In this document: in pieces, positions 1-64,000 of the stretch
Layout of the letters: the number at the start of each line of letters is the position of its first letter
Position numbering within the stretch: the first letter of the stretch is position 1
Assembly: GCA_015233135.1 (NCBI GenBank)
Contig: JADFYH010000002.1
Span: 43,102-107,101 of the forward strand
Reading direction: 5' to 3'
Source: Deltaproteobacteria bacterium
GTDB lineage: Bacteria > UBA10199 > JADFYH01
Length of the DNA stretch: 64,000 bases
Program-made: the position numbers and the translations under genes
The notes under the pieces: model-generated
Told to the model about the DNA's origin: nothing
Seen by the model: the letters and a program-made list of their open reading frames with translations, nothing else
Database searches by the model: none

Positions 1-2493
1 GATCCGCGCGCAGGGCCTCCAGGTTCGCACGCTCCGCTGCAACTCGTGTTTCAGTGGGATAACAAGCCAAGGTTCTCAAATGCACTTCCACAGCGTCATT
101 GCTGGAAGGGGCCCTATGATTTACAATGTGCCTTTGGTGTGAGGTCCTCTCCAGGGAAGGCCAGCCTTGAGGATTCAGGCCCATTCGAAGCCAGAGGGTT
201 CGTACCCAATTGGCGGCAGAATGCCCGCCTGTGCTGCTTAAGGCCAAAGAAGGGAATACAGTGCTTTCCGTAATCACTTGAGCGGGATGGTGAAGACCGA
301 AATCATCCGGCTTTGGCATACGCGACCAGGCACCCAGAGGGATTGAGACTTCATGCAAAGGCATGCGACCCGTACGGGCCATTTGTCTTCTGGCAATAAT
401 AAAAGACCTTCCCCCCAGCGGTAAACTGATTACAGAAGAGTGGGGAGGATAAGGGAGCAATCCCAAAAAGCCCAGAGGTTCTGCATCAACCGACATGGTC
501 AATTCATCAAAAACATTTGCAGGATAACCTTCTGCTGCCATCTGCACCACTTGCGTCACCGCGCCATCGTACTCATGGGGTCTGCTTCCTACCGGCACCA
601 TGTAGGGCTCTAAGACTCGCGCAATAGGCTTTGGCAGAAGATTCATGAGTCCGTCTTTGCCCAAAATGGAACCCACCTTCCCACGCATCATGTGAACGAT
701 GTAAATCGCGAGAGAAAGAAAATCCCACCAGCTGCTGTGCTTCATGACATGGATGCTTCCTTCACGAGATAAAATATGCTCCACTTCACAAGGCCCCCGG
801 TAACTCACTCCCGTCGCCTCAAAGATCCTGGGTAATTTTGCCTGAGCCAGTCTGTAAAAAGTTCGATGGTTGGCCGCATTGGCCTCTGCGTTACTCATGC
901 GTGGAATAAGAGGAAGAAAGACCCTTAACAAAGGCCCTAAAGCCCTTGCGGTTTCCCAATAAGCTTTTCCCCTCTCTGCAGGACTTTTGCGCATGCCTTG
1001 TAGCTTGCTTAACTTATCTACATAAGGAGCAGAGAGAAGGCTGACCGCACCCAGAGGCGTCCCCTTGGGTAAAGATCTCTTCAGATCCCGACGAATCTCT
1101 TCTAAGGCCTTGAGAGAGGCCTCCAACAGACGATTATAATGGACACCATCGGCCTTGCCTTGGCCATAAGCAACTCCCCTGAAACGAACCAAAAGCGCCT
1201 CATAACGCGCAATCTTTGCCTCTATTATTTTTTGTTCTGCTTCAGGAATTAAACCGACATAACCCTCAATTTGCAAAAGTTGCAGTTGAAAATCGTCTGC
1301 AAAACTTTGTTGTTTGAAGGCATCGTGATCTGCATGAAAGGCATCATTCGCCTCCTGTGCCGCAGCAAAAGCTGCCTTGGTTTTTTCCAACAAGCCTCTT
1401 TTATCAGCGGCATAATCCGCCAGGGCAGCTGCTGCCTCCGGCAACTGAGCGGTGTCTGCGAGCCCAGAAAAAGAATCCCAAAAATCAAAACCAAGGCTTG
1501 CAATAATACTCTCCAAACGTTTTTCATACTCACCCTGGGCCGCAATATTCGTTTGATTTTTTCGGCGGGCCTTCTCTATCTCTTTGGCATAAACTTCCAA
1601 GGCAAGGATGTTTCGATGAAGTTCAGTACGAACCTCGTTTTCGTTTTTTCCTCTTTGACTTCTCACGGCAAAAGAATCGGTATTCTCTTTTAAAGAATTT
1701 AGACGCTCCGCCACCTGCTTTGCGGGCATGCCCAGCAAGGCCCTGCGCAAAAGATTCAACTCAATTTTCGCAATTTGCAAACGTCGGGCTAAAAGGGGAT
1801 TTTCCAAGAAGTTCTTCATGGCCTTTTGAAAAAGAGCCAACTCCGCTTTATAATCTACTCCATTAGGAGGGGTCGAACCATTGGGAGATTCAAGCTTAAC
1901 AAGACATCTTTCAAAGGCATCCAAGGGGTTTTCTTTTGCCGATTTTTCCTTATCTTTCGCCTTGGGGGCTTGATTTTTTAGAGCCTCTAACTGGGTATAA
2001 AAATGTTCCACCGCAGCCCTGAGCTGCTGGGTGGCGGGCTCATCCCTCAAACCGGGTTCCGATAAAAGCAGAAGATAATCCTGCTCACTTAAATCGTGTG
2101 GATTTTCAGCCATCGCCTGGCGTTGTTCTTCAGGAAAGAAATCCAGTCGTCGCAAAGCTTCGTCAATGGCTGCGCCATCCCCTAAAGCCTTCAATCCTCT
2201 TAAAACAGGGGAGGCCACCGCCCACTCACTAAAATCTCTTCCCAGTTCATTAGAACTTGTGTCCAAAAGATTATTTAACCTCTGCGCCTTGCCGTTCAGC
2301 AGCGCATAATCTACTGCAGGCATCTGGGTAAGCACGGCATTCAGTTTTTCGCTTTTCCCTTGTTGTTCTATGCGATGAACCATGTCCATAAAATGGGTCA
2401 TGGCGGCTTCGCGTATCGCTAGATCTGGGATTCTTGCCAGGACCTCTAAACGCCCCCTCAAAAAGGCCAGACTTTGAGCAGGAATTTTTGCAG
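1..2493 (-). CDS. Large hypothetical alpha-helical protein, 5'-partial in window (start ATG at 2491-2493; C-terminus beyond position 1). Not in the ORF track because there is no in-window stop.
   Basis: Manual translation of the minus strand from the ATG ATG at 2488-2493 (MMSAAKIPAQSLAFLRGRLEVLARIPDLAIREAAM...) runs open to position 1 (about 830 codons). It starts 16 bp downstream of the stop of the giant ORF on the same strand. Codon usage is coding-like. Confidence 0.55.
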
Positions 2494-2508
2494 CACTCAT
2501 CATTAAAT

Positions 2509-5500
2509 CTAATTGTCGAACAGTGGTGGGGGCTGGAACTGCAGGACTTTGTGCCGGTTCATACGGGGAATAACCGCAGGGATTTCATCGCCTGCATTCA
2601 CCCCCCTACCCGCACTTTGGAAAATTCCTGTTAACAATTTCTCTGAAGGATGAGCAGCTTTAAATCTTACACCCATTCTAGAAAGGACACCCTTGCCCCC
2701 CCTCTGAACTAAAAACACCGCAACACCCACAAGTGCCAGTGGCAGACCCGCTTCCTGCACCCCATCGGCTCCATGTAAAAAATGAGCCCCCGCTGCGGCC
2801 AAACTCGGAAAAGTTTCTGCGGCATAATGGAGTAATCTTTCTGAGGCCAGGCTAGAAGCTACACTCAGGGCAATCAGAAGAGCTTTGCCTTTGCTACCCG
2901 TAAGACTACGAACGACGGGCATCCCATCTCCACCCCTCTCCACTAATTCAGTAGGTTCACAGTCCTCAAGCTGTGTGCTATTCCTACTCCGCTCGGCTGC
3001 TGCCATCATCGTTACTCTTTCATCGGCTTCAACATACTCGCCATTGTGTGGATTAAATATCGTCCTTTTGCCTCGAAGAGCTTCTGGAGGAGGTTCAGCC
3101 ATCACATAATTTTTTTTAGGGTCACGTTCAAATTCAAACGAGGGGTCCAAGGGAGGAAGTTCAGGTAAAGCCTCAACTGTTGGAACCGCCAAGGGCAATT
3201 GCATTTCAAATGCCTCAGCTCTACGTCTTGCTGATGATAGTGGATTCAAGCTTATTCTATCGCTTGTAGCGACAGCCGGGGCGGGCATATCGGAAATTCT
3301 TTGGGGAACGCCAGCTCCTTGCTTACTTGAAAAACTAGGTCCAACATCAAAAGTGATATCTGCGGGTCCTACTTTCACCGAAAATTGGAAATGCCGTTTA
3401 AACTCGACACTTCCATCTGGATTTTGCACGCGGACCAGTTCAGCAGGATTAGCTCCTGCCAAAGTTTTGCCAGGTTCTATGACATTAAAATGATAGACTT
3501 TACCTTCAAGCCCTTGGACAAAAATAGTGCCCGACTCGCGCCAAATTTCAATTGCTGGCCTATAGCCGGATTTAGATTCGTAGGTGAGTTTTTGTCTTTC
3601 AATATCCAAATAAATTTTTCGATGAACCCCCTCACCCAAATGTTCAAAAGGATTTCCCAACGCTTGAGTAGTAGGCAACTCACCCAAGGCGGGGAAATCC
3701 ACGAAAGCGTGACATTCAATCTCTCCTCGTGCAATGCATCTCGCCATTCTCGCGGCATCCTCGTAGATCTTTGCAAGCGCGACTTGACCCGCTTCAAATT
3801 GTCGCATTCTTGCTTGATGAGCACGCAAACGAGGCCCTACAAGGGCTAGCAATCCTAACGCTAAAGCAGCAGGTAAACCATAGGTTAACAACTTCTCACC
3901 AAACGATGCAGAATGCAGCGCCACAAACTGCAAAGGATGAGCTTCGCCATCCCCTGCACGCAGCAAGGCAGAAGCCCCCAAAGCCAAAATGGCAGGCAAG
4001 GCCTTTAAGACTCCTCCCCGTTCTGAAGTGGCTGCTTGCGCTGCCTTTGCCGCCTCTTCTCTAATTCGATGACGAATCAAATGTTCGGCAAGTCCATCAA
4101 GCAGATCGGCATGAGGATAGGGATCTTTTTCACCCTCCACCGCAAATCGATAACCAGCGCCACTTGCATTGAGTTTCGCATAAACTTCTGCGCGCAATTG
4201 ACTGCAGGCAACCTCGAGTTCTGTTCCTTCTAGTTTTTCTAATTCGTGAAAAGTTTCAGGATTTTCAACTTTAACGGCAAGTTCCCTAAACAACGCAGTT
4301 AGGGCCTGTTCAGGTAAAGTTAAAGAGCGACTCAGTAGCCTCAAACAATGGTAGACCGATTGATAATGATTCCACCCCTCGACGATGGGGGGACTTGCTT
4401 CGATTTGATTAATCTCCGCCTTTGCAGCTGCAAACAAGCCTGGAAGCTCCTTTGGAGAAGCTTCGCGTAGGATAAAAACGCTAGAAATTCTCTCTGCACT
4501 CAAGGGCACAGCGGGGTCATAAGTTTCATCCACTCCCAGCCTCAAAGCCTCACGCGGGGCAAACAATTCAGTGATGCCATTGGGATTTTTTAAATTTCCA
4601 TCCGGATGGCGTGGCTCGGTACCTCGCACGTATACCTCGTTTCCAGGCACCAAATCATGCGCCAAAGCAAAGTGTTCGGTTTCGAATACCAGGGTATTGT
4701 GAGAGCCCCAGCGGTATTCATGAATGAGTTCACCCACATTCACCTTTTGCCCCACTTTAGGAAATACACGAGAGCTAGACACCAGGGCCGCGGAGGTGCA
4801 AACCATCGCGACACGGCCATGCCTGGGAGTTTTAATAGTGATCACTACTCGATGATTTTTACTTTGAAATTGAGTGCCTTCTCTGCCATCCAGATTCTCC
4901 ACCGCATTTTCCAAACGCAAGGCAGGATCCACCGTCTGTAAAACACCGGGGATCAGCTCCACACTTTCGATTTCTCCGGAAACAGGGGTTAACGTTTGAT
5001 GATAATCTTTAGGAGACAGATAAATTGCCATCGCGGTGAGCGACCTGCCTGCAAATTTGGCGGCCGTACTCTCCCCCAACCCTTCACGCAATTTTAAAAA
5101 GGCATCTCCATTTGGTTTTGCTTCTGTCACCGGCGCCTTACCGGCAAGGCGCACACCGGTATCCAACAAGTTTTCACCGCGCGCCACCCAATCTAAAACT
5201 CCATCGTGATGAGCCTGACCCAGATGAACCGGCAATCCGCCTTCGGGCAGCTTCAGCGCCCGCGTGAAGAAATCGTTAAAGGTACGAATGCCTTTCCAGT
5301 TAAAACGTTCGTCGTGCTCGATCTTAAATTTTTTCACCAAGATTGCACGCAAACTATGCAAAGCCTTCTCACCCCACATTTGAGACAATAAACCAGGAAA
5401 AGCATCTCGAACCTCGTCATAAATTCTACTTATTGGCACGGTAGAACAAAGCTGCTCCAAGGCGGCCGTGAGGGCAGGCGCATCCAATTTTTCGTTATAA

Positions 5501-8500
5501 AAATGATTGGCAGCCAGAAAGAGGCGGGATTTGGGATCTTTGACATCCCCCAAACGAACAAACTCTCTCGGCCAGGCATCCTGGGCATCGTATTGTACCG
5601 CTTCATAAAATTGCCCGGTGTGTTCGTCTCCAAGCATATGCTCTTCAGTTGCCCGACTGAGGGAATCTTGCTGCCAGGTGGAATCATCTACTTTTAATCG
5701 ACTCTCTCCATTTACAGTATGCCTATATCCGTCTACGCTTTGGAGTTCCGGATGAGTAGGCATGTAGTCTTGAGGGCCCTTCACTCCGGGATGGTTCCAT
5801 TCGCTCAACAAGGCCGTGTTCTCCAAACGACGCTCTGTCCACAGATGCCGATAAACTCCAACCGCCAGACCTGCCCCCAAGGTGAGGAGATGAGGCACTT
5901 GAGAAACAAGAGACTCGCCTAACACCAAAGTTTTGGTGGCAATAGAAGACACGCCTAAAAGCAAAGCGGCATAACCAAACTTGCGGTAAGAACCTTTTGT
6001 GAAAGGATGAATGAAGCCACTGAGTAAAGAAGGGACTAACCCTATAATTCCTCCCAAACCCGCTGAGGTAGAGAGCATGGTCAATCCCGTATGAATTCCC
6101 GCTTCAATTTTATTCCACTTGGATTGGCTCTCTCTTTGTTCAGGCGTCCAATCGGCATTTCCTTTTCTGCGATCCAGGCGACGACGATTCACCAGATGTG
6201 CGATCCCCCCCACCAAAGCCAGAGTCACCAAGTGCCCTGGAGTGCTGGCCAGCAAAAAATGCCCCGCGTTTTGTAAAAAGTGGGTCAAGGCAGAAGTGGT
6301 CTCCGCTACAACGGGATGCAACTCTTGCGCCTGGGCCTCAGCGGGTTGAATCAAATGGGTAAATCCAAAAACTCCCACCACCGAGGCAACAGAAACCAAG
6401 GATTGTTTTAAAAATTGACCGGCTGACGCGCCCCTCTCCCTGACCCTCTCCCTCAAGGGGAGAGGGAAATTAGATTTTCCTTCCCCTTGAGGGGAAGGTG
6501 CCTGTAAGGCGGATGAGGTAAGGGCTTCTGAATTGGGATTCACGGCATCAGAATTGGAAATCGGATTGGCATCCAATTGCACACTCCCCTCCTCTGCCCC
6601 TGAGGTAGCTTCTCCCCGAGGAGAAGGGAAGACCGTCTCCACAAAATGCACGGCATCCCCATCGAAGGCCACACGCACTTCATCTCTTTGATGCCGCGCA
6701 GAAAGATCCCGAGCCTGCGTTGCACTTAATCTTTCTCTCAAGGCCATGCGCAGCAAATCGGCTTTGGAAGGCACTCTGACGCTTTCGCGATGAGCGACAC
6801 CTAGACGGGCAGGATGAGAAGCTTGCGCGTGTAAAACATCGAGTGCATTTAAAAGTTCCACAAAACCTTCCAAACGACGAATTTGGGTGGCACGTAATAC
6901 AAAGCTTGCAGACCCACTCACCAAAGATTTTGCAAAACGATTAAAAATCTCCCGTGCTTCCGTGCCAGAAAAATTTTGAAGATAGGCATGCATTTGCGCA
7001 AAATATTGCGCAGGAATTCCACCATTCATGCTGCGTGATAAAAATCGGCTCCGTTCTTCTTCACTCAAATGAAAATTATGACTTTGCTCAATCAAATTTT
7101 CCAGCGAATGCCCACGGGCCTGATATTCCAGCGCTTCAGCGATAATACGTGTGCGTTCATCCAGAGAAAAAGTAGTCAGAGGAAGATTCCCCATTTCTCG
7201 CGAATACACTTCATCAATAAGGGCCACCCGCTCGCGTAAAATTTGACCGACTTCTTCAGGGCTTAAGGCCGCATGAATATCCAGCTGCAAATTCTGACGA
7301 TAGGCCGGCACATTTCCCTGTTCTATCCCATGCAGCACCGCCAAAATGCGTCCACCGTCCGCAGAAAGAGGGTCTAATCTTAATCGCTCAAAAAGATTTC
7401 CATATCGAGGCAGAGTCTCTTTCATGTGGTGAATGGCTTCCCAGCGGTGTTTTAAAGGTCCCAAGACGGGAAGATGCCCAGTGATGCGACCGGCAAGGTC
7501 CATCTGCCCCGCTTCAATTGCTTTTCCGGCGAGCCAGGTTCCCCAGGAGGCGGTTTCTTCGTGTTCTCGCAAACCTACGGCTTCTTGCGCTTTGTCGGCG
7601 GTTAAAAATCCAAGCAGAGTAGAACCCACAAAGTTGGCACTGCCCAAACCCGCTTCGGCGGAATGCACCAATCCCCGCTGAGCCAGGGCAGAGAAGGCAG
7701 AGGAGTCGATCAAACGCACGGCACCTGATCTTAACGGTTTGATAATCCGTGAACCAAACAGCTCTCCATGCCCATGACAGGCCAAAAACATCACCAGGTT
7801 CGACAGATATTTTTTTGAAAGATGATAAGCCCCCAAATTCTCATGACGCCAATTTTGAAAGGCGAGTCGATGATGCGCCGGATCGTGCCTGCTTTGACGA
7901 TAGGCCTGGGCCGCACCGAGGGCGGTTTCCAGACCCACGAACACTGCGGCTTCGCCGGCCTTCATCGCCAGGGTACAAAGCAAACGCCCCCCTAAGCTGG
8001 CACCGATTCGGGCAGAGAAAAGCCCACCAAACATGAAAGGCAAAAGGAAAGAGGCATTCGACCAAACACTGGCCTCCCCATGAATGGGCAGCATCTCAGA
8101 GGCACTGGAAAGCACCCCATTCATTTGGGCACGGTGGCGCAAAAGGTCTTGAAGACCTGAAACCTGATCGGCTGGGGCCCCATTTTCTTGCAACAAAGAA
8201 CAAAGCGACAAAGAAACCTGCGCGGCGTTAAAACGAGAATGAGAGAGCTCTAAGGTGAAGGCCTCCAGATTGGCATTCACCTGCACGGCAGAGAGACCAG
8301 CGACCGAATTGGCATTGATGAAATTCAAGACGAGTTGTCCTATCGAAGTTGCAGAGGCCCTATCTTCGTTGCCTAGCAGGTGGTTGACGGAGGCTTCGAT
8401 GTTAAAGGCAGGCGCCTCGGCGGAATGCTCAAAAAATTCTCTGAGGTGAGTAAATCGAGTTTCCGTCGCAGAGCCCAGTAAAGTTTGCATCGCCTGAGCT

Positions 8501-10428
8501 ACCGTCAAACGATGTTCTGCCTCGGCTGAAGTGAGACGACTAATTTCCTGGATGAATAAATCTTTTTCCGCATTCAAGGCTTCCGCTGTATCTGCCCCTT
8601 CGGAAGCAAGGATCCCGACTTGATGATTGAGTGCAACATCGAGCACACGCAGCAGAGTGGCCGATCTCAGGCTGGCACGCTGGCTATTGACCTGGGTTTG
8701 CAGTTCGTGAGCCAGTTGATTTTCGGGATGCTGCAGCACCATGGCCTCTAGTCGGGACGAAATTTGATCCAGCCGATCTGCCGTGAGCTCATGGGTTTCC
8801 ATCCGAAGCACAGGAAGCACTTGAGCGAGCTCTGTGAGACCGCGTTGCTCTTCGGCACCAAGCCTTGCCCTGCCACGATTTCCGGCCGCGGCACAAAGTG
8901 CTCCGAGACTATCCAAGGCCTGTAAGGCTTCGCTATTCATTCCAACGCGGGTATAAATTTGGGCCAGTTCACGATAAAGCCGGGCATTCGCCAAATTGGG
9001 AGTTTTGTTCGCCAGCTGTTCCGAGACCCTTGCACCCAATTCCCGAACGGCGTCTTGAAGTCCAAAAGAAGCGAGGATCTGCAGGGCCTGTGAGGCATTC
9101 TGAAAACTTTGAGTGGACCAGCAACGACTGCTGTTCGCATTGGGAGCCAGTTGATGAGCGATCAGGGTTTGTCTGAAGAAAGTGTCGGCTGAGATGCTAT
9201 CGAGCTGACTGAGACGTTCTTGCCTTTGAGCCTCCGTCCCCGAAGAAAGATAAGCCTCAAAATCGTTCACCGCTTGCTCCGACAAACGGCCGTAGGCCTG
9301 GCGCGAAAGCCCGGAAAATTCTCTACGAAAAAGATCTCGACCCACAGACGTTTGGGCATAATTTCGAATGAGAGTTCTTAAAATTTCTTGTCCCTGTGCA
9401 GAGAGTGAAGCCCGTGAAAGCGATAAGGTTCGAAGCGCTTCCACACTGGCACTGTGACCAGAATGTTGGATGGTGTGTAAGGCAATGGCCGCAACCCTTT
9501 GGCGTTGTTGGGTCAGCCGTTCCGTCACTTGCGCGCGACGTTCGGCCAGTTGAGTAGGGTTAAGGTGATTCCGTGCCCAGTTTCCAATCGACAAAACCGT
9601 GTGAGCCGTGGCGGTGGCCATCTCATGGGCTAAATCACTGATACTTTTTTCATGATTTGGAGTTTGAGTTTCGCTGAGGTTGCGAGCCGTCAAAAAATCG
9701 ATGTCGGCCAAATAATTATTTTCCAGGCTCTCCCGCAGGGTTTCATTGTGAGCAACAAATTGATCGACCTGTAAAAAAGCGAGAGCAGTTTCGGCGGAAA
9801 CCGAAAAAAGAGAAGCCGCAGAATAAAGCTCCGCGCGCAAATGCAGCAGCTGGCCTATCACCTGCGCTTGCAGTTCTTGGGGCGCAGTCGCCGCATGAGC
9901 CAGAAATTGGGTGGCTGCCATCAGCTCCTGAGCCCGTTCGGTCACATCGTGAGAGGGATGCGACAGAACTTGAGTGATCCGCTCAAAACCACTTTGCAAA
10001 ATGCCTTGGGCATAAGAGGTGCCTTCAAGCGCGGCAGCCAATTGGCGTCTAAGCTGCAGCTGTTGTGGCACAGCCAGGCTTCGACTCTCTTCCGAAAAAC
10101 CTTGAAGGATTTCCGTAATTTTTGTTTCATCTCCCAATTCAACCAAACTGGGGAGAAGCATCAAAAGGGCTTCCTGCCTATCTCTGCCCTGAAGATTTTG
10201 GTGAATGAAATGGAGGCGGTCCCGAGTAAACTCTCTCAAGTTTTCCTGTTCGCCCGAGGAAGCGAATCTTCTGGCCACAATAGCGGCCGGTACTGTTGTT
10301 GCCGGCAACAAGGGAACCACACTTAAATTTCGTGGGGGGGAACCAGGCTCTCCTCCAGAAGAAGTCGCATTGACAGAACTTTCCGGGAGTGAAAAAGGAG
10401 AAACAGCAGGAAGAATTCGAATAGCCAT
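2509..10428 (-). CDS. Giant (2639 aa) multi-domain membrane protein with an embedded phosphatidylserine decarboxylase-like domain (encoded at about 4650-5320).
   Basis: Single uninterrupted 7.9-kb ORF. Central hydrophobic multi-TM stretch. PSD hallmark motifs occur in canonical order and spacing: FNDFFTR, YLSPKDYHQ, and the G-S of YRWGSHNTLVFE at the position of the LGST self-cleavage site. Intervening similarity to E. coli Psd (IPGVLQTVD vs VPGDLFSVN). Confidence 0.8.
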   Translation of the reverse strand: MAIRILPAVSPFSLPESSVNATSSGGEPGSPPRNLSVVPLLPATTVPAAIVARRFASSGEQENLREFTRDRLHFIHQNLQGRDRQEALLMLLPSLVELGDETKITEILQGFSEESRSLAVPQQLQLRRQLAAALEGTSYAQGILQSGFERITQVLSHPSHDVTERAQELMAATQFLAHAATAPQELQAQVIGQLLHLRAELYSAASLFSVSAETALAFLQVDQFVAHNETLRESLENNYLADIDFLTARNLSETQTPNHEKSISDLAHEMATATAHTVLSIGNWARNHLNPTQLAERRAQVTERLTQQRQRVAAIALHTIQHSGHSASVEALRTLSLSRASLSAQGQEILRTLIRNYAQTSVGRDLFRREFSGLSRQAYGRLSEQAVNDFEAYLSSGTEAQRQERLSQLDSISADTFFRQTLIAHQLAPNANSSRCWSTQSFQNASQALQILASFGLQDAVRELGARVSEQLANKTPNLANARLYRELAQIYTRVGMNSEALQALDSLGALCAAAGNRGRARLGAEEQRGLTELAQVLPVLRMETHELTADRLDQISSRLEAMVLQHPENQLAHELQTQVNSQRASLRSATLLRVLDVALNHQVGILASEGADTAEALNAEKDLFIQEISRLTSAEAEHRLTVAQAMQTLLGSATETRFTHLREFFEHSAEAPAFNIEASVNHLLGNEDRASATSIGQLVLNFINANSVAGLSAVQVNANLEAFTLELSHSRFNAAQVSLSLCSLLQENGAPADQVSGLQDLLRHRAQMNGVLSSASEMLPIHGEASVWSNASFLLPFMFGGLFSARIGASLGGRLLCTLAMKAGEAAVFVGLETALGAAQAYRQSRHDPAHHRLAFQNWRHENLGAYHLSKKYLSNLVMFLACHGHGELFGSRIIKPLRSGAVRLIDSSAFSALAQRGLVHSAEAGLGSANFVGSTLLGFLTADKAQEAVGLREHEETASWGTWLAGKAIEAGQMDLAGRITGHLPVLGPLKHRWEAIHHMKETLPRYGNLFERLRLDPLSADGGRILAVLHGIEQGNVPAYRQNLQLDIHAALSPEEVGQILRERVALIDEVYSREMGNLPLTTFSLDERTRIIAEALEYQARGHSLENLIEQSHNFHLSEEERSRFLSRSMNGGIPAQYFAQMHAYLQNFSGTEAREIFNRFAKSLVSGSASFVLRATQIRRLEGFVELLNALDVLHAQASHPARLGVAHRESVRVPSKADLLRMALRERLSATQARDLSARHQRDEVRVAFDGDAVHFVETVFPSPRGEATSGAEEGSVQLDANPISNSDAVNPNSEALTSSALQAPSPQGEGKSNFPLPLRERVRERGASAGQFLKQSLVSVASVVGVFGFTHLIQPAEAQAQELHPVVAETTSALTHFLQNAGHFLLASTPGHLVTLALVGGIAHLVNRRRLDRRKGNADWTPEQRESQSKWNKIEAGIHTGLTMLSTSAGLGGIIGLVPSLLSGFIHPFTKGSYRKFGYAALLLGVSSIATKTLVLGESLVSQVPHLLTLGAGLAVGVYRHLWTERRLENTALLSEWNHPGVKGPQDYMPTHPELQSVDGYRHTVNGESRLKVDDSTWQQDSLSRATEEHMLGDEHTGQFYEAVQYDAQDAWPREFVRLGDVKDPKSRLFLAANHFYNEKLDAPALTAALEQLCSTVPISRIYDEVRDAFPGLLSQMWGEKALHSLRAILVKKFKIEHDERFNWKGIRTFNDFFTRALKLPEGGLPVHLGQAHHDGVLDWVARGENLLDTGVRLAGKAPVTEAKPNGDAFLKLREGLGESTAAKFAGRSLTAMAIYLSPKDYHQTLTPVSGEIESVELIPGVLQTVDPALRLENAVENLDGREGTQFQSKNHRVVITIKTPRHGRVAMVCTSAALVSSSRVFPKVGQKVNVGELIHEYRWGSHNTLVFETEHFALAHDLVPGNEVYVRGTEPRHPDGNLKNPNGITELFAPREALRLGVDETYDPAVPLSAERISSVFILREASPKELPGLFAAAKAEINQIEASPPIVEGWNHYQSVYHCLRLLSRSLTLPEQALTALFRELAVKVENPETFHELEKLEGTELEVACSQLRAEVYAKLNASGAGYRFAVEGEKDPYPHADLLDGLAEHLIRHRIREEAAKAAQAATSERGGVLKALPAILALGASALLRAGDGEAHPLQFVALHSASFGEKLLTYGLPAALALGLLALVGPRLRAHQARMRQFEAGQVALAKIYEDAARMARCIARGEIECHAFVDFPALGELPTTQALGNPFEHLGEGVHRKIYLDIERQKLTYESKSGYRPAIEIWRESGTIFVQGLEGKVYHFNVIEPGKTLAGANPAELVRVQNPDGSVEFKRHFQFSVKVGPADITFDVGPSFSSKQGAGVPQRISDMPAPAVATSDRISLNPLSSARRRAEAFEMQLPLAVPTVEALPELPPLDPSFEFERDPKKNYVMAEPPPEALRGKRTIFNPHNGEYVEADERVTMMAAAERSRNSTQLEDCEPTELVERGGDGMPVVRSLTGSKGKALLIALSVASSLASERLLHYAAETFPSLAAAGAHFLHGADGVQEAGLPLALVGVAVFLVQRGGKGVLSRMGVRFKAAHPSEKLLTGIFQSAGRGVNAGDEIPAVIPRMNRHKVLQFQPPPLFDN
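6431..6500. repeat. REP-like GC-rich palindromic element (ccctctccc...gggagaggg family) inserted in frame within the giant ORF.
   Basis: cccctctccctgaccctctccctcaaggggagaggg followed by ttccttccccttgaggggaagg. Same family as copies at 15511, 16597, 33283, 35166 and 41954. Encodes PLPLRERVRERG in the protein. Confidence 0.6.
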
Positions 10429-10570
10429 TTTGGAATCCTCGGTTATTTTTGACTTGTTATTAGTTTTAGGGGGCAGGCCCCTCTACCTCTATTGGGAAGT
10501 GGTCGGCAATTATTAAAAAAAGTTGCTAAAAAAATGCATCCTGTCTCATTTTTTTTATAAAGGTTAAAAA

Positions 10571-12028
10571 ATGCCCAACTCCTTGCAAGAATTTGTTAAT
10601 TTTCTCGAACAAAAAAACGAACTGCTTCGAATTCGGGAAGAAATAGACCCCATTTTGGAAATTAGCGAAATAGCTGACCGCGTCATGAAAAAAGGAGGGC
10701 CTGCCCTGCTTTTTGAAAGGGTAAAAGGATCGGAGTTCCCCCTACTCATCAACACCTATGGCTCGAAGCAGCGAATGGCCTGGGCCTTGGGCGTTGGAGA
10801 CATCGAAGAACTGGCGACAAAGATACGTCAATTAACAAAAACTCAGCCCCCCCAAGGGATATGGGAGAAACTGAAAATCCTTCCAAAAATGATGGACGTC
10901 GCGAGAAGTATGATGCCCAAAGAGGTGGGTTCGGCCCCCTGCCAAGAGGTGGAGATGGAGGAAGTAAACCTTTCCAGGCTCCCGATTTTGAAATGTTGGC
11001 CCAAAGACGGAGGAAAATTCATTACCTTGCCCATGGTCATCACCAAAGACCCCGAGACAGGCCATCGAAACGTCGGGATGTATCGCCTGCAGGTCTTGGA
11101 TAAACAGAGCACGGCCATGCACTGGCAGATTCATAAAATGGGTTCAAGACACTACAACAAGTACAAAGAACTTAAAGAGAAAATTCCTGTGGCCGTGGCC
11201 ATTGGAGGAGACCCCTGCCTCAGCTATGCCGCCACCGCTCCCCTGCCCGATCAAATGGATGAATTCATGTTTGCTGGATTTTTAAAAGGAGAAGGAATCA
11301 AGACAGTCCGATGTCTGACGAACGATCTGCAGGTTCCCGCCTCGGCCGATTTTATTTTAGAAGGCTATATCGACCCACTGGAAGAACTGGTCGACGAAGG
11401 ACCTTTTGGAGATCACACGGGTTACTACACCCCGGTAGAAAAATTCCCGAAATTCCATATCACAAAAATCACGCATCGAAAAAATCCCATCTATTTGACC
11501 ACCCTTGTAGGCATCCCGCCCATGGAAGATGAATTTTTAGGCAAGGCGACGGAAAGACTCTTTCTCCCTCTGGTCCAGCTTACCTTCCCCGAAGTGGTGG
11601 ACATGAATCTTCCCACCGAGGCCTGCTTTCACAATCTCTGCATCCTGAGCATCAAAAAGCAGTATCCCGGACATGCCTTTAAGATCATGCATTCCCTCTG
11701 GGGTCTGGGCCAGATGATGTTCTGCAAGGCCTTTATTGTGGTGGATCACGACGTGGATGTTCAAGACATCCAAGAAGTGGTTTGGCGGGTCTCCAATAAC
11801 ATCGACGCCAAACGCGACATTACTTTTGTGGATGGACCGGTAGATCATCTCGATCACGCCTCCCCTCAGCAATTCATCGGCAGTAAAATGGGCATTGATG
11901 CCACTCGTAAGTGGAAGGAAGAGGGCTACACTCGTGAATGGCCGGAGGATATTGTAATGGACACAGAGATTAAGAAAAAAATAGATCAAATATGGGAAAG
12001 GTTAAATCTTCATCTTCCTCAACCTTAA
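10571..12028 (+). CDS. ubiD: UbiD-family (4-hydroxybenzoate/prenylated-aromatic) decarboxylase, menaquinone/ubiquinone biosynthesis-type.
   Basis: 485 aa. N-terminus [27 protein letters not shown]...[13 protein letters not shown] is typical of the UbiD family. Correct length. Confidence 0.8.
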
Positions 12029-14221
12029 ACTATTCAACACCACGCTCAACGAGGAGAAGACCATGGCCAGTGAAGCGCCCATGGGAGTGAGGTGAAAGGG
12101 AATCCAGCAGTCTAAAAAACCACTCGCCAAGGGAATCAGCAGCAAATTGTAAATAAAGGCCCAAAATAAATTTTGTCGGATCACCTGAAGAGTTTTTTTG
12201 GAAAACAGAATAGCTTCCCAAAGCGCCATCATCGAAGGCCGAATCAAAACCACTTCGGCTGCTTCACGGGCGATTTCGGTGCCCGAAGAAAAGGAAATTC
12301 CCAAATCCGAAGCCGCCAAAGCGGGGGCATCGTTCAAGCCATCTCCCACCATCGCCACCCAACCGTAGGATTTTTTCCATTGCTGAATGATATGCAGTTT
12401 GTCTTCAGGCTTTTGTCCCGCGTACACCTGAGTTACGCCCAAATCTACAGCGACTTCCTTGGTATTCTCCAGGCGGTCACCACTTAAAATTCCCACCTCA
12501 TAATTTTTTAGGATTAAACTCTGCAACAATAACCTGGCATCTTTCTTGACTAAATCTTGCAAAATAAAAACAGCCAGACTGCCCTTGCTGGAGGCAAGAT
12601 ACAAACAGATGGAACTCGAATCACTAAAATCTTTTAATTGATCTTTTAATAGCAGCGAAATTTCTAAACCCTGTTCTATCAAAAAGGCCTCGTTGCCCAA
12701 GTAAAAGTTTTCTCCTTCCAACGCAGCCATCAGACCTTTTCCAGGGAAAGATCGAAATTGCTCCAAGGGCAACAGATCCATCTTCTTTTGCTGGGCCGCC
12801 TGGCCAAAGGCCTCTGCCAAACGGTGCTCGGAGGCCTGTTCAATGCTTGCCGCAATTTGAACCAGCTTGTCCCTGTCCCAAGGACAAGCGGGGGCAAGTA
12901 TCACTTTTTGCAACAAGGGATGACCTTGAGTGAGGGTGCCCGTTTTATCAAACAGAAACGCATTGATTTTAGACAAACTCTCGAGCGCCTGACCCGACTT
13001 GAATAAAATCCCCGCCAGAGCCGCCCTTCCCATCCCCACCACCAAAGCAGTGGGCGTCGCCAGGCCCAGGGCACAGGGACAGGCCACCACCAAAATGGAG
13101 ACAAAATGCAGCAGGGCCACAGACAAGGGCTTATGAAAAAACCAATACCAAGTACTAAATACAGTTAAGGCTAAAAATAAAACCAGGGGGACAAAAATAG
13201 CAGAGACCTTGTCCGCCAGTTTGGCCACAGGGGCTTTTGAGGCGAAGGCCTCTTTTACCCAGGCCATCATTTGAGAGAGGCTGGACTCTGAGGCTACTTT
13301 TAAAATTTTGATTCGTAAAAAACCATTTCCATTGCGACAACCCACCCATACCTTATCGCCTTTTGTTTTCTCTAAAGGAAGAGGTTCTCCACTACGCATC
13401 GATTCATCCACTTCGCTTAAGCCTTTGATCACTTCCCCATCGGCGGGAATGGTTTCGCCGGGCTTAATCAATACTTCATCTCCTACTCTCAATTCTTCCA
13501 CTGCCACCCACTGCTCTCTATCGCCCTGCAGGAGTCTCGCTTGAGGAATTTGAAGTTGAGACAATTTTAAAAGCGCGGTCTGTGTTTTTGCCTTGGCCAG
13601 AGATTCCAGGTAAGTGCCCAGCAACACAAAGCAAGTGACTCCCGCCGCCGATTCAAAATACAAAGAGAGTGCATGAAGAGGCACAGCAGGATGACGCAGA
13701 GATTGAAAAAATACAGTGGAACTGTAGAGATAAGCACTGAAAACTCCCAAGCCAATCAGACTGTCCATATCCGCCTGAAGGCGAAAGAAAAAACGAAAAA
13801 GCCCGCCCAGAAAACGTTTGCCTGAAATAAGGAGGATGAGGGTACAAAGGACAAACTGAATCAAAAAACGGATTTTAAAATCGATAAAATCAAGACCATG
13901 AAAAATATCCGGCATCGCCAAGAGCATTAAAGGAATGAAAAAAATAAAAGAAAAAACAAGCGAAATTTTTAAATGCCCCCCTTGCGGATTCAGATGCACT
14001 GCTGTTTCAATGGGGGTCACACTCGAAGAAAAACCCAGTTTTTGTATTTCATGACTTAGGGTCGAAACTTCCAAAATATTTTCATCAAACTCCACCTGAG
14101 CCGTTTTACCCAAGAGATCGACATTGATTTTTTTGAGACCTGGCAAAGCCGAAACGGCTTTTTCGATACGGCCCACGCAGGAGGCACAGTGCATGCCTTC
14201 AATGGAAATAGTATTTTTCAT
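12002..14221 (-). CDS. copA: Copper-translocating P-type ATPase (HMA domain plus P1B-type ATPase).
   Basis: N-terminal [12 protein letters not shown] metal-binding motif, CPC motif ([13 protein letters not shown]), DKTGTLT phosphorylation motif, [10 protein letters not shown]. 739 aa. Confidence 0.9.
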
Positions 14222-14769
14222 TGCACTCTCGCTTCGATGACATCAATAAAACGACGGGCGGATAAAGCTAGAACGCCCCATTGTAAAGGCAACCAGTAGG
14301 GAATGCCCAAAAAATCCGCATCGGAATACTGCAACAGATGGAAGCTGCTCCCCATAATTTCAAGGGTGGGAAAAAAGAGCGCTCCCAGCAGAAAAAATAA
14401 CCAATCCCATTTCGCATGAAAAAATGCGAGACGCACCACGACGTAAATGGAAAGAATAAAAAAGAGCAGATGGGGATAGATGAGCGTTGAAAGCGAACCC
14501 CCATAGGCTAAAATCAGAGGCAATATCTCTAAAAATACCCAGCGGTATTTGAAACTGAAAGTGGCTGTCAAAAATTTTTCAAGCGGGGGAAAAACCAAAT
14601 CCATCAAGACAAGGAGCAAACCCAAAGAAACGGAGTACCATAAAGGTTGTCGAAGAAAAAAAATGGATTTAAATTCAAGCAAACCATACTTCACTTGAAA
14701 AAATACCAACGGACTGAGAAGTAGTATTCCAACAATAAAGGAAATGATTATTTTTTTGAGTTTTCTCAT
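14218..14769 (-). CDS. Hypothetical polytopic membrane protein. Start uncertain: overlaps the divergent neighbour in the ORF track.
   Basis: 183-aa ORF with about 5 hydrophobic helices, directly upstream of copA on the same strand. Confidence 0.45.
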
Positions 14770-14794
14770 TCTTTATAAATACGCAGAGCCACCC

Positions 14795-15739
14795 ATGAAA
14801 GCCAATAAAAAACAGATTTCTCTACGACTTCTCATCTTCTCATTTTTCTTCCTTTTCTCACTTCCCTCCTCCCACTTCCTTCTTCTCACTCCCCCCCTTT
14901 CTCTTTACGCCTCACCCCTCATGCCTCACGCACCCCCCCTGCCCCACGATGGGAAACTACGCCTCTACAATTATTATCTGGGTGATTTTTTAGAAATTCA
15001 ATACGAAGACCAAGGAGAACCTATTCCGGAAGCACTCGAAAAAATAAATACCTTTTTAAGGTCCCGTGACAGCGGGATCAGTACCCCCATCGACCTCAAT
15101 ATTTTAAGACTGGCCGATCATCTGCAAGATCATTTTAAAGTCGATACCGTCGAAATCATTTCTGCTTTTCGAACCAGGGAATTCAATAATAGCCTCAAAA
15201 ACACAGGCCACAACGTCAGCCCGGTCAGTTTTCACACTCAAGGAAAAGCCCTGGATATCCATTTGGATGAAATAAGAGAAGAAACTCTAAGAGATTATTT
15301 ACTCTCTTTAAAACTGGGGGGCGTAGGTTATTATGGCCCTTTGGATTTCGTGCACATGGATACTGGGCCTGTACGCGCTTGGAGTGAAGGGTCGGAAAAA
15401 AGTAAACGCAAGTTGATTGGGGTGCTAGAGCCCAAAGCAGAGTGGCAATTAACTTCGGACAAGAATGAATATTTATTGAATGATGTAGTTTTACTCCATT
15501 GGAATACTTCTCCCTCCCCTTTGACGGGGGAGGGCCGGGGAGAGGGTGAACAATCACTTAAAATAACACTTCAACATTTTTTTCGCGGCAAGTGGGAGAA
15601 TGAAAAAAAAATGGAATTCGAACCCTCTTTTAAACTGGAAGCCAAAAATCTGAAAGCGGGCAAATATCGTATTCTATTTGCTTTAAAGGATGATTCTAAA
15701 ATTTACTCCAGCAATGAATTTTACGTAAAAAACAAATAG
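14795..15739 (+). CDS. Peptidase M15A / DUF882 (YcbK-like) family protein with signal peptide and Pro-rich linker.
   Basis: MKANKKQISLRLLIFSFFFLFSLPSS signal peptide, then ISAFRTREFNNSLKNTGHNVSPVSFHTQGKALDIHL, which matches the YcbK/DUF882 core. A REP copy lies in frame at 15511-15548 (encodes LTGEGRGEGE). Confidence 0.65.
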   Translation: MKANKKQISLRLLIFSFFFLFSLPSSHFLLLTPPLSLYASPLMPHAPPLPHDGKLRLYNYYLGDFLEIQYEDQGEPIPEALEKINTFLRSRDSGISTPIDLNILRLADHLQDHFKVDTVEIISAFRTREFNNSLKNTGHNVSPVSFHTQGKALDIHLDEIREETLRDYLLSLKLGGVGYYGPLDFVHMDTGPVRAWSEGSEKSKRKLIGVLEPKAEWQLTSDKNEYLLNDVVLLHWNTSPSPLTGEGRGEGEQSLKITLQHFFRGKWENEKKMEFEPSFKLEAKNLKAGKYRILFALKDDSKIYSSNEFYVKNK

Positions 15740-15750
15740 ATTAACCACAC

Positions 15751-16614
15751 ATGAACCTTCCCCAACACAAACTGCTCAAAAATGGAATCTTCTGCATGCT
15801 GCTTTCTTGCGTCTTTTTTTCCTTCATGGGTGCCTTTGTTAAAATTGCACTGCAACGGGTGGGTGTGGGTCAGGCAATTTTTTGTCGCTCCATTATTACA
15901 GCAAGCATCCTGGCTATTTTCATGTTCAAAAATAAAATCTCTTTTGTGGGCCAACATCCTCTATTGCTTTTGGGTAGAGCCTTGGCGGGATTTACGGCCT
16001 TAAGCCTGAATTTTTATGCGGTCTCCAAAATCCCTTTGGGAGATGCCGCCATTCTGAATCAGACTTCACCCATATTTGTCGCCCTGCTTTCAGCATTCCT
16101 CTTGGGTGAGAGGCCCAGCGCTTATTCGCTCTTTCTGAGTGCCGTCTCCTTGCTGGGGGTGGTACTGATTATCAAACCCGTCTTTAGCCATTTGAACATT
16201 GCCTACGTCGCCGGTTTGCTGAGTGGTTTTATGGCGGCGCTGGCTTATCTATCCATTCGACAACTGCACAACACCGATTCTTCGTTTACCATGGCCATGT
16301 ACTTTGCGGCGGTGAGCAGTGTTTTTTCATTCCCCTGGATGCTGCATCATTTTAGCGCTACTTTTCCCTTCATCTGGATATTGCTTGTTTTATCTGGATT
16401 AGCGGGCACCTTGGGACAACTTTTTCTAACCGTCGCCTACAAATACGAAGAGGCCTGGGTAATTGCACCCATCAACTATAGTGGTGTTTTATTTTCTTTT
16501 TTGTGGGGGATCTTTCTCTTTAAAGAAAGTCCGGATTTGTATTCGCTGATGGGGTCTGTGCTTATTATTGTCTCTTGTATTCTGCTGACACGAAGACCTT
16601 CCCCTCTCCCTTGA
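15751..16614 (+). CDS. EamA/DMT-superfamily transporter (10 TM helices).
   Basis: 287 aa, two repeated EamA-like halves, hydrophobic throughout. Confidence 0.75.
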   Translation: MNLPQHKLLKNGIFCMLLSCVFFSFMGAFVKIALQRVGVGQAIFCRSIITASILAIFMFKNKISFVGQHPLLLLGRALAGFTALSLNFYAVSKIPLGDAAILNQTSPIFVALLSAFLLGERPSAYSLFLSAVSLLGVVLIIKPVFSHLNIAYVAGLLSGFMAALAYLSIRQLHNTDSSFTMAMYFAAVSSVFSFPWMLHHFSATFPFIWILLVLSGLAGTLGQLFLTVAYKYEEAWVIAPINYSGVLFSFLWGIFLFKESPDLYSLMGSVLIIVSCILLTRRPSPLP

Positions 16615-16836
16615 GGCATAGGTATCTACACAAGTCAGCAAGATACTAATTTTGTTACTCTTGCTGATCCCTCCCCTTAAGCTAAGGGGAGGTTAGGAGG
16701 GGTTATGAAAGATTTTGCAAATTAGAGAAGCCCTGAATTTTGCAAGGTTTTCCATAACTCCCCCAACCCCCTCTTAGCTTAAGAGGGGGCAATACCAAAA
16801 GATGTGTAGATACCTATGCCCTTGAGGGGAGAGGGT
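16597..16836. mobile_element. MITE-like composite palindromic element: REP units plus 16-bp perfect terminal inverted repeats (cataggtatctacaca / tgtgtagatacctatg) enclosing nested palindromes (ccttaagctaagggg ; ccctcttagcttaagaggggg).
   Basis: Seen directly in the sequence. A related element lies at 35320-35420 next to tRNA-Val. Confidence 0.5.
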
Positions 16837-16853
16837 CAGGGAGAGGGTGAAAC

Positions 16854-18770
16854 TCAAATATTCTTTTTAATATAATCCGCAATCCGCAGCGAAAAAGCCA
16901 TGATGGTCATTTGAGGATTTACTCCCAGAGAAGTGGGAAAGATGCTGCCATCGCTAATGAACAAATTGTCCATCTCGTGAACTTTTCCAAAAGAATTGAC
17001 GACCGAATCTTCCGCCTCTGTCCCCATGCGGCAAGTGCCCAAGGGATGAAAGGCCAGCACCTCCATATCCTTTTTTGTCACTTCCAATTTTTCAAAAATT
17101 TCCAGGTCCGCTCTGCTTTTCAAGACAGGCATGGGATGGAAGGGCGTGTAAACTTCTTTTGCGCCCGCTTCAAAAAAAAGCCTGCACAAGAGGCGAGTAC
17201 CCTGAATGAATTTTTTCACGTCGCTTTTTATCAGGTTATACAAAACCATCGGATAATCTTTGGGGCCCAAATAAACACTGCCTCGCGTGTCATCGCTAAT
17301 CATGAAACCAAAACAGGCCAGATGATCGAATTGCTCCATCACCGTTTTATGCTCAAGCCCCATCAACAAGATGGAAGGCCCTCCGATGGGAGGAGTGAAA
17401 ATTCCTTCAAACATGATGCCTTGGTCATTGTAGTCTTCACAATAGTAGCTTTGTGGTACTCCTTCCCAACCCCGCACTTCCTCTTCAAATAAAGCGAAGG
17501 CCTTGCCCGCAGGATGCAGCGTTAAATTCTTACCCACCTCGGCCAAATTCAACTTTGATTTTTTGAGCAGTACAGGAGAAAAAATACTGCCGGCAGCAAG
17601 CACAAACACCTTGGCCTTCACTTTGACCATGGCCCCTTTTTCAGCCGTCAGAGGATCTACAAATTGTGCCCGCACTTCCCGCACCTTTCCTTTCTCATGA
17701 ACAATTTCTTCCACTCGACATTGAGCCAACAGGCGAGCCCCTTGTTGCAGGGCCTGAGGAATGAAGTTGAGTTGCACACTTTGCTTGGCATCCGTGGGAC
17801 AACCTAAAGTACAAACACCACTTCCCTCGCAGTTAATCACATTTCGAAGCAGAGGCTTTCCCTGCATGCCCATTTTTTGAAAACCGCGCTGTATGATTCT
17901 GGCGCTATTCCCTAAAAGATGTTCGGGCACGGGGGTCACATGCAGGATAGACTCAATTTTTTCAAAATAAGGCCGCAAACCCTCGGATGAAATATCTTTC
18001 AGGTCATATTGGGAATTCCATTTTTGGATCACTTTATCCGGTAGGCGAAAACAGGTCCCGGAGTTGATGGTCGTGGTGCCCCCCACGCTACGTCCAAAAG
18101 GTAAAAGGACAGGAGGAAGACCCAAGGCCGCAAAGAGACCCGACTCCCTCCACATCTGACTGATGCGCTTTCCAATAGGCTCTTTAAAATCATTCAGATC
18201 ATAACGCCCACCTTCTTCCAGGATCACCACTTTCAAACCCTGGGCACTCAGTTCGGCAGCTAGAGGAGCTGCCCCTGCGCCTGAGCCAATCACGCACACC
18301 TCGCAATCGAGGGATAAATCTTTATCCGAATGAAGAAGCACATTCTCGGAATGAAGTGCGGGAGAAGCGGGAATCCGCGGCTTTTTAAGATAAAAACCCA
18401 GGGCCTCTTCTACCTTTTTTTGGCTGTAATATTGAGAGATAATTTTGGCTTCCAGCAGTCTGAAAAGGATCTTTTTGGGATAAAAATGAGAATAATAAAA
18501 AGATTGGACAACTTTTTCTTGCTGAAGAGGCTGAAGTTTTAAAAAAGGTTTTAAAAATCGAAGCAGCCCCCCCCACTCCAGCCATTTTAATCCAAGCCTG
18601 AAGGACTGTTGCATAGTGGCTTGGCAACACTGAAGAGATCTCTCCAAAGAATCGACGAGTTGTAAATCTTCACAGCAAAAGGGAAGTTTCTCTGTCTTGG
18701 GAATCAGCAGATCCACCAAAGCCTGAAGTATTTTTCTCTCCTTTGACTTGAATTGAAAGAGTTTACTCAT
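16854..18770 (-). CDS. GMC-family FAD-dependent oxidoreductase (choline dehydrogenase-like) with an N-terminal extension of about 130 aa.
   Basis: FAD-binding fingerprint CVIGSGAGAAPLAAELSAQGLKVVILEEGG. C-terminal GMC substrate-binding region. 638 aa. Confidence 0.75.
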   Translation of the reverse strand: MSKLFQFKSKERKILQALVDLLIPKTEKLPFCCEDLQLVDSLERSLQCCQATMQQSFRLGLKWLEWGGLLRFLKPFLKLQPLQQEKVVQSFYYSHFYPKKILFRLLEAKIISQYYSQKKVEEALGFYLKKPRIPASPALHSENVLLHSDKDLSLDCEVCVIGSGAGAAPLAAELSAQGLKVVILEEGGRYDLNDFKEPIGKRISQMWRESGLFAALGLPPVLLPFGRSVGGTTTINSGTCFRLPDKVIQKWNSQYDLKDISSEGLRPYFEKIESILHVTPVPEHLLGNSARIIQRGFQKMGMQGKPLLRNVINCEGSGVCTLGCPTDAKQSVQLNFIPQALQQGARLLAQCRVEEIVHEKGKVREVRAQFVDPLTAEKGAMVKVKAKVFVLAAGSIFSPVLLKKSKLNLAEVGKNLTLHPAGKAFALFEEEVRGWEGVPQSYYCEDYNDQGIMFEGIFTPPIGGPSILLMGLEHKTVMEQFDHLACFGFMISDDTRGSVYLGPKDYPMVLYNLIKSDVKKFIQGTRLLCRLFFEAGAKEVYTPFHPMPVLKSRADLEIFEKLEVTKKDMEVLAFHPLGTCRMGTEAEDSVVNSFGKVHEMDNLFISDGSIFPTSLGVNPQMTIMAFSLRIADYIKKNI

Positions 18771-18924
18771 AATTGAATATCCCCGAAAACGTTCGAAAAT
18801 CGAACCCCCGTTTTATTTTCAGACATCTTGATTATGAGCGATTCTTTTCAAGATCTCAAATATTATCTCCTAATCTCTATGGAATAATTTAATTAATCAA
18901 AAATTAACATTGTTTAACATTTTT

Positions 18925-18940
18925 TGGCATCGCTTCTGCA
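18925..18940 (+). promoter_or_regulatory. Candidate sigma-54 (RpoN) -24/-12 promoter, TGGCAT-N5-cTGCA.
   Basis: tttTGGCATcgcttcTGCAtt places GG and GC at the exact consensus spacing (TGGCAC-N5-TTGCA), about 185 nt upstream of the 19126 gene. Confidence 0.3.
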
Positions 18941-18952
18941 TTTTCCTCGGGC

Positions 18953-19114
18953 ATGGAAACTACACAAAAAACAAGGTCACCCAGTGACAGCCAAAAAATA
19001 GTTCAAAAACTTCATAAAGAGCTGCTGGAAGGAGTAAAGCGCGGCGAATTTTACGGGGTCGATCAAAAAATAAAAATTTTGCAGCGCAGTATTTCAATTT
19101 CTACCCGCATCTAA
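18953..19114 (+). CDS. Small 53-codon ORF (METTQKTRSPSDSQKIVQKLHKELLEGVKRGEFYGVDQKIKILQRSISISTRI), below the ORF-track size cutoff. Doubtful.
   Basis: Open frame between the sigma-54-like promoter and the 425-aa gene. No convincing SD. Confidence 0.2.
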   Translation: METTQKTRSPSDSQKIVQKLHKELLEGVKRGEFYGVDQKIKILQRSISISTRI

Positions 19115-19125
19115 AAAAGGGGGAA

Positions 19126-20403
19126 GTGATGAATATCATCAATTTCAATCAGATCTTGATGGGAAGAGCTTATACAGCCACCTTTCCAAACCTCTGCACA
19201 AATTCAATTTCAAATGAGCTGAGTCCAAATTATGCTCAGATCCTTTCTAGAAACTTTGCCAGAAGCTTTACCAAACGCCTTGAAAATCTTTTACAAAGTG
19301 GACAAGCACAGCCTTCCTCTGCTGCCACACAAAACCAAGTGACTCAAGGAGTTCAAGGTATTCAAGGAGAACAAGGCTTTGTCGCCCAGGTCAACAACGA
19401 GCTGCAGCAGCAAATTTATACCCCAAATGTGGAAGAGCAAAAAAAGTTGAATGACATCAATGCCGACCGGGCCAAAGACGGCAAGCCTCCCATCAATTTT
19501 CAGCAAGTCACCCGTGAAATTGAAAACATCATGAATGATCCCAACCTGGATGAAGGGAAGAAAAAGGATCTCGTTGGAAAAATAAAGGATCGTTTGGGCC
19601 TTGGGAAAGGCGATATGAAGTTTTTATTTACCAAGCGCTTGGCAAAACTTCATGAACAAGCAGCTGATAAATTAAATACCCGTTTAGAAAGTTTGGAAAA
19701 AAATGCAAAAGAGATGGAAAGACTCTACGGCAAGAATAGTCCTCAAGCCTTGCAAGCCAATCAGGCCCTGGAAACCTCCAAAAGTGTTTTAGAACCCCAA
19801 AAACAGCAATGGGAGGCCAAGGCAAACTCTTACAGTAAAATGTTCCCTAGTTTTTGGAGTAAACTGGGAGGGGCATTTAAAAAAGTGGTCTCTGCTGTCA
19901 CCAAAGTGGTCAATGCAGTCGCGCCCATTTTAAAGATGATCCCCGGCATTGGAACGATTGCTTCCCTAGGTTTGGCGGCCATCAACGGGCTCAACAGTAT
20001 CGTCCATGGAGATTGGAAAGGTTTTCTGAAAAATGTGGCCTCAAATCTCGCAAGCGCTGTTCCTGCCTTGGGATCTGCAGTTCAGATGGGCATGAATGCC
20101 TTCAACACCGTAAAATCCTTTGCAAAAGGGAATATCATGGGGGGCCTCGGCGGGCTCATGAATTTCACTGGGGCACTCCCTGAAAAAGTGGGGGACATTC
20201 TCAACAAAGGCTGGTCTGCCTTTGGAAGCATTTACTCGGCGGCCAAAGGAAATTTTATGCCCCTCTTCAATACGGCCCTCAACTTTGCTCCTCAAATTCC
20301 TGGTGTTCAAAAGCTGCAAGAGACTTGGAATAATCTCCAGCAAAAAATACCTGTCCCGCTTAACCAAGGAATACAATGGCTTTCGAGTTGCTTTCCCTTC
20401 TAA
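19126..20403 (+). CDS. Hypothetical secreted/translocator-like protein: Q-rich coiled-coil N-terminal half and a C-terminal Gly/Ala-rich bilobed hydrophobic domain.
   Basis: Good SD (aaaaagggggaagtgATG). No homology recognised. Hydrophobic hairpin VTKVVNAVAPILKMIPGIGTIASLGLAAINGL. Confidence 0.65.
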   Translation: MMNIINFNQILMGRAYTATFPNLCTNSISNELSPNYAQILSRNFARSFTKRLENLLQSGQAQPSSAATQNQVTQGVQGIQGEQGFVAQVNNELQQQIYTPNVEEQKKLNDINADRAKDGKPPINFQQVTREIENIMNDPNLDEGKKKDLVGKIKDRLGLGKGDMKFLFTKRLAKLHEQAADKLNTRLESLEKNAKEMERLYGKNSPQALQANQALETSKSVLEPQKQQWEAKANSYSKMFPSFWSKLGGAFKKVVSAVTKVVNAVAPILKMIPGIGTIASLGLAAINGLNSIVHGDWKGFLKNVASNLASAVPALGSAVQMGMNAFNTVKSFAKGNIMGGLGGLMNFTGALPEKVGDILNKGWSAFGSIYSAAKGNFMPLFNTALNFAPQIPGVQKLQETWNNLQQKIPVPLNQGIQWLSSCFPF

Positions 20404-20445
20404 AAAATTTCACTCGGTGAGTTATAACCGATGTGGAAGGCGCAG

Positions 20446-20490
20446 TGAGAGCCTTGTCCTGATTAGGGATGAGGCTCTCCTGTTTTTGGC
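20446..20490 (+). terminator. Probable rho-independent terminator downstream of the 425-aa gene.
   Basis: Hairpin gagagcc...ggctctc followed by ctgtttttgg. Confidence 0.35.
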
Positions 20491-20681
20491 GTTTCATTTT
20501 CAAACCCCAAAAACACTCAAGCGTCCGAAATTCGAACTGGAAAAAAACGACTTAAAGAACATCAAAATATAACCCACTAAAAAGACAAAGTTTTTTTTCA
20601 AAAAAAACACAGGACGAGTTGGCATCTTCTTGGCATTTACAAGAAAGCGTAAACATCAACAAATTTAAAAAGGAGCCTAAA

Positions 20682-22457
20682 ATGATTTCATTAGCCAACC
20701 GAGACGGAAGCCAAAACCTCTACAACGATTTAAGTTCAGGCGAGGCCATTCAAGAATTGAAAGACAAACACGACTTTTCAACCAAGATGCTGCATCCTCT
20801 GATTAGTGGAGAAGAAATGATGCAGACTATCTTTAAGGGGATTAGCGATTCCGACAACCATGCCGCTAGCAGCGAATACATCGACCTTAAAAAGTTTACG
20901 ACAGACAACAACTACAGAATGACCCCCGAAGCTAGAAACGAATTCAACATTTATGAACGTTATGTACGGAATGCTCAATCTCAGGGCAGAACAGGACTCA
21001 ATCCCTTTGAAATGAAAGGCATGTACATGGAGATGAAAAATGCAAATGTGAATTTCACAACTCCAGCTTCTTTTGATAGCCCTGCTTTCAACCAGATTGC
21101 AGGAAGCACACTCCCTCAATACAACGTCATCGGCATGAATACTCCCATTGTTCCCAGTAATAATGGTTATGTGCCTTCTTTTCCTGGAACAAATTTTGTG
21201 GGACAAACTCCCAGCTGGGCTCCCACGGCAGGAATCGCTGCCAATGAAACGGCCAAGGTATGGGGTGACCCTCATTTTGTAGATCCCGATGGTGGACACT
21301 TTGATGTTCAGGGTGAAGCCGGAAAAACCTACAACATGCTGGACGATAACAATTTGAATTTTAATGCCCGTTTTGATGATGCCGGCAAGGGCACAACGGT
21401 GATTGGACAAACAGGGATTACCTTGCAAGGCTGGCGTGGCACTTCCCAGATTCAATTTTCAAAAGAAGGAACAGCTTCGATCAATGGGCAAATCCTCCAA
21501 CCCGGTGCTATGGAAACTCTGGCAGATGGAGGTCATGCCCTTCTCTCTGAAGATGGAAAAACACTCACCCTCAAAACAGGTGAAGGCTATACCATCACCC
21601 AACGTTTAGTGGATGGACGCATTGATGCTGACGTTAAAAGTCCTGCTGAAGGCATAGACACAGATGGCCGTATGCCTGGAGGTTTACTAGGTCAAACTTT
21701 TGATGCGGATAATGTGGCCCGTAATTCCAGTGGGCATCAAGGAGAAGGAGCTATCGCGGGAACAGTCGGTGACTACGAAGTTCCAGGAGGGGTATTTGGA
21801 TTTGCAAATTCAAACAACATTGCCAGCTATCCTAATCTGGTCAATCCTTACCCCCCCACCTATTCGAATTTTCCTGTGGCAAGCGCTCAAGCGCCTATGA
21901 GCATACCCACTTATACCCCTGCCTTCACAGCCTCTTCTTTGGCCTCTGTGATTCCCCAAGTTATGCCTCAAGCCATCCCTCAAAGCGATCAAAGTCTGGA
22001 TTTTATGCTTTCTCAAACTCAACGCGGTGAACAACAGGCAAGCCTCAACGACAGCAATAGTCAGACAGATAAAATCTTGCAGCAGCTTCTGGTCGCACTG
22101 AAAACTGGAAACATCGATGTAGCAATGCTGCTTTTCTCCGACTTAGAAAGCAAACAATCCACTCAAATGACCGGCATGCTCACTCAACAATTAGTGCAAC
22201 TCCAACAATCACGTAAACAAATGATGATGCAAATGAATCAGAATCAAAACCAGACAGCAGGTCAAAATGGAGTAAATCCACAATCTAACACCGCAGCACT
22301 TCAAGCAAATGTTCAAGAAGTAAATGACAGTATTCAAATGTTGACCAGCTTTATTAAAGATATCAGCGAACAGAAAAATCGTGTGGCAGAATTTGCAAAC
22401 AACTATCTTTCCACTGAACATCAGACCAGCATGGACATCGTTCGGGGAATGAGATAA
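20682..22457 (+). CDS. Protein with a VWD-like domain (GDPH motif) and a Q/N-rich low-complexity C-terminus. Start taken at MISLANRDG, which has a good SD.
   Basis: WGDPHFVDPDGGHFDVQGEAGKTYNML matches the VWD N-terminal signature GDPHYxTFDGxxYxFxGxCxYxL. The C-terminal GGLLGQTFDADNV matches the VWD GLCGNFNGxxxDDF signature. SD aaaaaggagcctaaaATG. Confidence 0.7.
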   Translation: MISLANRDGSQNLYNDLSSGEAIQELKDKHDFSTKMLHPLISGEEMMQTIFKGISDSDNHAASSEYIDLKKFTTDNNYRMTPEARNEFNIYERYVRNAQSQGRTGLNPFEMKGMYMEMKNANVNFTTPASFDSPAFNQIAGSTLPQYNVIGMNTPIVPSNNGYVPSFPGTNFVGQTPSWAPTAGIAANETAKVWGDPHFVDPDGGHFDVQGEAGKTYNMLDDNNLNFNARFDDAGKGTTVIGQTGITLQGWRGTSQIQFSKEGTASINGQILQPGAMETLADGGHALLSEDGKTLTLKTGEGYTITQRLVDGRIDADVKSPAEGIDTDGRMPGGLLGQTFDADNVARNSSGHQGEGAIAGTVGDYEVPGGVFGFANSNNIASYPNLVNPYPPTYSNFPVASAQAPMSIPTYTPAFTASSLASVIPQVMPQAIPQSDQSLDFMLSQTQRGEQQASLNDSNSQTDKILQQLLVALKTGNIDVAMLLFSDLESKQSTQMTGMLTQQLVQLQQSRKQMMMQMNQNQNQTAGQNGVNPQSNTAALQANVQEVNDSIQMLTSFIKDISEQKNRVAEFANNYLSTEHQTSMDIVRGMR

Positions 22458-22480
22458 CATAAGAGGAGATATAAAAAAAG

Positions 22481-22519
22481 AAGGCCTTCCGCTCTCGAAC
22501 TCGGAAGGCCTTCTTTTTT
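22481..22519 (+). terminator. Rho-independent terminator.
   Basis: gaaggccttccgctctcgaactcggaaggccttc stem-loop followed by an 8-nt T-run. Confidence 0.7.
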
Positions 22520-22597
22520 TTGGAGAAGAAAACTAGTTTTGACAAGCATCACTTCTTTTTGCTACAAACTCAAACCGCATTCAACCTAGGAGAAAAT

Positions 22598-22810
22598 ATG
22601 GCTCGCGTAACCGTAGAAGACTGTTTAGAAAATGTTGATAACCGTTTTGGTTTAGTTCACCTGACCGCCCGTCGCGTCAGACAAATTGTAAAAGGCTCCG
22701 AAGTTCTCGTTGACTGTGACAACAAAGATATCGTCACGGCCTTACGCGAAATAGCGGAAGGATATGTACGAGTAGACTCGGACACCCTTCCTCAAAACAT
22801 CGACGAATAG
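22598..22810 (+). CDS. rpoZ: DNA-directed RNA polymerase subunit omega.
   Basis: [30 protein letters not shown] is the canonical RpoZ N-terminus. SD ggagaaaatATG. Confidence 0.85.
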
Positions 22811-22812
22811 AC

Positions 22813-23028
22813 CTAGTCCGTAAGGGTGTTGGTATGGGAAGTCAGCCAATTTTCTAAATACTGCTGCTGAATCCTCCATTGCCCACCCACCTTAAAAGCA
22901 GGAAGATTTTTGCTTTTGATCAACCTATAGATGGTCATCTCATGCAAACTTAGCCTATTGGCCACTTCCTTAATGCTTAGGAACTCTTTCCGACTTTGGT
23001 CCACTACAAAATCCGCCATCTTATCCAT
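22813..23028 (-). CDS. Excisionase-family / AlpA-like helix-turn-helix DNA-binding protein.
   Basis: LSIKEVANRLSLHEMTIYRLIKSKNLPAFKVGGQWRI is the HTH_17 / excisionase-type motif. Small (about 72 aa). Confidence 0.55.
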   Translation of the reverse strand: MDKMADFVVDQSRKEFLSIKEVANRLSLHEMTIYRLIKSKNLPAFKVGGQWRIQQQYLENWLTSHTNTLTD

Positions 23029-23470
23029 AAAGAACCTCCCTTGTGTACCCTGTTTATGAAGCAAGAGATATACCAATTTTAGCCATTTTTGCGTTTTCTA
23101 CTAAAATCAATATATTTTAAATAGTTACACATCTTAATCGGACTGTACTTTCCAAACATTTTTTGAATAAAAGGCATTTTTTACCCACATTGCTGACATT
23201 TTTTTGACTCGAGCCCACTTCCCTGGACAAACAAGACTATTCTCTCCCGGCCCCTCTGAAGAGGGGTGATTATTTTTTACCTCCCCTCTTTTTGACAGGG
23301 AAGAAAATGCGAGAGCATTTTCGGGAGTTCACATTATTCAACGCATTCCATTTTTCCTACACTCGTTCGATTCCCATACGCTCCATTTTTTCACAAATTC
23401 AATAACCCCTCATTTTTCATCAACTCTTTCTTTTCAGCAAACAAGCACAGTTCCTGCTTTGTAACTAAGC

Positions 23471-24475
23471 ATGGAAACTCAACTCTCTTTTAAAGACCGT
23501 GCCAAGCAAGCCTTCTATTTTTATGCCGGGATAGGGCAAGGAGTTGTAGACACCGCCAAAGGCCTAGCCAAGCTCTCTCTGCTCCCCGCCACACAAGGCT
23601 TGGATGCCTTGGGAAAAGCGGCCGATTTTATTTCTCATCCTCAAGAAAAAGCAGAAGCCGCTTATCAGGAAGCAAAGCAGGGGTACAAGGATCTGCAAAG
23701 GCTTTGGAGTCAGCCCAAAGAAGAGATTTCAAAAGGGACAGAAAAACTGGGCAACGCTGTTCAGCACGAGTGGAACGAATTCACAAAGCCTTTTGAAAGT
23801 AGTGACCCCAATGTGAGGGCCAAGGCTTGGGGCGAGACAACTTTTAACGTTGCGTCCTTATTTTATGGTGCGGGGGAATTGAAAGGTGCAAGCGTTGCCA
23901 CAAAAGAACTTTCTGTCTTTAGCAAGGCAGAAATTGCGGAATCGAAAATTGTTTCTCAATTAGCAGAAACGGGCGCTGAGATCGCCTCACCTTCTTCAGC
24001 TGCAAGCAGCACCTTACAAGCTTCAGTTCAGTTGTATGAAAGAATTCCAGCGGGTTTTAACAACAGCAAAGAATTTGAAGAATTTGGAAATCTTTTTAGA
24101 GAAGGCCTCCAAAAAAGTGCTGACCCTGAAGCAATTGGAGTGTTAAGAGGGAGTTCGGTCACTGGGGTGAAACATAAAAATGGTTTACCCTTTGATACGG
24201 GAAAGAGGAGTGATTTGGATTTGACGGTGGTGAGTCCGAAGTTGCTCAAAAGGGCTGAGGAAATGGGAGTGAAATTGAGGGAGGGGAAAACTAGGACTGG
24301 GCCTTTGGATCCAGATTTTTTTAGACAAAAACAAATTCTAAAAAAATTAAACCTATTTGACAGCATTCAATCATTGCGAAGCTTTTCTAATAGAGATGTA
24401 AGCCTTATGATATACGACAGTGAAGCTTCCGTTGCAGGCAGAGGCGAGTATATAAAATTTGGAGATAAGAAATGA
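23471..24475 (+). CDS. Putative polymorphic-toxin-like protein: N-terminal pre-toxin (PT-TG-like) Gly-rich region plus a C-terminal nucleotidyltransferase-fold motif.
   Basis: N-terminus AGIGQGVVDTAKGLAKLSLLPATQGLDALGKAADF. C-terminus LRGSSVTGVKHKNGLPFDTGKRSDLDLTVV fits the GS...DxD minimal NTase signature. Overlaps the downstream small ORF by 4 nt (ATGA). Confidence 0.45.
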   Translation: METQLSFKDRAKQAFYFYAGIGQGVVDTAKGLAKLSLLPATQGLDALGKAADFISHPQEKAEAAYQEAKQGYKDLQRLWSQPKEEISKGTEKLGNAVQHEWNEFTKPFESSDPNVRAKAWGETTFNVASLFYGAGELKGASVATKELSVFSKAEIAESKIVSQLAETGAEIASPSSAASSTLQASVQLYERIPAGFNNSKEFEEFGNLFREGLQKSADPEAIGVLRGSSVTGVKHKNGLPFDTGKRSDLDLTVVSPKLLKRAEEMGVKLREGKTRTGPLDPDFFRQKQILKKLNLFDSIQSLRSFSNRDVSLMIYDSEASVAGRGEYIKFGDKK

Positions 24476-24795
24476 AAAATTCTCTGGTCTACGGTCACAA
24501 CTCGAAAGATCAAGTTGAAGTAAAACAAATGCTAGAGCCCATTTTAGACCTTCAATTTGCGGAACACGAAACAGCGGATGAACAACCTTATTACTTTGCT
24601 GGTCAAATTTCGGGAGAGAGATTTTGCATTTATCTTAATTATAATGACTCTGATAATTACTGGAACTATCCCGAACATCAACAATATAAAATACTGTTAT
24701 TAATTAATGAAACTACTCGAGCAGTACCCCTCCAAAAAATGCTCGCCGAAAAAATCCCTGAGCTCGTTTTGTTGGAAGTTTATGAAGAGTGTTGA
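24472..24795 (+). CDS. Small acidic hypothetical protein, candidate cognate immunity protein.
   Basis: 107 aa. Start overlaps the toxin stop. No homology recognised. Confidence 0.4.
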   Translation: MKNSLVYGHNSKDQVEVKQMLEPILDLQFAEHETADEQPYYFAGQISGERFCIYLNYNDSDNYWNYPEHQQYKILLLINETTRAVPLQKMLAEKIPELVLLEVYEEC

Positions 24796-24946
24796 ATATT
24801 TCATCCTCGATTTTTACGCTCCCTCTCTTCGCTTGGGGATTGAATTGGAAAATATAGCACTCCGTCCCCGGGTGGACGAAGCTATCTTCAAACAAAAATA
24901 AAATCTAACTTATTGATTTTTAACGAGATATATACAGATTGAATTA

Positions 24947-24981
24947 GGGAACCGCTGCCCTATCCCCTGAGCTACGGAGGC
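24947..24981 (-). pseudogene. tRNA 5'-half fragment (acceptor plus D-arm like, GCCTCCGTAGCTCAGGGGATAGGGCA), no intact cloverleaf.
   Basis: Read on the minus strand. Matches the canonical tRNA 5' end (GCxxCCGTAGCTCAG..GGATAGAGC) but lacks anticodon and T arms. Confidence 0.3.
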
Positions 24982-24989
24982 GAAAATAA

Positions 24990-25508
24990 TTAGGCGTACT
25001 GCAGGAGAGAAAAAATTTCTTTTCCTTTCAAATTATCCCTTCCCTTTAAAAAGCCCAACTCAATGACAAAGGCCACCTCTAAAAGCTTGCCCCCCATTTT
25101 TTGAATGAGCTCGCAAGACGCATTGGCGGTGCCCCCTGTGGCGAGCACGTCATCCATTAACAATACCTGGTCACCAGGTAAAATCGAATCTTTATGAATT
25201 TCAATATGATCTTTTCCATATTCTAAAGAATAGCCTTGCTTGATGGTTTCTGCCGGAAGTTTTCCATTTTTGCGGATGAGCACCACGCCGGTGTTCAGGG
25301 CATAGGCCAAAGCCGAGGCGAAGATGAATCCTCGAGACTCCACACCCACAATCGCCTTCAGTTTTTGATTTTTATAGCGCTCTACAAAAGAATCAATCAC
25401 TTGCTTGAAGGCCTCTGCATTTGCCAGCAGCGGGGTGATATCTTTAAAGAGGATCCCTGGTTTTGGGAAGTTAGGAACGTCGCGAATAATTTTCTTTAAA
25501 TCGATCAT
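24990..25508 (-). CDS. apt: Adenine phosphoribosyltransferase.
   Basis: MIDLKKIIRDVPNFPKPGILFKDITPLL...VLLMDDVLATGGTA PRTase motif. The ORF-track N-terminal extension was rejected. Confidence 0.9.
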   Translation of the reverse strand: MIDLKKIIRDVPNFPKPGILFKDITPLLANAEAFKQVIDSFVERYKNQKLKAIVGVESRGFIFASALAYALNTGVVLIRKNGKLPAETIKQGYSLEYGKDHIEIHKDSILPGDQVLLMDDVLATGGTANASCELIQKMGGKLLEVAFVIELGFLKGRDNLKGKEIFSLLQYA

Positions 25509-25594
25509 GGGGGGCATCCTTTCTGTGGGATTAGGAGAGCTTCTCCTAGCTGAAGCCAATAATTTCGCAAGACAAAAAACTTTTGCGCCTCATT

Positions 25595-26212
25595 TCAGCG
25601 ATCCGGCAAAAAATCGAGGGGGTCCATAGGCGTGGATTCATAACGAATTTCAAAATGAAGATGAAAACCCGTGGCATGGCCCGTCTTTCCTACTTCGCCT
25701 ATCACCTGGGCTTGTTTTACCTGATCGCCTTCCTTGACTTTCATTTTTGAGCAATGGGCGTACGCAGTAAAATAATTATTGGGATGTTTGATTAAAATCA
25801 GATTCCCATAGCCCTGAAATACAGCAGCAAACACCACCTCTCCCGCAGCCGCGGCTTTAAAGGGAGTGCCTTCCGGTGAACGAATATCAATGCCATCGTG
25901 CATATGACCACTACGATTTCCAAAGGGAGAACTCACTTCCGCTTCCAAAGGCCAAATGAAATATCCGGACAAGACCTTGCCTTTTTTACCTTTACGATTG
26001 GGAGCAGCTATTTTAGCTTTGTCTGCTTTTTTACCGGAACTTTTTTTGGAGTAACCTGCATTTTTTTTGAAGATGCTGGCAAAGTCGGAGCAGGCGCTCA
26101 GAGTGAGGCTAAAAAAGAGGAGGAGGATAAAAGATTTGATTAGAGGGTGTTTCTGCAGAAATACCTCGAAAATTAATAAGCAAAATTTCCCACCATTTTT
26201 ACAAATCGACAT
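25595..26212 (-). CDS. nlpD: M23 family peptidase lipoprotein (NlpD-like).
   Basis: Lipobox LTLSAC. M23 motifs HMHDGIDI and GHATGFHLHFE. Classic surE-pcm-nlpD arrangement. Confidence 0.8.
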   Translation of the reverse strand: MSICKNGGKFCLLIFEVFLQKHPLIKSFILLLFFSLTLSACSDFASIFKKNAGYSKKSSGKKADKAKIAAPNRKGKKGKVLSGYFIWPLEAEVSSPFGNRSGHMHDGIDIRSPEGTPFKAAAAGEVVFAAVFQGYGNLILIKHPNNYFTAYAHCSKMKVKEGDQVKQAQVIGEVGKTGHATGFHLHFEIRYESTPMDPLDFLPDR

Positions 26213-26868
26213 TCTTCGATCATCTGTTTTTTTAAGTGCCCCTTTTCTTTTTTGATATAAACCAAAAATTGTTTCCCCTGGTGGGCAATCGGCATCACCA
26301 GACGTCCTCCTTCGCAAAGTTGCTGTACTAAAGGCTCAGGGACTTCGGGAGAAACTGCCGCTGCGACAATCGCAGCAAAAGGGCCTTTTTCAGGCCAACC
26401 CAAAGAGCCATCTCCTAATTTTAAAATAATATTTTGCAGGCCCAGTTCTTTGAGATGCTTGCGGGCCTTGAGTAACAAGGGGCTTAAGCGTTCTATCGAA
26501 TAGATTTGATCGGCGAGTTGGGAGAGGACTGCACTTTGATAACCACAGCCGGTGCCTATCTCTAAAATCTTCTCATTGCCCTGGAGTTCCAGGGCTTGGG
26601 CCAGCAAAGCCACGGTATAAGGTTGAGAGATGGTTTGTCCCCATCCGATATTCAGGGGGGAATCGCTATAAGCCTGGCTCACCAGGGCTTCTTCCACAAA
26701 GCGATGTCTGGGAATTTTTGCCATCACTTCTAACACTCGTTCATTGTGGATATTTCGGGATATTAATTGTTCTTCCAGCATCTTACGGCGAGCAACCGCA
26801 TATTCGTGACTAAAGGAATGAAGGGAGTGCCTAGATTTTCCAGTTTTTAAATTCTTTAATAGCCGCAT
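26173..26868 (-). CDS. pcm: Protein-L-isoaspartate O-methyltransferase.
   Basis: ILEIGTGCGYQSAVL SAM motif. 231 aa. Sits between surE and nlpD. Confidence 0.9.
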   Translation of the reverse strand: MRLLKNLKTGKSRHSLHSFSHEYAVARRKMLEEQLISRNIHNERVLEVMAKIPRHRFVEEALVSQAYSDSPLNIGWGQTISQPYTVALLAQALELQGNEKILEIGTGCGYQSAVLSQLADQIYSIERLSPLLLKARKHLKELGLQNIILKLGDGSLGWPEKGPFAAIVAAAVSPEVPEPLVQQLCEGGRLVMPIAHQGKQFLVYIKKEKGHLKKQMIEECRFVKMVGNFAY

Positions 26869-27571
26869 GATCGGTCATGTCGATCTGGAGTGGAGTAATT
26901 GTAATTTTATTTTCGTGAATTGCATTGCAATCAGATCCTGGAATATTCACGAAACCACTTTGATCGCCCCCCACCCAATAATAGGGCCTACCCCGTGGAT
27001 CCAGCTTTTCAATGAGTGCTTCTCCGTAATTTCTCTTCCCCAGTTTTACCCATTCAAAACCGTTTATTTCTTTTTCATGAACATTGGGGACATTCACATT
27101 GAGCACCATTCCCCGAGGCAAACCCTCTTTTAAGACTTTTTTGGCCAACTTTACCGCAAAACGGGCGGCAGGGTTAAAGAGAAAACGCTTCCCAAATATT
27201 TGCGATATAGCGATCGCAGGCACGCCCATCAAACAGGCTTCAACCGCGGCAGAAACCGTACCTGAATAATGAACATCATCCGCCATGTTTGCCCCCTTGT
27301 TAATTCCTGAGACCACAAGATCGGGTTTCTTTTTCAAGAGAACATTGATTCCCAAATTGACACTATCGGTAGGAGTTCCGTCAACCGCATAAACCTGTGG
27401 AGAAATTTTTTGAATACGCAGAGGCCTATGAATGGTCAAAGAATGGGAGGCCGCACTGCGTTCACGATCGGGTGCAACGATCCAGACTTCGCCTATTTGC
27501 TTCAGCGCTTTGGCCAAGGCGCGAATCCCTGGGGAATAAACCCCATCATCGTTGGAGACTAAAATAAGCAT
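26831..27571 (-). CDS. surE: 5'/3'-nucleotidase SurE. Start taken at MLILVSNDDG.
   Basis: VSNDDGVYSPGIRAL N-terminal motif. The ORF-track start at 27652 would run into the tRNA-Pro fragment copy, so the internal Met was used. Confidence 0.85.
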   Translation of the reverse strand: MLILVSNDDGVYSPGIRALAKALKQIGEVWIVAPDRERSAASHSLTIHRPLRIQKISPQVYAVDGTPTDSVNLGINVLLKKKPDLVVSGINKGANMADDVHYSGTVSAAVEACLMGVPAIAISQIFGKRFLFNPAARFAVKLAKKVLKEGLPRGMVLNVNVPNVHEKEINGFEWVKLGKRNYGEALIEKLDPRGRPYYWVGGDQSGFVNIPGSDCNAIHENKITITPLQIDMTDHAAIKEFKNWKI

Positions 27572-27612
27572 AACAAAAAAGGGAATAGGTTCAAAACCTA
27601 CTCCCAACAAAT

Positions 27613-27643
27613 TAATCGGGGCGACTGGATTTGAACCAGCGAC
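27613..27643 (-). repeat. 31-bp direct repeat duplicating the 3' end (T-arm plus acceptor) of tRNA-Pro. Truncated tRNA copy or att-like scar.
   Basis: taatcggggcgactggatttgaaccagcgac is identical at 27613-27643 and 27726-27756. The upstream part cannot form D and anticodon arms. Confidence 0.6.
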
Positions 27644-27728
27644 GGTTTTCACAGGGGCTCGCGTCGCCCCTCACTCGGCAAAGCCTCGTGAGCCTCCCCT
27701 CTCGCTCACCTTGTTCGCTATTTACTAA

Positions 27729-27804
<76 letters not shown>

Positions 27805-27807
27805 AAA

Positions 27808-28191
27808 CTACTGTATCATCTCCAGCATCTGATTTAACTCTGTCTTGAGCTTTACAAAGAAATCCTTGTTTTCAGGGGCAGCAAAAAGAGGCATTTGCTT
27901 TGCTTCTTCTTCAGGAACCACCATCCCTCGCTCAATGTCTTTCAAACGCTTTCTCGCTCCACTGATGGTAAACTTTTCTTTGTAGAGCAACTCTTTTATC
28001 TTAAAAACAGTTTCCACCTCTTTGCGCTTGTATAAACGCTGATTCGTCTGACTCTTCCCTGGCCTGATTTCCGGAAACTCAGTCTCCCAATAGCGAAGGA
28101 CATAAGGCTTAACACCTACCAGTTTTGCCACTTCACCAATCTTGAAATAGAGTTTATCGGGAATTTGAACTTGAGTATTTTCAATCACCAT
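27808..28191 (-). CDS. MerR-family transcriptional regulator.
   Basis: N-terminal [28 protein letters not shown]. 127 aa. Conserved position after ihfA. Confidence 0.8.
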
Positions 28192-28287
28192 AGAGGACTA
28201 GTTGCTAATTACCAGTTCCCAGTTATCAGTGGCTAAGCGCTCCCACCAAGCTCCACACACTAATAACTAATAACTGCTCACTAGTAA

Positions 28288-28563
28288 CTACTTGTTGAGT
28301 GCTGCTTTCAGCACCTGGCTAGGGCGGAAAGTCAATACCTTCCTTGCCGAAATTTCTATTTCTTCACCCGTCTGAGGATTTCTACCTACCCTCGGACGTT
28401 TTGCTCTCACCACAAAATTTCCAAAACCAGAAATTTTAATTTTCTCACCCTTTTCCAAAGTTTCTTTCATCCCATCAAAGACCAACTCCACGATATCCGC
28501 AGATTCTTTTTTTGAAAATCCTATTTTCTCATAAATGGCTTCTACGATATCGGCTTTGGTCAT
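28288..28563 (-). CDS. ihfA: Integration host factor subunit alpha (HU/IHF family).
   Basis: MTKADIVEAIYEKIGFSKKESADIVE...GFGNFVVRAKRPRVGRNPQTGEEI. Position after pheT. Confidence 0.85.
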   Translation of the reverse strand: MTKADIVEAIYEKIGFSKKESADIVELVFDGMKETLEKGEKIKISGFGNFVVRAKRPRVGRNPQTGEEIEISARKVLTFRPSQVLKAALNK

Positions 28564-28598
28564 GGTCCCTTCGGGGACTCTTTCTTCTTGTTCCATAA

Positions 28599-30986
28599 TC
28601 ATCTCCATTCCAAGGGTAAAAGGGCAAGCAGTTTTCTTACTGCTTTGTTGTGAATTTCATTCACTTCTTCATCGGTTAAGGTGCGTTCTTCATTTTGATA
28701 ATACAAATGATAAGTCAACGCTTTTTTTCCTTCGGGGATAGGCGCTTTGTCGAAATAAGACACCAGATTCGCTTCCTTTAAGTACTCTATTTTTATTTGA
28801 TCCATGGTTTCCAAAAGCTTGTCCGATCTTAATTCCAAAGGAGCCTGCAGGGTTAGATCGCGCCCAATCCCAGGAAAGCGGGAAAGCTTTTTAAAGCCCA
28901 CGGATGCTATTGGAAATCCCAGCATTTTTTCAAAATCCAGCTCGGCCAGAGATACGGCCTCATTCAAAGAAAATGCCTCCGCCACTTGAGGATGCAGCTC
29001 CCCAAACACTCCAAACATCTGTCCTTTTACAAACAATTCTGCGGATTTCCCAGGGTGAAAACTCCCACGCCTGCTTGTTTCTAGGGTGAAGGCCGGCAAA
29101 GCCAGAGAAGTCCAGAGGGCTTCAACAAATCCTTTCAGATCATAAAAATCCATTTTCTGTCGGCTTCCTCGCCAATGAGCTTCCCGCTTATTCCCCGACA
29201 CTAATAGGGCCAAAGAAAGTCTCTCTTCCACTTCTCCCTGACTATTTTTTTGATATATTTTACGAAGTTCAAAAAAACGAAGATCAGAATTTGAAAAAGA
29301 AAAATTCTTTTTTGCCGAAGCAAGCAGACTGGGAATCAAAGAAGGGCGCAGCGTAGAGAGTTCATCTGAAATTGGATTTTGCAGAGATAAAATATTGCTG
29401 CATTCAACAGCACTTTTTTGAATCTCCTGATGGGAAATAAAACTATAGTGGATCAGTTCGCTAAATCCCTGGGCGACCAGAAAATTTTTAGCGGCCGTCA
29501 GGCGAGGGGAGCTCATGTAATCTCTGCCCGCTTTGTAACCACTGACAGGCAAGGTTTCAGGAATTTTATCGTAGCCATAAAGACGCGCAATTTCTTCGAT
29601 CAAATCAACTTCACGTTCCAAATCTTGTCGATAGCTTGGAATTTCACATTCCCAAACTTGAGAAGAAATTTTACAGGGAGAAAATTCCAGGGCATTTAAA
29701 ATGGAAACGATACTTTCAGCAGGGATCTCCACTCCCAAAATTTTATCCAATCGCTCTTTGCGCAAACTTACTTTTCTAGATGCATAATTTTTGCTTCTTT
29801 TTTCAAGCGCCTGGGCAGAAGCTTTTCCCCCCGCCCAGGCCAAAATCAGTTCCACTAATCTTTCGGATGCAGCAGCCACGGACGCAGGATCTACCCCTCG
29901 CTCAAAGCGATAACTCGATTCGGAAGCAAGGCTCAAACGCTTAGAAGAACTGCGGAGGGTCGCTGGATCAAAATAGGCGGCTTCCAAAAGCAGATTTTTG
30001 CTTTGCTCACTCACCCCAGAATTTTGACCGCCCATGATTCCCGCAATGGCCAAGGGTTTCGAGCTGTCGCAAATGACCAAATCCTTTTGAGTCAACTCAG
30101 GAATTGACCCATCTAAGCTCGTTATTTTTCCTAAAGAAGGATTCCATTTTTGTACGCAGATTTTGCCCCCTTCAATTTTGTCCAAATCAAAGACATGCAG
30201 AGGCTGACCTCGTTCGATGAGGACATAGTTGCTCGCATCTACTATATTATTAATGGATCTTAGACCTACCCATTCGAGACGCTTCTGAACCCACAGGGGA
30301 GAGGCGGCAACCGTCACATCCAAGAGGACACGCCCAATATAAAGAGGACAGGTATCGTCTTTCAGTTCAATCTGGATGCGACTTTCACTGCTAAAATCAG
30401 CCACAGGAAATTTTGGATTATTTTTCTTTAAGGTCTTTCCCGTCAAGGCAGCAATTTCTCTGGCAATGCCTAAAATAGAAAGGCAATCGGCACGATTGGG
30501 AGTAACATTAATTTCAAACACTACATCCGAAAGGGGTAGTTGTTTCTTTAATGCAATTCCAGGCCTTAGATTTTGAGGGAGAATCAACAGACCCGAAGCA
30601 GTTTCCGCCAAACCCAGTTCGGTTTCCGAACACAACATCCCTGCACTCACGACCCCGCGAATCTTTCCGGCCTCAATTTTTTTACCATCAGGAAGGACAG
30701 TTCCCGGTAAGGCCAGAGGGACTAAGTCTCCCTCTTTCATATTCTTAGCGCCACACACAATCGTGCGAATTTCTTCCCCCAAACTCACTTCACACAAAGC
30801 AAGCCGATCGGCACCCGGATGTTTTTCAATTTTTAAAATTTTAACAACAACGACAGTTTCCGGAAAATTCCCTACTTCCTGAATCCCCTCTACTTCAAGG
30901 CCGGCATAGGTAAGCCGCGACGCTAAATCCTTGGCGCTCAGATCAATCTCGACAAATTCTTTTAGCCAGTTGAGGGTGACTTTCAT
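28599..30986 (-). CDS. pheT: Phenylalanine--tRNA ligase beta subunit.
   Basis: 795 aa. MKVTLNWLKEFVEIDLS N-terminus, B3/4 and FDX-ACB domains. Confidence 0.95.
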   Translation of the reverse strand: MKVTLNWLKEFVEIDLSAKDLASRLTYAGLEVEGIQEVGNFPETVVVVKILKIEKHPGADRLALCEVSLGEEIRTIVCGAKNMKEGDLVPLALPGTVLPDGKKIEAGKIRGVVSAGMLCSETELGLAETASGLLILPQNLRPGIALKKQLPLSDVVFEINVTPNRADCLSILGIAREIAALTGKTLKKNNPKFPVADFSSESRIQIELKDDTCPLYIGRVLLDVTVAASPLWVQKRLEWVGLRSINNIVDASNYVLIERGQPLHVFDLDKIEGGKICVQKWNPSLGKITSLDGSIPELTQKDLVICDSSKPLAIAGIMGGQNSGVSEQSKNLLLEAAYFDPATLRSSSKRLSLASESSYRFERGVDPASVAAASERLVELILAWAGGKASAQALEKRSKNYASRKVSLRKERLDKILGVEIPAESIVSILNALEFSPCKISSQVWECEIPSYRQDLEREVDLIEEIARLYGYDKIPETLPVSGYKAGRDYMSSPRLTAAKNFLVAQGFSELIHYSFISHQEIQKSAVECSNILSLQNPISDELSTLRPSLIPSLLASAKKNFSFSNSDLRFFELRKIYQKNSQGEVEERLSLALLVSGNKREAHWRGSRQKMDFYDLKGFVEALWTSLALPAFTLETSRRGSFHPGKSAELFVKGQMFGVFGELHPQVAEAFSLNEAVSLAELDFEKMLGFPIASVGFKKLSRFPGIGRDLTLQAPLELRSDKLLETMDQIKIEYLKEANLVSYFDKAPIPEGKKALTYHLYYQNEERTLTDEEVNEIHNKAVRKLLALLPLEWR

Positions 30987-31027
30987 AAGTTACTTCAAGG
31001 AAGCTCTCCCTCCCTTGAGGGGACTTT

Positions 31028-32107
31028 TCAAAATTGTTTCAAAAACCTCACATCGCTTTCAAAAAAAGCTCTCAGATCATCAATGCCAAATTTCAGCATG
31101 GCAATGCGTTCTACGCCCATTCCAAAGGCAAACCCGCTATATTTTTCACTGTCGTATTTCACATGAGAAAACACGACGGGATCCACCATGCCGCAACCTA
31201 AAATTTCAATCCAACCCGTGTTTTTACAAACTCGGCAACCGGAACCTTTACAAAGAACACAAGAAATATCCACTTCTGCGGAGGGTTCGGTGAAGGGGAA
31301 AAAACTGGGTCTGAATTGCAATTTCACCTCCTCGCCAAACATCTCTTTCAAGAAAAGTTTCAAGAGGCCTTTTAAATCGGAAAAATGAATCTGTTCATCC
31401 ACCACCAAACCCTCTACCTGGTGAAACATGGGCGTGTGCGACAAATCGGAATCACGGCGATAAACCACGCCGGGCGCTATCATACGGATGGGAGGCTGCG
31501 TTTTTTCCATCACCCGAATTTGAACCGGAGAAGTATGAGTACGCAAAAGCAAATTTGACGAAGCAGAATTTTCGGCTCCGCCAAAATTCTGCGCGGGGGT
31601 TTGCCCCAAATAAAACGTATCTTGCATGTCTCTTGCGGGATGATTGGGAGGAAGTCCCAAGGCCTCAAAATTATAAAAATCGTTTTCCACTTCGGGCCCG
31701 CCAAAAACATCAAAGCCCAGACGCATGAAAAAATCGGAGATCTGTTTCAGGATAATACTGACTGGATGAAAGCTGCCTTGAGCGATAGGAGTTCCCGGAA
31801 GACTGATGTCCAATTTTTCCTTTTCCAGACTCTCGGCCAAGGCCTGTTGTTTTTTAAACAACAAGAGCAGCCCAATTTTTTCCTCCAAGGCCTTCTTGAA
31901 TTCATTACTCGCCTGTCCAATTTGAGGCCGTAGAGCAGGATCCAGCAGTCCCACATCCTTGAGCAAATTGGTAAGCAGTCCCTTTTTGCCCAAATATTTT
32001 ACCTTGAGGGAAAGGATTTCTTCTTCCGAATTCAAGGGAAGAAGTTCGGCAAAGGCAGATTGTTTGAGGTCAGAAATTTTTTGTAGCATGGAGGCACAAA
32101 AAAACAA
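31028..32107 (-). CDS. pheS: Phenylalanine--tRNA ligase alpha subunit.
   Basis: 359 aa. Class II aaRS motifs (FRPSFFPFTEPS, GFAFGMGVERIAM). Confidence 0.95.
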   Translation of the reverse strand: MFFCASMLQKISDLKQSAFAELLPLNSEEEILSLKVKYLGKKGLLTNLLKDVGLLDPALRPQIGQASNEFKKALEEKIGLLLLFKKQQALAESLEKEKLDISLPGTPIAQGSFHPVSIILKQISDFFMRLGFDVFGGPEVENDFYNFEALGLPPNHPARDMQDTFYLGQTPAQNFGGAENSASSNLLLRTHTSPVQIRVMEKTQPPIRMIAPGVVYRRDSDLSHTPMFHQVEGLVVDEQIHFSDLKGLLKLFLKEMFGEEVKLQFRPSFFPFTEPSAEVDISCVLCKGSGCRVCKNTGWIEILGCGMVDPVVFSHVKYDSEKYSGFAFGMGVERIAMLKFGIDDLRAFFESDVRFLKQF

Positions 32108-32112
32108 AGAAG

Positions 32113-32155
32113 GGCAGCTTCTGAAAAGAGGCTACCCTTAATTCAATTTAATCTT
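32113..32155 (-). terminator. Hairpin plus T-run between rplT and pheS (attenuator/terminator-like), immediately upstream of the pheS SD.
   Basis: Minus strand: aagggtagcctcttttcagaagctgcccttctttgttttttt, then gtgcctccATG. Confidence 0.4.
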
Positions 32156-32160
32156 TAACA

Positions 32161-32517
32161 TTAAGCCAAAGCTGCCTTGACTCTCTCAATCAATTTACCA
32201 AATCCCAAGGCATCTTGAATGGCAATATCGGAAAGCACTTTACGATCGAGTAGAATGCTGGCCTTCTTTAATCCATTGATGAATTTGGAATAGCTGAGTC
32301 CCGCTTCTCGAACTGCCGCGTTAATACGCATAATCCAAATCGCACGAAAATCACGTTTTTTGAGACGGCGATCTTTGTAGGCATATTGCAAACCTTTATC
32401 GACCGCCTCCTGTGCCGTTCTAAACAACTTCGAACGTCCTCCACGATATCCACTAGCCTGTTTTAATACTTTTTTTCTTCTTCTTCTGGCTTTAAAGCCC
32501 CGCTTAGCCCTTGGCAT
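32161..32517 (-). CDS. rplT: 50S ribosomal protein L20.
   Basis: [19 protein letters not shown]... Confidence 0.95.
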
Positions 32518-32529
32518 AAAGATCCTTTC

Positions 32530-32730
32530 TTAATTTCCGTAAGGAAGTAAATCACGAATACGATTTTGATCGGCCTTCGCAAGTACCGTTGTACCCTTCG
32601 CCTGACGTTTTCGCTTTTTTGGTTTACTGGTTAAGATATGGCGTTTATTGGCTCTGCCAATCAAAACCTTACCCGTTTTGGTAATTTTAATTCTCTTCTT
32701 GGTTCCTTTTTTTGATTTTAACTTAGGCAT
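32530..32730 (-). CDS. rpmI: 50S ribosomal protein L35.
   Basis: MPKLKSKKGTKKRIKITKTGKV... Confidence 0.9.
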   Translation of the reverse strand: MPKLKSKKGTKKRIKITKTGKVLIGRANKRHILTSKPKKRKRQAKGTTVLAKADQNRIRDLLPYGN

Positions 32731-33253
32731 GTTCCTTTTTCCCCTTTGGTGAAACGATCATGAACATATTTCTCCCCTCCATTTTGGGAGGGCTTTCCAC
32801 TTGCACATGATCTTGAATCACAGCAAGCACACGTTTGAGCATTTCCCTACCTTTATCGGTATAGGCCATCTCTCTTCCACGAAAAGTCACTGTTACTTTG
32901 GCTTTGTCTCCCTCTTCGATAAAACGCAACACATGTTTCACTTTAAAATCGAAATCATGCTGATCGGTTGCCGGTCTCAGCTTAACCTCTTTGACATGAA
33001 TGACCGTCTGATGCTTCTTGGCTTCCTGAATTTTCTTGGCTTGCTGATATTTATATTTACCGTAATCGATGATCTTACAAACCGGAGGATTCGAATTCGG
33101 CGACACCTCAACCAGATCCAATCCTTCATTCTCGGCAAGTTTCAAGGCCTCTGGAGTAATAAAAACCCCCAACTGAGATCCATCTGAACCAATTAAACGA
33201 ACCTGAGGGGCACGAATACGGCGATTCACATTCACACGAGCTTCTTTTGAAAT
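32723..33253 (-). CDS. infC: Translation initiation factor IF-3, with predicted AUU start codon.
   Basis: ISKEARVNVNRRIRAPQVRLIG matches the IF3 N-terminus. The codon at 33251-33253 is ATT, preceded by AGGAGGTG at 6-7 nt. The ORF-track upstream extension is a translated REP element. Confidence 0.85.
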   Translation of the reverse strand: MSKEARVNVNRRIRAPQVRLIGSDGSQLGVFITPEALKLAENEGLDLVEVSPNSNPPVCKIIDYGKYKYQQAKKIQEAKKHQTVIHVKEVKLRPATDQHDFDFKVKHVLRFIEEGDKAKVTVTFRGREMAYTDKGREMLKRVLAVIQDHVQVESPPKMEGRNMFMIVSPKGKKEHA

Positions 33254-33282
33254 ACAACACCTCCTGTTAGAATTTGCTGTTA

Positions 33283-33390
33283 GTCCCCTCCCCCCTGGAG
33301 GGGGAGGGTTAGGGAGAGGGGGACATCTAACGTACACTCGAGATCACCCTCTCCCTGGCCCTCTCCCCTCAAGGGAGAGGGGAAAGAGCG
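33283..33390. repeat. Cluster of REP-like GC-rich palindromes between thrS and infC.
   Basis: tcccctcccccctggagggggaggg ; ccctctccctggccctctcccctcaagggagagggg. Confidence 0.6.
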
Positions 33391-33391
33391 A

Positions 33392-35155
33392 TCACTGTTT
33401 TAATTCCATCTGCTGACTTAACTCAAGCAAAAACTGCTCCAAATCCATCTGCCCCAAATCTCCCTTCACGCGAGATCTCACACTCAAGCGCTCCGCCTCT
33501 ACTTCTTTGGCGCCCATCACAACCATATAGGGAATCTTCTGCATTTGCGATTCTCGAATCTTCAGACCTAATTTTTCAGATCGGGCATCCACCTCTACAC
33601 GATAGCCTTTTTCCAAAAGTCTTTCTTTCACTTTTTCCGCATAAGCCACTTGATCGGCCGCAATGGGAATGAGATTCACTTGCACCGGTGCCAACCAGAG
33701 TGGAAATGCCCCTGCATATTGTTCGATTAAAATCCCGAAAAATCTCTCCAAAGAACCCATCAAGGCCCGATGAATCATAATCGGCTGATGCCTGTTTCCA
33801 TCTTCACCCACATATTCAATTTTAAAACGATCGGGTAAATTAAAATCCACTTGAACCGTAGAACACTGCCACATACGCCCCAAAACATCTTTTACCTTCA
33901 CATCGATTTTAGGCCCGTAAAAAACACCTTCGCCGGGGTCCACTTCGTACTTGAAACCCTTTTTCTCCAAGGCAGAGCGAAGCGATTCCGTGGCAATCTT
34001 CCAGTTTTCATCAGTGCCTACGTATTTATCAGGTTGGGTAGAAAGGAAGACCTCATACTCTTTAAACCCAAAGGTCTTCATAAAATAAACCACTAGGTCC
34101 AAAACATCGGAGACTTCTTTTTCAATCTGACTGGGGGTACAAAAAATATGGGCATCGTCTTGAGTAAAACCGCGCACCCGCATCAATCCGTGCAGAGTTC
34201 CACTGCGCTCAAAACGATAGACCGTACCCAGTTCTGCCATGCGTATGGGTAAATTTCGGTAGCTGTGGATGCGCGACTGAAAAATCATGATATGAAAAGG
34301 ACAATTCATCGGCTTGATTTCATAGTCTTGTCCTTCCACCTCCATGGGCGAGTACATACTGTCTTTGTAAAAATCCACATGCCCGCTGGTGCGCCATACA
34401 TCTAGCTTTGCCATGTGAGGTGTAAATACCAACTCATAGCCGCGTTGACGGTGTGTTGCACGCCAGAAATCTTCAATCACCCCGCGAATGCGCGCCCCTT
34501 TGGGATGCCACAAAATGAGACCTGGCCCCCGTTCTTCCAAAGTAGAAAATAAATCTAAAGCCACGCCTAACTTACGATGATCGCGCGCCTCCGCCTCTCG
34601 AAGCTTCTCCAGATAGGCTTCCAGATCTTCTTTCGTCGTAAAGGCCGTTCCGTAAATACGCTGTAGACGTGCATTTTTTTCATCCCCGCGCCAATAAGAT
34701 CCCGAGCTTGTTAAAAGCTTAAAGGCCTTGAGTTCACTCGTTTTGCTGATGTGGGGGCCTCGGCATAAATCCACAAATTCACCATGCCGAAACAAGGAAA
34801 TTTTTTCTTGAAGATCAAGACCTTCAATAATCTCCACCTTGTAATTCTCACCCATCTTCTGAAACAAGGCGATGGCCTCCTCGCGGCTCACTTCTTCTTT
34901 GGTAAACGATAAATTCGCATCCGCAATTTTTTGCATTTCTTTTTCGATGAGTTCCAGATCTTCGGTGGAAAAAGGCTTGGGAGAATCGAAATCGTAATAA
35001 AATCCGTTTTCGATGGTGGGGCCAATCGTAACTTTCACACCCTTAAAAAGCCGCTGCACCGCATCTGCCATAATGTGGGCGGCCGAATGGCGTAAAATTT
35101 CATTTGAATCGTTTTCTTTTCCTTCTCTGCATACCATAAAATCAATTTGCTCCAA
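33392..35155 (-). CDS. thrS: Threonine--tRNA ligase (587 aa form; no N-terminal TGS domain evident).
   Basis: RHSAAHIMADAV editing-domain start. Class II catalytic core (FRHGEF, GPHIS). Anticodon-binding C-terminus. Confidence 0.9.
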   Translation of the reverse strand: MEQIDFMVCREGKENDSNEILRHSAAHIMADAVQRLFKGVKVTIGPTIENGFYYDFDSPKPFSTEDLELIEKEMQKIADANLSFTKEEVSREEAIALFQKMGENYKVEIIEGLDLQEKISLFRHGEFVDLCRGPHISKTSELKAFKLLTSSGSYWRGDEKNARLQRIYGTAFTTKEDLEAYLEKLREAEARDHRKLGVALDLFSTLEERGPGLILWHPKGARIRGVIEDFWRATHRQRGYELVFTPHMAKLDVWRTSGHVDFYKDSMYSPMEVEGQDYEIKPMNCPFHIMIFQSRIHSYRNLPIRMAELGTVYRFERSGTLHGLMRVRGFTQDDAHIFCTPSQIEKEVSDVLDLVVYFMKTFGFKEYEVFLSTQPDKYVGTDENWKIATESLRSALEKKGFKYEVDPGEGVFYGPKIDVKVKDVLGRMWQCSTVQVDFNLPDRFKIEYVGEDGNRHQPIMIHRALMGSLERFFGILIEQYAGAFPLWLAPVQVNLIPIAADQVAYAEKVKERLLEKGYRVEVDARSEKLGLKIRESQMQKIPYMVVMGAKEVEAERLSVRSRVKGDLGQMDLEQFLLELSQQMELKQ

Positions 35156-35165
35156 TTTGGGGGTA

Positions 35166-35193
35166 GTCAGGGGGAGAGGGTCTCCCCCTGACT
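35166..35193. repeat. REP-like palindrome (agtcagggggagagggtctccccctgact) between tRNA-Val and the thrS start.
   Basis: Perfect 11-bp arms. Confidence 0.5.
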
Positions 35194-35229
35194 AGAGCTT
35201 TGCATCTGGCTTTGCCAGTGCAAAGCGGA

Positions 35230-35303
35230 TAGGCACGAGCGGGATCGAACCGCTGACCTCATCCATGTCAAGGATGCGCTCTAACCAGCTGAGCTACGCG
35301 CCT
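35230..35303 (-). tRNA. tRNA-Val (anticodon GAC).
   Basis: AGGCGCG-TA-GCTCAGCTGGTTAGAGC-G-CATCC-TTGACAT-GGATG-AGGTC-AGCGGTTCGATCCCGCT-CGTGCCT-A. Confidence 0.85.
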
Positions 35304-35319
35304 AAGATAAACTTTATCC

Positions 35320-35420
35320 CTATTCTCCTCCTCTTAAGCTAAGAGGAGGTCGGGAGGAGTTATGTCAATTGCATCCAATTGCTACAACTCCCCCCGCCCC
35401 CTCTTAATGTAAGAGGGGGT
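35320..35420. repeat. Nested palindromic repeat element related to the 16597-16836 MITE (cctcttaagctaagaggagg ... ccccctcttaatgtaagaggggg).
   Basis: Shares the cttaagctaag palindromic core with the 16672/16768 copies. Confidence 0.5.
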
Positions 35421-35466
35421 GTACTCGGTACTTGAAGATCTATGCATAGGTCAAGCCAAATTTAAG

Positions 35467-36444
35467 CTAACCCACAGAAATCTGTATCTTTTTTTCTAAT
35501 TCCATTAAATTTTCAAAAGGATTCTTGGCTCCCTGCTCGACTTCGCTTTTCAACTGGGCCAGGCCTGAATCTTCTTTTAAAATTTTCTGCAGGCGATGAT
35601 GAAGAAGCTCACGCAACCCCTCTTCCCATTCTAACAATCTAATTTTTTGAAGTTTCTGTTGGAACAAGGGACTTTGAATCACCTGCTGATAATGCTCGTC
35701 TATCTGTTGACGGAGTTCGCTTATCCCTATGTTTTTCAATGCCTGAATTTGTAAAACAGGAATCTTCCAACCCTGCACCTTGGGTTTCGTGGAGGAACCC
35801 ATTTCAATCATACTGAGTAGTTCCTGATAAATCTTATGGGCCCCGTCCCGATCCGATTTATTGATGGCGAACACATCCGCCGCTTCGAGCAGGCCGGCCT
35901 TCAGGGTCTGAATCGTGTCTCCCGATTCGGGGGTTAAAACCACCACCGTCGTATGGGCCACTTCCAACACATCCATCTCGGTTTGCCCCACCCCCACCGT
36001 CTCCACAATCACCACCTCATAACCAAAGGCATCCATCAAACGCACAATATTGCGCGTCGCCCGAGACAAACCTCCCAGAGCCCCGCGAGACCCCAGACTG
36101 CGAATGAACACCCCTTCGTCTTCCGCATGGTCCATCATCCGCACTCGATCCCCCAGCAAAGCCCCGCCGGTAAAAGGACTGGAAGGATCCACCGCCACCA
36201 CCCCCACTTTTTTCCCCAAGGCCCGATAATGCGCAATCATCTGATCCACCAAGGTCGACTTCCCTGCCCCAGGAGGCCCCGTAATCCCAATCACTTCCGC
36301 CCTGCCTAAAAATTGATGAATGCTGGCTAAAATTGCCGAAACCTGCTCAGGTCTATTTTCAATATAACTCATGAGTCGCGACAAGGCTACTCGGTCACCG
36401 GAAAGCTTTTTTTGAATAAGATTTTGCATAGGAAATTCCGTCAT
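35467..36444 (-). CDS. meaB: Methylmalonyl-CoA mutase-associated GTPase MeaB/ArgK family.
   Basis: Walker A GITGPPGAGKSTL. VIVETVGVGQ. 325 aa. Confidence 0.8.
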   Translation of the reverse strand: MTEFPMQNLIQKKLSGDRVALSRLMSYIENRPEQVSAILASIHQFLGRAEVIGITGPPGAGKSTLVDQMIAHYRALGKKVGVVAVDPSSPFTGGALLGDRVRMMDHAEDEGVFIRSLGSRGALGGLSRATRNIVRLMDAFGYEVVIVETVGVGQTEMDVLEVAHTTVVVLTPESGDTIQTLKAGLLEAADVFAINKSDRDGAHKIYQELLSMIEMGSSTKPKVQGWKIPVLQIQALKNIGISELRQQIDEHYQQVIQSPLFQQKLQKIRLLEWEEGLRELLHHRLQKILKEDSGLAQLKSEVEQGAKNPFENLMELEKKIQISVG

Positions 36445-36450
36445 TCGAAA

Positions 36451-37446
36451 TCATTTGTTTTTATTTTTTTGCACACTCATTGATTTCCAATGAAGCAAGG
36501 GATGAGTTTGTATCAACTGAATCAGCGTTTGATTCTCTGTTAATAACTCAGGCCGAATTTCTCCGTGGTCAAGTATTGCATTTAGAAATTCGATTTCCAG
36601 TTCAGTGAGAGGCAATACAATCTCGAGTTTTGTTCGACATTCTTTAATTAGGCGTTCTATCCAGGAATTTACTTCTTCTTTCGGCAAAAAACCGTTTCTG
36701 AGAACGGGGATGAGCTGATTTTTAAGTTCATGTACGTTGTAGTCGAGATCATCGGTAGAAATTTTTCTCCAATCGCGTCGGTTCATAGCGCCATATAAAA
36801 CAAAACCCAAACGAAGTTTATCCCTTTGAAGATTGCCTTGGGTAAGAAGCAAATGAGCATCAAAGAGATCACGACTTGCTTGACGTGCAAGTAAGGCGGC
36901 AAGCTTACCTGCCGCCAGCTCATGTAAATCAAGCACCGGGATTTTCTTGCTTGAATAAGAACAGACTCGTTTGGATTCCAGTAAAAGAGGAGACCACAAG
37001 GGAACGCGAAATACAAAATTGAGATCTACTTCTATATTACCACCCTCTCCCAACGAACTGTCGTATTGCAATCGCCATTTTCCACCTGCATGCTCAGTGG
37101 GTTGTCGGGTAACACGCATCCCCTCGCGGGAACAAACTGCTTGCACTGCCTGTTCGATCTTAGGGCGTTCAGCAAGCATTACTTCGCGACTGGAGCCTCC
37201 AATATAATTCAGATCAATATCCACAGACAAACGAGGTAAGTCGAAGAAAAAAAGATTGAGTGCGGTTCCACCCTTGAGAACAAAGCGATTTTTAAGAAAA
37301 GGATGACTTTGAAAGCCATCGAGAAGATTCAGCAAATGGATGACCTTTTCCAAAATTTCAGGTCTAAATCCTGTGGCTTGAGATTCAGTAATCAATTTTT
37401 CTTTAGAGATTTTTATAGGATTCCTCCTCCCAACTGCGCTCGACAA
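36451..37446 (-). CDS. abiEii: AbiEii/AbiGii-family nucleotidyltransferase toxin (DUF1814).
   Basis: FVLKGGTALNLFFFDLPRLSVDIDLNY is the NTase motif of the AbiEii family. Confidence 0.8.
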   Translation of the reverse strand: MSSAVGRRNPIKISKEKLITESQATGFRPEILEKVIHLLNLLDGFQSHPFLKNRFVLKGGTALNLFFFDLPRLSVDIDLNYIGGSSREVMLAERPKIEQAVQAVCSREGMRVTRQPTEHAGGKWRLQYDSSLGEGGNIEVDLNFVFRVPLWSPLLLESKRVCSYSSKKIPVLDLHELAAGKLAALLARQASRDLFDAHLLLTQGNLQRDKLRLGFVLYGAMNRRDWRKISTDDLDYNVHELKNQLIPVLRNGFLPKEEVNSWIERLIKECRTKLEIVLPLTELEIEFLNAILDHGEIRPELLTENQTLIQLIQTHPLLHWKSMSVQKNKNK

Positions 37447-38221
37447 GACTCAGTGGAACTATGAGATTCCATTTACTGATCAGTTTACTTTTTTTGTTTC
37501 GTTTCAGATAGGTTGGCTGCTTTGGACAAAATTTTTGAAGCCTTCGCAAGTATTTATCCTCTACCATCAATGTTTCCCGATGTTGTTCCAGAAAGTATCC
37601 CACCTTGGCAATAGTTGTAGCGTTGCCTAGTAGCAATGCATATTCAATTACCAATTCGAGATCAAAATATTCTACAGATTCTAAGGAACGCCAGATTTCT
37701 TCCCAGCCACCCCCCAGCTGAGGTCGATCGAGCACATCCACAAGCGTTCGCTCGAGACTTGTCACATGAATTTCAAGCCCCAAGCGTTCTTCTGTCTTTA
37801 CGCCAAATAATTCTTTATTCTTTTTAACTAAACTTTTTGGAAATGAAAGCCCTACAAAATGACAGCCACGAAATACAGTAGGGTGCACAATCTTACTTGT
37901 TTGATAGTAATAATGATTGAAAACCGAATAAGCCTTGGCATAAAATTCCAAGGCCGTGTGATACGCAAGCACTGCGTCTTCTTTCATCTTAGCCGTTAGC
38001 AGGTAGGGATCAACCGAGTAATTTTTTGGATCTGCTCCCAAAGGCACACTGGCATACAGACCTCGGCGTATAGATAAAATGTGCCCTTGCTTACAATGAT
38101 GTGCAAGCAAGGCCTTTCGCGTCCATCCGCTAGTCACCCCATTCTGCTGCTGCCAAGTAGCAAATTCAGTGCTAGTAAAAACAGGATGCTTCTCTAAAAA
38201 ATTCGTGACCTTCATAAACAA
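37403..38221 (-). CDS. abiEi: AbiEi-family antitoxin / transcriptional regulator (type IV TA).
   Basis: N-terminal wHTH region. Same-strand overlap with abiEii in the canonical order. Likely TTG/ATG start near 38213-38221. Confidence 0.7.
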   Translation of the reverse strand: MFMKVTNFLEKHPVFTSTEFATWQQQNGVTSGWTRKALLAHHCKQGHILSIRRGLYASVPLGADPKNYSVDPYLLTAKMKEDAVLAYHTALEFYAKAYSVFNHYYYQTSKIVHPTVFRGCHFVGLSFPKSLVKKNKELFGVKTEERLGLEIHVTSLERTLVDVLDRPQLGGGWEEIWRSLESVEYFDLELVIEYALLLGNATTIAKVGYFLEQHRETLMVEDKYLRRLQKFCPKQPTYLKRNKKSKLISKWNLIVPLSLVERSWEEESYKNL

Positions 38222-38238
38222 TACCTGATATTAAGTGT

Positions 38239-38267
38239 CAATAGGGCTAATTTAATTAGCCCTATTG
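38239..38267. promoter_or_regulatory. Perfect 29-bp palindrome (caatagggctaat-tta-attagccctattg) about 20 bp upstream of abiEi. Candidate autoregulatory operator.
   Basis: Seen directly. AbiEi antitoxins are known to bind inverted repeats in their own promoter. Confidence 0.55.
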
Positions 38268-38550
38268 TAATAATATATCAAGTAAATCACTTATTAACTT
38301 AACAACCCTGTGCTCATTTATTGATATTTGACTAAGAAATCAAATTCAGCATATTCAAGAACTGAATCACGATCAGAGGCTACCCTCAGGGTTCCGTCCC
38401 TTTGGCGATGCCTCTTTTTTTATTTCCCGGTCACCCAAAAAAAATGCAGTTATTCTTAAAAAAAATTCTTTTTGAAGAAACTTTAGGCTAAACTGATACC
38501 GATAAGCTAATTGGTATTGATTATTTTTCGATAGAAAGAAGGAGATTTTT

Positions 38551-38964
38551 ATGGCTATTAGTGCAGGTGTTCTTGCTGCGATTGCTCTTGGCGCTAGTGC
38601 TATTGTCGGTGCAGGAGTTGCAACGGGCATGTATTTCTCTGGAAGTGCAGCAGCTGAGGCAACCAAACAAGCCTCGGAAAATGCGATGAAAGGGACTATT
38701 GAATCCTCTCGACTTCAAGCCGATGCGCAAATCCACATTTCGGATAACGAAAGACACAACGCCGATGCCGATCGTGCCATTCGTGAAAAAGAAAACGCAC
38801 ACGACGCTCAAATGACTGATAGATGGTTTTCCTATCTCGACAACATGCGCGGAGATGATAACAGCATTGATCAAGCCACGCTTGTGACCCGTCAGGATGG
38901 GGTACAGCAATCTCGTCGCATCGATTTAAGTGAACGTCAGGTCCCCACAGGGTATTCCATTTAA
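38551..38964 (+). CDS. Hypothetical protein with an N-terminal TM helix.
   Basis: Strong SD gaaagaaggagatttttATG. 137 aa. Confidence 0.5.
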   Translation: MAISAGVLAAIALGASAIVGAGVATGMYFSGSAAAEATKQASENAMKGTIESSRLQADAQIHISDNERHNADADRAIREKENAHDAQMTDRWFSYLDNMRGDDNSIDQATLVTRQDGVQQSRRIDLSERQVPTGYSI

Positions 38965-38978
38965 AAAAAGCGAGCCAA

Positions 38979-39473
38979 ATGACCTCAGCCTCAACTCCCA
39001 TTGAAGTGCGCTTTGCTCGGGCAGGAGATCGACAAGTGTTGATTGAGCTTTGCTTGAAATTGTTGCAGCATCTTGACCAATTTGAGCATGACATATTGCC
39101 CAGCCTTGAAAATGCCGAATGGATGGTAGACGTTCTTTTTTTACCCGCTGCCACTCGAGAAGAAGGCATTCTGATTGCTTGGGATAAAGACAAAGCCGTG
39201 GGTGCCATCTTTTGGGCCATACAAAATCTCCCTTATCAAATGCGCTTTAAAACCGCCTATGGCTATGGCACCTATGTAGATCCAAATTATCAGAACCAAA
39301 AAGTAGGGACCTTACTGCGACAAAAAGCCATTCAAGCCCTAAAAAAACTAGGCGTACAAAAGCTTTTGGGAATGGTGCATTTTGCCAATGAGATTTCTGT
39401 AAAAGCAAGCGACAGGCTGGGCTTTAAACCTCATGCGCGCCTGGATCTGCTGGATCTTGAACAATTTTTATGA
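38979..39473 (+). CDS. GNAT-family N-acetyltransferase.
   Basis: Acetyl-CoA binding core ...YVDPNYQNQKVGTLLRQKAIQALKKLGV... Confidence 0.7.
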   Translation: MTSASTPIEVRFARAGDRQVLIELCLKLLQHLDQFEHDILPSLENAEWMVDVLFLPAATREEGILIAWDKDKAVGAIFWAIQNLPYQMRFKTAYGYGTYVDPNYQNQKVGTLLRQKAIQALKKLGVQKLLGMVHFANEISVKASDRLGFKPHARLDLLDLEQFL

Positions 39474-40375
39474 ATCAAATTTCTACTGACCTATTTTGGA
39501 TATTGCTCACTTACAGCGCCAACCCTTTTTCAACGGCGCAGAGCCTCCCACATCCCAATTTTAAGCTTATCCCTTCCGAACTCGGAATTGATCACTTTGA
39601 TGAAATTTGGAAACAAACAAGGGCCTACAGTCTACTTGATATTCATCGCACTCATCAAATATGGAAATTAATGCATGAAGTGGAAACACAGCCAGGCGAT
39701 ATTATAGAATGCGGCTCACACAGGGGAGGATTGTCTTTTTTCATTGCACTTTATATTCAAGAAAAAAAAATCAATAAGAAGGTTTTTTTGTGTGATAGTT
39801 TTCAGGGTCTACCGAAGCCCTCGGATAAAGATAGCTTTTTTACAGAAGGCATGTTCAATGCCAACCTCGAACAATGCAAACAATTAAGAACTCATTTTAA
39901 TCTTGATTCAATTATTGAAATTGTCCCCGGCTGGTTTGAAGAAACGCTTCCAAAATTAACAAAAAACAAAAACCAAAAATTTTGTTTGGTTCATCTGGAT
40001 GCAGACCTCTACGAAAGCACTGAAACAATTTTAGAATATATTTACCCAAAGGCAATAAACAATACCCCCTTCATTGTTGATGATTATCTCATCCCGTCAT
40101 CTGGTGTGCGTCTCGCCTGTTGGAAACAGCTAGATCAAACAAAGGAAACCCTCGAGCAAGGCCCTTGCAGCCAGGCCTATTTTAGAAAAGGGAAAACTTA
40201 TGATACGCCTTTTACACACAAAGATCCTGAGGGAAATTTACTTTCATTTAAGGATCTGCGCATGAATTCATTTTATCAGAAACACCTCAAGAGAGTGCTG
40301 AGTGATATAGAAAATCACAGGCAAACCCTGATATCTTTTTACAAGGCAATTAATGATCTGCCCCTTGAGAATTAG
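39470..40375 (+). CDS. TylF/MycF-family class I SAM-dependent O-methyltransferase.
   Basis: GDIIECGSHRGG, FLCDSFQGLP, HLDADLYEST and FIVDDY are characteristic of macrocin-O-methyltransferase-like enzymes. Confidence 0.65.
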   Translation: MNQISTDLFWILLTYSANPFSTAQSLPHPNFKLIPSELGIDHFDEIWKQTRAYSLLDIHRTHQIWKLMHEVETQPGDIIECGSHRGGLSFFIALYIQEKKINKKVFLCDSFQGLPKPSDKDSFFTEGMFNANLEQCKQLRTHFNLDSIIEIVPGWFEETLPKLTKNKNQKFCLVHLDADLYESTETILEYIYPKAINNTPFIVDDYLIPSSGVRLACWKQLDQTKETLEQGPCSQAYFRKGKTYDTPFTHKDPEGNLLSFKDLRMNSFYQKHLKRVLSDIENHRQTLISFYKAINDLPLEN

Positions 40376-40415
40376 AAATAGATTTCTGCCTTTAATTTTT
40401 ATACAATGGAAGCTT

Positions 40416-41177
40416 ATGACCTCAGAAAAATATCCTAACCAAAAAGAGATGGAACTCATTTGGGCTCAAATCCCCAAAGAGACCCAATTGCCTCCCGGAC
40501 TGGAAGGCGAATACATTCGCTACCTTTCCACCGACCCGCGCTACCTCTACAACACGGGATTTGTCGACAATGTGCTGCATAAACTGGAAGATTGGGAAGC
40601 GGCTTTCCTTCCCTTCAAACAGCCGGATGCAAGCTTTTTACTTTCTAAAGATAATTTCTTAAGCCTTGGAAAATTTCGATATACAGGTTTTATCCGAAGA
40701 CCTGTCGATGTAATGAAAATACGAGATGGATGGTATGACCTGAAAATTTGGAGGGAATTTCTCGTTCGAGATATCATTCCCTCTACTACAAAACTTAGTG
40801 AAGAGGATTTGGATAAAGGGACTCAAGAATCGTTAAAACAAGGCCGAATTAAAGAGGATCGAATATTAGTGGATGAAAGCACTCGCAGAAATCTTAAATT
40901 GTTAATGGATCAATTTCCTTCCCCCACTCGAATGAGGGAAATGGCCCTGGAGAAGGCCTACCAAGAAATTATTAATAAAGCACAAACCACTCAAAATAAA
41001 GCTAAGGTAAGCACCACCTATGACCGAGGGCCTAAAGTGGGAGATGTGCAAAAGAAAGATCTCAAAGAAATACTGGTAAAAAGTTCTAAAATCGCCAGCA
41101 GCGCTGAGCAGAAGCCTACAGTTTCACTCAAGGATTTACAAAAACAAAGCCGGGGCAGTGGAAAAATGAATGGCTAG
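40416..41177 (+). CDS. Hypothetical protein (start uncertain).
   Basis: ORF only. K/E-rich C-terminus. Confidence 0.4.
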   Translation: MTSEKYPNQKEMELIWAQIPKETQLPPGLEGEYIRYLSTDPRYLYNTGFVDNVLHKLEDWEAAFLPFKQPDASFLLSKDNFLSLGKFRYTGFIRRPVDVMKIRDGWYDLKIWREFLVRDIIPSTTKLSEEDLDKGTQESLKQGRIKEDRILVDESTRRNLKLLMDQFPSPTRMREMALEKAYQEIINKAQTTQNKAKVSTTYDRGPKVGDVQKKDLKEILVKSSKIASSAEQKPTVSLKDLQKQSRGSGKMNG

Positions 41178-41266
41178 AAGCAACTCTAGTGAGACTGAAC
41201 TCGATAATAAGTTAAGGGAGCCAGTGGAAATTGAATAACATCAGTTATTAAAATAAGGAGGTTTTT

Positions 41267-41572
41267 ATGTCAGTAGGTGGTGTAGATATGAGTCAGAGAG
41301 TCTTAGACCGCGCTCAACAACAAAGTGATGCAGCCGCTAAAGGCACTGAGCAAGCACTATCCGGACTAGCTCAGAGCATACCCGCATCCTTGGGTAAACT
41401 GGGCGGTGCTGGTGGAAACGAAAGGCCAGGGGCTGTAAATAATAACCACACTGACATCACTCGCAATGTCACTCAGCAAGTAACTAATGTGGGTGCTGGT
41501 GCAAGCGCGACGGTTAATGCTAGCACTGTAAGTGCGACTGGTAGCTCCCGAGTAGCTACTAGTCAATCTTAG
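41267..41572 (+). CDS. Small Gly/Ser/Thr/Asn-rich hypothetical protein.
   Basis: Strong SD aataaggaggtttttATG. 101 aa. Confidence 0.45.
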   Translation: MSVGGVDMSQRVLDRAQQQSDAAAKGTEQALSGLAQSIPASLGKLGGAGGNERPGAVNNNHTDITRNVTQQVTNVGAGASATVNASTVSATGSSRVATSQS

Positions 41573-41957
41573 CAACCTCAACATCCGAATTTGTCCCCAA
41601 ACGCCCGTAATCGGGCGTTTGATTTTTGTGCTGCATGCTCGAATATAAAGTACGCATCTCTTCGATTTCTTTTTCCAGTTCCCGAATAGTTCTGTTCTTG
41701 GCCTTAATTTCCCGCGAACGATAAAAGATACTGATGGCTCCATTAAAAGCCGCAAAAACCATCCCCAAACAAAATGAACTTAACAAAAGTAAGCCTACAG
41801 GAATTGCCGAAGATTCAAGAAAATAACGAGGAGGAATAAAAAGCCGAAATTGGATATTATACGATAAGGCCTGGGAGTTTGAGTTGTAATACAAAAAATC
41901 CCCCAGAACAAAAATGATCAAGGCTAGAAAAATAATTTTGAGAAATCGTAGCATCAC
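41559..41957 (-). CDS. lapA: LapA-family (DUF1049) inner-membrane protein.
   Basis: Two N-terminal TM helices plus a C-terminal coiled coil (RTIRELEKEIEEMR). Position after ihfB. Confidence 0.55.
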   Translation of the reverse strand: MMLRFLKIIFLALIIFVLGDFLYYNSNSQALSYNIQFRLFIPPRYFLESSAIPVGLLLLSSFCLGMVFAAFNGAISIFYRSREIKAKNRTIRELEKEIEEMRTLYSSMQHKNQTPDYGRLGTNSDVEVAKID

Positions 41958-41991
41958 CCTCTCCCTAACCCTCTCCCCTCAAGGGAGAGGG
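41954..41991. repeat. REP-like palindrome (caccctctccctaaccctctcccctcaagggagagggg).
   Basis: Same family. Lies between the ihfB stop and the lapA start. Confidence 0.6.
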
Positions 41992-42011
41992 GATTTCAGA
42001 GGATTTCAAGA

Positions 42012-42296
42012 TTATTTACTCTGGTTAATTCTTTCCCTTAATTCCTTTCCTACCTTAAAAAAAGGAACCCGGCGAGTGGTCACAAATACCGACTGCCCTG
42101 TTTTAGGATTTCTTCCCTGGCGAGAATGGCGAGTGCGCACTTCAAAGGTACCAAAGCCGCGAATCTCAATTCGGTTTCCAGTACTCAGATGTTCGGTCAT
42201 TTTATTAAAAATAGTATCTACGATTAAATCGATTTCTTTCTGAGAAAGATGCTTGATTTTTTCAACCAATGAATTGACCAGATCACTTTTTGTCAT
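42012..42296 (-). CDS. ihfB: Integration host factor subunit beta (HU/IHF family).
   Basis: MTKSDLVNSLVEKIKHLSQKEIDLIVD...RGFGTFEVRTRHSRQGRNPKTGQSV. Confidence 0.85.
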   Translation of the reverse strand: MTKSDLVNSLVEKIKHLSQKEIDLIVDTIFNKMTEHLSTGNRIEIRGFGTFEVRTRHSRQGRNPKTGQSVFVTTRRVPFFKVGKELRERINQSK

Positions 42297-42297
42297 A

Positions 42298-43200
42298 TCA
42301 ATTCCCCCAAAAATAAAGTGCACGATAAGTTTTTATAGAAGCCATCCATTGCAACAATTTGGTTTCAGAATCTTCTTCTCCAAACAAGGCTTTTAAGAGT
42401 GGGCTCCCTTTGTCTGGACGTATCACTTTTGCCTCACCTGGAATTTTGGCTAGAACTCTCGCCACTTCGATGGCATCTTCCAAGCCCCCTAGTTGATCCA
42501 CCAACTTCAATTGTAAGGCCTGCTCGCCGGTATAAACCCGTCCATCAGCCAATTTATTCACGGTTTCAATGTCTAAATGCCTGCCTTCTGCCACTGCCTT
42601 TTTAAACTGTGCATGCATATTAGACAGTAAATCTTGCAGATAGGCGCGTTCCTCCGGCTTCATCGTTCTGAGGGCAGATCCCGCATCTTTCATCTCACCC
42701 GCTTTTAATATTTCAGCCGAGACTTTCGCCCATTTGAGCAGATCATTCACTTCGACATGCTCCATCAATACACCAATGCTGCCGGTGATGGTTCCTGGAT
42801 TTGCCAAAATTTTATGTGCCGGAGCGGCAGCATAGTAGCCGCCCGAAGCTGCTACAGAGCCCATCGAAACGACAATCGTCTTTTTTTGAGCAACTCGTTT
42901 TACCTCGTTGTATATCTCTTGAGAAGGCCCCACCGCCCCACCCGGAGAATCAATGCGAAGCACAATGGCCTTCACCTGCTCAGATTTCAAATATTTTTCA
43001 AGTTTCTCATTCACCTTTTCCGATTCAAAAATAGCCCCCTTAAGCTCTACCACCGCAATATTTCCCCACGAATCTTTCCAATTTGAAGAAGGAGAAAACA
43101 GCAAGGCAAATCCAAAAAACAGAGCACCCCCCATGCAACTAAAAAGCAACACGATCACCAGGACTATCCACCAAATTTTTCGACTGGGTTTATTTTCCAT
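42298..43200 (-). CDS. sppA: Signal peptide peptidase SppA (36K type).
   Basis: N-terminal TM helix. S49 peptidase core (IVVSMGSVAASGGYY). Confidence 0.85.
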   Translation of the reverse strand: MENKPSRKIWWIVLVIVLLFSCMGGALFFGFALLFSPSSNWKDSWGNIAVVELKGAIFESEKVNEKLEKYLKSEQVKAIVLRIDSPGGAVGPSQEIYNEVKRVAQKKTIVVSMGSVAASGGYYAAAPAHKILANPGTITGSIGVLMEHVEVNDLLKWAKVSAEILKAGEMKDAGSALRTMKPEERAYLQDLLSNMHAQFKKAVAEGRHLDIETVNKLADGRVYTGEQALQLKLVDQLGGLEDAIEVARVLAKIPGEAKVIRPDKGSPLLKALFGEEDSETKLLQWMASIKTYRALYFWGN

Positions 43201-43279
43201 CGTTCCCGATAAGGGGTGTAGAAAGGTTCAGAAAAAAAAATCCCCCCGTGTCTCATCGAGGGGATTATCCACTATTCTT

Positions 43280-44926
43280 TTATTCCTTTTTCATCATGTC
43301 CGCCAAAGTCACACGAGACTCTCCCTGCTTGGCCTTGAAATCTGCAAAATCTCTCTTTTGAGAATTTTTCAGGTATTGCTTATAAGAAAGCAGAATGCGT
43401 CTTTCTTTTTCGTCATGACCCGAAACTTCAGCCTCAAATTTATCCCCCACCTTCACGCCTTCTGCCACAGCATCCTTCAACATCACCGAGGCTTCCACGT
43501 CAGATCCCAAATCTAAAATGAGTAAGTTCCCTTCAATTTGTTTTATGGTTCCAGAAGTAACAGTCCCCACCGAATATTGATTACAAGCCTTGGCAAAAGG
43601 ATCTTCTTCCAGTTGTTTTATCCCCAGAGAAATTCTCTCGTTGCCCTTGTCAATATTTAAAACCACCGCCTCAACCATATCCCCTTTTTTGTACAAATCA
43701 GAAGGATGCTTGACCTTGGTGGTCCAGGAAATATCAGAGATATGCACCAGGCCATCGATGCTGTCATCGATTCCCACAAAAATACCAAAGTCGGTAATAT
43801 TCTTAATTTCACCTTTAATTTTAGTCCCCGCGGTATACTTTCCTTCCAGCTCTTCCCAAGGATTAGGTTCAATCTGCTTCATCCCCAAAGAGATTCTTCG
43901 GCTGGGAGCATCCACATCCAGCACTACAGAATCAATCACATCCCCCAGGTTAACAATTTTGGAAGGATGCTTCACTTTTTTAGTCCAGCTCATTTCGGAA
44001 ATGTGAACCAAACCCTCTACGCCACTTTCCAACTCAATAAACGCGCCATAATCAGTAATGTTGACTACCTTACCTTTTACGCGGGTGCCGGGAACATAGG
44101 TATCTTTCACTGCTTCCCAAGGATCTGAAACAAGTTGTTTATAACCCAGAGAAATTTTCTGGGAGGCCGCATCATAACGTAATATAAGAACGTTAATTTT
44201 TTGACCTACCTGGAACATTTCGGAGGGATGACCAATGCGTCCCCAACTCATATCAGTAATATGAATGAGTCCGTCTACGCCACCCAAGTCGACAAAGGCA
44301 CCATAATCGGTAATGTTTTTTACAACTCCTTCTACAACCTGTCCTTCTTGCAAATGGGCAAGCAGTTCATGTTTCGCGGATTCACGTTCTTGTTCAAGCA
44401 CCGAGCGACGAGAAACAACCACATTTCCTTTGGCACGATTGAGTTTTAAAATTCTAAAACGATATTTCTTACCCACGAGCTTATCGAGACTTTTGACGGG
44501 CTTTAAATCGATTTGAGATCCGGGAAGAAAGGCCTTTACCCCGCCAACATTCACGACCATTCCACCTTTAATCTTGTTCACTACCAAACCTTCGATGGGG
44601 GTACCATCTTGCTCGGCTTGAGAAAGCTTATCCCAGGCAGCCAGTGCATCTGCTTTTTCTTTGGAAATAACAACAAGACCGTTATCGTCCTCTACGCTTT
44701 CAAAAATAACATCCACTTCATCTTCGGCCTTCACGGTAATATCGCCATCCAGATTGCGAAATTCCTCTATAGGAATCTGCCCTTCGGACTTGAAGCCAAT
44801 GTCCAAGAGAACATAGTCTCTTAAAACCTTGACGACGCGACCTTTTACCAATTGGCCTGGATTGAGTGCTTTTTGTTTTACGCTTTCTTCGAAAAGTTTT
44901 TCGAAATCTTGGGTTGTAACATTCAT
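43280..44926 (-). CDS. rpsA: 30S ribosomal protein S1.
   Basis: Six S1 repeats. 548 aa. Confidence 0.95.
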   Translation of the reverse strand: MNVTTQDFEKLFEESVKQKALNPGQLVKGRVVKVLRDYVLLDIGFKSEGQIPIEEFRNLDGDITVKAEDEVDVIFESVEDDNGLVVISKEKADALAAWDKLSQAEQDGTPIEGLVVNKIKGGMVVNVGGVKAFLPGSQIDLKPVKSLDKLVGKKYRFRILKLNRAKGNVVVSRRSVLEQERESAKHELLAHLQEGQVVEGVVKNITDYGAFVDLGGVDGLIHITDMSWGRIGHPSEMFQVGQKINVLILRYDAASQKISLGYKQLVSDPWEAVKDTYVPGTRVKGKVVNITDYGAFIELESGVEGLVHISEMSWTKKVKHPSKIVNLGDVIDSVVLDVDAPSRRISLGMKQIEPNPWEELEGKYTAGTKIKGEIKNITDFGIFVGIDDSIDGLVHISDISWTTKVKHPSDLYKKGDMVEAVVLNIDKGNERISLGIKQLEEDPFAKACNQYSVGTVTSGTIKQIEGNLLILDLGSDVEASVMLKDAVAEGVKVGDKFEAEVSGHDEKERRILLSYKQYLKNSQKRDFADFKAKQGESRVTLADMMKKE

Positions 44927-45045
44927 GCGAACGACGAAGCCTCCTTAATATGTTTATTTTTCCCGTGCTTAGGGAGGGTGGCTTATGACCTAATCTGTTT
45001 AGATTGTCAAAATGTTTTTCTTTCGCCTCTTTATTTTTAAAGCCC

Positions 45046-45498
45046 TTATTTTTTGCGGATATAAATCGTTTTAGTCACCCGAGCACAAAGCCGCCCTTCT
45101 TTATCTATAAGATCGATGGGATAGTTTCTATCAATAGAACGCTCGGTTTTGAGCAGCCTTTTAATGGTTTGGATTTCTTCTTCGCTAATCAGCAGACATG
45201 CTTCCAGAAAGTTTTTCCCAGGCTTCAAAAATTCCACCTGAGCACTTTTATCCCAAATAATATATTCAGGTCCCAAAATTTGAATCAACATCAACATATA
45301 CTGAGGATCCACCGAGGCGTAGATACTGCCGCCATAGAGAGTTCCTACATAATTTTTGGTTCTCCAGGTCAAAGGCAAGCGTACTCGCATTTCTCGAAAA
45401 TCAGAAGCAATGTAAGTAATTTTGGCCCCTGTGCCCCAATAGCAGGGCCAGAAGTTAAAGCGATAACGGAATAATTTTGATTTTAGGGATTCAGGCAT
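45046..45498 (-). CDS. DUF4442 / hotdog-fold thioesterase-like protein.
   Basis: 150 aa. YGGSIYASVDP motif. Confidence 0.5.
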   Translation of the reverse strand: MPESLKSKLFRYRFNFWPCYWGTGAKITYIASDFREMRVRLPLTWRTKNYVGTLYGGSIYASVDPQYMLMLIQILGPEYIIWDKSAQVEFLKPGKNFLEACLLISEEEIQTIKRLLKTERSIDRNYPIDLIDKEGRLCARVTKTIYIRKK

Positions 45499-45508
45499 TT
45501 TCTACTTT

Positions 45509-46639
45509 CTAAAACATGTAACGTCCCATCCGAATATTCATCAACAAACCCACCGCCATCATCATGGTGAGTACCGAGGATCCTCCATAAGAAAAAAAAG
45601 GAAGAGGAACTCCAGTAAGAGGAAGCAAACCCAGTACCCCTCCCAAGTTAATCACCAGATGCCAAAAAAATAATCCTACAATCCCCAGGCTCACCAGAGA
45701 ACCAAAGGCATCTTTCGTTTGATAGGCGGCCTCGATGCCTAAAAGCAAAAAAATAAGCATCACGGCCAAGCTCAAGGCAGCCCCCGCAAACCCCCATTCT
45801 TCGGCCAAGACAGGAAAAATAAAATCGGTATGTCTTTCGGGTAAAAATTTAAGTTTGTTCATGTTGCCTTTTAAATATCCCTTGCCAATCAGACCCCCGG
45901 AACCCACCGCAATCTTAGATTGCATCAAATGATAGCCACTGCCTCGTGGATCTTTTTCAGGATTCATGAAAATTTTTATTCGATCTTTCTGATAAGGCTT
46001 CAAGCCCCATTGATACAAAGCAAAACAAGCGAGGGCCCCCACGCAAAATATAAGAAGCACATAACGAATTTTGAAGGGGGTGAAAAAAGTAAGGGTAAAA
46101 AAGAGAAGAATGAAAAACAAGGAACCTCCCAAATCTTTCTGCAAAAGAATCAAACTGGTCGGCAAGATCAAAAGCAACAGCGCCAGCAGCAGCACTTTAA
46201 AAGAAAGCCCTTCGCGAGGAATCTTTTCGGAATAAAAACGCGACAAGGCCAAAATAAAAGCAAGCTTGGCCAATTCGGAGGGTTGAAAGGAAAATTTACC
46301 AATCACAATCCAGTTTTGCTGACCCGCAACGCTGCGTCCAAAGAAAAACACAAGCAACAATAAAAGTATGGAAAATCCATATAAAAGATAAGAGTATTCA
46401 AAGAAAAAATGGGTATCCATCCACAATAAAAAAAAGAGCAATCCCAGCCCGATACAAATCCAAAGGAGTTGGGAACGAAACAAAAGTGAAGCCCCAGGCT
46501 GATCAAAACGATAGGTGGCACTATATAAGTTGATCAGCCCCAAAGACACCCAGAGAAGAATGATAAAAAACACTCCCCAGGGAAAACGAAAAAAGAGTTT
46601 TTTTCGGGAAGAAGATGAAAATAAGGGGAGTTGTTGCAT
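45509..46639 (-). CDS. rodA: SEDS-family peptidoglycan glycosyltransferase (RodA/FtsW).
   Basis: 10 TM helices. Conserved C-terminus GGSSVLTMMMAVGLLMNI. Confidence 0.85.
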   Translation of the reverse strand: MQQLPLFSSSSRKKLFFRFPWGVFFIILLWVSLGLINLYSATYRFDQPGASLLFRSQLLWICIGLGLLFFLLWMDTHFFFEYSYLLYGFSILLLLLVFFFGRSVAGQQNWIVIGKFSFQPSELAKLAFILALSRFYSEKIPREGLSFKVLLLALLLLILPTSLILLQKDLGGSLFFILLFFTLTFFTPFKIRYVLLIFCVGALACFALYQWGLKPYQKDRIKIFMNPEKDPRGSGYHLMQSKIAVGSGGLIGKGYLKGNMNKLKFLPERHTDFIFPVLAEEWGFAGAALSLAVMLIFLLLGIEAAYQTKDAFGSLVSLGIVGLFFWHLVINLGGVLGLLPLTGVPLPFFSYGGSSVLTMMMAVGLLMNIRMGRYMF

Positions 46640-46648
46640 AATACTGGT

Positions 46649-46927
46649 CTAATTCACCATTCCTCGTGGTGCAATTTCCTCTTCGGGAATCGCTCCAAAT
46701 TTTTTTTCATAAAGCCCAATATTTTGCTGCAAGGCCTTCAAAAAACTTTTCGCATGGGCCGGCGATAAGATAATGCGCGAAGCCAATATTCCCCGGGGTT
46801 GAAAGATGCTTAAAAAATCCAGGACAAACTCGCCTTGCCCGTGTTGAATCATCACGTTGTTGGAGTAGATTCCTTTCAAATCTTCATCTTTTGCACTAAT
46901 CTGAATGGTGTTCTCTTGCTTTTCCAT
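46649..46927 (-). CDS. DUF3467-family small protein.
   Basis: IQHGQGEFVLDF motif. Confidence 0.45.
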   Translation of the reverse strand: MEKQENTIQISAKDEDLKGIYSNNVMIQHGQGEFVLDFLSIFQPRGILASRIILSPAHAKSFLKALQQNIGLYEKKFGAIPEEEIAPRGMVN

Positions 46928-47047
46928 GCTTATTTTCTCCTGATTTTTTTGTGAATAATGGGAATCGTTTCTTGCAGGAGTCACAGGGCTTCAGTCAATA
47001 TGAATTATTCACAGAGACCTCGATGCCATTGACAGCCTAGGTCCGCC

Positions 47048-47824
47048 ATGTTTGTAAAATGCATGCTAAAAATTGCCTGCGTCCCTTATCTGAATGCGAA
47101 ACCTCTCATTGCGTCTTTGGATTCCAAAGAATTTGAATTATTTTATCAGCCGCCAGCCCAGTTGGAGAAAATATTGATGCAAGAAAAAGCAGACCTGGCC
47201 CTACTCCCCATCTTGAATTATTTCGAAAATTCCCGGTTAAAATTGGTCCCGGGTCTCTGCATTGGATGTAGGGGCACCGTTGAAAGTGTAAAACTTTTTT
47301 CCAGCAAGCCCATCCAGGAAGTAAGACATATTTATTTAGATGTAGAATCCAGAACTTCACAAAATTTATTGAAAGTAATTTTGAAGGAAAAATATGGGCG
47401 GGATTTGGAGGGGATTTGTTTTTATGGAAGTTTGGAGGAGAGGGAATTAATAGAAGCCTACCTTCTCATCGGTGACAAGGCAATGATAGATCCTCCTCAA
47501 ACTTCCTATGAATACGATCTGGGAGCGGAATGGACCGAATGGCAAAAGCTTCCCTTCGTTTTCGCAGCTTGGATGAGTACTCGAAATTTGGAGACAACTA
47601 TCGCTCAAGTGCTGCAAAAAGCCTTAAATAAAAGTTTTAAATATATCGATTTACTATTGAATGATTTTGAAAATGGACTGGGAAGAGAACGCTTAAGACA
47701 TTACTTCACAAGCTCCATTCATTATATTATGGGCGAAGAAGAACTGAGAGGCATCACTCGTTTTTTTGAACTCCTAAAACCGATTCAAGGATATACCCAT
47801 GAGCTCCATTTCCGCTTTGTATAA
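47048..47824 (+). CDS. mqnA: Chorismate dehydratase MqnA-like (futalosine pathway).
   Basis: MLKIACVPYLNAKPL N-terminus is typical of MqnA/MqnD-fold proteins. Confidence 0.65.
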   Translation: MFVKCMLKIACVPYLNAKPLIASLDSKEFELFYQPPAQLEKILMQEKADLALLPILNYFENSRLKLVPGLCIGCRGTVESVKLFSSKPIQEVRHIYLDVESRTSQNLLKVILKEKYGRDLEGICFYGSLEERELIEAYLLIGDKAMIDPPQTSYEYDLGAEWTEWQKLPFVFAAWMSTRNLETTIAQVLQKALNKSFKYIDLLLNDFENGLGRERLRHYFTSSIHYIMGEEELRGITRFFELLKPIQGYTHELHFRFV

Positions 47825-48866
47825 AAAAATTGAAAGCAAGCAACGCATCAGTCCTCAAGAGGCAGTAAGGCTTTTTAAAGATGGGGATCTGCTGCAACTG
47901 GGCCGACTCGCTGACACCCTTAATAAAGAAAAAAATCAAAACGTCATTGGGTATGTGATCGACCGCAATATCAACTACAGCAATGTCTGCATGTTACGTT
48001 GTAAATTCTGCGCCTTTCGCCGTGACAAAGGCGAAGAAGGAAGCTGGGAGCATCCCCTGCATGAAATCGATGAGAAGATTGAAGATCTTTTGACTTACGG
48101 TGGCACTCAAATTCTGATGCAGGGAGGACACCATCCCCAGTGGAAAATAGAAGACTACACCCGCATGCTCAGTCACATTCGTGGCAAGTATCCACAAATT
48201 CATATTCACGCCTTTTCTCCTCCCGAAATTGATCATATCTCGCGCCTGAATAAAATTTCCTACGAAGAAACGCTGCGTCTTTTTAAGGAGGCAGGCCTGC
48301 ACTCTTTGCCCGGAGGCGGTGCAGAAATTCTGGTCGATCGAATCCGTAAAAAAATTTCTGCCGGAAAGGTAAGCTCCGAGAATTGGCTCAAAGTGGCGCA
48401 AACAGGTCATGAATTAGGAATTCGAGGTTCTGCTACCATGATGTTTGGACACGTAGAAACTGTAGAAGATCGCGTGGAACACCTCGCTAAAGTGCGCGAG
48501 TTGCAAGACAAGACCCAAGGATTTTTTGCTTTTATCCCTTGGACCTACGTACCCGGCAATTCCCCCATGGGAGGCGAACAAGTGGGTGGTCACGACTATC
48601 TCAAAACGTTGGCCATTAGCCGAATCTTTATGGATAACTTCCAAAACATCCAGATTTCCTGGCTCACCCAAGGCATCAAAATGGCTCAAATTGCCATGCA
48701 GTTCGGGGGCAATGACATGGGTTCCACCTTGTTGGAAGAAAATGTGGTGCGATCCACCGGAGTACCGAATCATACCAATGTACCGGAGATCCATCGTGTG
48801 ATTCAAGAGTGGGGCTATACTCCGCGACAAAGAGACACTTTTTATAATACCCTGCAAATGCATTGA
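47799..48866 (+). CDS. Radical-SAM enzyme of the MqnE/MqnC family (aminodeoxyfutalosine synthase or cyclic dehypoxanthine futalosine synthase).
   Basis: CMLRCKFCAF radical-SAM cluster motif. 355 aa. Adjacent to mqnA. Confidence 0.75.
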   Translation: MSSISALYKKIESKQRISPQEAVRLFKDGDLLQLGRLADTLNKEKNQNVIGYVIDRNINYSNVCMLRCKFCAFRRDKGEEGSWEHPLHEIDEKIEDLLTYGGTQILMQGGHHPQWKIEDYTRMLSHIRGKYPQIHIHAFSPPEIDHISRLNKISYEETLRLFKEAGLHSLPGGGAEILVDRIRKKISAGKVSSENWLKVAQTGHELGIRGSATMMFGHVETVEDRVEHLAKVRELQDKTQGFFAFIPWTYVPGNSPMGGEQVGGHDYLKTLAISRIFMDNFQNIQISWLTQGIKMAQIAMQFGGNDMGSTLLEENVVRSTGVPNHTNVPEIHRVIQEWGYTPRQRDTFYNTLQMH

Positions 48867-48876
48867 GGAAAACAAT

Positions 48877-49485
48877 ATGCCTACAAAAAAACAAACACCA
48901 CTCACTCTTGAACAACTTGAAAAGTTTTATCAAAAAAGAATTGAACCCAGATTTGACAGTCTTGAGAAGGACGTATCGATTCTCAAGACCGACGTATCCA
49001 TTCTCAAGACTGACGTATCCATTCTCAAGACTGACGTATCCATTCTCAAGACTGACGTATCCGTTCTCAAGACTGACGTATCCGTTCTCAAGACTGACGT
49101 ATCCATTCTTAAGACTGAGGTAAATCTGCTTAAAATTGAAACAAGAGAAATGAAAAATGACTTGAGTAATCTCAGTCAGAATTTCCAGGAGTTTAAATCA
49201 GAATCCAGTTCAAGCTTTGATGCCATTGAAAAAAGATGGGATACCATGGATCACGAATACACAGTCATCAAGCATCAATTGAAGGAAATGGACCATAAAA
49301 TGGATAGGATCCAAAATGATACGGCAAAAACAAATTATGACACGATAATTATCCGCCGTGAAATTGAGGAAATAAAAAACAAAATTTATGCCACCGAACT
49401 CCATGCCTCCACTTATGTAGAGTTACGCGACCATGTTAGAATTCTGGAACAACGTATCCAGGTTTTGGAACAAAATAGGATTTGA
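48877..49485 (+). CDS. Coiled-coil protein with a heptad tandem-repeat array (DVSILKT repeated seven times).
   Basis: SD gaggaaaacaatATG. Entirely heptad-periodic. Confidence 0.7.
   Translation: MPTKKQTPLTLEQLEKFYQKRIEPRFDSLEKDVSILKTDVSILKTDVSILKTDVSILKTDVSVLKTDVSVLKTDVSILKTEVNLLKIETREMKNDLSNLSQNFQEFKSESSSSFDAIEKRWDTMDHEYTVIKHQLKEMDHKMDRIQNDTAKTNYDTIIIRREIEEIKNKIYATELHASTYVELRDHVRILEQRIQVLEQNRI
48970..49116 (+). repeat. Seven near-perfect 21-bp tandem repeats (gacgtatccattctcaagact).
   Basis: Seen directly. In frame within the 48877 CDS. Copies differ by 0-2 nt. Confidence 0.9.
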
Positions 49486-49569
49486 ATCAAACAAACAAAT
49501 TGCCACTCCAACATTTTTTTAAAAAAAACTTAGCAACTTTTCTCTCCTCAAATCGATAAAGCCCCCGCT

Positions 49570-50127
49570 ATGGAGATTAATTTTGAACAACTGGCGCATT
49601 TGTTTTTTGATCCAGCAGACCCCTTTGAAAGAAAACTCGGCAACTTGGGGATATTGCCGCAAAGCAGCAAGTTTTGTCAGACTTTGCGGGGTCGAATCCT
49701 TAACGAAAGAAGTACTTGGGAAAACTTGAATCCTGAATTTCCTTTGCCAAGAAGTCTGGGAGTTACCGAGCTGCTCTTCTTCGACAGCAATCACGACCAT
49801 TATTTGAGTGATCAAGAGAGAAATTCTGGACCTAATTTATTTAGAGATATTTGTCCTTCTCCACTTGAATTGGCTCCAGCCAGTACCACATTTTGGTCGC
49901 AGGTCGAACAAGTAAGCGAAAGATTGGAATTAGCAAGGCAAACCCCTCCTCCACAAACTGTAAGTGCAACTAAAAAGGCGGTTTTTGTTCTTACAGGCTT
50001 TACTTGTTTGTTTGGAACATCCAGCCTGGTTCTAGGTTTATTTGGCCATATTCCTCTTCGATCCGCAACATTTGCTGTAGTAGCCTCTTGCGCAATAGGA
50101 ATTGCCTTGCTCGAGTTATCGGAATAA
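49570..50127 (+). CDS. Hypothetical protein with a C-terminal bilobed hydrophobic (two-TM hairpin) domain.
   Basis: C-terminus AVFVLTGFTCLFGTSSLVLGLFGHIPLRSATFAVVASCAIGIALL. Confidence 0.5.
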   Translation: MEINFEQLAHLFFDPADPFERKLGNLGILPQSSKFCQTLRGRILNERSTWENLNPEFPLPRSLGVTELLFFDSNHDHYLSDQERNSGPNLFRDICPSPLELAPASTTFWSQVEQVSERLELARQTPPPQTVSATKKAVFVLTGFTCLFGTSSLVLGLFGHIPLRSATFAVVASCAIGIALLELSE

Positions 50128-50140
50128 TATTTTCCGAATT

Positions 50141-51337
50141 ATGTCTTCCTTTAAACTAATCCGCGTTCCCTATCTGCTTCCTATTTCTGCTGACCCAATC
50201 CAAGAGGCTGCCTTGCTTATCGAGGACGATATCCTCGTCTCAATCGGTAGATTTGAAGAGGTCTGGAAACATCCTCAAAGTAAAACCGCTATTCAAATAG
50301 AACTCCCAGATACTGTGTTGTTGCCTGGTTTTGTCAACGCGCATTGCCATCTGGAACTGACAGCGCTGCAGGGCCTTCAATATCCAGGAAGTTTCAGCGC
50401 CTGGATTACAAAGTTAATCCGCGCAAAATCAGACTTGAGTGTAGAGCAGATTCAAATGGGTTTTCAAAGAGGCCTGGCCTGGCTGTTACAGACCGGTACC
50501 ACGACTGTTGCGGATCATGTCAGTGTGGGGACCGATTGGAGTCTGCTGAAAAAAAGCCCACTTCGTTATCAGATTTTTTTGGAAAGTCTGGGAGTAAATC
50601 CAGAATTGGCAGAACAGATTTATGAACTGGGTGAAAAAAGTGAAGTCCCTCACATTCACCTTTCCCCTCATTCGGTGCACGCCCTGCATCCACCTCTTTT
50701 GGAAAAGTTATTGAAATCTTCACGCCCTCTTTTCTCCATTCATCTGGCAGAAAGTAAAGAGGAGGAAGAATATTTTAAAAGGGGATCTGGAAAGTTGTTT
50801 GAGTTTATTCGGGAGAAAAATCCAAAGTCATGGTTCGAGAACCTCACCATGTCCAGTATTCAATATTTAAACAAAAAAAAATTGCTCTCAGATAAAATCC
50901 TTGCGATTCATTGCAACTACGTGGATGACGAAGATATTCAACTGCTTCAAAAACATAAGATGAGCGTCGTCCATTGTCCCAGCTCCCATGCCTATTTTGG
51001 ACATCAGCGTTTCGAACTGGAAAAGTTAAGACAAGCCGGACTCAATATCGCCTTGGGAACGGATTCTCTCAGCTCAGGGGATTCTCTTTCGATGCTCGAT
51101 CAAGTGCGTCTGGCCCGAAAAAATTATCCGGAAATTCCGGCCAGCGAATGGTTGAGAATGCTGACCCTGAATGGAGCCCGAGCCCTAAAAATGGAAAGAG
51201 AAATTGGAAGTTTGGAGCTAGGAAAAAAAGCCGATATCATTGGTTTTAAATTTTCAAATTTTTCTGGTATTCTGGAAGATCTGGCGGAGAATGTTTTGGA
51301 AAAGAAACAAGTGGATTTTATATTGGAGGACACATGA
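50141..51337 (+). CDS. Amidohydrolase-family deaminase (MtaD / aminodeoxyfutalosine deaminase-like).
   Basis: LLPGFVNAHCHLELT metal-binding motif. About 400 aa. Confidence 0.75.
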   Translation: MSSFKLIRVPYLLPISADPIQEAALLIEDDILVSIGRFEEVWKHPQSKTAIQIELPDTVLLPGFVNAHCHLELTALQGLQYPGSFSAWITKLIRAKSDLSVEQIQMGFQRGLAWLLQTGTTTVADHVSVGTDWSLLKKSPLRYQIFLESLGVNPELAEQIYELGEKSEVPHIHLSPHSVHALHPPLLEKLLKSSRPLFSIHLAESKEEEEYFKRGSGKLFEFIREKNPKSWFENLTMSSIQYLNKKKLLSDKILAIHCNYVDDEDIQLLQKHKMSVVHCPSSHAYFGHQRFELEKLRQAGLNIALGTDSLSSGDSLSMLDQVRLARKNYPEIPASEWLRMLTLNGARALKMEREIGSLELGKKADIIGFKFSNFSGILEDLAENVLEKKQVDFILEDT

Positions 51338-51948
51338 TGACTCAACTTTGGCACGACATGATGAGCCTCGACCTCCCTATTTTGGAAAAAATTCTGCGCG
51401 CTGTTTTGGTTTATGCCTTCCTCATTGTCGCACTGCGACTTGCCGGAAAACGCGAGTTGGCGCAGCTCAACCCTTTCGATTTGGTGGTACTGCTCACCCT
51501 TTCCAATACGGTACAAAATGCCATTATCGGCAATGACAATTCGGTGAGCGGCGGATTAATTGGTGCAGCCACTTTATTGGGCATCAACTACATCGTGATT
51601 CGTTTTCTTTACAGCCATGATAAAATCGATCGTTTTGTAGAAGGTTCTCCCAGTTTACTGATTGAAGACGGAAAAGTTATCTATTCTACCCTTAAAGAGG
51701 AACTCATTACTCTGGCCGAACTGGAAGCCGCAGCCCATAAACAGGGCTTTGGATCCTTAAGCCAGATTGAAAGAGGGGTGTTAGAATCAGGGGGTTCTAT
51801 TTCTTTTATCGGAAAACAGCCTAATCCGGATGAAATCCGGCATCAGGAATTAATGCTTCAGCTTCAAGATTTAAAAAATGAAATTAATAATTTAAAAAAC
51901 CGACTTGTTCCCAAAGATTCTGTTGAGTTGATTGACAAAAAAAGGTGA
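51334..51948 (+). CDS. DUF421 (YetF-like) membrane protein.
   Basis: NPFDLVVLLTLSNTVQNAIIG is the DUF421 core. Confidence 0.65.
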   Translation: MMTQLWHDMMSLDLPILEKILRAVLVYAFLIVALRLAGKRELAQLNPFDLVVLLTLSNTVQNAIIGNDNSVSGGLIGAATLLGINYIVIRFLYSHDKIDRFVEGSPSLLIEDGKVIYSTLKEELITLAELEAAAHKQGFGSLSQIERGVLESGGSISFIGKQPNPDEIRHQELMLQLQDLKNEINNLKNRLVPKDSVELIDKKR

Positions 51949-52004
51949 GCCCGCTAATCGAGCGTCTGTTGTCTCTGGTATTTTTTTAAAAAAAGGATTC
52001 CATT

Positions 52005-53048
52005 TTGGCTCACTCTATTACCTACAAAGACGCAGGCGTCGACATTGATGCAGGCAACCAGTTTGTCCAGCGTATCAAACCCTTAATTCAAAAAACGCAG
52101 CGCACCGAAGTGATCTCCAGTCTGGGAGGTTATGCGGGGCTGTTTTCCATCAATATCCTGAAATATAAAGATCCTGTTTTGGTTTCCACCACCGATGGCG
52201 TAGGCACCAAACTGAAGCTTGCCTTGGAGTTGGGGCGCTACAAGGGTCTGGGTCAAGATTTGGTGGGAATGTGTGTGAACGATTTACTTTGTGTTGGGGC
52301 CGAACCCCTTTTCTTTCTGGATTATTTTGCCACCGGTAAATTGGATATTGATATCGCTGTCGAAGTCATCGAGGGCATCACGGAGTGTCTGAAAAATATC
52401 AACTGCACCCTCATCGGCGGTGAAACGGCTGAAATGCCGGGTTTGTATCAAACGAAAGATTTTGATCTTGCGGGCTTTGCCGTAGGCATCGTGAACCGCG
52501 GAGAAATGATCGATGGCTCCAGTATTTCTATCGGTAATAAAATTATTGGCTTGGCTTCCAGTGGAGTACATTCCAATGGTTTTTCCCTGGTGAGAAAACT
52601 GATTCAGGAGGCCCAGGTTAATCTTGAACAACACGATAACGATTTGAAACAAAGCCTGGGGGCAGCGCTCCTGGAACCCACTCGCATTTATGTCAATTCC
52701 ATCCTTGCGCTCAAAAGACAATTCAACGTGTTGGGTTTGGCGCATATCACGGGAGGGGGCCTGCTTGAAAATCCTCCCCGCATCTTTCCCAAACAGTGCA
52801 AAGGCATTTTTAATTTAAAATCCTGGGAAAGGCCGCTGCTGTTTAAAAAGCTTCAGGCCTGGGGGAATATCAGTGAAGAAGAAATGTTGCGCGTCTTCAA
52901 CTGCGGAATTGGAATGATTCTGGTGGTAGAGGCAAACCAGGCTGAGGAGGCGGTAAGCCGCCTGGCGGGCTTGGGAGAACAGGCCTGGATTATTGGGGAA
53001 ATCGCAGAACGTAACGCGGGAGAAGGAGCGGTCTCTTTTGTGGGGTAA
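52005..53048 (+). CDS. purM: Phosphoribosylformylglycinamidine cyclo-ligase (AIR synthetase).
   Basis: YKDAGVDIDAGN N-terminus. 347 aa. Confidence 0.95.
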   Translation: MAHSITYKDAGVDIDAGNQFVQRIKPLIQKTQRTEVISSLGGYAGLFSINILKYKDPVLVSTTDGVGTKLKLALELGRYKGLGQDLVGMCVNDLLCVGAEPLFFLDYFATGKLDIDIAVEVIEGITECLKNINCTLIGGETAEMPGLYQTKDFDLAGFAVGIVNRGEMIDGSSISIGNKIIGLASSGVHSNGFSLVRKLIQEAQVNLEQHDNDLKQSLGAALLEPTRIYVNSILALKRQFNVLGLAHITGGGLLENPPRIFPKQCKGIFNLKSWERPLLFKKLQAWGNISEEEMLRVFNCGIGMILVVEANQAEEAVSRLAGLGEQAWIIGEIAERNAGEGAVSFVG

Positions 53049-53049
53049 A

Positions 53050-53688
53050 ATGTCTCGACTCAAACTCGGAGTATTAGTTTCAGGAAATGGCAGCAATCTT
53101 CAAGCAATCCTGGATGCCATCGGTTCAGGCTTGCTGCAAGCGGAGCTGCGGCTTGTTGTATCCGATAATCCAAAAGCCTATGCACTAGAGCGCGCCCAAA
53201 AAGCAGGAATTCCTTTTGCGATTATAGAAAAAAAGAATTTTGAAAATAAAACTTTATTTGAAAAGGCACTCATCAGTTTTCTCAAAAAAGCAGAAGTCGA
53301 TTGGGTGGTACTCGCCGGCTTCATGAAAATTTTAAGCGCAGATTTTTTGAATGAATTTCCTTCTCGAATAGTCAACATCCACCCTTCCCTACTCCCCACT
53401 TTTCCGGGTTTGAATGCGATTGAACAGGCCTGGAATTATGGAGTGAAGGTGACGGGCTGCACGGTGCATTTAGTGGACGAAGGTTGCGATACAGGCCCGA
53501 TTTTGGGACAAACTCCAGTGTTAGTAGAAGCTGAAGATAATCTGGAAAGTTTAACAAAAAAAATTCATGCAGCGGAGCATGAGCTTTATCCGAGAGTACT
53601 GCAAAATTTAGTAATAAAGAATTCGGAATCCTGTAGGGGCGGTGCCTCTGTGCCCGCCCGCACTCAGCCGTACTTTGAGCCAAAATGA
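53050..53688 (+). CDS. purN: Phosphoribosylglycinamide formyltransferase.
   Basis: LKLGVLVSGNGSNLQAILDA, NIHPSLLP motifs. Start placed 2 nt after the purM stop. Confidence 0.9.
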   Translation: MSRLKLGVLVSGNGSNLQAILDAIGSGLLQAELRLVVSDNPKAYALERAQKAGIPFAIIEKKNFENKTLFEKALISFLKKAEVDWVVLAGFMKILSADFLNEFPSRIVNIHPSLLPTFPGLNAIEQAWNYGVKVTGCTVHLVDEGCDTGPILGQTPVLVEAEDNLESLTKKIHAAEHELYPRVLQNLVIKNSESCRGGASVPARTQPYFEPK

Positions 53689-53738
53689 AAGGCCAAATTA
53701 CGGGCGACCACGGAGGGATCGCCCCTACAAAAAAACAC

Positions 53739-54305
53739 ATGAAGAACATATTATCACTACTCCTTTTGTTTTTAACTTTATTAATTTTTTCTCAAAATGT
53801 CCAAGCCCGCCACGGCTATGCCTTCTCCGCCTATGGTGGCGGGGCATTCAGTTTAACAAACACCTTTCCAGATTTAGATATGGGGGCAGGAGGAGGCATT
53901 GCCCTCGATTGGCGTTTCAACCAGCGCTGGGCCCTCAGCACACGCCTGGCGGTATTTGAGCATGACGGCGAAGGGCTTTCTAAAGGCAATAACGGGATGT
54001 TGTTTTTGAACTTGCCGGATGTGCTCTTGAAATTTCATTTTTTTGGGGATGAAAAAAGATTTGATCCTTATGCCTTGGCGGGGATTGGCTTGGGAGTACT
54101 GACGGGTGGCAGCAAAGGCGACAACTCCGCCGGAGCGGGGCTTACTGCAACGGTAGGAATAGGTGCAGATTATTATCTCAGTGATTCTTTTTCTTTGGGT
54201 CTCTCCGGCGAATTTAAAACCTTTGGTTTGATTCGTAGTGATTCGGAATCTTCGGCCCTCATCTTCATCTCGGCTTTGGGGCATGTGAGTTGGCATTTTA
54301 AATAA
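53739..54305 (+). CDS. Outer-membrane beta-barrel protein (OmpA-like/OmpW-like porin family) with signal peptide.
   Basis: MKNILSLLLLFLTLLIFSQNVQA signal. Alternating beta-strand pattern. C-terminal aromatic residue (F). Confidence 0.65.
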   Translation: MKNILSLLLLFLTLLIFSQNVQARHGYAFSAYGGGAFSLTNTFPDLDMGAGGGIALDWRFNQRWALSTRLAVFEHDGEGLSKGNNGMLFLNLPDVLLKFHFFGDEKRFDPYALAGIGLGVLTGGSKGDNSAGAGLTATVGIGADYYLSDSFSLGLSGEFKTFGLIRSDSESSALIFISALGHVSWHFK

Positions 54306-54317
54306 ATAGAGGTTCTC

Positions 54318-55835
54318 TTGGCAGAAAAATTTTGTGACATTTTAATTGTAGGCTGTGAACTCCCTGGTCTTATTGCGGGAGCCTTCCTCGCAAAACGAGG
54401 CCTGTCCGTGACTGTTTTAAATACAGATCAGGATGTAGGAGTTCAGAAAAAAAACATCCAGCCGAATCTGATTTCCCATTTGGACAGTCGGCTTTTCAAA
54501 ACTATTTTAGGAAGACTTTCCATTTCTGATTCCGAACTTGGCATCGTCAACCGCTACGACACGCCTTTTCAGGTGGTGATGCCCAAGCATCGAATTGATG
54601 TCACTGTTCAGCGCGACGCCTTTTATCACGAATTGAAGCGGGAATTTGTTCATCAAGCCGATGCCATTCGTTCTTTTTATTCAAGTTTGGATGAATTGGA
54701 TATTTCGCTGGATGACGAAAAACTTCAATCGCTTCTCTTACCGCGTGGTCCCTTTCAACATTACAAACTTTATAAGTACATCAAGGCAAATCACCTCGAT
54801 TTAACCATCGAAGATTGGATGCAAAGCCTGAATCTCAACCAGGAGATTGCCTGTTTTCTACAAGCTCAAATCAAAACCCTTTCCAATTTACACGTAGAAA
54901 AACCCTTTTCTTATTTGTTGGCGAAACTACTCGCTAATCAAAACACGGTGCTTTTTGATGTGAAGGGTGGCATCGGGCAGTTGAAAAAAATATTTTTGAA
55001 CAAGATCGAAGCCTATTCTGGAAAAGTAAAAAATGATGTGAAGATTGAGAACATCCTCATCGAAAAGCAACGCGCAAAGGGCGTAAAACTGGGTGGATTC
55101 GAAGGGCTGATTGCCTGTAAATATCTTTTATGGAACGAACCTTCCGCGCAAATTGAACCCTGGTTACCCAAAAATTTTCTTTCCAAATGGCTCATTCGAA
55201 AAATTCAGAAAGTAAAACCCCAATATTATCGTTTCAGCATCCAGTATGATGTCGATCCGGATATCATTCCCGTGGGCATGAAAGGCAATGTGCTGCTGGT
55301 GCAAGATCCTGACAAAGAATTGCTGGCTGAAAACTTTTTGCACCTGCATTTTTATTATCCCAAAGAGGCGGAAAGCCCTTCTCCTTACAAGACCCTGCTC
55401 GTTACCTATTTATTGCCGGTTGGCGACCACACACAAAATGAAGAGTGGTTTGGCAATCTGCATCAGCGCATCACGGAACAGCTTCAGGATTTGATGCCCT
55501 TTAGCCAGGGCCGTATTCATCTCCGCTTTCCCAAGTCGGATGAAAAGATTGAATCCAACGATTTGCTCTTCCCCCTCGAAGACCCGGATTTTGTGGTGTT
55601 TAAATCCAATGCCTTGCAAAATCCGGTCTATGAAGTGAAGGCCCATCGTTTTCAACATCTCTTCCCTTTCCCCAATCGAAGTTTCATCCGGGGGCTCATT
55701 CTTTGCGGCTCAGAAATCCTCGCCTGCCTAGGCTTTGAAGGCGCATTTTTATTGGGTTTGAAGACCACCGATTATGTCTGGACCGAATTTGAATTGCGCA
55801 AGAAAAAGGGATTAAAGCAGAGGAGGATTGCCTGA
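54318..55835 (+). CDS. FAD/NAD(P)-dependent oxidoreductase (phytoene-desaturase-like fold).
   Basis: N-terminal DILIVGCELPGLIAGAFLAKRG dinucleotide-binding motif. Confidence 0.6.
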   Translation: MAEKFCDILIVGCELPGLIAGAFLAKRGLSVTVLNTDQDVGVQKKNIQPNLISHLDSRLFKTILGRLSISDSELGIVNRYDTPFQVVMPKHRIDVTVQRDAFYHELKREFVHQADAIRSFYSSLDELDISLDDEKLQSLLLPRGPFQHYKLYKYIKANHLDLTIEDWMQSLNLNQEIACFLQAQIKTLSNLHVEKPFSYLLAKLLANQNTVLFDVKGGIGQLKKIFLNKIEAYSGKVKNDVKIENILIEKQRAKGVKLGGFEGLIACKYLLWNEPSAQIEPWLPKNFLSKWLIRKIQKVKPQYYRFSIQYDVDPDIIPVGMKGNVLLVQDPDKELLAENFLHLHFYYPKEAESPSPYKTLLVTYLLPVGDHTQNEEWFGNLHQRITEQLQDLMPFSQGRIHLRFPKSDEKIESNDLLFPLEDPDFVVFKSNALQNPVYEVKAHRFQHLFPFPNRSFIRGLILCGSEILACLGFEGAFLLGLKTTDYVWTEFELRKKKGLKQRRIA

Positions 55836-55843
55836 TAAAGCAG

Positions 55844-55990
55844 ATTAGACTTCTTGCATAAATCGCTGCACAACCCAATTGCGGCGTTGCGGTATCCAAA
55901 AAATCCTCATTTGCAGTAGCAAACTCCGGTATTTTAGACCCTCCGCGCCTTGCACTTGGGTCGTTCGCTGATTTATGCAAGAAGTCTAAT
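55844..55990. repeat. 21-bp perfect inverted repeat (attagacttcttgcataaatc / gatttatgcaagaagtctaat) enclosing about 105 bp between convergent genes.
   Basis: Seen directly. Arms abut the stops of the 54318 gene and guaA. Confidence 0.6.
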
Positions 55991-55992
55991 AT

Positions 55993-57530
55993 TTATTCCC
56001 ACTCAATCGTAGCCGGAGGTTTCGACGAAATATCGTAGACCACACGATTCACGCCCTTCACTTCATTGATGATTCGATTTGAAATTCTCGAGAGCAAATC
56101 TGTGGGCAAGTCTACCCAATCGGCGGTCATGCCATCGCTGCTGCTCACGCAACGCAAGGCGATCACGTTTTCGTAAGTACGTTCATCCCCCATTACTCCT
56201 ACGGTTTTAATGGGCAAAAGGACGGCAAACGATTGCCACACCTGGGTATACCAGCCTGCCGCACGAATTTCGGACACTACAATTTCATCGGCGTTGCGCA
56301 AAATTTCCAAACGCTCGAATGTAACATCCCCTAAAATACGAATGGCCAAACCTGGCCCTGGAAAGGGCTGGCGGCTGATGAGCTCTTCGGGGATACCCAT
56401 TTTTCGGCCCATGACGCGCACTTCGTCTTTAAAAAGCTCTCGCAAAGGTTCTATCAATTGGAGTCCCATTTTATCCGGCAAGCCACCGACGTTGTGATGA
56501 GATTTGATCACGGCAGACGGGCCTTTGAAGGAAACGCTCTCTATCACATCGGGATATAAAGTCCCCTGAACCAAAAACTGTGAACCCCGAACTTTCTTGG
56601 CTTCCTCTTCAAAAATGTAGATGAATTCGTTTCCAATCCGCTTACGCTTTGTCTCAGGGTCTTCTACGCCACTTAACACTTTTAGGAATCTCTCAGAAGC
56701 ATCAATGTATTGCAGAGGGATGTGCAGATGCTCTCTAAAAAGTTTTTGAACTTTTTCACCTTCATTCTTTCGAAGCACGCCGTTGTTGATAAAAATACAG
56801 GTGAGCTGGTCGCCAATCGCTTTATGCACAAGATGCGCCGCTACCGTAGAATCGACGCCACCTGAGGTCGCACAAATCACTTTAGCCGACCCTACTTGTT
56901 TGCGAATGCGTTCGATTTCACCTTGCGCAAAATCTTCCAGATTCCAGTCGGGCTTGCAGCCGGCAATTTTAAACAGAAAATTTTTGAGGATTTGTTCTCC
57001 CCGTTCCGTATGCGTTACTTCGGGATGAAACTGAACCGCATAGTGTTGAGAAGCGACAGATCCCATAGCAGCAACAAGACCATTGTCGGATTTGGCAAGA
57101 ATCTCGAAACCCGCTGGCACTTGAGTAACATGATCTCCGTGGCTCATCCAAACTTTCATCCTCCCCTCATCTACCCTATCTGAAAACAACAGGCCCTCTT
57201 TCAAAATCTCAATCCGGGCCCGACCATACTCTCGTGTCAAACCCGCTTCCACTTTTCCACCTAAAGTTTTCCCCATCAACTGCATGCCATAACAAATCCC
57301 CAGCATGGGAATTTTTAAATCAAAAAACCCCGCGGGCATTTGCGGGGCATCTGCAGCGTAAACGCTGGAAGGTCCACCAGACAGGATAATGGCTTTTGCG
57401 TTAAAATTTTTGATTTTTTCGAGAGAAATATTGAAAGGATGAATCTCGCTATACACCCCATTTTCACGGATGCGGCGGGCGATGAGTTGAGTGTATTGGG
57501 AACCGAAATCGAGGATGAGGATTTTATTCA

Positions 57531-57531
<1 letters not shown>
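55993..57531 (-). CDS. guaA: GMP synthase (glutamine-hydrolysing).
   Basis: 512 aa. GATase and ATP-PPase domains (SGGVDSTV). Confidence 0.95.
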
Positions 57532-59009
<1,478 letters not shown>

Positions 59010-59093
59010 TTATAGGGCAGCTTTGTGGGTGTCAAGATCTGTCAGATCAAAAGCTCGACTTTTTTAAAAAAGTCAATAAAGCTAATACGTAAG

Positions 59094-59663
59094 ATGATAC
59101 TCAAGTTCAAATCTAGAGACCCAAGAAGAAATTTACCAATAGACCTCTACCGTAAAAGAGGCGAATCCAATTTTGTTGGCTTATTTGAACGTGCATTTTT
59201 GCAAGAAAACAAAAAAGGCGTCGGTGGCCGCCAATTTGCTGTGTCTGGTTTTGGTGTTGCTGACTTTATCTGGCTCAACCTTTCTGGTTTATCGTCTTTT
59301 AAAAATAACAAAGATATTAATCCAATTGATTTTTTTAAAAATCACCCTCTCATGGCTTTTGAAATGAAGCTTGGTGATTGGAAACGGGCTCTGCATCAAG
59401 CTTACCGATACTCTTATTTTGCTGACCACGTCGTTGTGGTCTTACCAATGAATAAAACTACAGCGGCATGTAACAATCTTGCTCTCTTCAAATATCTGGA
59501 TATTGGTTTATGGGGTCTGGACTCTGATAAAACTATCACTAAATTTTTCACTTCCCATTCTTCAGTCGCAAAAAGTGAAAATGCACGCAACAAAGCTGTT
59601 GATTTAATTGGTCGGAAAATCAATTTCCGCATGTTTGCGGAACAAGCGCAAAGCTTCCTCTAA
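59094..59663 (+). CDS. Hypothetical protein with a possible PD-(D/E)xK-like motif (start uncertain).
   Basis: GVADFIWLN ... AFEMKLGDWKRA gives a D ... E-x-K arrangement. AT-rich. No SD. Confidence 0.35.
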   Translation: MILKFKSRDPRRNLPIDLYRKRGESNFVGLFERAFLQENKKGVGGRQFAVSGFGVADFIWLNLSGLSSFKNNKDINPIDFFKNHPLMAFEMKLGDWKRALHQAYRYSYFADHVVVVLPMNKTTAACNNLALFKYLDIGLWGLDSDKTITKFFTSHSSVAKSENARNKAVDLIGRKINFRMFAEQAQSFL

Positions 59664-60812
59664 CGGTTCGAGGTGCTCATCATTTGATTTCGTATCTAAT
59701 GCAGAGGGCACTGCTTTTATCTGATCGTAAGTTTCCTTAGCCTTGTTGATGAGTTGTTTCATGGCTTTAAGCCCCTCAATCTGTGTGCCTGAAGCAAGCA
59801 TGCCATTAAGTTTTTTCAATGACTGCCAAGACTGCAATACTTCTTGATTACGAGCGGGCTCATCTTGTTGATAAATTTTATCAGTTTCTAGCCCATTAAT
59901 AATGCTTGGAACTTTTCCTTTCAAAGCACTGAGTTCAAAATGCGTAATACGGTTTAAAAGATTAATACTCAAGTAGCGTTGAATGGGTAAGCGACCACCA
60001 CTATTTAAAGGATTAAATCGATCGATCGAAAAATTCCTTAAATTCGACCACCATCCCGTGGCACCTGCACTGCCTCCAGCTATTCCTAAAAATGGAGTCA
60101 AAATATCAGAATATCCATTGATTACCTCAAAGCCATTCAGTTTCAAGGTATGATTGAGCATCATCCAAGCCGCAATAACATCAGGGTTATAAATGTCGGA
60201 GCGGGCTTCATTACTGCGAGCTGCTACCAAAAGATAAAACCCACTGGGAGGGGTTTCTAGCATGGTCACTTCATTGAGAAATTCAAAGAAATCATTTTTA
60301 TCAGTTAGCGCTTCACGAGAAACAGCCAACGTAACATACAACGGTTTGTTATCTTTAATCTTTGTATGATGGACTTCAGCGGCTTGTCGGATAAAATCTT
60401 TTGAGATGCTAGCTTCGATGGAATCGAACGATCGATGAATGAGAATATTCGGAGCAATATAAGCAGTCAGATTAAGTTTTTTTTGGAATTGAAGAGCCAA
60501 AGAAATTATATTTACGACTTCACTTTCTCTTTCAAGCTGGCTGCGTCGTGTGTGTTGAAAATATTCTGTATAGTCATCTTCAAGGTACCCAAGCTTTGCA
60601 CCATCCTGTTTTATTAGAAAGGAAGCATAAAATTGCGGATCAAAATAAAGCTCAATGCTGGGTGAGCTTTTGGAAATATCTTGAATTTTTTTTTCGAGCT
60701 TTTCAAAAGAAACATCGCGCGGGCTGTATATCACACCATCGATTAATTTTTGTGAAATTCCTTCGTTAATTTTTTCACCCTCTTGTGAGCCGTGTTGTGC
60801 GAAAAGTTTCAT
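59604..60812 (-). CDS. Hypothetical 402-aa protein, AT-rich, directly downstream of the kinase gene on the same strand.
   Basis: ORF overlapping the kinase stop by 4 nt. No homology recognised. Confidence 0.55.
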   Translation of the reverse strand: MKLFAQHGSQEGEKINEGISQKLIDGVIYSPRDVSFEKLEKKIQDISKSSPSIELYFDPQFYASFLIKQDGAKLGYLEDDYTEYFQHTRRSQLERESEVVNIISLALQFQKKLNLTAYIAPNILIHRSFDSIEASISKDFIRQAAEVHHTKIKDNKPLYVTLAVSREALTDKNDFFEFLNEVTMLETPPSGFYLLVAARSNEARSDIYNPDVIAAWMMLNHTLKLNGFEVINGYSDILTPFLGIAGGSAGATGWWSNLRNFSIDRFNPLNSGGRLPIQRYLSINLLNRITHFELSALKGKVPSIINGLETDKIYQQDEPARNQEVLQSWQSLKKLNGMLASGTQIEGLKAMKQLINKAKETYDQIKAVPSALDTKSNDEHLEPLEEALRLFRKHAEIDFPTN

Positions 60813-61732
60813 AGTGAACCCTCCAATTTTTTAATCATCACCTGAATATTACTTGGTCTGAGTGCCGGTTTCTTTTTAAGCATCTGGTCAATTATCTGGC
60901 AAAGAGCCTCTGTTAAATCTGGGCGTTCATCCCTGAGCGGAACCGGTTTTTGACGAATGGCCCTTGAAATTGTATTTACCAAATCATCTTGCGATTGTGC
61001 CAGTGGATGCTTGAAACAGGCATATTCATAAATACTCAAAGCTGCATTATAGAGATCACTTCTGTAATCGATGTTCTGACGAAAATTTGGATCCATCATT
61101 TCAGGCGCAAGATATCTGTATGTTGCTGGGGGTAATCGATTTTGTGCGTTAAAGGTCAAAGCTGTATCGGTAGTGGAAAACGCAATTCCAAGATCGAGGA
61201 GAACAAAGGGTCTTTTTTTATCTCCGGTTTTGATGATGTTACACGGTTTGATGTCACGATGAATATAATCATGTTCCCAAAGATTTTTAATTGCCCTCAG
61301 TAAAGCCACAAACAATTGCTTTAATTCTAACTCGCTCGGTTTAGGCCCATTAGATTTGAGTGATTCTCTGATCGAATCAAAAAGGTTTTGACCTTGAATG
61401 AATTCTTCTGAATAAACGAAATATTCCTGAGCACCCAAATGGGTGAGTTGGTGTGTTATTGATCCAAGTTTGACAAGTTCGTTTACCTTGCATTTACCTA
61501 GCGCTAAAACCTCACGCTCAATTCTACCAATAAATTCTTTGCGAATTCCATCAGCTTCTTCTGAATTTTCTAGCATTGGAATTTGTACAAGTTTTACGGC
61601 TTCAATAATACCGGAAACTTTAGCCTTATAAACAACTTTGAATCCACCAGTGGCAATGTGCTCCAGATCAGATATTTGGGAAAACTTTTGTTTGATCAGT
61701 TCTTTGTTGGGTAATTCAATTGCCATACACAT
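60809..61732 (-). CDS. Eukaryotic-type Ser/Thr protein kinase domain protein.
   Basis: Gly-loop/VAIK-like IATGGFKVVYKAKV...AVKLV. Catalytic loop HRDIKPCNII. DLG (DFG-like). APE motif YLAPE. Confidence 0.8.
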   Translation of the reverse strand: MCMAIELPNKELIKQKFSQISDLEHIATGGFKVVYKAKVSGIIEAVKLVQIPMLENSEEADGIRKEFIGRIEREVLALGKCKVNELVKLGSITHQLTHLGAQEYFVYSEEFIQGQNLFDSIRESLKSNGPKPSELELKQLFVALLRAIKNLWEHDYIHRDIKPCNIIKTGDKKRPFVLLDLGIAFSTTDTALTFNAQNRLPPATYRYLAPEMMDPNFRQNIDYRSDLYNAALSIYEYACFKHPLAQSQDDLVNTISRAIRQKPVPLRDERPDLTEALCQIIDQMLKKKPALRPSNIQVMIKKLEGSL

Positions 61733-61769
61733 CCCTTCTATAAAATAAGTTTTCTAATACATTTTGTGA

Positions 61770-64000
61770 TCATGGTTCACCCCACACTCGTGCAAGTGTG
61801 ATTTGTATTTTTTTCTCAAAGCGCTCTATCAACTCGTTGTTAGCATTCACTAGTCTTTGCTCGGCTTCGATCTCGGCGACAATTGTTTGCTGCGTGGCGA
61901 GGGGTGGGAGGGGGATTTTAATTTGCTTCAAGTGTGATGGCCCAAAATTTGGCTGTGCCGCGCCCGTAATTAGCCTGTCTATTTGTATCTTAAAGAGTGG
62001 GCTGTCGAGAAAGACCTTGATGTAGCCTTGAAGAATACGTGTAGCATCCTTGGGATGAAGACGAATATTGCTCGTATTCACCATGACCGGGAATCCATGG
62101 TTTTTGAAAATCGCATTTTTTCCGTAGGTTGCTCCCGAACTAGCCAAGATAATGTCACCGTCCTCAACTAAGAAGTGACTATATTTTGCTGTGAACTCCT
62201 CCTCTGAAACATGCTTGTCGGAATTATCTAGAATGACTCTGTCCCCAACGATATTTTTTACGTTTAGCAGCTTGATACCGCTTGATGTGAACTGCCAATT
62301 GCGAATACCAGGCCCTTCTTGGAAGAACACAATTTCATCAAACGACACCATCGGCCAATCAGGATGAATAGGTATATGCGGACGATAGTTATCAAGCACA
62401 GCACGAGCACCATCAATCACTTTCTGATAGCCCTCGATCTCTGCCACAATCTCTTTCTGCACCTCCAGCAGCGGTAAGGGAATTTTGTATGGAGCAATGC
62501 TCTGCCTTGTGATTTGAGGCTGCGCAGAACCAGAGATCGTCGAAGATAGGTCAGAATATTTTAGGATTTGGAAAAGGTACTCTTTGAGAATCGATTCAAT
62601 TTTTGGAGCAAAGACCATTGCGTTGCCTGTAATCCATGATTTTGCTTTCGAATAGTTTAGAGTTCCGCAGGTTGCTCCGCGACAAGTTACGATTACTTCT
62701 GGAAACTCATGATTGAATTTATCATACCTTCCAATGACACCATTCGCTCCGTAAACAAGATAAGCACCATCCTCCTTCATATCCTGTTGAGTAATGGTTT
62801 TTGGTTGATAAATTTCACATAAATCACCAAGCGCCACGAATGGATGAATTAAATCTGCTGCTCGTTTTTCCCGATACCTTTCCCCACTCAGATTATAATC
62901 CCCACTCGCAGCAATCTTTTCTTTCGCCACAATCAAACCACAACCCAGCTGAAGCTTACTGATATCTTGCCGATTGTGAAGAGCTTGCAGATAAGCCTCA
63001 AGTTCAACTTTTACCTGCGGAAGATCATTCTTATCAAAAGAACGACGCTGAGCACCTAATCCAAAGCCATCATTTTCCACTTTGAAAAAGGCGATACTAT
63101 CACTTTGCCGCGCGAGAGATTTGTCGAGAATAAGAATAGAAGTTTTCACTCCAGAGTAAGGATTAAAACAACCCGCTGGGAGTGAGATCACTGCGACGAG
63201 TGAATTTTCTACCAGCATTTTTCGCAGCTCTTTATAAGCACCCTGACTTTGAAAAATAATTCCTTCAGGAACAATGATACCCGCACGTCCAGTGGGAGTA
63301 AGATGTTCAGCGATATAATCGACAAACAACACTTCGCTGCGTTTAGCCTGAATTGAAAATCGTTTATGTGGCTTGATGCCGCCTTTGGGTGACATGAAAG
63401 GTGGATTGGCGAGAATGACATCAGCAAATTCGTTCCATCGATCTTCAGAAGTGAGTGTGTCATATTCAAAAATGTGAGGATCAGTAAAGCCGTGTAAGTA
63501 AAGGTTCACCAGCGAAAGGCGTACCATGTCGGGTGAAATATCGTAGCCCTTAAAGTTTTTCGAGAGCTGCCCTTTTTCATCGGGTGTTAAAGTGCTGGAA
63601 TTTTTATCGTCGCTATTGCTACGCAAAATATGTTTATAAGCGGAGATGAGGAAGCCTGCAGTACCGCAAGCTGGATCAAGAATCATTTCGCCTTTTTTGG
63701 GGTTTATTACTTCGACGATGAAATCAATAATGTGTCGTGGGGTGCGGAATTGGCCTGCATCACCTTGTGAGCCGAGAACAGAAAGTAGATATTCAAACGC
63801 ATCACCTAAACTCTCACTGTGGTCGTAGCTAAACTCGTCGATAATTTTGAGAAAACTTTTGAGGGTTTCGGGATCACGATAAGGCAAATAAGCATTTTTG
63901 AAAATGTCGCGAAACAGTGGAGGAATTCCCGCATTCTGAGGCATGGTGCTGATACCTTCACCGTAAAGGCCAATCAGTTCATAGCCGCCAATACCAGCGC
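61770..64000 (-). CDS. Type I-like restriction-modification fusion: N6-adenine DNA methyltransferase (HsdM-like) fused to a complete two-TRD HsdS specificity region. N-terminus lies beyond the window edge.
   Basis: HsdM motifs DPACGTAGFL (motif I) and NPPF (motif IV). Two TRDs, each followed by the conserved PLPPL.EQ..IV linker. The frame stays open upstream of the listed Met to position 64000. Confidence 0.8.
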   Translation of the reverse strand, partial: AGIGGYELIGLYGEGISTMPQNAGIPPLFRDIFKNAYLPYRDPETLKSFLKIIDEFSYDHSESLGDAFEYLLSVLGSQGDAGQFRTPRHIIDFIVEVINPKKGEMILDPACGTAGFLISAYKHILRSNSDDKNSSTLTPDEKGQLSKNFKGYDISPDMVRLSLVNLYLHGFTDPHIFEYDTLTSEDRWNEFADVILANPPFMSPKGGIKPHKRFSIQAKRSEVLFVDYIAEHLTPTGRAGIIVPEGIIFQSQGAYKELRKMLVENSLVAVISLPAGCFNPYSGVKTSILILDKSLARQSDSIAFFKVENDGFGLGAQRRSFDKNDLPQVKVELEAYLQALHNRQDISKLQLGCGLIVAKEKIAASGDYNLSGERYREKRAADLIHPFVALGDLCEIYQPKTITQQDMKEDGAYLVYGANGVIGRYDKFNHEFPEVIVTCRGATCGTLNYSKAKSWITGNAMVFAPKIESILKEYLFQILKYSDLSSTISGSAQPQITRQSIAPYKIPLPLLEVQKEIVAEIEGYQKVIDGARAVLDNYRPHIPIHPDWPMVSFDEIVFFQEGPGIRNWQFTSSGIKLLNVKNIVGDRVILDNSDKHVSEEEFTAKYSHFLVEDGDIILASSGATYGKNAIFKNHGFPVMVNTSNIRLHPKDATRILQGYIKVFLDSPLFKIQIDRLITGAAQPNFGPSHLKQIKIPLPPLATQQTIVAEIEAEQRLVNANNELIERFEKKIQITLARVWGEP

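Follow-up and report, generated by a model that had tools for sequence, protein, structure and literature searches.

The window analysed here, a stretch of 64,000 nucleotides from a deltaproteobacterial metagenome-assembled genome (GCA_015233135.1, contig JADFYH010000002.1), contains at its left-hand end two very large genes on the minus strand: a giant gene and, directly downstream of it, a partner whose reading frame runs off the window edge. The features of the locus are listed below, with the basis of each assignment in brackets.

2509..10428, minus strand: giant gene, 2639 aa, the proposed upstream half of a split unit (ORF list; 57% identity to P0002 residues 74-2017)
4630..5091, minus strand: phosphatidylserine decarboxylase domain, giant aa 1780-1933 (Pfam PF02666; DYH 1808 and WGS 1908 motifs)
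2509..2584, minus strand: zone of 76 nt in which both frames are open and the ancestral frame appears to be broken, net -1 nt (upstream stop 2587..2585; anchors; repaired frame)
2504..2508, minus strand: spacer ATTTA, 5 nt, from giant TAG to partner ATG, without a Shine-Dalgarno sequence (sequence)
2..2503, minus strand: partner, the N-terminal 834 codons (35%) of a 2369-aa multi-domain phospholipid-enzyme gene (open frame, coding statistics, 100% identity to P0001 residues 1-834)
809..2503, minus strand: predicted all-α-helical region, partner aa 1-565, possibly a scaffold (AlphaFold2 model; low-identity conservation across the family)
164..808, minus strand: divergent LPLAT/AGPAT-like (PlsC/GPAT-fold) α/β domain, partner aa 566-780 (sub-threshold Pfam match, motifs, Foldseek, hhalign)
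722..739, minus strand: HX4D catalytic-dyad motif, H589 SSWW D594 (regular expression and alignment)

The partner frame is open for 834 codons, from 2503 down to window position 2, and starts at a double ATG (2503..2498) from which the N-terminus reads MMSAAK. The predicted peptide, which begins MMSAAKIPAQSLAFLRGRLEVLARIPDLAIREAAMTHFMDMVHRIEQQGK, is identical to that quoted in the preliminary description of this DNA, where the frame was correctly reported to stay open for about 830 codons to the window edge. The same description placed the ATG ATG at 2488-2493; a double start codon does exist, but it lies 10 nt away, and the frame read from 2493 is rich in stops. An in-frame stop is found upstream of the partner at 2587..2585, and the ATG at 2503 is the first start codon after it. 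Two doubts had been raised, that an in-frame stop might have been misread or that coding potential might be absent, and both can be laid aside: no stop is met from 2503 onwards, and codon usage is clearly coding, with a log-odds score of 0.25 for the partner frame and negative scores, -0.24 to -0.48, for the remaining five. The partner frame scores highest in 8 of 8 consecutive 300-nt bins, and its value is similar to those of the housekeeping genes of the window (0.15-0.42). The other five frames of 1..2503 hold 20-50 stops each, an open run of 834 codons has a chance probability of ~8e-20 at the given composition, and no tandem repeats were found in 1..2800. As had been surmised, the partner is missing from the ORF lists because its frame runs off the window edge, frames of this kind being omitted. 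An exhaustive HMMER search identified the full-length product (P0001) as GenBank MBF0491341.1, a protein of 2369 aa from a Deltaproteobacteria metagenome-assembled genome that is automatically annotated as '1-acyl-sn-glycerol-3-phosphate acyltransferase'; its length places the stop that had been sought beyond the window ~4.6 kb past position 1. Window positions 2503..2 (minus strand) are the 5′ third of a genuine 2369-codon gene. The edge-truncated ORF is itself ordinary and, contrary to its first description as unlisted, is already public under an automatic name; the architecture of the pair is rare and uncharacterised.

The giant gene, which is preceded by a Shine-Dalgarno-like GAGGA 8 nt before its ATG, ends in a TAG at 2511..2509, and the spacer to the partner ATG is 5 nt rather than the 16 bp first given. 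Scanning of 2400-2800 found no terminator-like or promoter-like site at the junction, which upholds the earlier remark that a terminator is lacking, and the predicted RNA fold is unremarkable (z-score 0.30). The shared strand, the 5-nt spacer, the lack of a terminator, promoter or structure, and the existence of a fused ortholog support co-expression of giant and partner from one operon, and we infer that translation of the partner may be coupled to that of the giant through termination-reinitiation. The initial suggestion of a probable operon of two large helical proteins was sound in that a large gene is likely to be co-expressed with the giant, but the products are not merely helical, and 'split gene' is a more apt term for the pair than an operon of two independent genes.

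Within the window, the partner is predicted to begin with an all-α-helical region, for which the AlphaFold2 model has a mean pLDDT of 79.2 and a pTM of 0.83, with helices running from H9 to H564. No Pfam or PDB sequence match was found to aa 1-565, and a PDB sequence search with the in-window protein returned nothing; matches of the helical region to thiolases (Pfam/NCBIfam, E 0.004-0.07) were treated as noise. The α/β domain that follows is a divergent LPLAT-like acyltransferase domain, with acyl transfer as its putative activity. Its score against PF01553 is 14.5 bits, below the cut-off of 23 (E=0.031, aa 575-667, profile positions 8-99), and its model has the GPAT/AGPAT α/β fold: the top four Foldseek matches in the PDB are Mycobacterium smegmatis PatA (7OJT), squash GPAT (1K30), Thermotoga maritima PlsC (5KYM; probability 0.98) and human GPAT1 (8E4Y). 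When aligned by hhalign with the canonical acyltransferase domain in the C-terminal part of the same protein (E=5e-4), motifs I and III are in register and the HX4D dyad falls on the canonical HX4E, a position equivalent to that in PlsC and GPAT enzymes. The motif I histidine is invariant in 11 of the 11 homologs that cover the motif, and the aspartate is replaced by glutamate in P0009 only. Motif III reads F-D-E-L-T-M as against F-P-E-G-T-R, with the Glu and Thr retained and the Gly and Arg gone. Because this acceptor-binding motif has changed from EGTR to ELTM, the domain might carry out a first, GPAT-like acylation or use another acceptor; with its sub-threshold Pfam score and no canonical motif III, it may be a pseudo-enzyme. 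The motifs HxSWxDF, KxGL, YDxxVT, (F)DELTM, GGRSF, PKPD and ANWxRTxW are kept across 12 homologs, of which GGRSF, PKPD and ANWxRTxW are family-specific additions to what is found in PlsC and GPAT enzymes. Those enzymes are also far smaller (~230-830 aa), whereas here the domain sits behind a 565-aa helical region inside a protein of 2369 aa (ancestrally, on our reading, ~5000 aa).

Beyond the window edge, P0001 carries two further recognisable domains. The first, the canonical acyltransferase domain (aa 1759-1864), scores 45 bits against PF01553 (cut-off 23) and has the motifs THDSGLE (HX4E, 1780) and FPGATR. The second, a CDP-alcohol phosphatidyltransferase domain (aa 2099-2193), scores 41.8 bits against PF01066 (cut-off 22), and its motif D-x2-D-G-x2-A-R-x8-G-x3-D-x3-D is complete (DGIDGTVARKIGASSRTGEWADDFAD at residue 2138) and conserved in P0002, the fused relative described below. 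The head group is less clearly indicated: the best NCBIfam matches of this domain, to archaetidylinositol-phosphate synthase (2e-9) and pssA (3e-6), are all far below their cut-offs; the pssA model TIGR00473, whose cut-off is 107 bits, gives 27, and models of other head-group synthases give similar scores. Serine is proposed as the acceptor only because of the linked decarboxylase. A simple hydropathy scan finds roughly eight hydrophobic, transmembrane-like segments across the pair. No CdsA-type domain was detected in the pair. The region around residues 975-1300 of P0001 offers a weak lead to a Tam41-like CDP-diacylglycerol synthase domain. Tam41/TAMM41 is the mitochondrial CDP-diacylglycerol synthase, composed of a nucleotidyltransferase and a winged-helix domain (PDB 6IG2/6IG4; PMC7018664). 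In a Foldseek search of the PDB, Tam41 chains were found at ranks 1, 4, 5 and 7, with winged-helix proteins among the other matches, but at an E-value of 0.04 and TM scores of 0.2-0.28 and from a poor model (pLDDT 50.8); the Tam41 family had been guessed from motifs ahead of this search, the guess being recorded afterwards. The resemblance is one of weak fold match without a counterpart in sequence: no Pfam family, including Tam41/Mmp37 (PF09139), matches this region at E-values up to 10, and neither phmmer nor a profile search found any PDB sequence match, Tam41 included.

The giant product contains a phosphatidylserine decarboxylase domain that scores 69.6 bits against PF02666 (cut-off 22; E=3.7e-19) and has both the D-Y-H motif (SPKDYHQ, 1808) and a G-S of the proenzyme cleavage type (RWGSHNT, 1908), each of which is kept in P0002. 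In the searches made here the giant half was carried by two genomes only, and genome and metagenome scans with a giant block (A4) as query found nothing. When profiles of the giant's C-terminal part and of the distant homologs' N-terminal extensions were compared, no significant match emerged (hhalign E 0.085, and hmmsearch 0.007 on unrelated segments). Short motifs common to the giant tail and those extensions were spotted by eye.

The one close relative found, P0002 (GCA_020049755.1), is a single ORF of 5394 aa that corresponds to both genes and lies at the same locus, with a divergent ubiD upstream in both genomes. Its residues 74-2477 align with the giant at 57% identity and its residues 3001-5369 with the partner at 58.5%, the latter match starting exactly at the MM. 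More distantly related is a family of ~1550-2170-aa proteins from uncultured bacteria (P0003-P0014, e.g. MFO1464766.1 and MFO1518467.1), listed as 'lysophospholipid acyltransferase family', with identities of 23-30%. These share with the partner the in-window module (aa ~8-780), comprising helical region and LPLAT-like block, and the canonical acyltransferase domain, and occupy the same locus, with a FolC-like ligase gene downstream; neither the giant N-terminal half nor the 850-1440 insert is present in them, and those surveyed (P0003-P0005 by Pfam scan; P0007 and P0009 from precomputed hits) have the Acyltransferase domain only, with no phosphatidylserine decarboxylase or CDP-alcohol transferase. 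Ten distant homologs align with the partner over aa ~8-780. Genome and metagenome scans with the partner and with its conserved block (A2) found nothing, and a word-indexed protein search with the partner, the giant and the giant's best-conserved block gave no match, although this search also missed P0002, which is in the collection. The searches covered billions of proteins, and the pair architecture turned up in only two metagenome-assembled genomes.

Taken with P0002, the pair would be a clear instance of a gene fission or fusion observed between two relatives. We think it probable that giant and partner are the halves of one ancestral gene of ~5000 codons, which encoded a membrane-anchored multi-enzyme protein of phospholipid synthesis and whose frame was broken by the net loss of one nucleotide. 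This frameshift would lie ~30-70 nt before the partner ATG. Conserved anchors on either side are 89 nt apart in the window and 90 nt apart in the fused relative (hand count), and for at least 12 codons upstream of its ATG the partner frame still resembles the fused relative (25/2000 shuffles). The overlap zone contains two homopolymers, C4 at 2568..2565 and C5 at 2532..2528, and insertion of one C into the C4 run yields a single frame of 3476 uninterrupted codons between 10428 and the window edge, in which the peptide of one continuous chain across the two frames would include IPAVIPPYEPAQ. The same observations suit an artefact of assembly or sequencing, in which a gene of ~5011 codons was never interrupted and one base of a homopolymer, such as the C4 run, was under-called in the consensus; both halves are otherwise intact (2639 and 2369 codons), and the source is a metagenome-assembled genome. 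We regard this as rather unlikely, though a serious contender, since the region before the ATG has the look of sequence released from constraint: the family motif P-x-R-S-x-x-E reads APTTVRQ in the window and has decayed, and the window's own pre-ATG sequence scores at chance level against the distant-family HMM in every frame, also after repair. The idea that the window itself keeps the family linker was dropped on account of this score, the linker being kept by the fused relative alone.

A second alternative is that the two genes were ancestrally separate members of an operon and that the ORF of GCA_020049755.1 is a secondary fusion, or an artefact of gene calling or assembly. The partner does begin with ATG ATG, the MM is kept at the matching internal site of the fused protein, and between the giant and the parts that extend the distant homologs at their N-termini no similarity is detectable beyond a short tail motif. 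Several observations nevertheless make this improbable. In all ten distant homologs compared, the partner N-terminus corresponds to a site 190-520 residues into a contiguous protein, and the wider family does not conserve the MM. An HMM built from distant-homolog residues strictly upstream of the Met-equivalent recognises the linker of P0002, LEPVQAPRSVEE, with 11.4 bits (1/5000 shuffles), and translation of the deposited contig gives the 5394-aa ORF without interruption. Because the P0002 linker matches the contiguous distant homologs, the two-gene state in the window is taken as a derived split; the evidence for this direction, probably from fusion to split, comes from one fused relative and from short motifs. 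It is very unlikely that the frameshift inactivated the gene and left a decaying pseudogene with a silent downstream ORF. The frame is indeed broken relative to the proposed ancestral state, and the partner ATG has no Shine-Dalgarno sequence, but the break is followed by 2369 further stop-free codons with normal codon bias in every 300-nt bin, the catalytic motifs are intact in all enzyme domains, and a start 5 nt past a stop is the classical arrangement for coupled translation. Programmed -1 ribosomal frameshifting, giving the 2639-aa product alongside a full-length one of ~5011 aa, would suit the -1 relation of the partner frame to the giant and the 76-nt open overlap, but is the least credible explanation, as 2584..2509 lacks a slippery heptamer of the form X XXY YYZ, the RNA downstream has no stable fold (z = 0.30), Rfam shows no frameshift element, and the relative's ORF is continuous without a frameshift.

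On the preferred reading of a split ancestral gene, since a single frame was broken by a net -1 nt, both halves would be transcribed together from a promoter upstream of 10428. If the break is biological, the downstream half would be translated by reinitiation at the ATG ATG, 5 nt past the giant TAG; if it is an assembly error, one chain of 5011 aa would be made. The pair combines a phosphatidylserine decarboxylase, a divergent LPLAT-like domain with HX4D, a PlsC-type acyltransferase and a CDP-alcohol phosphatidyltransferase, with long helical stretches between them. One scaffold could then hold consecutive steps of the Kennedy route: phosphatidic acid would be made by acylation, with the in-window domain perhaps providing a GPAT-like first acylation or serving another acceptor; CDP-diacylglycerol and serine would give phosphatidylserine; and this would be decarboxylated to phosphatidylethanolamine. 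In the classical Kennedy route to phosphatidylethanolamine, each enzyme is a small protein of its own, and the genes lie at scattered loci. With the bacterial pathway (PlsB/PlsC, CdsA, PssA, Psd) the pair shares the acyltransferase, the CDP-alcohol phosphatidyltransferase (type-II PssA family) and the pyruvoyl-type phosphatidylserine decarboxylase (DYH, G-S), but here these are domains of one gene, or of two adjacent half-genes, linked by thousands of helical residues. A secreted effector, suggested by the size and helical content, was set aside because the CDP-alcohol transferase domain is polytopic, several segments are hydrophobic and the gene context is of housekeeping, free-living type.

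The conserved in-window module marks out an acyltransferase-like domain family that is uncharacterised, with the signatures HxSWxDF, ELTM, GGRSF, PKPD and ANWxRTxW, and literature searches returned no description of a fusion such as that of the pair. A more far-reaching proposal, which we hold tentatively and consider doubtful, is that the whole route from glycerol 3-phosphate or lysophosphatidic acid to phosphatidylethanolamine is carried on one scaffold, by two LPLAT domains, one GPAT-like and one AGPAT-like, a bacterial Tam41-like (non-CdsA) CDP-diacylglycerol synthase, and domains that make phosphatidylserine and decarboxylate it. The Tam41-like domain, if genuine, would fill the missing CDP-diacylglycerol step and would possibly be the first bacterial CDP-diacylglycerol synthase of the Tam41 type. 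If its domains are active, the protein would be a naturally occurring test of substrate channelling in the making of membrane lipids. A complete route, if true, would amount to a membrane-lipid assembly line without a described counterpart, which might stand in for the dispersed housekeeping enzymes or, in this uncultured deltaproteobacterial lineage, serve to make a specialised membrane.

The open reading frame at the window edge, the partner of the adjoining giant gene, is real: on the minus strand it stays open for 834 codons, from 2503 to window position 2. The preliminary description had its length roughly right, at about 830 codons, and quoted its peptide correctly, the translation from 2503 starting MMSAAKIPAQSLAFLRGRLEVL. 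The start it gave, 2488-2493, was 10 nt off; the frame from 2493 (-) is full of stops, and the ATG ATG lies at 2503..2498. The gap after the giant gene's stop (TAG, 2511..2509) is likewise a spacer of 5 nt (ATTTA) and not of 16 bp. Codon usage confirmed the coding potential: with twelve confidently assigned window genes as reference, the partner frame reached 0.25, against -0.24 to -0.48 in the other five frames, with the giant gene at 0.24 and housekeeping genes at 0.15-0.42, and it ranked top among the three minus-strand frames in all eight consecutive 300-nt bins. The remaining five frames of 1..2503 carry 20-50 stops each, and the chance of an 834-codon open run from composition alone is ~8e-20. 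Reading on from the in-frame upstream stop (2587..2585), the earliest start codon is ATG 2503, and no Shine-Dalgarno sequence was found ahead of it. An antisense, near-consensus sigma-70-like site within the partner (1826..1854 (+), TTGAAA-17-TATAAT, 11/12) is probably chance, since the regional total of such sites is no higher than in shuffles.

Searched exhaustively with HMMER, a set of 1.84 billion representative proteins yielded 13 relatives of the partner. The best, P0001 (GenBank MBF0491341.1, encoded on a 126,781-bp contig), is 2369 aa long and 100% identical over residues 1-834; judged from this identity, the window carries the first 35% of a gene already annotated under an automatic name, and the stop, rightly expected outside the window, falls ~4.6 kb past position 1. 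Word-indexed protein searches, exact look-ups and pattern scans with partner or giant gave no matches. The word-indexed search was empty for three queries although the same collection holds both P0001 and the 57-59% identical P0002, so that such negatives for long, low-complexity helical queries should not be taken as absence. The following features were found in the two products:

2509..10428 (-): giant gene, 2639 aa
within the giant: phosphatidylserine decarboxylase domain (PF02666; Pfam, 69.6 bits), DYH motif present, as is a G-S site of the proenzyme type
P0001 aa ~975-1300, past window position 1 (L001 14143..15402): lineage-specific insert, 75% identity between two genomes
P0001 aa 1759-1864, outside the window: canonical acyltransferase domain (PF01553; Pfam, 45 bits)
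P0001 aa 2099-2193, outside the window: CDP-alcohol phosphatidyltransferase domain (PF01066; Pfam, 41.8 bits), catalytic motif complete (DGIDGTVARKIGASSRTGEWADDFAD)

The second-best relative, P0002, is a clean single ORF of 5394 aa (contig JAHZTO010005007.1, GCA_020049755.1) to which both genes align: the giant to residues 74-2477 (57% identical in the first 1985 columns) and the partner to residues 3001-5369 (58.5%), beginning precisely at "MM". Its locus has a divergent ubiD, as in the window, and a FolC-like ligase gene and manC downstream. Such a fusion argues strongly for joint function of the two window genes. Together with the 5-nt spacer and a junction where, as claimed, no terminator-like site was found (nor a promoter-like one), it supports the proposed operon, now better read as a gene split into two halves. 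The giant half turned up in only these two genomes; when 185,579 species-representative genomes and the metagenome collection were scanned with its best-conserved block, no additional relatives appeared. That block, far better conserved than any other part of the giant, covers aa 760-1000 (window 7429..8151 (-)), with 79% identity to the relative and 89% mean column identity, against 57% for the giant overall; it contains hydrophobic runs, e.g. SFLLPFMFGGLFSARIGASLGGRLLCTLAMKAGEAAVFVGLE, and matches no Pfam family.

Each of ten distant homologs (1550-2166 aa, 23-30% identity) is encoded by one gene, upstream of a FolC-like gene in a syntenic locus, and in all ten the partner's N-terminus maps 190-520 residues inside the protein. 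A linker HMM was built from nothing but the 50 residues that precede the Met-equivalent position in these homologs; it matches the P0002 linker (LEPVQAPRSVEE vs eePapPvRSvrE) with 11.4 bits, and among 5000 shuffles 1 scored as high. On these sequence comparisons, the junction was ancestrally continuous, and the two separate ORFs of the window are a derived state. The partner frame is -1 relative to the giant's, and with one C added to the C4 run (2568..2565) the two merge into one frame, open for 3476 codons as far as the window edge and corresponding to ~5011 aa in all. Between two conserved anchors, the upstream E/K-I-P-A and the downstream ATGATG, a hand count gives 89 nt in the window and 90 nt in P0002's genome, and partner-frame similarity to the relative reaches at least 12 codons 5' of the ATG (VPAPTTVRQLDLMM vs VQAPRSVEELELMM; 25 of 2000 shuffles). 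The split might be an assembly error, the organism having one continuous gene. Against this, the family motif P-x-R-S-x-x-E reads APTTVRQ in the window, and the pre-ATG sequence scores at chance level against the distant-family HMM in every frame, even after C repair. For this single lineage, the decayed motif tips the balance slightly towards a genuine split that is not very recent, with reinitiation at ATG ATG, and away from an assembly error. Programmed frameshifting between the two frames is unlikely because the junction has no slippery heptamer, no RNA structure (folding no better than shuffles, z = 0.30) and no Rfam element, neither Rfam families nor tandem repeats being found in 1..2800.

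A confident AlphaFold2 model of the 834 in-window residues, made from alignment A1 (14 sequences), had a mean pLDDT of 79.2 and a pTM of 0.83, and is all-helical over residues 1-565 with an alpha/beta domain at 566-780. Three independent lines identify the latter as a divergent GPAT/AGPAT (LPLAT) acyltransferase fold: a sub-threshold PF01553 match (E = 0.031; aa 575-667 on profile positions 8-99); the Foldseek PDB top four, PatA, squash GPAT, T. maritima PlsC (probability 0.98, TM to target 0.56) and human GPAT1, with E-values of only 0.05-0.11; and profile-profile alignment with the family's canonical C-terminal acyltransferase domains (E = 5e-4), pairing KHSSWWDF with THDSGLEF (motif I) and FDELTMS with FPGATRN (motif III). 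The HX4D dyad (H589, D594) is kept in homologs covering the site, the Asp being Glu in P0009 only, and further family-specific motifs are conserved (GGRSF, PKPD, ANWxRTxW). Motif III lacks its Gly and Arg, so the domain was not taken as a bona fide PlsC; it is termed LPLAT-like, its catalytic dyad probably intact and its acceptor site altered. In one distant relative's genome (L007, 8001..18711) two tandem paralogs of the family were seen, P0007 (1803 aa) being directly followed by a 1703-aa ORF equal in length to P0010, whose N-terminus is closely related to that of P0007.

The insert at P0001 ~975-1300 carries NTase-like motifs (GYGSFPLF...KPDYILVVRD...FTFFNSDILV...FKFSLVSE) that resemble Tam41, a CDP-DAG synthase. 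Pfam and PDB searches gave no sequence-level match. Its AlphaFold model, from a two-sequence alignment, was poor (pLDDT 50.8); Foldseek PDB with this low-confidence model placed Tam41 chains at ranks 1, 4, 5 and 7 (E 0.04-0.19, probability up to 0.69), and winged-helix proteins occurred among the other matches, in keeping with the combination of NTase and winged helix described for Tam41 (PMC7018664). A Tam41-like identity is a tentative lead, rather less likely than not.

The remainder of the window is ordinary bacterial chromosome (ubiD, copper ATPase, pheST, thrS, infC, rpsA, rodA, guaAB, tRNA-Pro, tRNA-Val and futalosine-pathway menaquinone genes), in which no canonical phospholipid genes were found. 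A 638-aa protein at 16854..18770 (-) fuses an N-terminal gluconate 2-dehydrogenase subunit-3 domain to a GMC oxidoreductase, and consecutive ORFs of 425, 612 and 334 aa at 19126..24475 (+) match no Pfam or NCBIfam family. At 36451..38221 (-) lies what looks like a type IV toxin-antitoxin/abortive-infection pair: a nucleotidyltransferase toxin gene of AbiEii type (PF08843), with a 272-aa ORF of no family overlapping it upstream. The region 59604..63944 (-) may be a defence island; it encodes a 724-aa protein in which two kinds of type I R-M region are joined, methyltransferase (HsdM/MAD2-like) and specificity subunit (HsdS/MAD5-like); next come a gene for a Ser/Thr protein kinase and a 402-aa ORF of no family.

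The domain content of giant and partner, its conservation and their genetic coupling are established. A simple hydropathy scan found four hydrophobic, TM-like segments per half, and the unit would be membrane-anchored. Its LPLAT domains would acylate to give phosphatidic acid, the CDP-alcohol transferase would move the phosphatidyl group from CDP-diacylglycerol onto serine, and decarboxylation would yield phosphatidylethanolamine. NCBIfam comparison gave the transferase no head-group assignment, so serine is proposed as acceptor from the linked decarboxylase; no CdsA-type domain was detected for the CDP-diacylglycerol step. Literature searches returned no description of such a multi-domain phospholipid-synthesis architecture. 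What is new is a ~5000-aa megaprotein uniting several phospholipid-synthesis domains of known enzyme kinds and, inside the window, an uncharacterised LPLAT-like module.

Follow-up and report, generated by a model that had tools for sequence, protein, structure and literature searches.

An embedded phosphatidylserine decarboxylase domain in a giant predicted membrane protein from an uncultured bacterial lineage

The locus and its giant open reading frame

The window, by which we mean the whole 64-kb stretch of DNA analysed, contains an exceptionally long open reading frame (ORF). This is flanked by a second ORF downstream and by a divergent gene on its other side. The relevant features are as follows:

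1..2503, minus strand: downstream ORF of at least 834 aa, in another frame than the giant ORF and running off the window edge
503..781, minus strand: candidate LPLAT/PlsC-like segment of the downstream ORF (aa 575-667), from a weak Pfam match and motifs
2509..10428 (TAG stop included), minus strand: giant ORF of 2639 aa and 288 kDa, a single open frame with an ATG start
10436..10440, minus strand: Shine-Dalgarno sequence GAGGA, 8 nt 5' of the giant-ORF ATG
10571..12028, plus strand: ubiD-family decarboxylase gene, divergently transcribed and also the neighbour of the phosphatidylserine decarboxylase (PSD) gene in the relatives L001, L004 and L085

The Shine-Dalgarno sequence lies within an AT-rich, 142-bp, divergent intergenic region common to the giant ORF and ubiD. 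The UbiD-adjacent position, beside futalosine genes, recurs in L001, L004, L085, L005 and L006. In relatives, the locus adjoins housekeeping menaquinone genes.

The downstream ORF begins 5 nt past the giant-ORF stop, and there is no terminator-like site at the junction. It corresponds to aa 3001-3865 of P0076, a homologue from another assembly (39% identity), in which it is fused to the giant protein. Its LPLAT-like segment matches PF01553 with an E-value of 0.031 and 14.5 bits, below the cut-off of 23. The same ORF has HSSWWD (HX4D; nt 722-739) and, about 75 aa later, FDELT. Both are conserved in P0076 and, reading by eye, we take them to be LPLAT motifs I and III. A PDB profile search with this region gave no match, and an AF2 model, made from a two-sequence alignment, was unusable (pLDDT 32).

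The initial annotation described a 2639-aa membrane protein with a PSD domain inside it, and noted that a chimeric sequence would undo this description. The match to PF02666, together with the hydrophobic helices, is far beyond chance. Could the ORF nevertheless be an artefact of assembly or annotation, either chimeric or several genes taken as one? The source genome is a metagenome-assembled genome (MAG), and the giant ORF has no exact match in the contig collection searched. However, the ubiD and pheT genes of the window are likewise absent by exact match, so the entire contig is simply missing from that index. A 48-mer from the left end of the window was also absent from JGI metagenome contigs. 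Conversely, the 7.9-kb frame has no interruption, a good Shine-Dalgarno sequence, and a GC3 value (0.45) like that of its neighbours (0.44). Furthermore, the giant ORF is colinear with aa 74-2017 of P0076, at 57% identity over 1960 aa, and this similarity spans almost the full length. Since P0076 was assembled independently, we conclude that the giant ORF is no assembly chimera. An artefact of any kind is extremely improbable.

The phosphatidylserine decarboxylase domain

The features of the PSD domain, in the order of the protein, are listed below:

4579..5361, minus strand: PSD domain, aa about 1690-1950 (Pfam envelope aa 1780-1933)
5260..5280, minus strand: FNDFFTR (aa 1717-1723)
5203..5205, minus strand: D1742 in HHDG, equivalent to D90 (PADG) of E. 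coli Psd in alignment A1
4996..5022, minus strand: YLSPKDYHQ (aa 1803-1811), of which YLSPKDYH is aa 1803-1810 (4999..5022)
4681..4716, minus strand: YRWGSHNTLVFE, the Gly-Ser motif segment (aa 1905-1916)
4702..4707, minus strand: G1908-S1909, predicted site of self-cleavage and pyruvoyl formation, with H1910 for the Thr of LGST (alignments A1 and A3)

An hmmscan search with PF02666, as proposed initially, gave a significant match over aa 1780-1933 (E-value 3.7e-19; 69.6 bits, for a gathering score of 22). Several NCBIfam PSD models matched weakly, all far under their equivalog, full-length cut-offs. This is as expected, since the domain is divergent and embedded. A phmmer search retrieves the E. 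coli Psd structures 7cnw and 6l06. The domain has the PSD three-dimensional fold; its two insertions are predicted poorly by the model (mean pLDDT 65.6). No canonical psd gene occurs within the 64-kb window.

The three hallmarks of PSD occur in canonical order inside the giant ORF, as first reported, and the positions given then are all within about 15 nt of those computed here. For comparison with characterised enzymes we used alignment A1 (18 sequences, 7 of them canonical PSDs) and alignment A3 (72 sequences, 71 of them canonical PSDs). G1908 and S1909 fall in the G and S columns of LGST, which are invariant in A1 and nearly invariant in A3. The Gly-Ser is thus exactly at the cleavage position, as claimed. 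In E. coli Psd, autocleavage has been assigned to D90/D142-H144-S254, while Y137, S166 and V167 bind the phosphate of phosphatidylserine (PS) and H144 recognises the carboxylate (PMC7952604). By alignment, the autocleavage-triad positions are kept in the giant ORF as D1742, D1808 (D142) and H1810 (H144, in an invariant column). Note that D90 seemed lost in the first phmmer alignment (ARG against ADG); in the multiple alignment the register differs by a few residues and HHDG is paired with PADG, so that we reject a missing Asp. Similarly, Y1803 is equivalent to Y137 and T1832/V1833 to S166/V167, with Thr for Ser at the first position.

The H147 position deviates. Here, L1813 replaces the second His of DYHRxH, and Leu is also found in P0076 and in two shorter relatives, P0077 and P0078. 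The E. coli H147A and H147N variants still self-cleave, and H144 is the essential His (PMC7952604). Hence, we regard loss of H147 as a deviation and not a disqualifier. It is the more notable change when compared with GSH for GST, in which His takes the place of T255. GSH is kept in the four closest relatives. Furthermore, active members of the family differ in the residue that follows the Ser: PsiD, for example, cleaves at GGSS (PMC11929908), which shows that LGST need not be matched at its third position. The GSH/Leu147 subfamily has a signature of its own: HEYR[WF]GSHNT, YHQ[TA]L and the two insertions.

Flanking regions and relatives of the giant protein

Outside the PSD domain, the giant ORF can be divided into the following parts:

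6439..10428, minus strand: N-terminal region (aa 1-1330), helix-type composition
7429..8931, minus strand: most conserved block (aa 500-1000), 67-88% identical to P0076, with the peak at aa 801-900
5854..6417, minus strand: five hydrophobic helices ahead of the PSD domain (aa 1338-1525)
2512..4578, minus strand: C-terminal extension (aa 1951-2639), which would join the alpha chain after cleavage
3820..4017, minus strand: hydrophobic hairpin (aa 2138-2203), two helices and a GDGEAHPLQ-type turn
3394..3756, minus strand: module of ~120 aa, beta-rich in appearance, GNPFEHLGEGVHRKIYLD...VQGLEGKVYHF, conserved in P0076
2683..2883, minus strand: last hydrophobic pair (aa 2516-2582)

Neither flank had been recognised initially, and neither aa 1-1330 nor aa 1951-2639 gave a match to Pfam or, by sequence, to the PDB. 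By self-BLAST, neither terminal region contains internal repeats. The N-terminal region is depleted of lysine (1.1% K and 7.9% R, against 7.3% K for the 40 other genes of the window). Within it, the aa 500-1000 block is rich in Gly and Ala, of moderate hydrophobicity, and contains the conserved motifs HDPAHH and ACHGH. Identity to P0076 is up to 88% in this block and lower, at 59-68%, in the PSD domain. Hence, the main function may lie outside the PSD domain. The multi-helix segment, said to precede the PSD domain, consists of the five helices at aa 1338-1525 and is homologous to the membrane region of P0077 and P0078. The whole protein has about nine hydrophobic helices, arranged in hairpin pairs; the number is odd or ambiguous. 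The C-terminal extension is absent from canonical and short-form PSDs. Its conservation with P0076, where the hairpin pattern of aa 2138-2203 is repeated several times, is weak (29% identity over aa 2141-2527). We take the N-terminal region, with its aa 500-1000 block, and the C-terminal modules to be scaffolding or localisation elements.

A homologue search with the whole giant ORF gave no match, and the PSD domain alone returned only canonical PSDs, at ~30% identity. With the conserved N-terminal block (A6) as query, no relative was detected in a scan of metagenomes. Close relatives emerged only from an exhaustive search of 1.84 billion representatives, which yielded a single other giant form. 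The architecture is therefore as unusual as was supposed. That form, P0076 (5394 aa), merges both ORFs of the window in one polypeptide. At its C-terminal end there are a clear acyltransferase domain (PF01553, 37.7 bits) and a CDP-alcohol phosphatidyltransferase domain (PF01066, 51.9 bits). The homologous sequence would lie beyond the window, which covers only the LPLAT-like segment. We found no account of PSD-acyltransferase/CDP-alcohol-transferase fusions, or of giant bacterial PSDs, in an incomplete coverage of the literature; this is absence of evidence only.

Other relatives are short (700-830 aa), occupy the same UbiD-adjacent locus, and end directly after the PSD domain. At locus L002, an 831-aa PSD relative (P0077) is three genes from a 648-aa CDP-alcohol phosphatidyltransferase. 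The two proteins have their N-terminal 227 aa in common (96% identical). The best NCBIfam match of this transferase is pssA, which is sub-threshold, as are all NCBIfam matches of such transferases. Across the short relatives, this N-terminal module is joined to PSD domains of two types, a CDP-alcohol transferase, an FGE-sulfatase and unknown domains. The PSD module, comprising the transmembrane helices and PSD domain, has been exchanged between genomes with 87% identical flanks. Related genomes carry either a GST-type or a GSH-type module at the same locus. We also looked for the N-terminal module in the giant protein, and rejected it (hhalign probability 0.4%, E-value 0.14; E-value 3.3 with an HMM of 13 modules).

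Predicted function and comparison with known systems

Our preferred explanation, to which we assign a probability of roughly 0.55, is that the giant ORF encodes a lineage-specific, membrane-anchored PSD proenzyme that has grown into a 288-kDa scaffold, within a phospholipid-synthesis assembly. The initial proposal, in which a large scaffold tethers a lipid-modifying activity, is kept as the best reading. Briefly, the PSD domain would cleave itself between G1908 and S1909, by a D/D-H-S mechanism (D1742/D1808-H1810-S1909), and S1909 would become a pyruvoyl group. Two chains would thus arise from the giant protein, beta (209 kDa, aa 1-1908) and alpha (79 kDa, aa 1909-2639), both membrane-anchored and held together through the PSD fold. 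The pyruvoyl group is expected to form a Schiff base with PS and to convert it to phosphatidylethanolamine (PE), probably on the cytoplasmic leaflet. The enzyme would act beside the protein encoded by the downstream ORF, which is translationally adjacent. In P0076, the equivalent unit also holds a PlsC-type acyltransferase and a CDP-alcohol phosphatidyltransferase, which is probably a PS synthase. The locus would thus encode a co-localised phospholipid-synthesis assembly. Leu at H147, His at T255, the two poorly predicted insertions, the low mean pLDDT and the weakly supported LPLAT-like segment count against this explanation, as does the higher conservation of aa 500-1000.

A bolder version of this idea is possible, though doubtful. 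The giant protein and its downstream partner could form a bacterial 'phospholipid synthasome', a membrane-embedded assembly with acyltransferase and PS-synthase-type activities as well, in which each enzyme hands its glycerolipid intermediate to the next at one defined place in the membrane. Here, the self-cleaving PSD would be a joint, the lysine-poor N-terminal region with aa 500-1000 would serve as a localisation or catalytic module of a new kind, and a related N-terminal module, spread across the lineage, would direct several membrane enzymes to that place.

Might the domain be a PSD-fold pyruvoyl decarboxylase for another substrate, such as a different lipid with serine or an amino acid as head group, or an amino acid in solution, with GSH/Leu147 enzymes having diverged from a GST/His147 paralogue? 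The subfamily signature, the two insertions, and the occurrence of either type at the same locus would fit. However, FNDFFTR and the PS-phosphate-binding residues (the equivalents of Y137 and S166/V167) are kept. Moreover, the domain is membrane-anchored and fused or linked to a CDP-alcohol phosphatidyltransferase, and PS is made by enzymes of this class. That GSH and GST modules interchange at one locus argues for equivalent function, and we consider another substrate unlikely. It is very unlikely that the PSD domain is mainly a self-cleaving joint for a giant precursor, or catalytically dead, with the real activity elsewhere. The higher conservation of aa 500-1000 and the loss of H147 could be read in this way. 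So could the two large chains that cleavage would yield, and a P0076 alpha chain that would bear all downstream enzymes. Against this, residues for decarboxylation and PS binding (H1810, Y1803 and T1832) are retained, not those for cleavage alone. In addition, the short relatives stop right after the PSD domain, like canonical enzymes, so cleavage there would free only a small alpha chain.

The initial annotation also suggested a secreted effector. In this reading, the giant protein, or the part of it that contains the PSD domain, would be secreted or translocated and would convert PS to PE in a foreign membrane, be it of host, prey or competitor. Some toxins and effectors are known to be poor in lysine, and hydrophobic hairpins occur in inclusion-membrane-type proteins; the giant protein is very large, lysine-poor at its N-terminus, and has such hairpins. 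The modular short relatives, with one N-terminal module before different enzyme domains, and the swapping of PSD cassettes between genomes, recall polymorphic effector families. Conversely, we detected no signal peptide, or hydrophobic core resembling one, no known secretion domain in Pfam or NCBIfam, and no secretion-system gene among the annotated genes of the 64-kb window. The protein has about nine hydrophobic helices, and one partner of the shared N-terminal module, like the fusion partner in P0076, is an integral-membrane CDP-alcohol phosphatidyltransferase and therefore no plausible secreted cargo. The locus is conserved beside housekeeping genes, GC3 is native, PADLOC gave no match, and no immunity-like gene is consistently downstream. 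Finally, the purine, menaquinone and cell-wall functions encoded in the genome are what a free-living cell typically has. We consider an effector quite unlikely and do not retain the suggestion. The giant protein is probably a very large scaffold for membrane-lipid synthesis.

Bacterial PSD is usually a small, monotopic enzyme. Here, its catalytic core forms part of a protein some eight times larger, and P0076 extends this to 5394 aa with two further phospholipid-synthesis domains. If self-cleavage occurs as predicted, nature would here offer an example of a giant membrane protein that is split, by a cleavage that forms pyruvoyl, into two chains which are both anchored. The protein would then also be a candidate case of PE synthesis that is physically organised in bacteria, something that has so far been hard to demonstrate. 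In addition, the results draw attention to a deep uncultured lineage in which several membrane enzymes carry a common, lysine-poor N-terminal module and close genomes have swapped PSD modules. The embedded giant PSD appears to be a variation on the known PSD family, and the functions ascribed to it here are predictions from sequence.

The closest characterised enzyme is E. coli Psd (PDB 6L06/7CNW), in which the motifs FNDFFTR, YLSPxDYH and G-S follow one another as they do here. The equivalents of D90, D142, H144, Y137 and V167 are kept in the giant ORF, and S166 is Thr. Both are membrane-associated, and the pyruvoyl proenzyme mechanism is expected for the giant ORF. However, identity is only about 25-33%. 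The giant ORF has 2639 aa instead of about 320, outside the size class of canonical stand-alone bacterial Psd (about 280-350 aa, with a small alpha chain). It has true transmembrane helices, rather than N-terminal amphipathic helices, and a predicted alpha chain of 731 aa with membrane hairpins, rather than about 70 aa. Locally, it has WGSH for LGST, Leu for H147 and two insertions, and has lost the 'TVWxGxV' segment. The PsiD-type decarboxylases, which act on Trp or Arg (PDB 8X4Q and 9JER), share the PSD fold and G-S self-cleavage, with a next residue other than Thr (GGSS). Unlike the giant protein, these are soluble fungal amino-acid enzymes with no membrane anchor and another context at the PS phosphate-binding site.

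Longer PSDs are known in eukaryotes. Thus, yeast Psd2 and plant PSD2/3 (about 600-1100 aa) also have the PSD domain in a much longer protein, with extra domains for localisation or regulation, and eukaryotic-type multidomain PSDs were among our weaker matches (for example P0087, which has an EF-hand-like motif). In these proteins, the extra domains are C2 or EF-hand domains, and the PSD domain is at or near the C-terminus. The extensions of the giant ORF are unrelated and have neither domain. Furthermore, little sequence follows the PSD domain in yeast Psd2 and plant PSD2/3, and these proteins carry no other lipid-synthesis enzyme as a fusion. In psd-pssA operons, two enzyme classes of the PE pathway are linked, as they are by neighbouring genes in L002 and in one polypeptide in P0076. 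The difference is that here the enzymes are physically fused (P0076) or carry the same 227-aa N-terminal module (L002). There is also an extra acyltransferase, with thousands of residues without assignment, and the pssA matches of the transferase are below NCBIfam cut-offs. Lastly, polymorphic toxin and effector families resemble the short relatives, in which a shared N-terminal module precedes varied C-terminal domains and the cassette of transmembrane helices and PSD domain is replaced between close genomes. In contrast, the giant protein has no shared N-terminal module (HMM E-value 3.3), no trafficking domain and no immunity gene, and the cargo of the family includes integral-membrane biosynthetic enzymes.

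Catalytic residues of the PSD domain

The giant ORF (window 2509-10428, reverse strand) is a single open frame of 2639 codons with an ATG start. Upstream is an AT-rich 142-bp region, common to the giant ORF and divergent ubiD. The three PSD motifs listed by the initial annotation are all found, with nucleotide positions off by no more than about 15 nt.

8 nt 5' of the giant ORF ATG, reverse strand, within the AT-rich region: Shine-Dalgarno-like GAGGA
Giant ORF aa 1717-1723: FNDFFTR
Giant ORF aa 1803-1811: YLSPKDYHQ
Giant ORF aa 1905-1916: YRWGSHNTLVFE

As anticipated, Pfam PF02666 matches (E 3.7e-19; 69.6 bits against a gathering score of 22). Several NCBIfam PSD models also match, under their full-length cut-offs, and a phmmer search of PDB sequences retrieved E. 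coli Psd. By profile, motifs and fold, the domain is a PSD family member. It is not the canonical housekeeping PSD equivalog, since size, architecture and score differ. No second PSD-like ORF was found in the 64-kb window.

Residue equivalences were taken from two separate alignments, one with relatives and seven canonical PSDs (A1) and one with 71 canonical PSDs (A3). In both, G1908-S1909 fall in the G-S columns of LGST, as first proposed. H1810 lines up with the invariant His (E. coli H144). Similarly, Y1803 corresponds to Y137, D1808 to D142, T1832/V1833 to S166/V167, and D1742, in HHDG, to D90 in PADG. Note that E. coli Psd autocleavage relies on D90/D142-H144-S254, that H144 is indispensable for decarboxylation, and that Y137 and S166/V167 are the lipid phosphate-binding residues (Cho et al. 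2021, PMC7952604). The catalytic residues are thus present, as equivalents D1742, D1808, H1810 and S1909.

Two positions deviate: H147 is replaced by Leu1813 and T255 by His1910. Neither change affects a residue shown to be essential. E. coli H147A and H147N mutants retain cleavage (Cho et al. 2021, PMC7952604). Furthermore, the PSD-fold enzyme PsiD is active and cleaves at GGSS (PMC11929908), and so the Thr after Ser is dispensable. Because both deviations are kept in all three closest relatives, we regard them as a subfamily mark rather than decay. A domain that is cleavage-only, or dead, is improbable.

Relatives and genomic setting

A word-indexed protein search returned no close relative of the giant protein. 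When aa 1440-2639 were searched exhaustively against 1.84 billion representatives, three emerged: P0076, P0077 and P0078. P0076 (5394 aa), the other giant form, comes from an independent assembly and is colinear; identity is 57% between aa 5-1963 and P0076 aa 74-2017, and falls to 29% over aa 2141-2527. Hence, the ORF is real and not the chimera that the initial annotation had allowed for; an artefact is scarcely credible. Since its GC3 (0.45) equals that of its neighbours (0.44), the gene is native. P0077 (831 aa) and P0078 (803 aa) match aa 1437-1962, from the membrane region through the PSD domain, and end directly after it. In the GTDB set, two MAGs (L005 and L006) encode versions of 705-776 aa, with 46-49% identity. 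A wider clade (P0079-P0084 and P0090; 408-1083 aa) retains GST and, mostly, H147. A metagenome scan with the conserved N-terminal block of the giant form gave no match, which marks this form as rare.

In the window, and in three relatives' loci (L001, L004 and L085), the PSD gene adjoins divergent ubiD.

Window 10571-12028: ubiD-type decarboxylase

At short-form loci, futalosine-pathway genes (amidohydrolase, MqnC, MqnA) directly follow the PSD gene. In the window they (MqnA as a probable one) are at 47048-51337, about 37 kb from the PSD gene and about 35 kb from the ubiD-type gene, implying rearrangement or insertion. Also in the window are apt, nlpD, pcm, surE, pheST, infC, thrS, meaB, sppA, rpsA, rodA, purMN and guaAB, an ordinary chromosomal context. 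Two fusions were also seen: a 638-aa protein joining a gluconate 2-dehydrogenase subunit 3-like domain to a GMC oxidoreductase (16854-18770, reverse strand), and a 724-aa M-S restriction-modification protein with N6 DNA methylase and type I specificity (Methylase_S) domains (61770-63944, reverse strand).

PheT from the window has a 100%-identical counterpart in the NCBI MAG 'Deltaproteobacteria bacterium'. Matches at 78% and then at about 50% come next, the latter including the organism of P0077; among cultured organisms, the best is Desulfuromonas (42%). On these identities, the family belongs to a deep uncultured lineage. Sizeable ORFs (334-612 aa) at 19126-22457, 23471-24475, 54318-55835 and 59604-60812 had no Pfam or NCBIfam match, consistent with a poorly sampled lineage.

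Flanking regions and linked lipid enzymes

The hydrophobic multi-helix segment described ahead of the PSD domain consists of five helices (aa 1338-1525). The domain is followed first by a helical stretch and then by a hairpin at aa 2138-2203. Beyond these come a module (about 120 aa), proline-rich sequence and, last, a hydrophobic pair (aa 2516-2582). The hairpin plus module pattern recurs several times in P0076.

Giant ORF aa 1-1330, window 6439-10428, reverse strand: N-terminal region of helix-type composition
Giant ORF aa 500-1000, window 7429-8931, reverse strand: stretch of highest conservation with P0076 (67-88% identity; maximum in aa 801-900)

The N-terminal region has no repeats, Pfam match or PDB match. 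Lysine makes up 1.1% of its residues, compared with 7.3% for 40 other genes of the window, and arginine is raised (7.9%). P0076 has the same bias and, across the N-terminal extensions (the giant protein, P0076 and P0077-P0083), lysine is 0.4-3.5% against 7.3%, with arginine elevated. Lysine depletion is a family-wide trait that GC3 does not explain. Conservation with P0076 is higher in the aa 500-1000 block than in the PSD domain (59-68%). The block is of moderate hydrophobicity, keeps HDPAHH and ACHGH, and has no family or structure match.

The giant ORF ends with TAG, followed by in-frame TAA TGA TGA.

Window 1-2503, reverse strand: downstream partial ORF, 834 aa or more, with its ATG 5 nt past the giant ORF stop in another frame, exiting the window's left edge
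L002 10001-12496: gene for P0077 (831 aa), 870 bp from the transferase gene and three genes upstream of it
L002 13369-15315: CDP-alcohol phosphatidyltransferase (648 aa), best sub-threshold match pssA

The downstream ORF, coiled-coil-like in its N-terminal half, matches P0076 aa 3001-3865 (39% identity). Since the giant ORF also matches P0076, the two window genes are one polypeptide there. Further C-terminal, P0076 carries Acyltransferase (PF01553; 37.7 bits) and CDP-alcohol phosphatidyltransferase (PF01066; 51.9 bits) domains; the latter has weak NCBIfam matches, including pssA, all below cut-off. The part of the downstream ORF inside the window matches Acyltransferase only below threshold (E 0.031); the LPLAT-like segment there is weak and contains HSSWWD, and neither profile search nor modelling confirmed it. 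HSSWWD (HX4D) and, about 75 residues on, FDELT are both kept in P0076.

In the relative's locus L002, the N-terminal 227 aa of P0077 and the transferase are 96% identical. A PIN toxin-antitoxin pair lies between the two genes. Fusion in P0076, adjacency in L002 and the common N-terminal module together point to a PSD and a PS-synthase-type enzyme that work together. This lysine-poor, Gly/Ala-rich module (about 200-260 aa) also begins each of four tandem genes of a single MAG (L089 1577-10067), which end in PSD, FGE-sulfatase and two unknown domains; further copies are at L088 3228-5048, L004 16311-18137 and in L009. The module resembles a lineage-specific tag for membrane or envelope enzymes.

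A candidate phospholipid-synthesis assembly

Building on the PSD domain and its residues, which are observed, we infer that the giant ORF unit as a whole would be a co-localised phospholipid-synthesis assembly (probability roughly 0.55). Cleavage between G1908 and S1909 would generate the pyruvoyl group and leave two chains, of 209 kDa and 79 kDa. Both would be membrane-anchored and kept together through the PSD fold, and the enzyme would convert PS to PE by decarboxylation. CDP-alcohol phosphatidyltransferases have their active site on the cytoplasmic side. Because such a domain is in the same chain in P0076, the PSD domain is probably cytoplasmic; the helix count does not settle the side.

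Amino-acid decarboxylases with a PSD fold exist, and the domain might act on a different substrate. This is unlikely, since the PS-phosphate contacts, membrane anchoring and transferase linkage favour PS. Somewhat less likely again is the secreted effector suggested by the initial annotation. Its lysine bias and size would fit, as would the modular, cassette-like short relatives. Between L004 8540-10951 and L085 8983-11049, flanks are 81-88% identical (87% taken together) and the first 265 codons of the UbiD-adjacent gene are common. The TM and PSD modules then differ (GSH/Leu147 against GST/His147 type) and are unrelated at the DNA level. That similarity ends at codon 265 and restarts in the next conserved gene points to replacement of a cassette. 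However, the N-terminal module of these relatives also sits on an integral-membrane biosynthetic enzyme, and is not detectable in the window, including the giant protein (HMM E above 0.6). Nor is there any sign of secretion, or a secretion system among the annotated genes of the 64-kb window.

The literature searched describes no bacterial PSD inside a protein longer than 2600 aa, and no PSD fused to acyltransferase and CDP-alcohol transferase domains. Multidomain PSDs (Psd2-type) are known in eukaryotes, and resemble the giant protein in this respect. Bacterial psd-pssA operons are also known and similarly link PSD to PS synthase; here, PSD and a CDP-alcohol phosphatidyltransferase are fused in P0076 and nearby in L002.

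Follow-up and report, generated by a model that had tools for sequence, protein, structure and literature searches.

Two questions are raised by this locus of an uncultured UBA10199 bacterium: whether a TGGCAT-N5-CTGCA element is a sigma-54-type promoter, and whether the two large proteins encoded downstream act outside the cytoplasm. The window, i.e. the whole stretch of DNA analyzed, comprises 64 kb, and the three genes of interest, their promoters, domain-coding regions, and 3' elements lie on its + strand.

Sigma-54-type promoters and upstream palindromes

Promoter 1 (18925-18940) reads TGGCAT-CGCTT-CTGCA, with the GG-to-GC distance of the -24/-12 consensus. Both the position and the RpoN-type geometry proposed in a sequence-only reading were confirmed. 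A scan of the 64-kb window with TGGCAYN5YTGCW returned promoter 1 as the single match against 0.31 expected by chance; at least one match occurred in 27 of 100 shuffles, so that the window count alone was not significant. Promoter 1 stands out from chance because it is conserved across orthologous loci. Among uncultured UBA10199 bacteria, about 25 related loci had TGG(CA) at -24 and G at -12 at fixed spacing 5' of the orthologous gene, whereas spacer and flanks were free to vary. Alignment of 12 orthologous upstream regions (alignment A5) showed 100% conservation of TGGCA, TGC, and the following ATG; majority frequencies were 52% in the 5-nt spacer and 48% in the 30 nt upstream. The dinucleotide at -12 was GC in about 15 related loci (GG-N10-GC in L001-L008, L017, L018, L024, L025, L027, L030, and L039) and GA or GT in about nine (GG-N10-G(A/T) in L009-L011, L013, L015, L020, L026, L028, L029, and L031). 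GA or GT at this position is unusual for sigma-54 promoters. The AT-rich leader noted earlier was borne out, as the stretch immediately upstream (18806-18924) contains 75% A+T compared with 55% window-wide. The comparative evidence strongly supports the view that promoter 1 is a real promoter of the sigma-54 type.

A second sigma-54-type promoter, TGGCAT-N7-GCA (20620-20635), lies in front of gene 2. Promoters 1 and 2 were the only matches to TGGCAYN7GCW in the 64-kb window, and in L003, L004, and L006 the gene 2 orthologue is preceded by a motif equivalent to promoter 2. UAS1 (18791-18805), a perfect palindrome with the sequence GTTCGAAAATCGAAC, is a candidate site for an enhancer-binding protein; promoter 1 follows 134 nt downstream of it, and the start codon of the divergent GMC oxidoreductase gene is 21 nt away. 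UAS2 (GTCCGAAATTCGAAC, 20523-20537) is located 97 nt 5' of promoter 2 and is kept in L003, L004, and L006. The palindrome common to both promoters, GTYCGA-N3-TCGRAC at about 97-137 nt upstream, was found at two sites in the window when up to one mismatch was allowed, against 0.15 expected, and each site is 5' of one sigma-54 motif. Similar palindromes occur 97-158 nt 5' of the TGG in most orthologous loci examined. The DNA between palindromes and promoters is 72-75% A+T, and the succession of palindrome, AT-rich stretch, and promoter is enhancer-like in the classic sense.

glnAp2/NtrC and pspA/PspF are enhancer-dependent sigma-54 systems with an upstream activator site. Our locus resembles them in having GG and GC 10 nt apart within TGGCAY-N5-YTGCW and a palindrome about 100-135 nt upstream over AT-rich DNA, and the AAA+ activators encoded in its lineage contain GAFTGA together with a Fis-type HTH. 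It differs from them in the GA or GT at -12 of a UBA10199 sub-lineage, in a candidate activator with two FHA sensor domains instead of a receiver domain, and in promoter 1, where transcription is predicted to begin no more than 2 nt from a small gene's start codon and to yield a leaderless mRNA. Thus, conservation, the second promoter, the shared palindrome, and GAFTGA activators in related genomes strongly support and extend the original promoter proposal. We infer that sigma-54 is used at both promoters, and an enhancer-dependent architecture of this type appears highly probable.

The small gene and the two large proteins

The 53-codon open reading frame between promoter 1 and gene 1 was located exactly where it had been described (18953-19114) and proved to be a conserved gene. 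Eight orthologues share the pattern ME[KN]...L..G.[FY][YW]G[LV]DQKI..LQR...L..RI, substitutions per codon position (0.46/0.31/0.60) follow a coding pattern, and the gene caller in L017 likewise called the orthologue. The small open reading frame is missing from about half of the lineages. In the window, 14 nt lie between the C of the -12 GC and its ATG, a distance fixed at 14-15 nt across orthologues, and it has no Shine-Dalgarno sequence, in contrast to the strong ones of both downstream genes (GGGGGAAG for gene 1 and AAAGGAG for gene 2, both good as stated before). The short distance together with the missing Shine-Dalgarno sequence suggests that the mRNA is probably leaderless.

Gene 1 (HQM15_01030, 19129-20403) encodes an all-helical protein identical to a GenBank protein from the "Deltaproteobacteria bacterium" metagenome-assembled genome (MAG). 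The gene itself was confirmed, but its best reading is 424 amino acids from an ATG; the 425 amino acids given originally result from a GTG one codon upstream. The N terminus is rich in S/T/N, the helical core (residues about 80-240) is charged and strongly conserved, and the C-terminal half is hydrophobic and Gly/Ala-rich. Both the coiled coil and the bilobed Gly/Ala-rich domain ascribed to the protein are real, the hydrophobic/amphipathic region covering residues about 240-390 (19846-20298). A sole borderline transmembrane hairpin was found at residues about 255-285 around an IPGIG turn, which is conserved in the family together with FWSKLGG. The hydrophobic maxima (KD19 1.74 and 1.63) are borderline for a transmembrane helix. 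Structure and profile searches with protein 1 retrieved no functional relative. In the 3' UTR, an invariant TGGAAGG (20434-20440; GGAUGGAAGG in most loci and GAUGUGGAAGG in the window) is present just 5' of an intrinsic terminator (20447-20489) with a 14-bp stem and a T run. L001 and L003-L006 have equivalent hairpins.

Gene 2 (HQM15_01035, 20682-22457) was present as proposed, but encodes 591 rather than 592 amino acids. Its product starts with helices, which a disordered linker connects to a VWD beta-sandwich; a Pro-rich linker then leads to three long, Q/N-rich helices at the C terminus. Both the VWD-like domain and the Q/N-rich tail, which is helical, are real. The VWD domain (residues about 190-370, 21249-21791) is genuine: it matched the profile of FCGBP VWD domains with an E value of 4.5e-19, and its predicted structure, a confident beta-sandwich (pLDDT about 95), matched MUC2, MUC5AC, FCGBP, and RGMB in Foldseek (E 2e-8 to 2e-4, probability 1.0). 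The domain begins with the signature WGDPH[FY]..DGG.[FY]D.QG, in which G, D, P, and H of GDPH (encoded at 21264-21275) are nearly invariant among 34 sequences. GDPH autocleavage is described for the VWD domains of FCGBP, MUC2, MUC5AC, and RGM (PMC8267560, PMC6506597). Protein 2 resembles these domains in profile, predicted fold, and placement of GDPH at the domain start, and may cleave itself at this motif. Unlike the disulfide-rich VWD domains of animals, that of protein 2 is bacterial, free of cysteines, not preceded by a signal peptide, and flanked by coiled coils. A second intrinsic terminator, read from the sequence as GAAGGCCTTCCG ... CGGAAGGCCTTC followed by T8 (22480-22521), stands between gene 2 and rpoZ.

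Possible sites of action of the large proteins

A signal peptide was not recognized in proteins 1 and 2, in 28 gene 1 homologues, or in 18 gene 2 homologues, which confirmed and extended the initial observation on the two large proteins; Sec, Tat, or lipoprotein signals were absent from all three products. The N termini of the 46 homologues consist of S/T/N/Q/P/I to 50% and of charged residues to 11-16%. Export by a dedicated system is conceivable, and indirect support for it comes from VWD homologues of protein 2 within injectisome clusters. We propose export and extracytoplasmic action tentatively.

A somewhat unlikely alternative is that the proteins stay intracellular. Protein 1 would then be a scaffold or stress protein located peripherally at the inner membrane and, by analogy with the phage-shock (PspF/PspA) response, induced via sigma-54 with an activator; protein 2 would be a cytoplasmic partner. 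In the psp system, a sigma-54 promoter with an upstream activator site drives a coiled-coil protein that has amphipathic helices. Our locus mirrors this layout, and amphipathic moments reach 0.5-0.55 at residues 237-272 of protein 1. The lack of a recognized export signal and of linked secretion genes and the conserved position of the operon among housekeeping genes, including rpoZ, are also consistent with it. However, Foldseek with protein 1 gave no match to PspA/Vipp1/ESCRT-III or to any other structure, and the conserved GDPH motif is hard to account for in the cytoplasm. To our knowledge, all characterized VWD domains are extracellular, and bacterial relatives carry fused RTX, dockerin, or lectin modules or are encoded within type III secretion clusters.

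Alternatively, the large proteins might form a pair like the type III translocon, with protein 1 as membrane-inserting translocator, protein 2 as tip, adhesin, or harpin-like protein, the small protein as export co-chaperone, and an unlinked injectisome or the flagellar export apparatus as route; we regard this as unlikely. Protein 1 resembles YopB, IpaB, and PopB in size, in its unstructured S/T/N-rich N terminus without signal peptide, and in the coiled coil preceding a bilobed hydrophobic hairpin region, and the charge-poor N termini of the homologues fit such a pair. In two Pseudomonadota loci, VWD relatives of protein 2 sit within Rhc-type injectisome clusters between sctU and a YscE-like co-chaperone gene (Paracoccus sanguinis pPspOM122 HGN31_RS15525 and MAG protein P0120). 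They are 42-45% identical to the VWD domain of protein 2 and share with it the absence of cysteines and signal peptides, but they comprise about 335-350 amino acids and have Gly-rich flanks, whereas protein 2 differs in its N- and C-terminal helical domains and is unlinked to type III secretion genes. Other VWD homologues carry HrpK1/NolX fragments. Self-cleavage at GDPH has been documented for VIC_001052, a type III-secreted protein, and is reported to be common to NopE1 and NopE2, proteins with a MIIA/DUF1521 domain, MIIA being highly acidic and intrinsically disordered (PMC6506597). Protein 2 is likewise a bacterial GDPH protein without signal peptide and with relatives in injectisome clusters; unlike those proteins, it gave no DUF1521 match and is predicted to contain a beta-sandwich.

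Against the translocon-like pair, neither protein 1 nor 27 homologues matched a translocator Pfam family (E≤1), and protein 1 matched none of the solved type III translocators. The term "translocator-like" applied to it earlier thus describes a resemblance only. Its segments are borderline for membrane spanning, far less hydrophobic than true transmembrane hairpins, and are followed by Gly-rich amphipathic repeats. None of the loci examined had a type III apparatus gene or a TPR class II chaperone gene near the operon, and the annotated contexts contained no type III secretion genes within 8-10 kb. When 424 kb of related loci were searched by tblastn for seven injectisome proteins, the sole match was a flagellar-type ATPase in L019; a flagellar-type export ATPase cluster in a related MAG is in favor of the translocon-like pair. 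Many lineages carry gene 1 without gene 2 or the small open reading frame.

It is improbable that protein 1 is a membrane-permeabilizing toxin or bacteriocin-like effector with glycine-zipper-type repeats, accompanied by the small protein as chaperone or immunity factor and by protein 2 as targeting or adhesion module. Its Gly-rich AKGN/GxxxG-type repeats are weakly similar to a phage tape-measure protein in its hydrophobic region (E 7e-5), a small gene is closely coupled upstream, and the family core also occurs inside multidomain proteins of 1000-1700 amino acids, with a WXG100 match in 2 of 38 long relatives scanned. Pfam matches in these large relatives are, however, of the low-complexity repeat type, and PADLOC gave zero matches. 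Gene 1 is a single-copy, syntenic, chromosomal gene throughout phylum UBA10199, unlike variable polymorphic toxin loci; an immunity-like membrane protein is absent, and about half of the lineages lack the small gene.

Finally, the shuffle result and the missing canonical C at -12 in about nine orthologues might speak for TGGCA-N6-TGC as an ordinary transcription factor site or chance similarity with transcription from a sigma-70 promoter, but this is very improbable, given that the element lacks palindromic symmetry, precisely the sigma-54-critical bases are invariant at fixed spacing across about 25 loci, the motif recurs ahead of gene 2, its distance to the small-gene ATG is fixed, a palindrome is present at enhancer distance, and the lineage is rich in sigma-54 activators. 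Moreover, the + strand 5' of gene 1 and gene 2 yielded no sigma-70-like site other than a weak 9/12 match (20656-20683) overlapping the gene 2 start codon.

A probable two-unit locus and its candidate activator

As a whole, the material is probably best explained by an enhancer-dependent, sigma-54-transcribed pair of units conserved among uncultured UBA10199 bacteria, with non-Sec export of the large proteins as a tentative addition. Unit 1 would run from promoter 1 through the small gene and gene 1 to the first terminator. Its predicted transcription start lies 0-2 nt ahead of the small-gene ATG; the small gene, encoding a helical protein, would therefore probably be translated from leaderless mRNA and gene 1 from its own Shine-Dalgarno sequence. 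Unit 2 would comprise promoter 2, gene 2, and the second terminator. A single dimeric or hexameric enhancer-binding activator probably turns on both units together via DNA looping. Protein 1, with its charged core and Gly-rich, weakly hydrophobic hairpin and repeats, is likely membrane-binding or membrane-inserting. Both large proteins, protein 2 with its cysteine-free VWD domain retaining GDPH between coiled coils, may work at the envelope, at the surface, or on another cell.

rpoN and a cognate activator gene were not found within the 64-kb window. The lineage has many sigma-54 activators, and about 30 orthologous clusters exist. Related genomes encode a protein with two FHA domains, Sigma54_activat, and HTH_8 (Pfam) that contains GAFTGA and Walker A motifs. 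In L007, L013, L015, L020, and L021, 0.3-7 kb separate its gene from the gene 1 homologue. It always adjoins yraN, and in L020 and L021 two unrelated genes separate it from gene 1; the closeness to the operon could be plain lineage synteny. This FHA-FHA-AAA+-HTH(Fis) protein is the best candidate for a putative activator of both units. If it is the regulator, the module would respond to Ser/Thr-kinase signaling.

Sigma-54-type promoters and the small ORF

A promoter with the -24/-12 consensus spacing of sigma-54 had been described upstream of two genes for secreted-looking proteins, and the motif is present as described at 18925-18940 on the forward strand (TGGCATCGCTTCTGCA, i.e. TGGCAT-CGCTT-CTGCA). 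A second element, TGGCATCTTCTTGGCA, lies at 20620-20635 on the same strand, ahead of AAAGGAG and the gene 2 start codon (ATG). In both promoter 1 and promoter 2, GG and GC are separated by exactly 10 nt within TGGCAC-N5-TTGCW, the criterion by which elements were assigned to this class. No sequence in the 64-kb window other than promoter 1 matched TGGCAYN5YTGCW. Shuffling gave a mean of 0.31 matches, and 27% of the shuffles contained at least one, so that the motif count alone proves little. With TGGCAYN7GCW, two matches were found in the whole window, namely promoters 1 and 2. The region upstream of promoter 1 is AT-rich as claimed (75% A+T versus 55% for the window).

The element TGGCA[CT]-N5-[CT]TGC[AT] was also found upstream of the orthologues in loci L001-L008, L017, L024, L025, and L027 from other genomes, and it precedes L018, a locus containing gene 2 only. 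In an alignment of 12 sequences, TGGCA, TGC, and the following ATG were invariant, whereas the majority frequency was 52% in the 5-nt spacer and 48% in the 30 nt upstream. Such a conserved core with a variable spacer is the footprint expected of a sigma-54 promoter, unlike that of a palindromic operator. Across the orthologous loci, the -12 dinucleotide was GC in ~15 cases and GA or GT in ~9. A distant sub-lineage (L009-L011, L013, L015, L020, L026, L028, L029, and L031) carries TGGCA-N6-TTGAA or TTGTA at the equivalent position, with a Shine-Dalgarno sequence and ATG following after ~40 nt, and lacks the small ORF; L030 and L039, which share this layout, have TTGCT and TTGCG, respectively, at -12. 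Thus, the -12 C is not universal among the orthologous promoters, which is a caveat for the sigma-54 reading.

Candidate activator-binding palindromes were located upstream of both promoters. UAS1 (GTTCGAAAATCGAAC, 18791-18805) is perfect and lies 134 nt upstream of promoter 1; UAS2 (GTCCGAAATTCGAAC, 20523-20537) occupies the gap between genes 1 and 2 and precedes promoter 2 by 97 nt. When UAS1 was searched with at most one mismatch, these two were the only sites in the window, against 0.15 expected. As judged from the sequence, both putative sites fall in the range tested for enhancers (~80-150 bp upstream). In most loci examined, those of the distant sub-lineage among them, palindrome-like sites with at most three mismatches over 12 specified positions were seen ~100-160 nt upstream of the first promoter. 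Intrinsic terminators follow gene 1 (20447-20489) and gene 2 (22480-22521), implying two transcription units, and both units are probably switched on by one activator. The succession of terminator, palindrome, and promoter also precedes gene 2 in L003, L004, and L006. An Rfam scan of 18000-23500 returned sub-threshold matches only, and these were to the terminator hairpins. A sigma-54/enhancer architecture at this locus is very probable. The promoter observation is confirmed and can be extended to what appears to be a conserved two-promoter, enhancer-type sigma-54 regulon; the regulatory device itself belongs to a well-known kind.

Only 21 nt separate UAS1 from the start codon of the GMC oxidoreductase gene, which is divergently transcribed (16854-18770, reverse strand), so an activator bound to UAS1 could influence that gene too. 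This divergent pairing is common to the window, L001, and L003. In the 3' untranslated region of gene 1, TGGAAGG at 20434-20440 is invariant; a small hairpin and the terminator flank it, and it also occurs in L001 and L003-L006. In most loci, this element reads GGAUGGAAGG and contains two GGA triplets, resembling a CsrA-type binding motif; the window has GAUGUGGAAGG. The TGGAAGG region may be a post-transcriptional control element.

The 53-codon ORF reported between promoter 1 and gene 1 was found at 18953-19114. Its eight orthologues (50-54 aa) share ME[KN]...L..G.[FY][YW]G[LV]DQKI..LQR...L..RI, and substitutions per codon position 1, 2, and 3 were 0.46, 0.31, and 0.60, the pattern of a coding sequence. 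The ATG always stands 14-15 nt past the C of the -12 GC and has no Shine-Dalgarno sequence before it, unlike genes 1 and 2, for which the good Shine-Dalgarno sequences noticed earlier proved to be strong. Sigma-54-dependent transcription typically starts 11-13 nt after the GC. This spacing would leave a 5' untranslated region of 0-3 nt, and the transcript of the small ORF is probably leaderless or nearly so. L018 has the same promoter-to-ATG geometry, but its small ORF is unrelated; in L007, a leader with a Shine-Dalgarno sequence takes the place of the leaderless arrangement.

The two large proteins

The sequence-only reading had the right gene 1 and very nearly the right length: instead of 425 aa, the best start (ATG 19129) gives 424 aa. 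Protein 1 is identical to HQM15_01030, encoded on a 126,781-bp contig of a "Deltaproteobacteria bacterium" metagenome-assembled genome (MAG). Its AlphaFold model is all-helical, with a pLDDT of ~97 for residues 80-240 and low to moderate confidence in the Gly/Ala-rich C-terminal half. The family alignment revealed a conserved charged core, PID..TT.EIE.IMND..LSDKEKK..I..IRK.LGLSK.DMK.LFTKRL.KIY, followed by FWSKLGGFFKK and then by an IPGIG turn. The bilobed hydrophobic region (residues 255-285) reached hydropathy maxima of only 1.63 and 1.74 in a 19-residue window, one on either side of IPGIG. Model confidence there was only moderate (61-77), and the preceding helix is amphipathic.

The label "translocator-like" attached to protein 1 failed the membership tests run, which yielded neither a family or structure match nor a TPR chaperone or type III secretion (T3SS) cluster. 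Protein 1 matched none of the T3SS translocator families of Pfam (SseC/YopB/IpaB, YopD, IpaC/SipC, and HrpK1/NolX) at E≤0.01. When 28 family members were compared at E≤1, no translocator family was among the 25 most-matched families, except for NolX in two members (E 0.029). A search of PDB sequences with the family profile gave no solved translocator at E≤1; its matches to FadA and FtbJ (E 0.027) were dismissed as coiled-coil noise. The sub-threshold matches to SXP/RAL-2 (Ani s 5) in 14 of the 28 members and to lipase chaperone in six were attributed to helical composition rather than to homology. Foldseek comparison of the model with the PDB found no match at E≤0.001; this included PspA/Vipp1/ESCRT-III, a candidate that was rejected on this ground and for want of Pfam matches.

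Searches of the three proteins against Pfam, NCBIfam, PADLOC, and PHROGs returned nothing but a weak match of protein 1 to phage tape-measure proteins, between its C-terminal region and their hydrophobic part; for the small protein, PDB sequences likewise contained no relative. No homologue of protein 1 was present in the plasmid collection. An exhaustive profile search delineated a family of 471 cluster representatives at E≤0.001, some of which are 1000-1700 aa long with the core in the middle. Pfam analysis of 38 long relatives gave repeat-type matches only (ApoLp-III and Baculo_PEP_C) plus a few to WXG100. Proteins P0166-P0230 (e.g. L022 2464-6369) carry the core inside chains of this size, which have no signal peptides, Q/S/T/P-rich N termini, and long Gly-rich repeat tails.

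Gene 2 was also correctly recognized (20682-22457, HQM15_01035); protein 2 has 591 rather than 592 aa. In its model, helices at residues 20-125 and a disordered linker precede a central beta-sandwich (residues 190-370, pLDDT ~95), which is followed by a Pro-rich linker and three long helices at residues 435-589. These helices are Q/N-rich, as had been said of the tail. Protein 2 alone stayed below the Pfam reporting thresholds for VWD (PF00094). The suggested VWD likeness was nevertheless upheld at the level of family and fold: the family profile matched the VWD domains of FCGBP with an E value of 4.5e-19, a homologue with 45% identity to protein 2 passed the Pfam VWD gathering score, and Foldseek aligned the beta-sandwich with MUC2, MUC5AC, MUC5B, FCGBP, and RGMB (probability 1.0, E 2e-8 to 2e-4). 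By both profile and predicted fold, this is a genuine VWD domain. In L008, the orthologue has kept nothing but the C-terminal coiled coil, which makes the VWD domain an accessory module.

The VWD domain opens with WGDPHFVDPDGGHFDVQG, in which GDPH occupies residues 195-198. These four residues hardly vary among 34 homologues, and protein 2 contains no cysteine. The VWD domains of FCGBP and mucins are cleaved autocatalytically at GDPH (PMC8267560). Protein 2 shares this motif with them, and its autocleavage is putative. The type III-secreted VIC_001052 is likewise cut at GDPH, in its unrelated MIIA domain, and conservation of this motif in NopE proteins has been reported (PMC6506597). The MIIA/DUF1521 domain (NopE1-type) is acidic and intrinsically disordered around GDPH, whereas protein 2 has a confidently folded beta-sandwich and no Pfam match to that domain; this assignment was therefore rejected. 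A flagellar axial protein, another candidate considered in view of the terminal helices and central domain, was discarded because neither Pfam matches to flagellin, FlgK, or FliD nor structural matches were obtained. Literature searches, which covered sigma-54 in connection with leaderless transcripts as well as VWD/GDPH in bacteria, turned up no description of this module.

Candidate activator, export, and genomic setting

The 64-kb window contains no gene for RpoN, an enhancer-binding protein, or a secretion apparatus (T3SS included). Six-frame motif scans detected GAFTGA and Walker A motifs in L007, L013, and L015. The activators encoded there are ~550 aa long, with two FHA domains, a sigma-54 interaction domain, and a Fis-type helix-turn-helix. 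Their genes lie 0.3-7 kb downstream of the gene 1 homologue and convergent to it, as also in L020 and L021, and GAFTGA activators of related genomes often share a contig with the operon. The activator forms ~30 orthologous clusters (53-60% identity), and its gene always adjoins yraN; its proximity to gene 1 may simply be synteny. By these sequence criteria, sigma-54-dependent activation is used in the lineage, with the FHA-FHA protein as candidate regulator. L021 (1-2247) encodes a giant protein of at least 1541 aa that joins Ser/Thr kinase, TPR, GAF, and sigma-54 activator domains, which points to extensive kinase-to-sigma-54 signaling in these bacteria.

No signal peptide was detected in 46 homologues of the two large proteins, in agreement with the original remark. 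Their first 25 residues contain 50% S/T/N/Q/P/I and 11-16% charged residues, a composition that fits type III signals but is not diagnostic of them. Bacterial VWD relatives occur as fusions with RTX repeats, dockerin, PA-IL lectin, or HrpK1/NolX fragments. Two independent relatives lie between sctU and a YscE-like co-chaperone gene inside Rhc-type injectisome clusters, one on plasmid pPspOM122 of Paracoccus sanguinis (NZ_CP051543.1; L041 6761-7813) and one on a Pseudomonadota MAG contig (L042 10001-11005). Both are cysteine-free VWD/GDPH proteins of ~335-350 aa annotated as hypothetical, which suggests a conserved, so far undescribed family of T3SS-associated VWD proteins. Two other VWD relatives were not in T3SS clusters.

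In the related MAG GCA_024233625.1 (L019 1-5978), an FHA-FHA activator orthologue adjoins a cluster of FliJ/YscO-like, T3SS-type ATPase (FliI-type), and FliH genes, indicating a flagellar-type export apparatus in the lineage; this was counted in favor of export. The same stretch also contains a FliG-like gene in divergent orientation and encodes a sigma-28-like sigma factor. The annotated contexts of the operon loci showed no T3SS apparatus gene and no TPR class II chaperone nearby, and when seven injectisome proteins were used as tblastn queries against related loci totaling 424 kb, only the L019 ATPase was retrieved. Export of the two large proteins is a plausible hypothesis. Action of the proteins outside the cytoplasm is possible, although we hold it to be somewhat doubtful, and a role resembling that of a T3SS translocon is unlikely.

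Homologues of both large proteins came almost only from uncultured bacteria. The lineage appears to be the phylum UBA10199, formerly filed under Deltaproteobacteria. The window carries housekeeping genes (the divergent GMC oxidoreductase, EamA, M15 peptidase, P-type ATPase, rpoZ, pheST, thrS, infC, rpsA, and purine and menaquinone genes). L003 shares the gene order of the window, from the divergent GMC oxidoreductase through the small ORF, gene 1, and gene 2 to rpoZ; in L017, the small ORF and both large genes are again followed by rpoZ, but the upstream gene differs. Three further features lie on the reverse strand of the window: a 2639-aa ORF (2509-10428) whose sole recognizable domain is phosphatidylserine decarboxylase-like (residues ~1780-1933); an AbiEii toxin and AbiEi antitoxin pair (36451-38221; type IV toxin-antitoxin/abortive infection) between meaB and a methyltransferase region; and a single 724-aa ORF (61770-63944) fusing N6 DNA methylase with type I restriction-modification specificity (HsdS-like) domains.

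Overall reading and significance

The three products belong to uncharacterized families. The boldest reading, to which we assign little probability, is that the three genes form an undescribed phylum-wide system attacking or attaching to cell surfaces. A Ser/Thr kinase would act through the FHA activator on a sigma-54 switch that co-induces a micro-protein from a leaderless mRNA, a membrane-inserting helical protein of a new class, its core shared with giant proteins of 1000-1700 aa in other bacteria, and a cysteine-free bacterial VWD protein that would cleave itself at GDPH. They would leave the cell by a route without linked apparatus, e.g. the flagellar export gate or an unknown pathway. 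The VWD/GDPH assignment and the injectisome link are the most useful functional leads.

The locus does not overturn current knowledge. A sizeable uncharacterized family has been delineated around protein 1, and protein 2, hitherto a "hypothetical protein", gains a real fold, VWD with GDPH. The tie between a bacterial VWD family and injectisome clusters of Pseudomonadota suggests that GDPH self-cleaving domains occur among exported bacterial proteins beyond NopE/MIIA. The unusual promoter-to-ATG geometry would imply leaderless translation from a sigma-54 promoter. The locus provides a clean, comparatively validated sigma-54/enhancer example in UBA10199, to our knowledge a phylum without cultured members, and the candidate activator palindrome and the two-promoter regulon could help to locate its remaining members in UBA10199 genomes.

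Follow-up and report, generated by a model that had tools for sequence, protein, structure and literature searches.

Does a protein of an uncultured bacterium, annotated as hypothetical, contain a von Willebrand D (VWD) domain, and does that domain cut its own backbone? The question arises from a GDPH motif encoded on the forward strand of the 64-kb stretch of DNA analyzed here (the window), where positions 21255–21800 (+), inside one long open reading frame (ORF), translate to KVWGDPHFVDPDGGHFDVQGEAGKTYNML...MPGGLLGQTFDADNVARN..., exactly as a preliminary description had claimed. The gene occupies 20682–22457 (+) and, from the ORF list, composition and mass, encodes a 591-aa, 64.2-kDa product with a pI of 4.7. 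The ORF list opens this frame at a TTG (20619–22457); we take the ATG at 20682 as the real start because AGGAG, a strong ribosome-binding site, lies 7 nt upstream and because the resulting protein agrees with NCBI entry HQM15_01035 ("hypothetical", 591 aa), a 100% match to the window protein (our P0001). Its composition includes no cysteine at all, and hydropathy analysis revealed neither a signal peptide nor a hydrophobic segment. Pfam and NCBIfam scans of the whole protein returned no model at threshold, and the VWD model gave no match at E<=1.

The central part of the protein nonetheless folds, in prediction, as a VWD domain. Using a family HMM to set its limits, we placed a 194-aa beta-sandwich domain at aa 182–375 (21225–21806, +) that is acidic (pI 4.4; 27 D+E vs 13 K+R) and cysteine-free. 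AlphaFold2 modeled this domain with a pLDDT of 95.6 and a pTM of 0.91, and the best 42 matches of the model in a Foldseek search of the PDB are all VWD domains (E 6.4e-8 to 2e-3, probability 1.00, TM-score to query 0.45–0.68), drawn from MUC5AC, MUC5B, MUC2, VWF, FCGBP and RGMB and including self-cleaved RGMB and FCGBP; beyond these, E exceeds 7e-3 and TM-scores fall below 0.2. The predicted structure shows the VWD beta-sandwich fold. Pfam VWD (PF00094) does match the isolated domain, aligning domain aa 14–128 with profile positions 2–114 of 156, but at 13.1 bits (E=0.12) it stays below the 22.9-bit gathering threshold. Of 31 family members, 18 are matched by the same model, the strongest at E=1e-8, and three homologues pass the cutoff, namely P0058 (34.3 bits), P0088 (26.9 bits) and the member at locus L025 (24.6 bits). 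When the family profile was compared with the PDB, FCGBP was recovered at E=2.2e-20, with one stretch spanning profile positions 10–159. With a VWD HMM match, although below threshold, and a predicted VWD fold, the earlier reading of a cysteine-free bacterial VWD-like domain with an intact GDPH is supported.

The motif itself, G195-D196-P197-H198 (21264–21275, +), is a predicted autocleavage site identified by translation, HMMER alignment and family conservation. It lies within WGDPHF (aa 194–199), and the predicted scissile bond joins D196 (21267–21269) to P197 (21270–21272), which in the model falls between beta-strand 1 (TAKVW) and strand 2. HMMER lays WGDPHFVDPDGGHFDVQG on WGDPHYNSFDGWSFDFQG and on four other FCGBP VWD starts, GDPH on GDPH, and the VWD N-terminal signature GDPH[YF]xxxDGxx[YF]x[FV]xG is present at the start of the domain. 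By itself, GDPH should turn up by chance about 0.8 times in a window of this size (128,000 six-frame positions / 160,000) and is not significant; the longer signature greatly exceeds what chance would give. Of 224 domain copies across the family, 210 retain GDPH and 221 (98.7%) retain D-P. Some VWD domains of MUC5B and MUC5AC have WGDFHY, GGAHF or YGDGHF at the aligned position, without D-P, indicating that the fold does not need this dipeptide. Directly after GDPH comes a DPDGG loop; together with the acidic character of the domain, this is a hint, and only a suggestive one, of Ca2+/Mn2+-induced folding and cleavage.

The other end of the domain is less easily equated with VWD proteins. The window protein has neither the conserved VWD cysteines and disulfides nor the C-terminal GLCGNFNG..DDF signature. 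The preliminary description had proposed GGLLGQTFDADNV as a match to that signature, but the Pfam VWD alignments of family members end at profile position 109–128 of 156, before PGGLLGQTFDADN, and in the sole HMMER alignment to FCGBP, CGLCGN faces a segment other than the one proposed; the suggested match is not borne out. What the alignment does reveal is a conserved motif, P-G-G-L-L-G-Q-T-F-D-A-D-N (aa 332–344; 21675–21713, +), followed by QGEGAI...DYEV, in which P332, G334, L335, G337, T339 and D341 are invariant or near-invariant columns. This motif may be the counterpart of VWD GLCGNFNG.

The most reasonable explanation, to which we assign a probability of about 65%, is that the gene encodes a modular, probably exported protein whose central cysteine-free VWD domain cuts itself at Asp196-Pro197. 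PMC8267560 describes GDPH cleavage and Asp anhydride formation in VWD proteins. For the window protein we infer that it is cleaved, what sets this off and how it leaves the cell: the trigger would be Ca2+, by analogy with the MIIA domain discussed below, or pH, and export is suggested only by the lack of cysteine, the composition and the family context. Most likely, the folded domain would sever its chain at the Asp196-Pro197 bond by the chemistry established for GDPH VWD proteins and MIIA, in which the side chain of the Asp attacks the carbonyl of its own peptide bond. The attack would free the Pro N-terminus and leave a reactive C-terminal Asp anhydride, yielding an N-terminal piece of 21.7 kDa that ends ...ETAKVWGD, most of it the region aa 1–181, and a C-terminal piece of 42.4 kDa that begins PHFVD.... 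The pieces would be joined only by the docking of beta-strand 1 in the sandwich and could separate, because there is no disulfide tether, unlike in FCGBP or RGM; alternatively, the Asp anhydride could react with a nucleophile.

Residues 1–181 (20682–21224, +) belong to no recognisable family, with no Pfam or NCBIfam match, and in the alignment are common only to the closest orthologues P0002 and P0023. Downstream, a Pro/Ser/Thr/Gln-rich linker (aa 376–441; 21807–22004, +), predicted from composition to be unstructured and unconserved in the alignment, leads to a C-terminal domain (aa 442–591; 22005–22454, +) ending ...QTSMDIVRGMR. This domain is conserved only within the "type A" subfamily, and AlphaFold2 predicts three long helices (2–34, 37–84 and 93–149; pLDDT 80). 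Its relatives were sought among PDB sequences, in Pfam and with Foldseek, and nothing significant was found. The ending ...IVRGMR is reminiscent of the C-termini of needle proteins, for example ...IIQNFR. We considered a needle or tip protein of type III secretion systems (T3SS) for this tail and dropped it as unsupported: a PDB profile search gave coiled-coil noise only (E>=0.03), Pfam on 15 members gave scattered coiled-coil matches with one LcrV match in a single member (E=0.009), and the three-helix AlphaFold model found nothing in Foldseek below E=0.16.

The VWD-like gene is the last part of a lineage-specific three-gene cassette. The first is a small ORF taken from the ORF list (53 aa, ...GEFYGVDQKIKILQRSISISTRI; 18953–19114, +), whose tblastn matches at the orthologous loci L001, L002, L004, L005 and L062 range from E=1e-5 to 6e-8 and whose homologues sit at the corresponding place in L001 and in L062. 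The second, defined by synteny, hydropathy and homology, is an upstream partner gene of 425 aa (19126–20403, +), with a coiled-coil N-terminal half, a Gly/Ala-rich, amphipathic C-terminal half and one hydrophobic segment at ~aa 254–293. It is 41% identical to its positional counterpart in L001 (E=5e-73); only nine homologues were found, all hypothetical and all on contigs that carry VWD-like orthologues. The VWD-like orthologues themselves are 37–55% identical, and gene order is conserved. Between the partner and VWD-like genes, a consensus scan located a terminator-like hairpin with a 14-bp stem followed by CTGTTTTTGG (20447–20479, +), and transcription of the two may be separate or subject to attenuation. 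We also considered, and rejected, the idea that the cassette derives from a phage or a defence system, as PADLOC gave no match and, in PHROGs, the partner matched only a tape-measure Gly-rich segment, and weakly (phrog_305, E=7.5e-5). Pfam scans of 30 ORFs found no secretion genes in the 64-kb window, whether T3SS, T1SS, flagellar or other, and every ORF with a Pfam annotation was housekeeping; tblastn detected no Sct homologue in the window or at the five orthologous loci, and these loci also contained no T1SS or other secretion genes.

The wider family is large and its contexts are varied. A ~195-aa domain is common to 93 homologues at E<=1e-3, and in a 24-sequence alignment G-D-P-H, G204, D208, G211, G214, Y217, D222, G334, L335, G337 and E366 are invariant. 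Run against 1.84 billion cluster representatives, the domain profile matched 2648 with E<=1e-3, of which 958 reached E<=1e-10 and 256 reached E<=1e-30, the last spread over at least five phyla; the earlier statement that such domains are uncommon in bacteria does not hold. Most domain copies (173/224, 77%) have no cysteine, and many relatives have two tandem copies. Sct genes lie within 8 kb at 19 of 57 genome loci, placing these members in injectisome T3SS clusters; L063, L064 and L025 are further loci of this kind. One homologue, P0035, contains a NolX segment above threshold (31.6 bits vs 26.1), and the 388-aa L025 member, from the cultured Paracoccus sulfuroxidans CGMCC 1.5364, is encoded inside an Rhc-type injectisome cluster and passes both the DUF1521 (26.5 bits) and VWD (24.6 bits) models over the same residues. 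Other members are fused to RTX, EF-hand, dockerin, lectin (PA-IL), cadherin-like or Big_9 modules. We observe that the RTX, EF-hand, dockerin, lectin and cadherin modules are extracellular or Ca2+-linked.

The closest bacterial precedent, missing from the preliminary description, is the Ca2+-inducible MIIA/DUF1521 domain of the T3SS proteins VIC_001052, NopE1 and NopE2. In these, Ca2+ induces folding and then cleavage after the GDPH Asp, which D116A abolishes; without Ca2+ the domain is reported to be disordered, and as of 2019 it had no experimental structure (PMC6506597). Our full-text literature search for bacterial VWD self-cleavage found only the MIIA work. Might the window protein then be a true NopE-type effector, exported unfolded by an injectisome encoded elsewhere and cleaved on meeting host Ca2+? 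We regard this as unlikely, although it is the alternative that survives best. The two groups have in common the flanks (R/K)(I/V)xGDPH(F/V)D..G.G..DFD; the window protein is acidic and has neither cysteine nor signal peptide; many relatives carry tandem copies, as in NopE1 and NopE2; and the injectisome-linked relatives, the NolX segment of P0035 and the 95% hhalign probability given below point the same way. DUF1521 (PF07481), however, scores only 12.8 bits (E=0.12) against its 23.6-bit gathering threshold on the window domain, aligning aa 9–69 with profile positions 36–94 of 169, and matches 7 of 31 family members (best E=2.3e-4). In the reverse direction, the family HMM gives only 1–3 bits on NopE1, NopE2 and VIC_001052, with no full-length similarity. 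Comparison by hhalign gave 45% probability over 22 columns with five MIIA domains and 95% (E=4e-8) with 34 DUF1521 sequences, over 66 columns only; removing the motif and ~25 residues after it reduced the probability to 8%, compared with 1.8% for a reversed control. At the level of these profiles, the homology signal between the family and DUF1521 rests on the motif and the ~25 residues downstream. GDPH also lies ~17 residues into the window domain, vs ~45 in MIIA, and the predicted fold favours VWD proper. Finally, no Sct gene occurs in the 64 kb or at the orthologous loci, and the N- and C-terminal regions of the subfamily and its cassette are missing from the T3SS-linked loci.

A second alternative, which we rate as distinctly improbable, retains the VWD-like sandwich but not the cleavage: GDPH would serve folding or metal binding in an intact adhesin or scaffold, and the conserved motif could be structural or neighbour a Ca2+ site rather than be catalytic. 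Most eukaryotic VWD domains do not cleave, and the relatives with PA-IL lectin, cadherin-like, Big_9 and dockerin modules have an adhesin-type architecture. Against this, the non-cleaving VWD domains compared here lack D-P at this position, whereas the family keeps it in 98.7% of copies, and every studied GDPH at this structural position is cleaved, including those of FCGBP, the MUC2 C-terminal VWD domain, MUC5AC, RGM and MIIA (PMC6506597 and PMC8267560). The idea that the motif arose by chance in an ORF that is spurious or has no function, for which the expected ~0.8 GDPH per window and the lack of a curated family at threshold might be cited, is already refuted by the strong ribosome-binding site, the 37–55% identical orthologues in conserved gene order, the hundreds of family clusters and the very confident structure model.

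Self-cleavage by the central VWD domain at Asp196-Pro197, the reading we prefer, bears on more than this gene. GDPH autoprocessing is split over two literatures, one on animal VWD proteins (mucins, FCGBP, RGM) and one on bacterial MIIA/DUF1521. The present family suggests a bridge between VWD and the self-cleaving domain of NopE1 and VIC_001052, because the Paracoccus member passes both thresholds and relatives lie in injectisome clusters. Together with the predicted VWD fold and the almost invariant GDPH, these observations suggest that the VWD and MIIA GDPH domains are versions of one module; if so, VWD structures are a possible template for MIIA, and the existence of cultured Paracoccus species with a member in a T3SS cluster makes the idea testable. 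Speculating further, we consider it conceivable, though unlikely, that the bacterial cysteine-free family is an evolutionary bridge to, and possibly the bacterial source of, the animal and MIIA GDPH modules, and that in the window lineage the module was recruited into a T3SS-independent three-gene cassette. The small helical protein, the partner, a membrane-active Gly-zipper protein, and the three-helix-tailed VWD-like protein would then form a self-processing surface or translocon-like device, in which cleavage at Asp196-Pro197 would free the N-terminal piece or attach it covalently via the Asp anhydride. The lack of a disulfide tether would mean that cleavage truly parts the halves, which could be the purpose of the device. 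For the window itself, the analysis gives a "hypothetical protein" a plausible function and defines a conserved three-gene cassette.

Among known systems, MIIA/DUF1521 resembles the window protein in being bacterial, cysteine-poor, acidic and without a signal peptide, in having GDPH followed by an Asp/Gly-rich loop and DFD, and, among the relatives of the window protein, in tandem copies and injectisome-cluster location. It differs in its longer segment ahead of GDPH, in its reported disorder without Ca2+ (PMC6506597), whereas the window domain is predicted to be a well-packed sandwich, and in its T3SS association, the neighbourhood of the window gene being free of T3SS genes. PMC8267560 puts GDPH sites that are not in VWD domains into a group of their own and, in the text available, leaves the place of NopE1 unstated. 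Outside animals, diatom adhesive trail proteins such as Ac629 (Lachnit et al. 2019, cited by bioRxiv 10.1101/2023.03.06.531300) have a named "GDPH-domain"; compared by description only, they are similar as secreted, GDPH-bearing adhesive proteins and different in that the domain is reported there to be diatom-specific.

The eukaryotic GDPH VWD set (PF00094), comprising FCGBP, the C-terminal VWD domains of MUC2 and MUC5AC, the RGM family, SUSD2 and MUC4, has the same beta-sandwich, with GDPH after strand 1 at the start of the fold, and the same flanks, W/x-GDPH-[YF]-x-x-x-DG-x-x-[YF]-D-[FV]-x-G. By analogy, the same Asp-Pro cleavage and Asp anhydride as described in PMC8267560 would be expected of the window domain. 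In contrast to these proteins, the window protein is bacterial, has no cysteine and hence no intradomain disulfide tether for its fragments, has no C8, TIL or E modules and no signal peptide, scores below the Pfam threshold, and has PxGLLGQTFD in place of the GLCGN signature, a putative equivalence. [quoted passage not shown] That paper groups ITH3, a eukaryotic protein with a low-pH trigger, with non-VWD proteins, in which respects it differs from the window protein; by analogy, it illustrates what might become of the newly formed C-terminal Asp196.

Translation of positions 21255-21800 (+) reproduced the VWD-like sequence of the preliminary description (KVWGDPHFVDPDGGHFDVQGEAGKTYNML...MPGGLLGQTFDADNVARN...) inside a single ORF. 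A mechanical ORF list starts this frame at a TTG at 20619; an ATG at 20682, with AGGAG 7 nt upstream, agrees with the 591-aa NCBI entry 'hypothetical protein HQM15_01035 [Deltaproteobacteria bacterium]'. The protein has a mass of 64.2 kDa and a pI of 4.7, its composition includes no cysteine, and hydropathy analysis gave no stretch with the hydrophobicity of a signal peptide or membrane helix. Pfam and NCBIfam searches with the whole protein returned no matches, even at E≤1. As arithmetic predicts ~0.8 bare GDPH tetrapeptides per window over six frames, the motif alone is no proof; its context is.

A homologue search recovered 93 proteins which, close orthologues aside, share with the window protein only its central ~195 aa, where alignment reveals an invariant G-D-P-H followed by the pattern GxxxDxxGxxGxxY..D and, toward the end, P.GLLGQTFD...QGEGAI..DYEV. 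By the family HMM, the domain spans aa 182-375 (21225-21806, +), nearly the interval originally proposed. In isolation it falls below threshold for both Pfam VWD (E=0.12, 13.1 bits; cutoff 22.9 bits) and DUF1521, the MIIA family, where the match is as weak (E=0.12, 12.8 bits; cutoff 23.6 bits). Among 31 diverse family members, VWD matches 18 (best E=1e-8) and DUF1521 seven (best E=2.3e-4). Searched against the PDB, a profile of these 31 sequences found the VWD domains of FCGBP at E=2.2e-20, with MUC5B, MUC5AC and MUC2 weaker; GDPH is set opposite GDPH, and one aligned stretch covers profile positions 10-159.

An AlphaFold2 model of the domain from the 31-sequence alignment (pLDDT 95.6, pTM 0.91) is a sandwich of 13 strands. 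With this model as Foldseek query against the PDB, the first 42 places were all taken by VWD domains (MUC5AC, MUC5B, MUC2, VWF, FCGBP, Cypridina luciferase and RGMB; E 6.4e-8 to 2e-3, query TM-scores 0.45-0.68), and scores collapsed beyond them. The window domain almost certainly has the VWD fold and a relationship to VWD; the identity first proposed thus stands, on a sub-threshold HMM match and a VWD fold by Foldseek. In the model, GDPH lies between strand 1 (TAKVW) and strand 2, so a cut at Asp-Pro would leave an N-terminal fragment supplying one strand of the sandwich.

The family is large, contrary to the earlier suggestion that such domains are uncommon in bacteria. Counted as cluster representatives at 50% identity, the family profile matched 2648 at E≤1e-3, 958 at E≤1e-10 and 256 at E≤1e-30, and one member is already named 'VWD domain-containing protein' by NCBI. 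When one genome per species was scanned with the motif as anchor, 57 loci emerged, from Myxococcota and other 'Deltaproteobacteria' MAGs, several cultured Paracoccus species, Roseibium, other Rhodobacterales, Hyphomicrobiales, Rhodomicrobium, Thiothrix, Thiolinea, Vampirovibrionales (Melainabacteria) and Planctomycetes. GDPH is present in 210 of 224 domain copies and Asp-Pro in 221, while 173 copies are free of cysteine. VWD domains not known to cleave have GDFH, GGAH or GDGH at the aligned position, which indicates that the fold does not need Asp-Pro; selection for cleavage is thus the simplest explanation of why Asp-Pro is conserved. Two tandem copies are carried by twenty family proteins; where one of their motifs is degenerate (SDPH, NDPH), it is usually that of the first copy. 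In seven of the tandem proteins (P0014, P0016, P0017, P0019, P0020, P0026 and P0110) the first copy often reads SDPH, NDPH, NDPR or NDPM and the second GDPH, with Asp-Pro present in all the degenerate motifs; cleavage at the two sites may be sequential or proceed at different rates. Other members bear RTX, EF-hand, dockerin, PA-IL lectin or cadherin-like modules, and one (P0035) has an above-threshold NolX segment C-terminal to the domain.

Several family members are linked to type III secretion (T3SS). Both a tandem-domain protein (P0021) and the VWD-annotated one (P0088) adjoin injectisome genes (YscJ, YscK, SctL, T3SS ATPase, YscO, SepQ, SctRSTU and FHIPEP), and a tblastn search with those proteins showed that 19 of the 57 loci have Sct homologues no more than 8 kb away. 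A pair of small acidic paralogues of 113 and 241 aa (L063:8566-9808) is encoded beside P0021, downstream of sctU, with the T3SS export genes on one side and the tandem VWD-like gene on the other. Both start MFGAIIGTVGGSLVNGL.. and carry repeated ...MxELMDMMTELLxEVKSLV.. units, and Pfam records no family for either. In Paracoccus sulfuroxidans CGMCC 1.5364 (NZ_VLKU01000004.1), a 388-aa member (L025:7572-8738) lies centrally in an Rhc-type cluster encoding secretin, SctV, a TPR chaperone, SctD with a Y4YQ_C domain, SctU, SctQ, YscO and SctL. It exceeds both Pfam thresholds over the same residues (DUF1521, 26.5 bits, aa 144-218; VWD, 24.6 bits, aa 145-268), and as the strain is cultured it is a possible host for secretion and cleavage tests.

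MIIA domains occur in the T3SS proteins NopE1 and NopE2 of Bradyrhizobium and VIC_001052 of Vibrio coralliilyticus, and are cut after the Asp of GDPH once Ca2+ or Mn2+ induces folding, a reaction blocked by D116A (PMC6506597). The family HMM gave only 1-3 bits on these three sequences, taken from the supplement of that paper, and hhalign of the family against five MIIA domains reached 45% probability over 22 columns. With 224 family copies and a deeper DUF1521 alignment (32 database proteins), the probability rose to 95% (E=4e-8, 66 columns from GDPH); it fell to 8% when the motif and the next 24 residues were removed, the reversed control giving 1.8%. Remote homology to DUF1521 is therefore likely on these profile comparisons, but the signal is centred on the cleavage module. 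The T3SS gene context is support independent of this signal.

The window itself contains no Sct homologue by tblastn or by a Pfam scan of 30 neighbouring ORFs, which are housekeeping genes (GMC oxidoreductase, EamA, M15 and M23 peptidases, P-type ATPase, UbiD, SurE, PCMT, PheT, ThrS, S1, RodA, purine genes and GuaA). The VWD-like gene (20682-22457, +) is the third of a lineage-conserved cassette, preceded by a 53-aa ORF (18953-19114) and then by the gene for a 425-aa partner (19126-20403, +). One half of the partner is coiled-coil; the other is rich in Gly and Ala and includes a single hydrophobic segment. Between partner and VWD-like gene stands a strong terminator-like hairpin (20447-20479). 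Homologues of the partner number only nine, and every one is hypothetical. The partner's Gly/Ala-rich aa 237-393 weakly resemble the middle segment of tape-measure proteins of phage tails (phrog_305, E=7.5e-5, 22.5 bits), a match that may be compositional (glycine-zipper-like) instead of homologous. Gene order is repeated in related loci L001/L002/L004, L005 and L062. Directly downstream lie rpoZ (RNA polymerase omega; 22520-22810, +) and a convergent HTH_17 (excisionase-type) gene (22813-23076, -), a pair also kept after the cassette in L001, L002 and L062, so that the cassette has a stable chromosomal position and is not on a mobile element. In the close (type A) orthologues the domain is followed by a common Pro/Ser/Thr-rich linker and 150-aa tail, the tail being modelled as three long helices (pLDDT 80). 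Its ...SIVRGMR ending raised the suspicion of T3SS needle/tip kinship; PDB profile, Pfam and Foldseek searches gave nothing significant, and the idea was set aside as unsupported.

Elsewhere in the window, ORFs of 334 aa (23471-24475, +) and 107 aa (24472-24795, +) share a 4-nt overlap (ATGA), as toxin-immunity pairs typically do. Neither matches Pfam, PHROGs or PADLOC, the 334-aa ORF has nothing significant in NCBIfam, and the pair is absent after rpoZ and HTH_17 in L001 and L062. A giant 2639-aa ORF (2509-10428, -) has one Pfam match, phosphatidylserine decarboxylase-like (aa 1780-1933, E=3.7e-19), and none over its other ~2500 residues. A 724-aa ORF (61770-63944, -) is a fused M-S protein with N6 DNA methylase and type I restriction-modification specificity (Methylase_S) domains, and a 505-aa ORF (54318-55835, +) ending a purine and menaquinone-type operon matches no Pfam family at E≤1e-5.

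In GDPH chemistry, Asp attacks its own peptide bond, freeing the Pro amino terminus and leaving an Asp anhydride that is then hydrolysed or captured by a hydroxyl or amine (PMC8267560). The modelled VWD fold, the canonical place of GDPH, the conserved Asp-Pro and the lack of cysteines and signal peptide, with the family's links to T3SS and Ca2+-binding extracellular modules, are consistent with the following course. The window protein would be exported unfolded by a route needing no signal peptide; its acidic domain would then fold, possibly aided by Ca2+, and the chain would break at Asp196-Pro197 into pieces of 21.7 and 42.4 kDa. Because there is no disulfide, strand 1 alone would hold these together, and they could part, or the anhydride could couple the N-terminal piece to something else. 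We regard this account, self-cleavage included, as the best explanation, with a probability of roughly two in three.

We found no paper on self-cleavage of bacterial VWD domains beyond the MIIA work. The family as a whole appears to connect VWD and NopE-type cleavage, which have been treated separately in two literatures; this link is the analysis's most valuable and most testable idea. GDPH self-cleaving VWD and MIIA modules are an already known kind; the window protein adds an unannotated and divergent member whose architecture is new, which belongs to a new conserved cassette and which lacks a disulfide tether. Like the DxDGDG loop of NopE, the DPDGG loop of the window protein directly follows GDPH. 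In FCGBP, a disulfide keeps the cleaved halves joined (PMC8267560); the window protein, in contrast, would have no such bond to hold its own.
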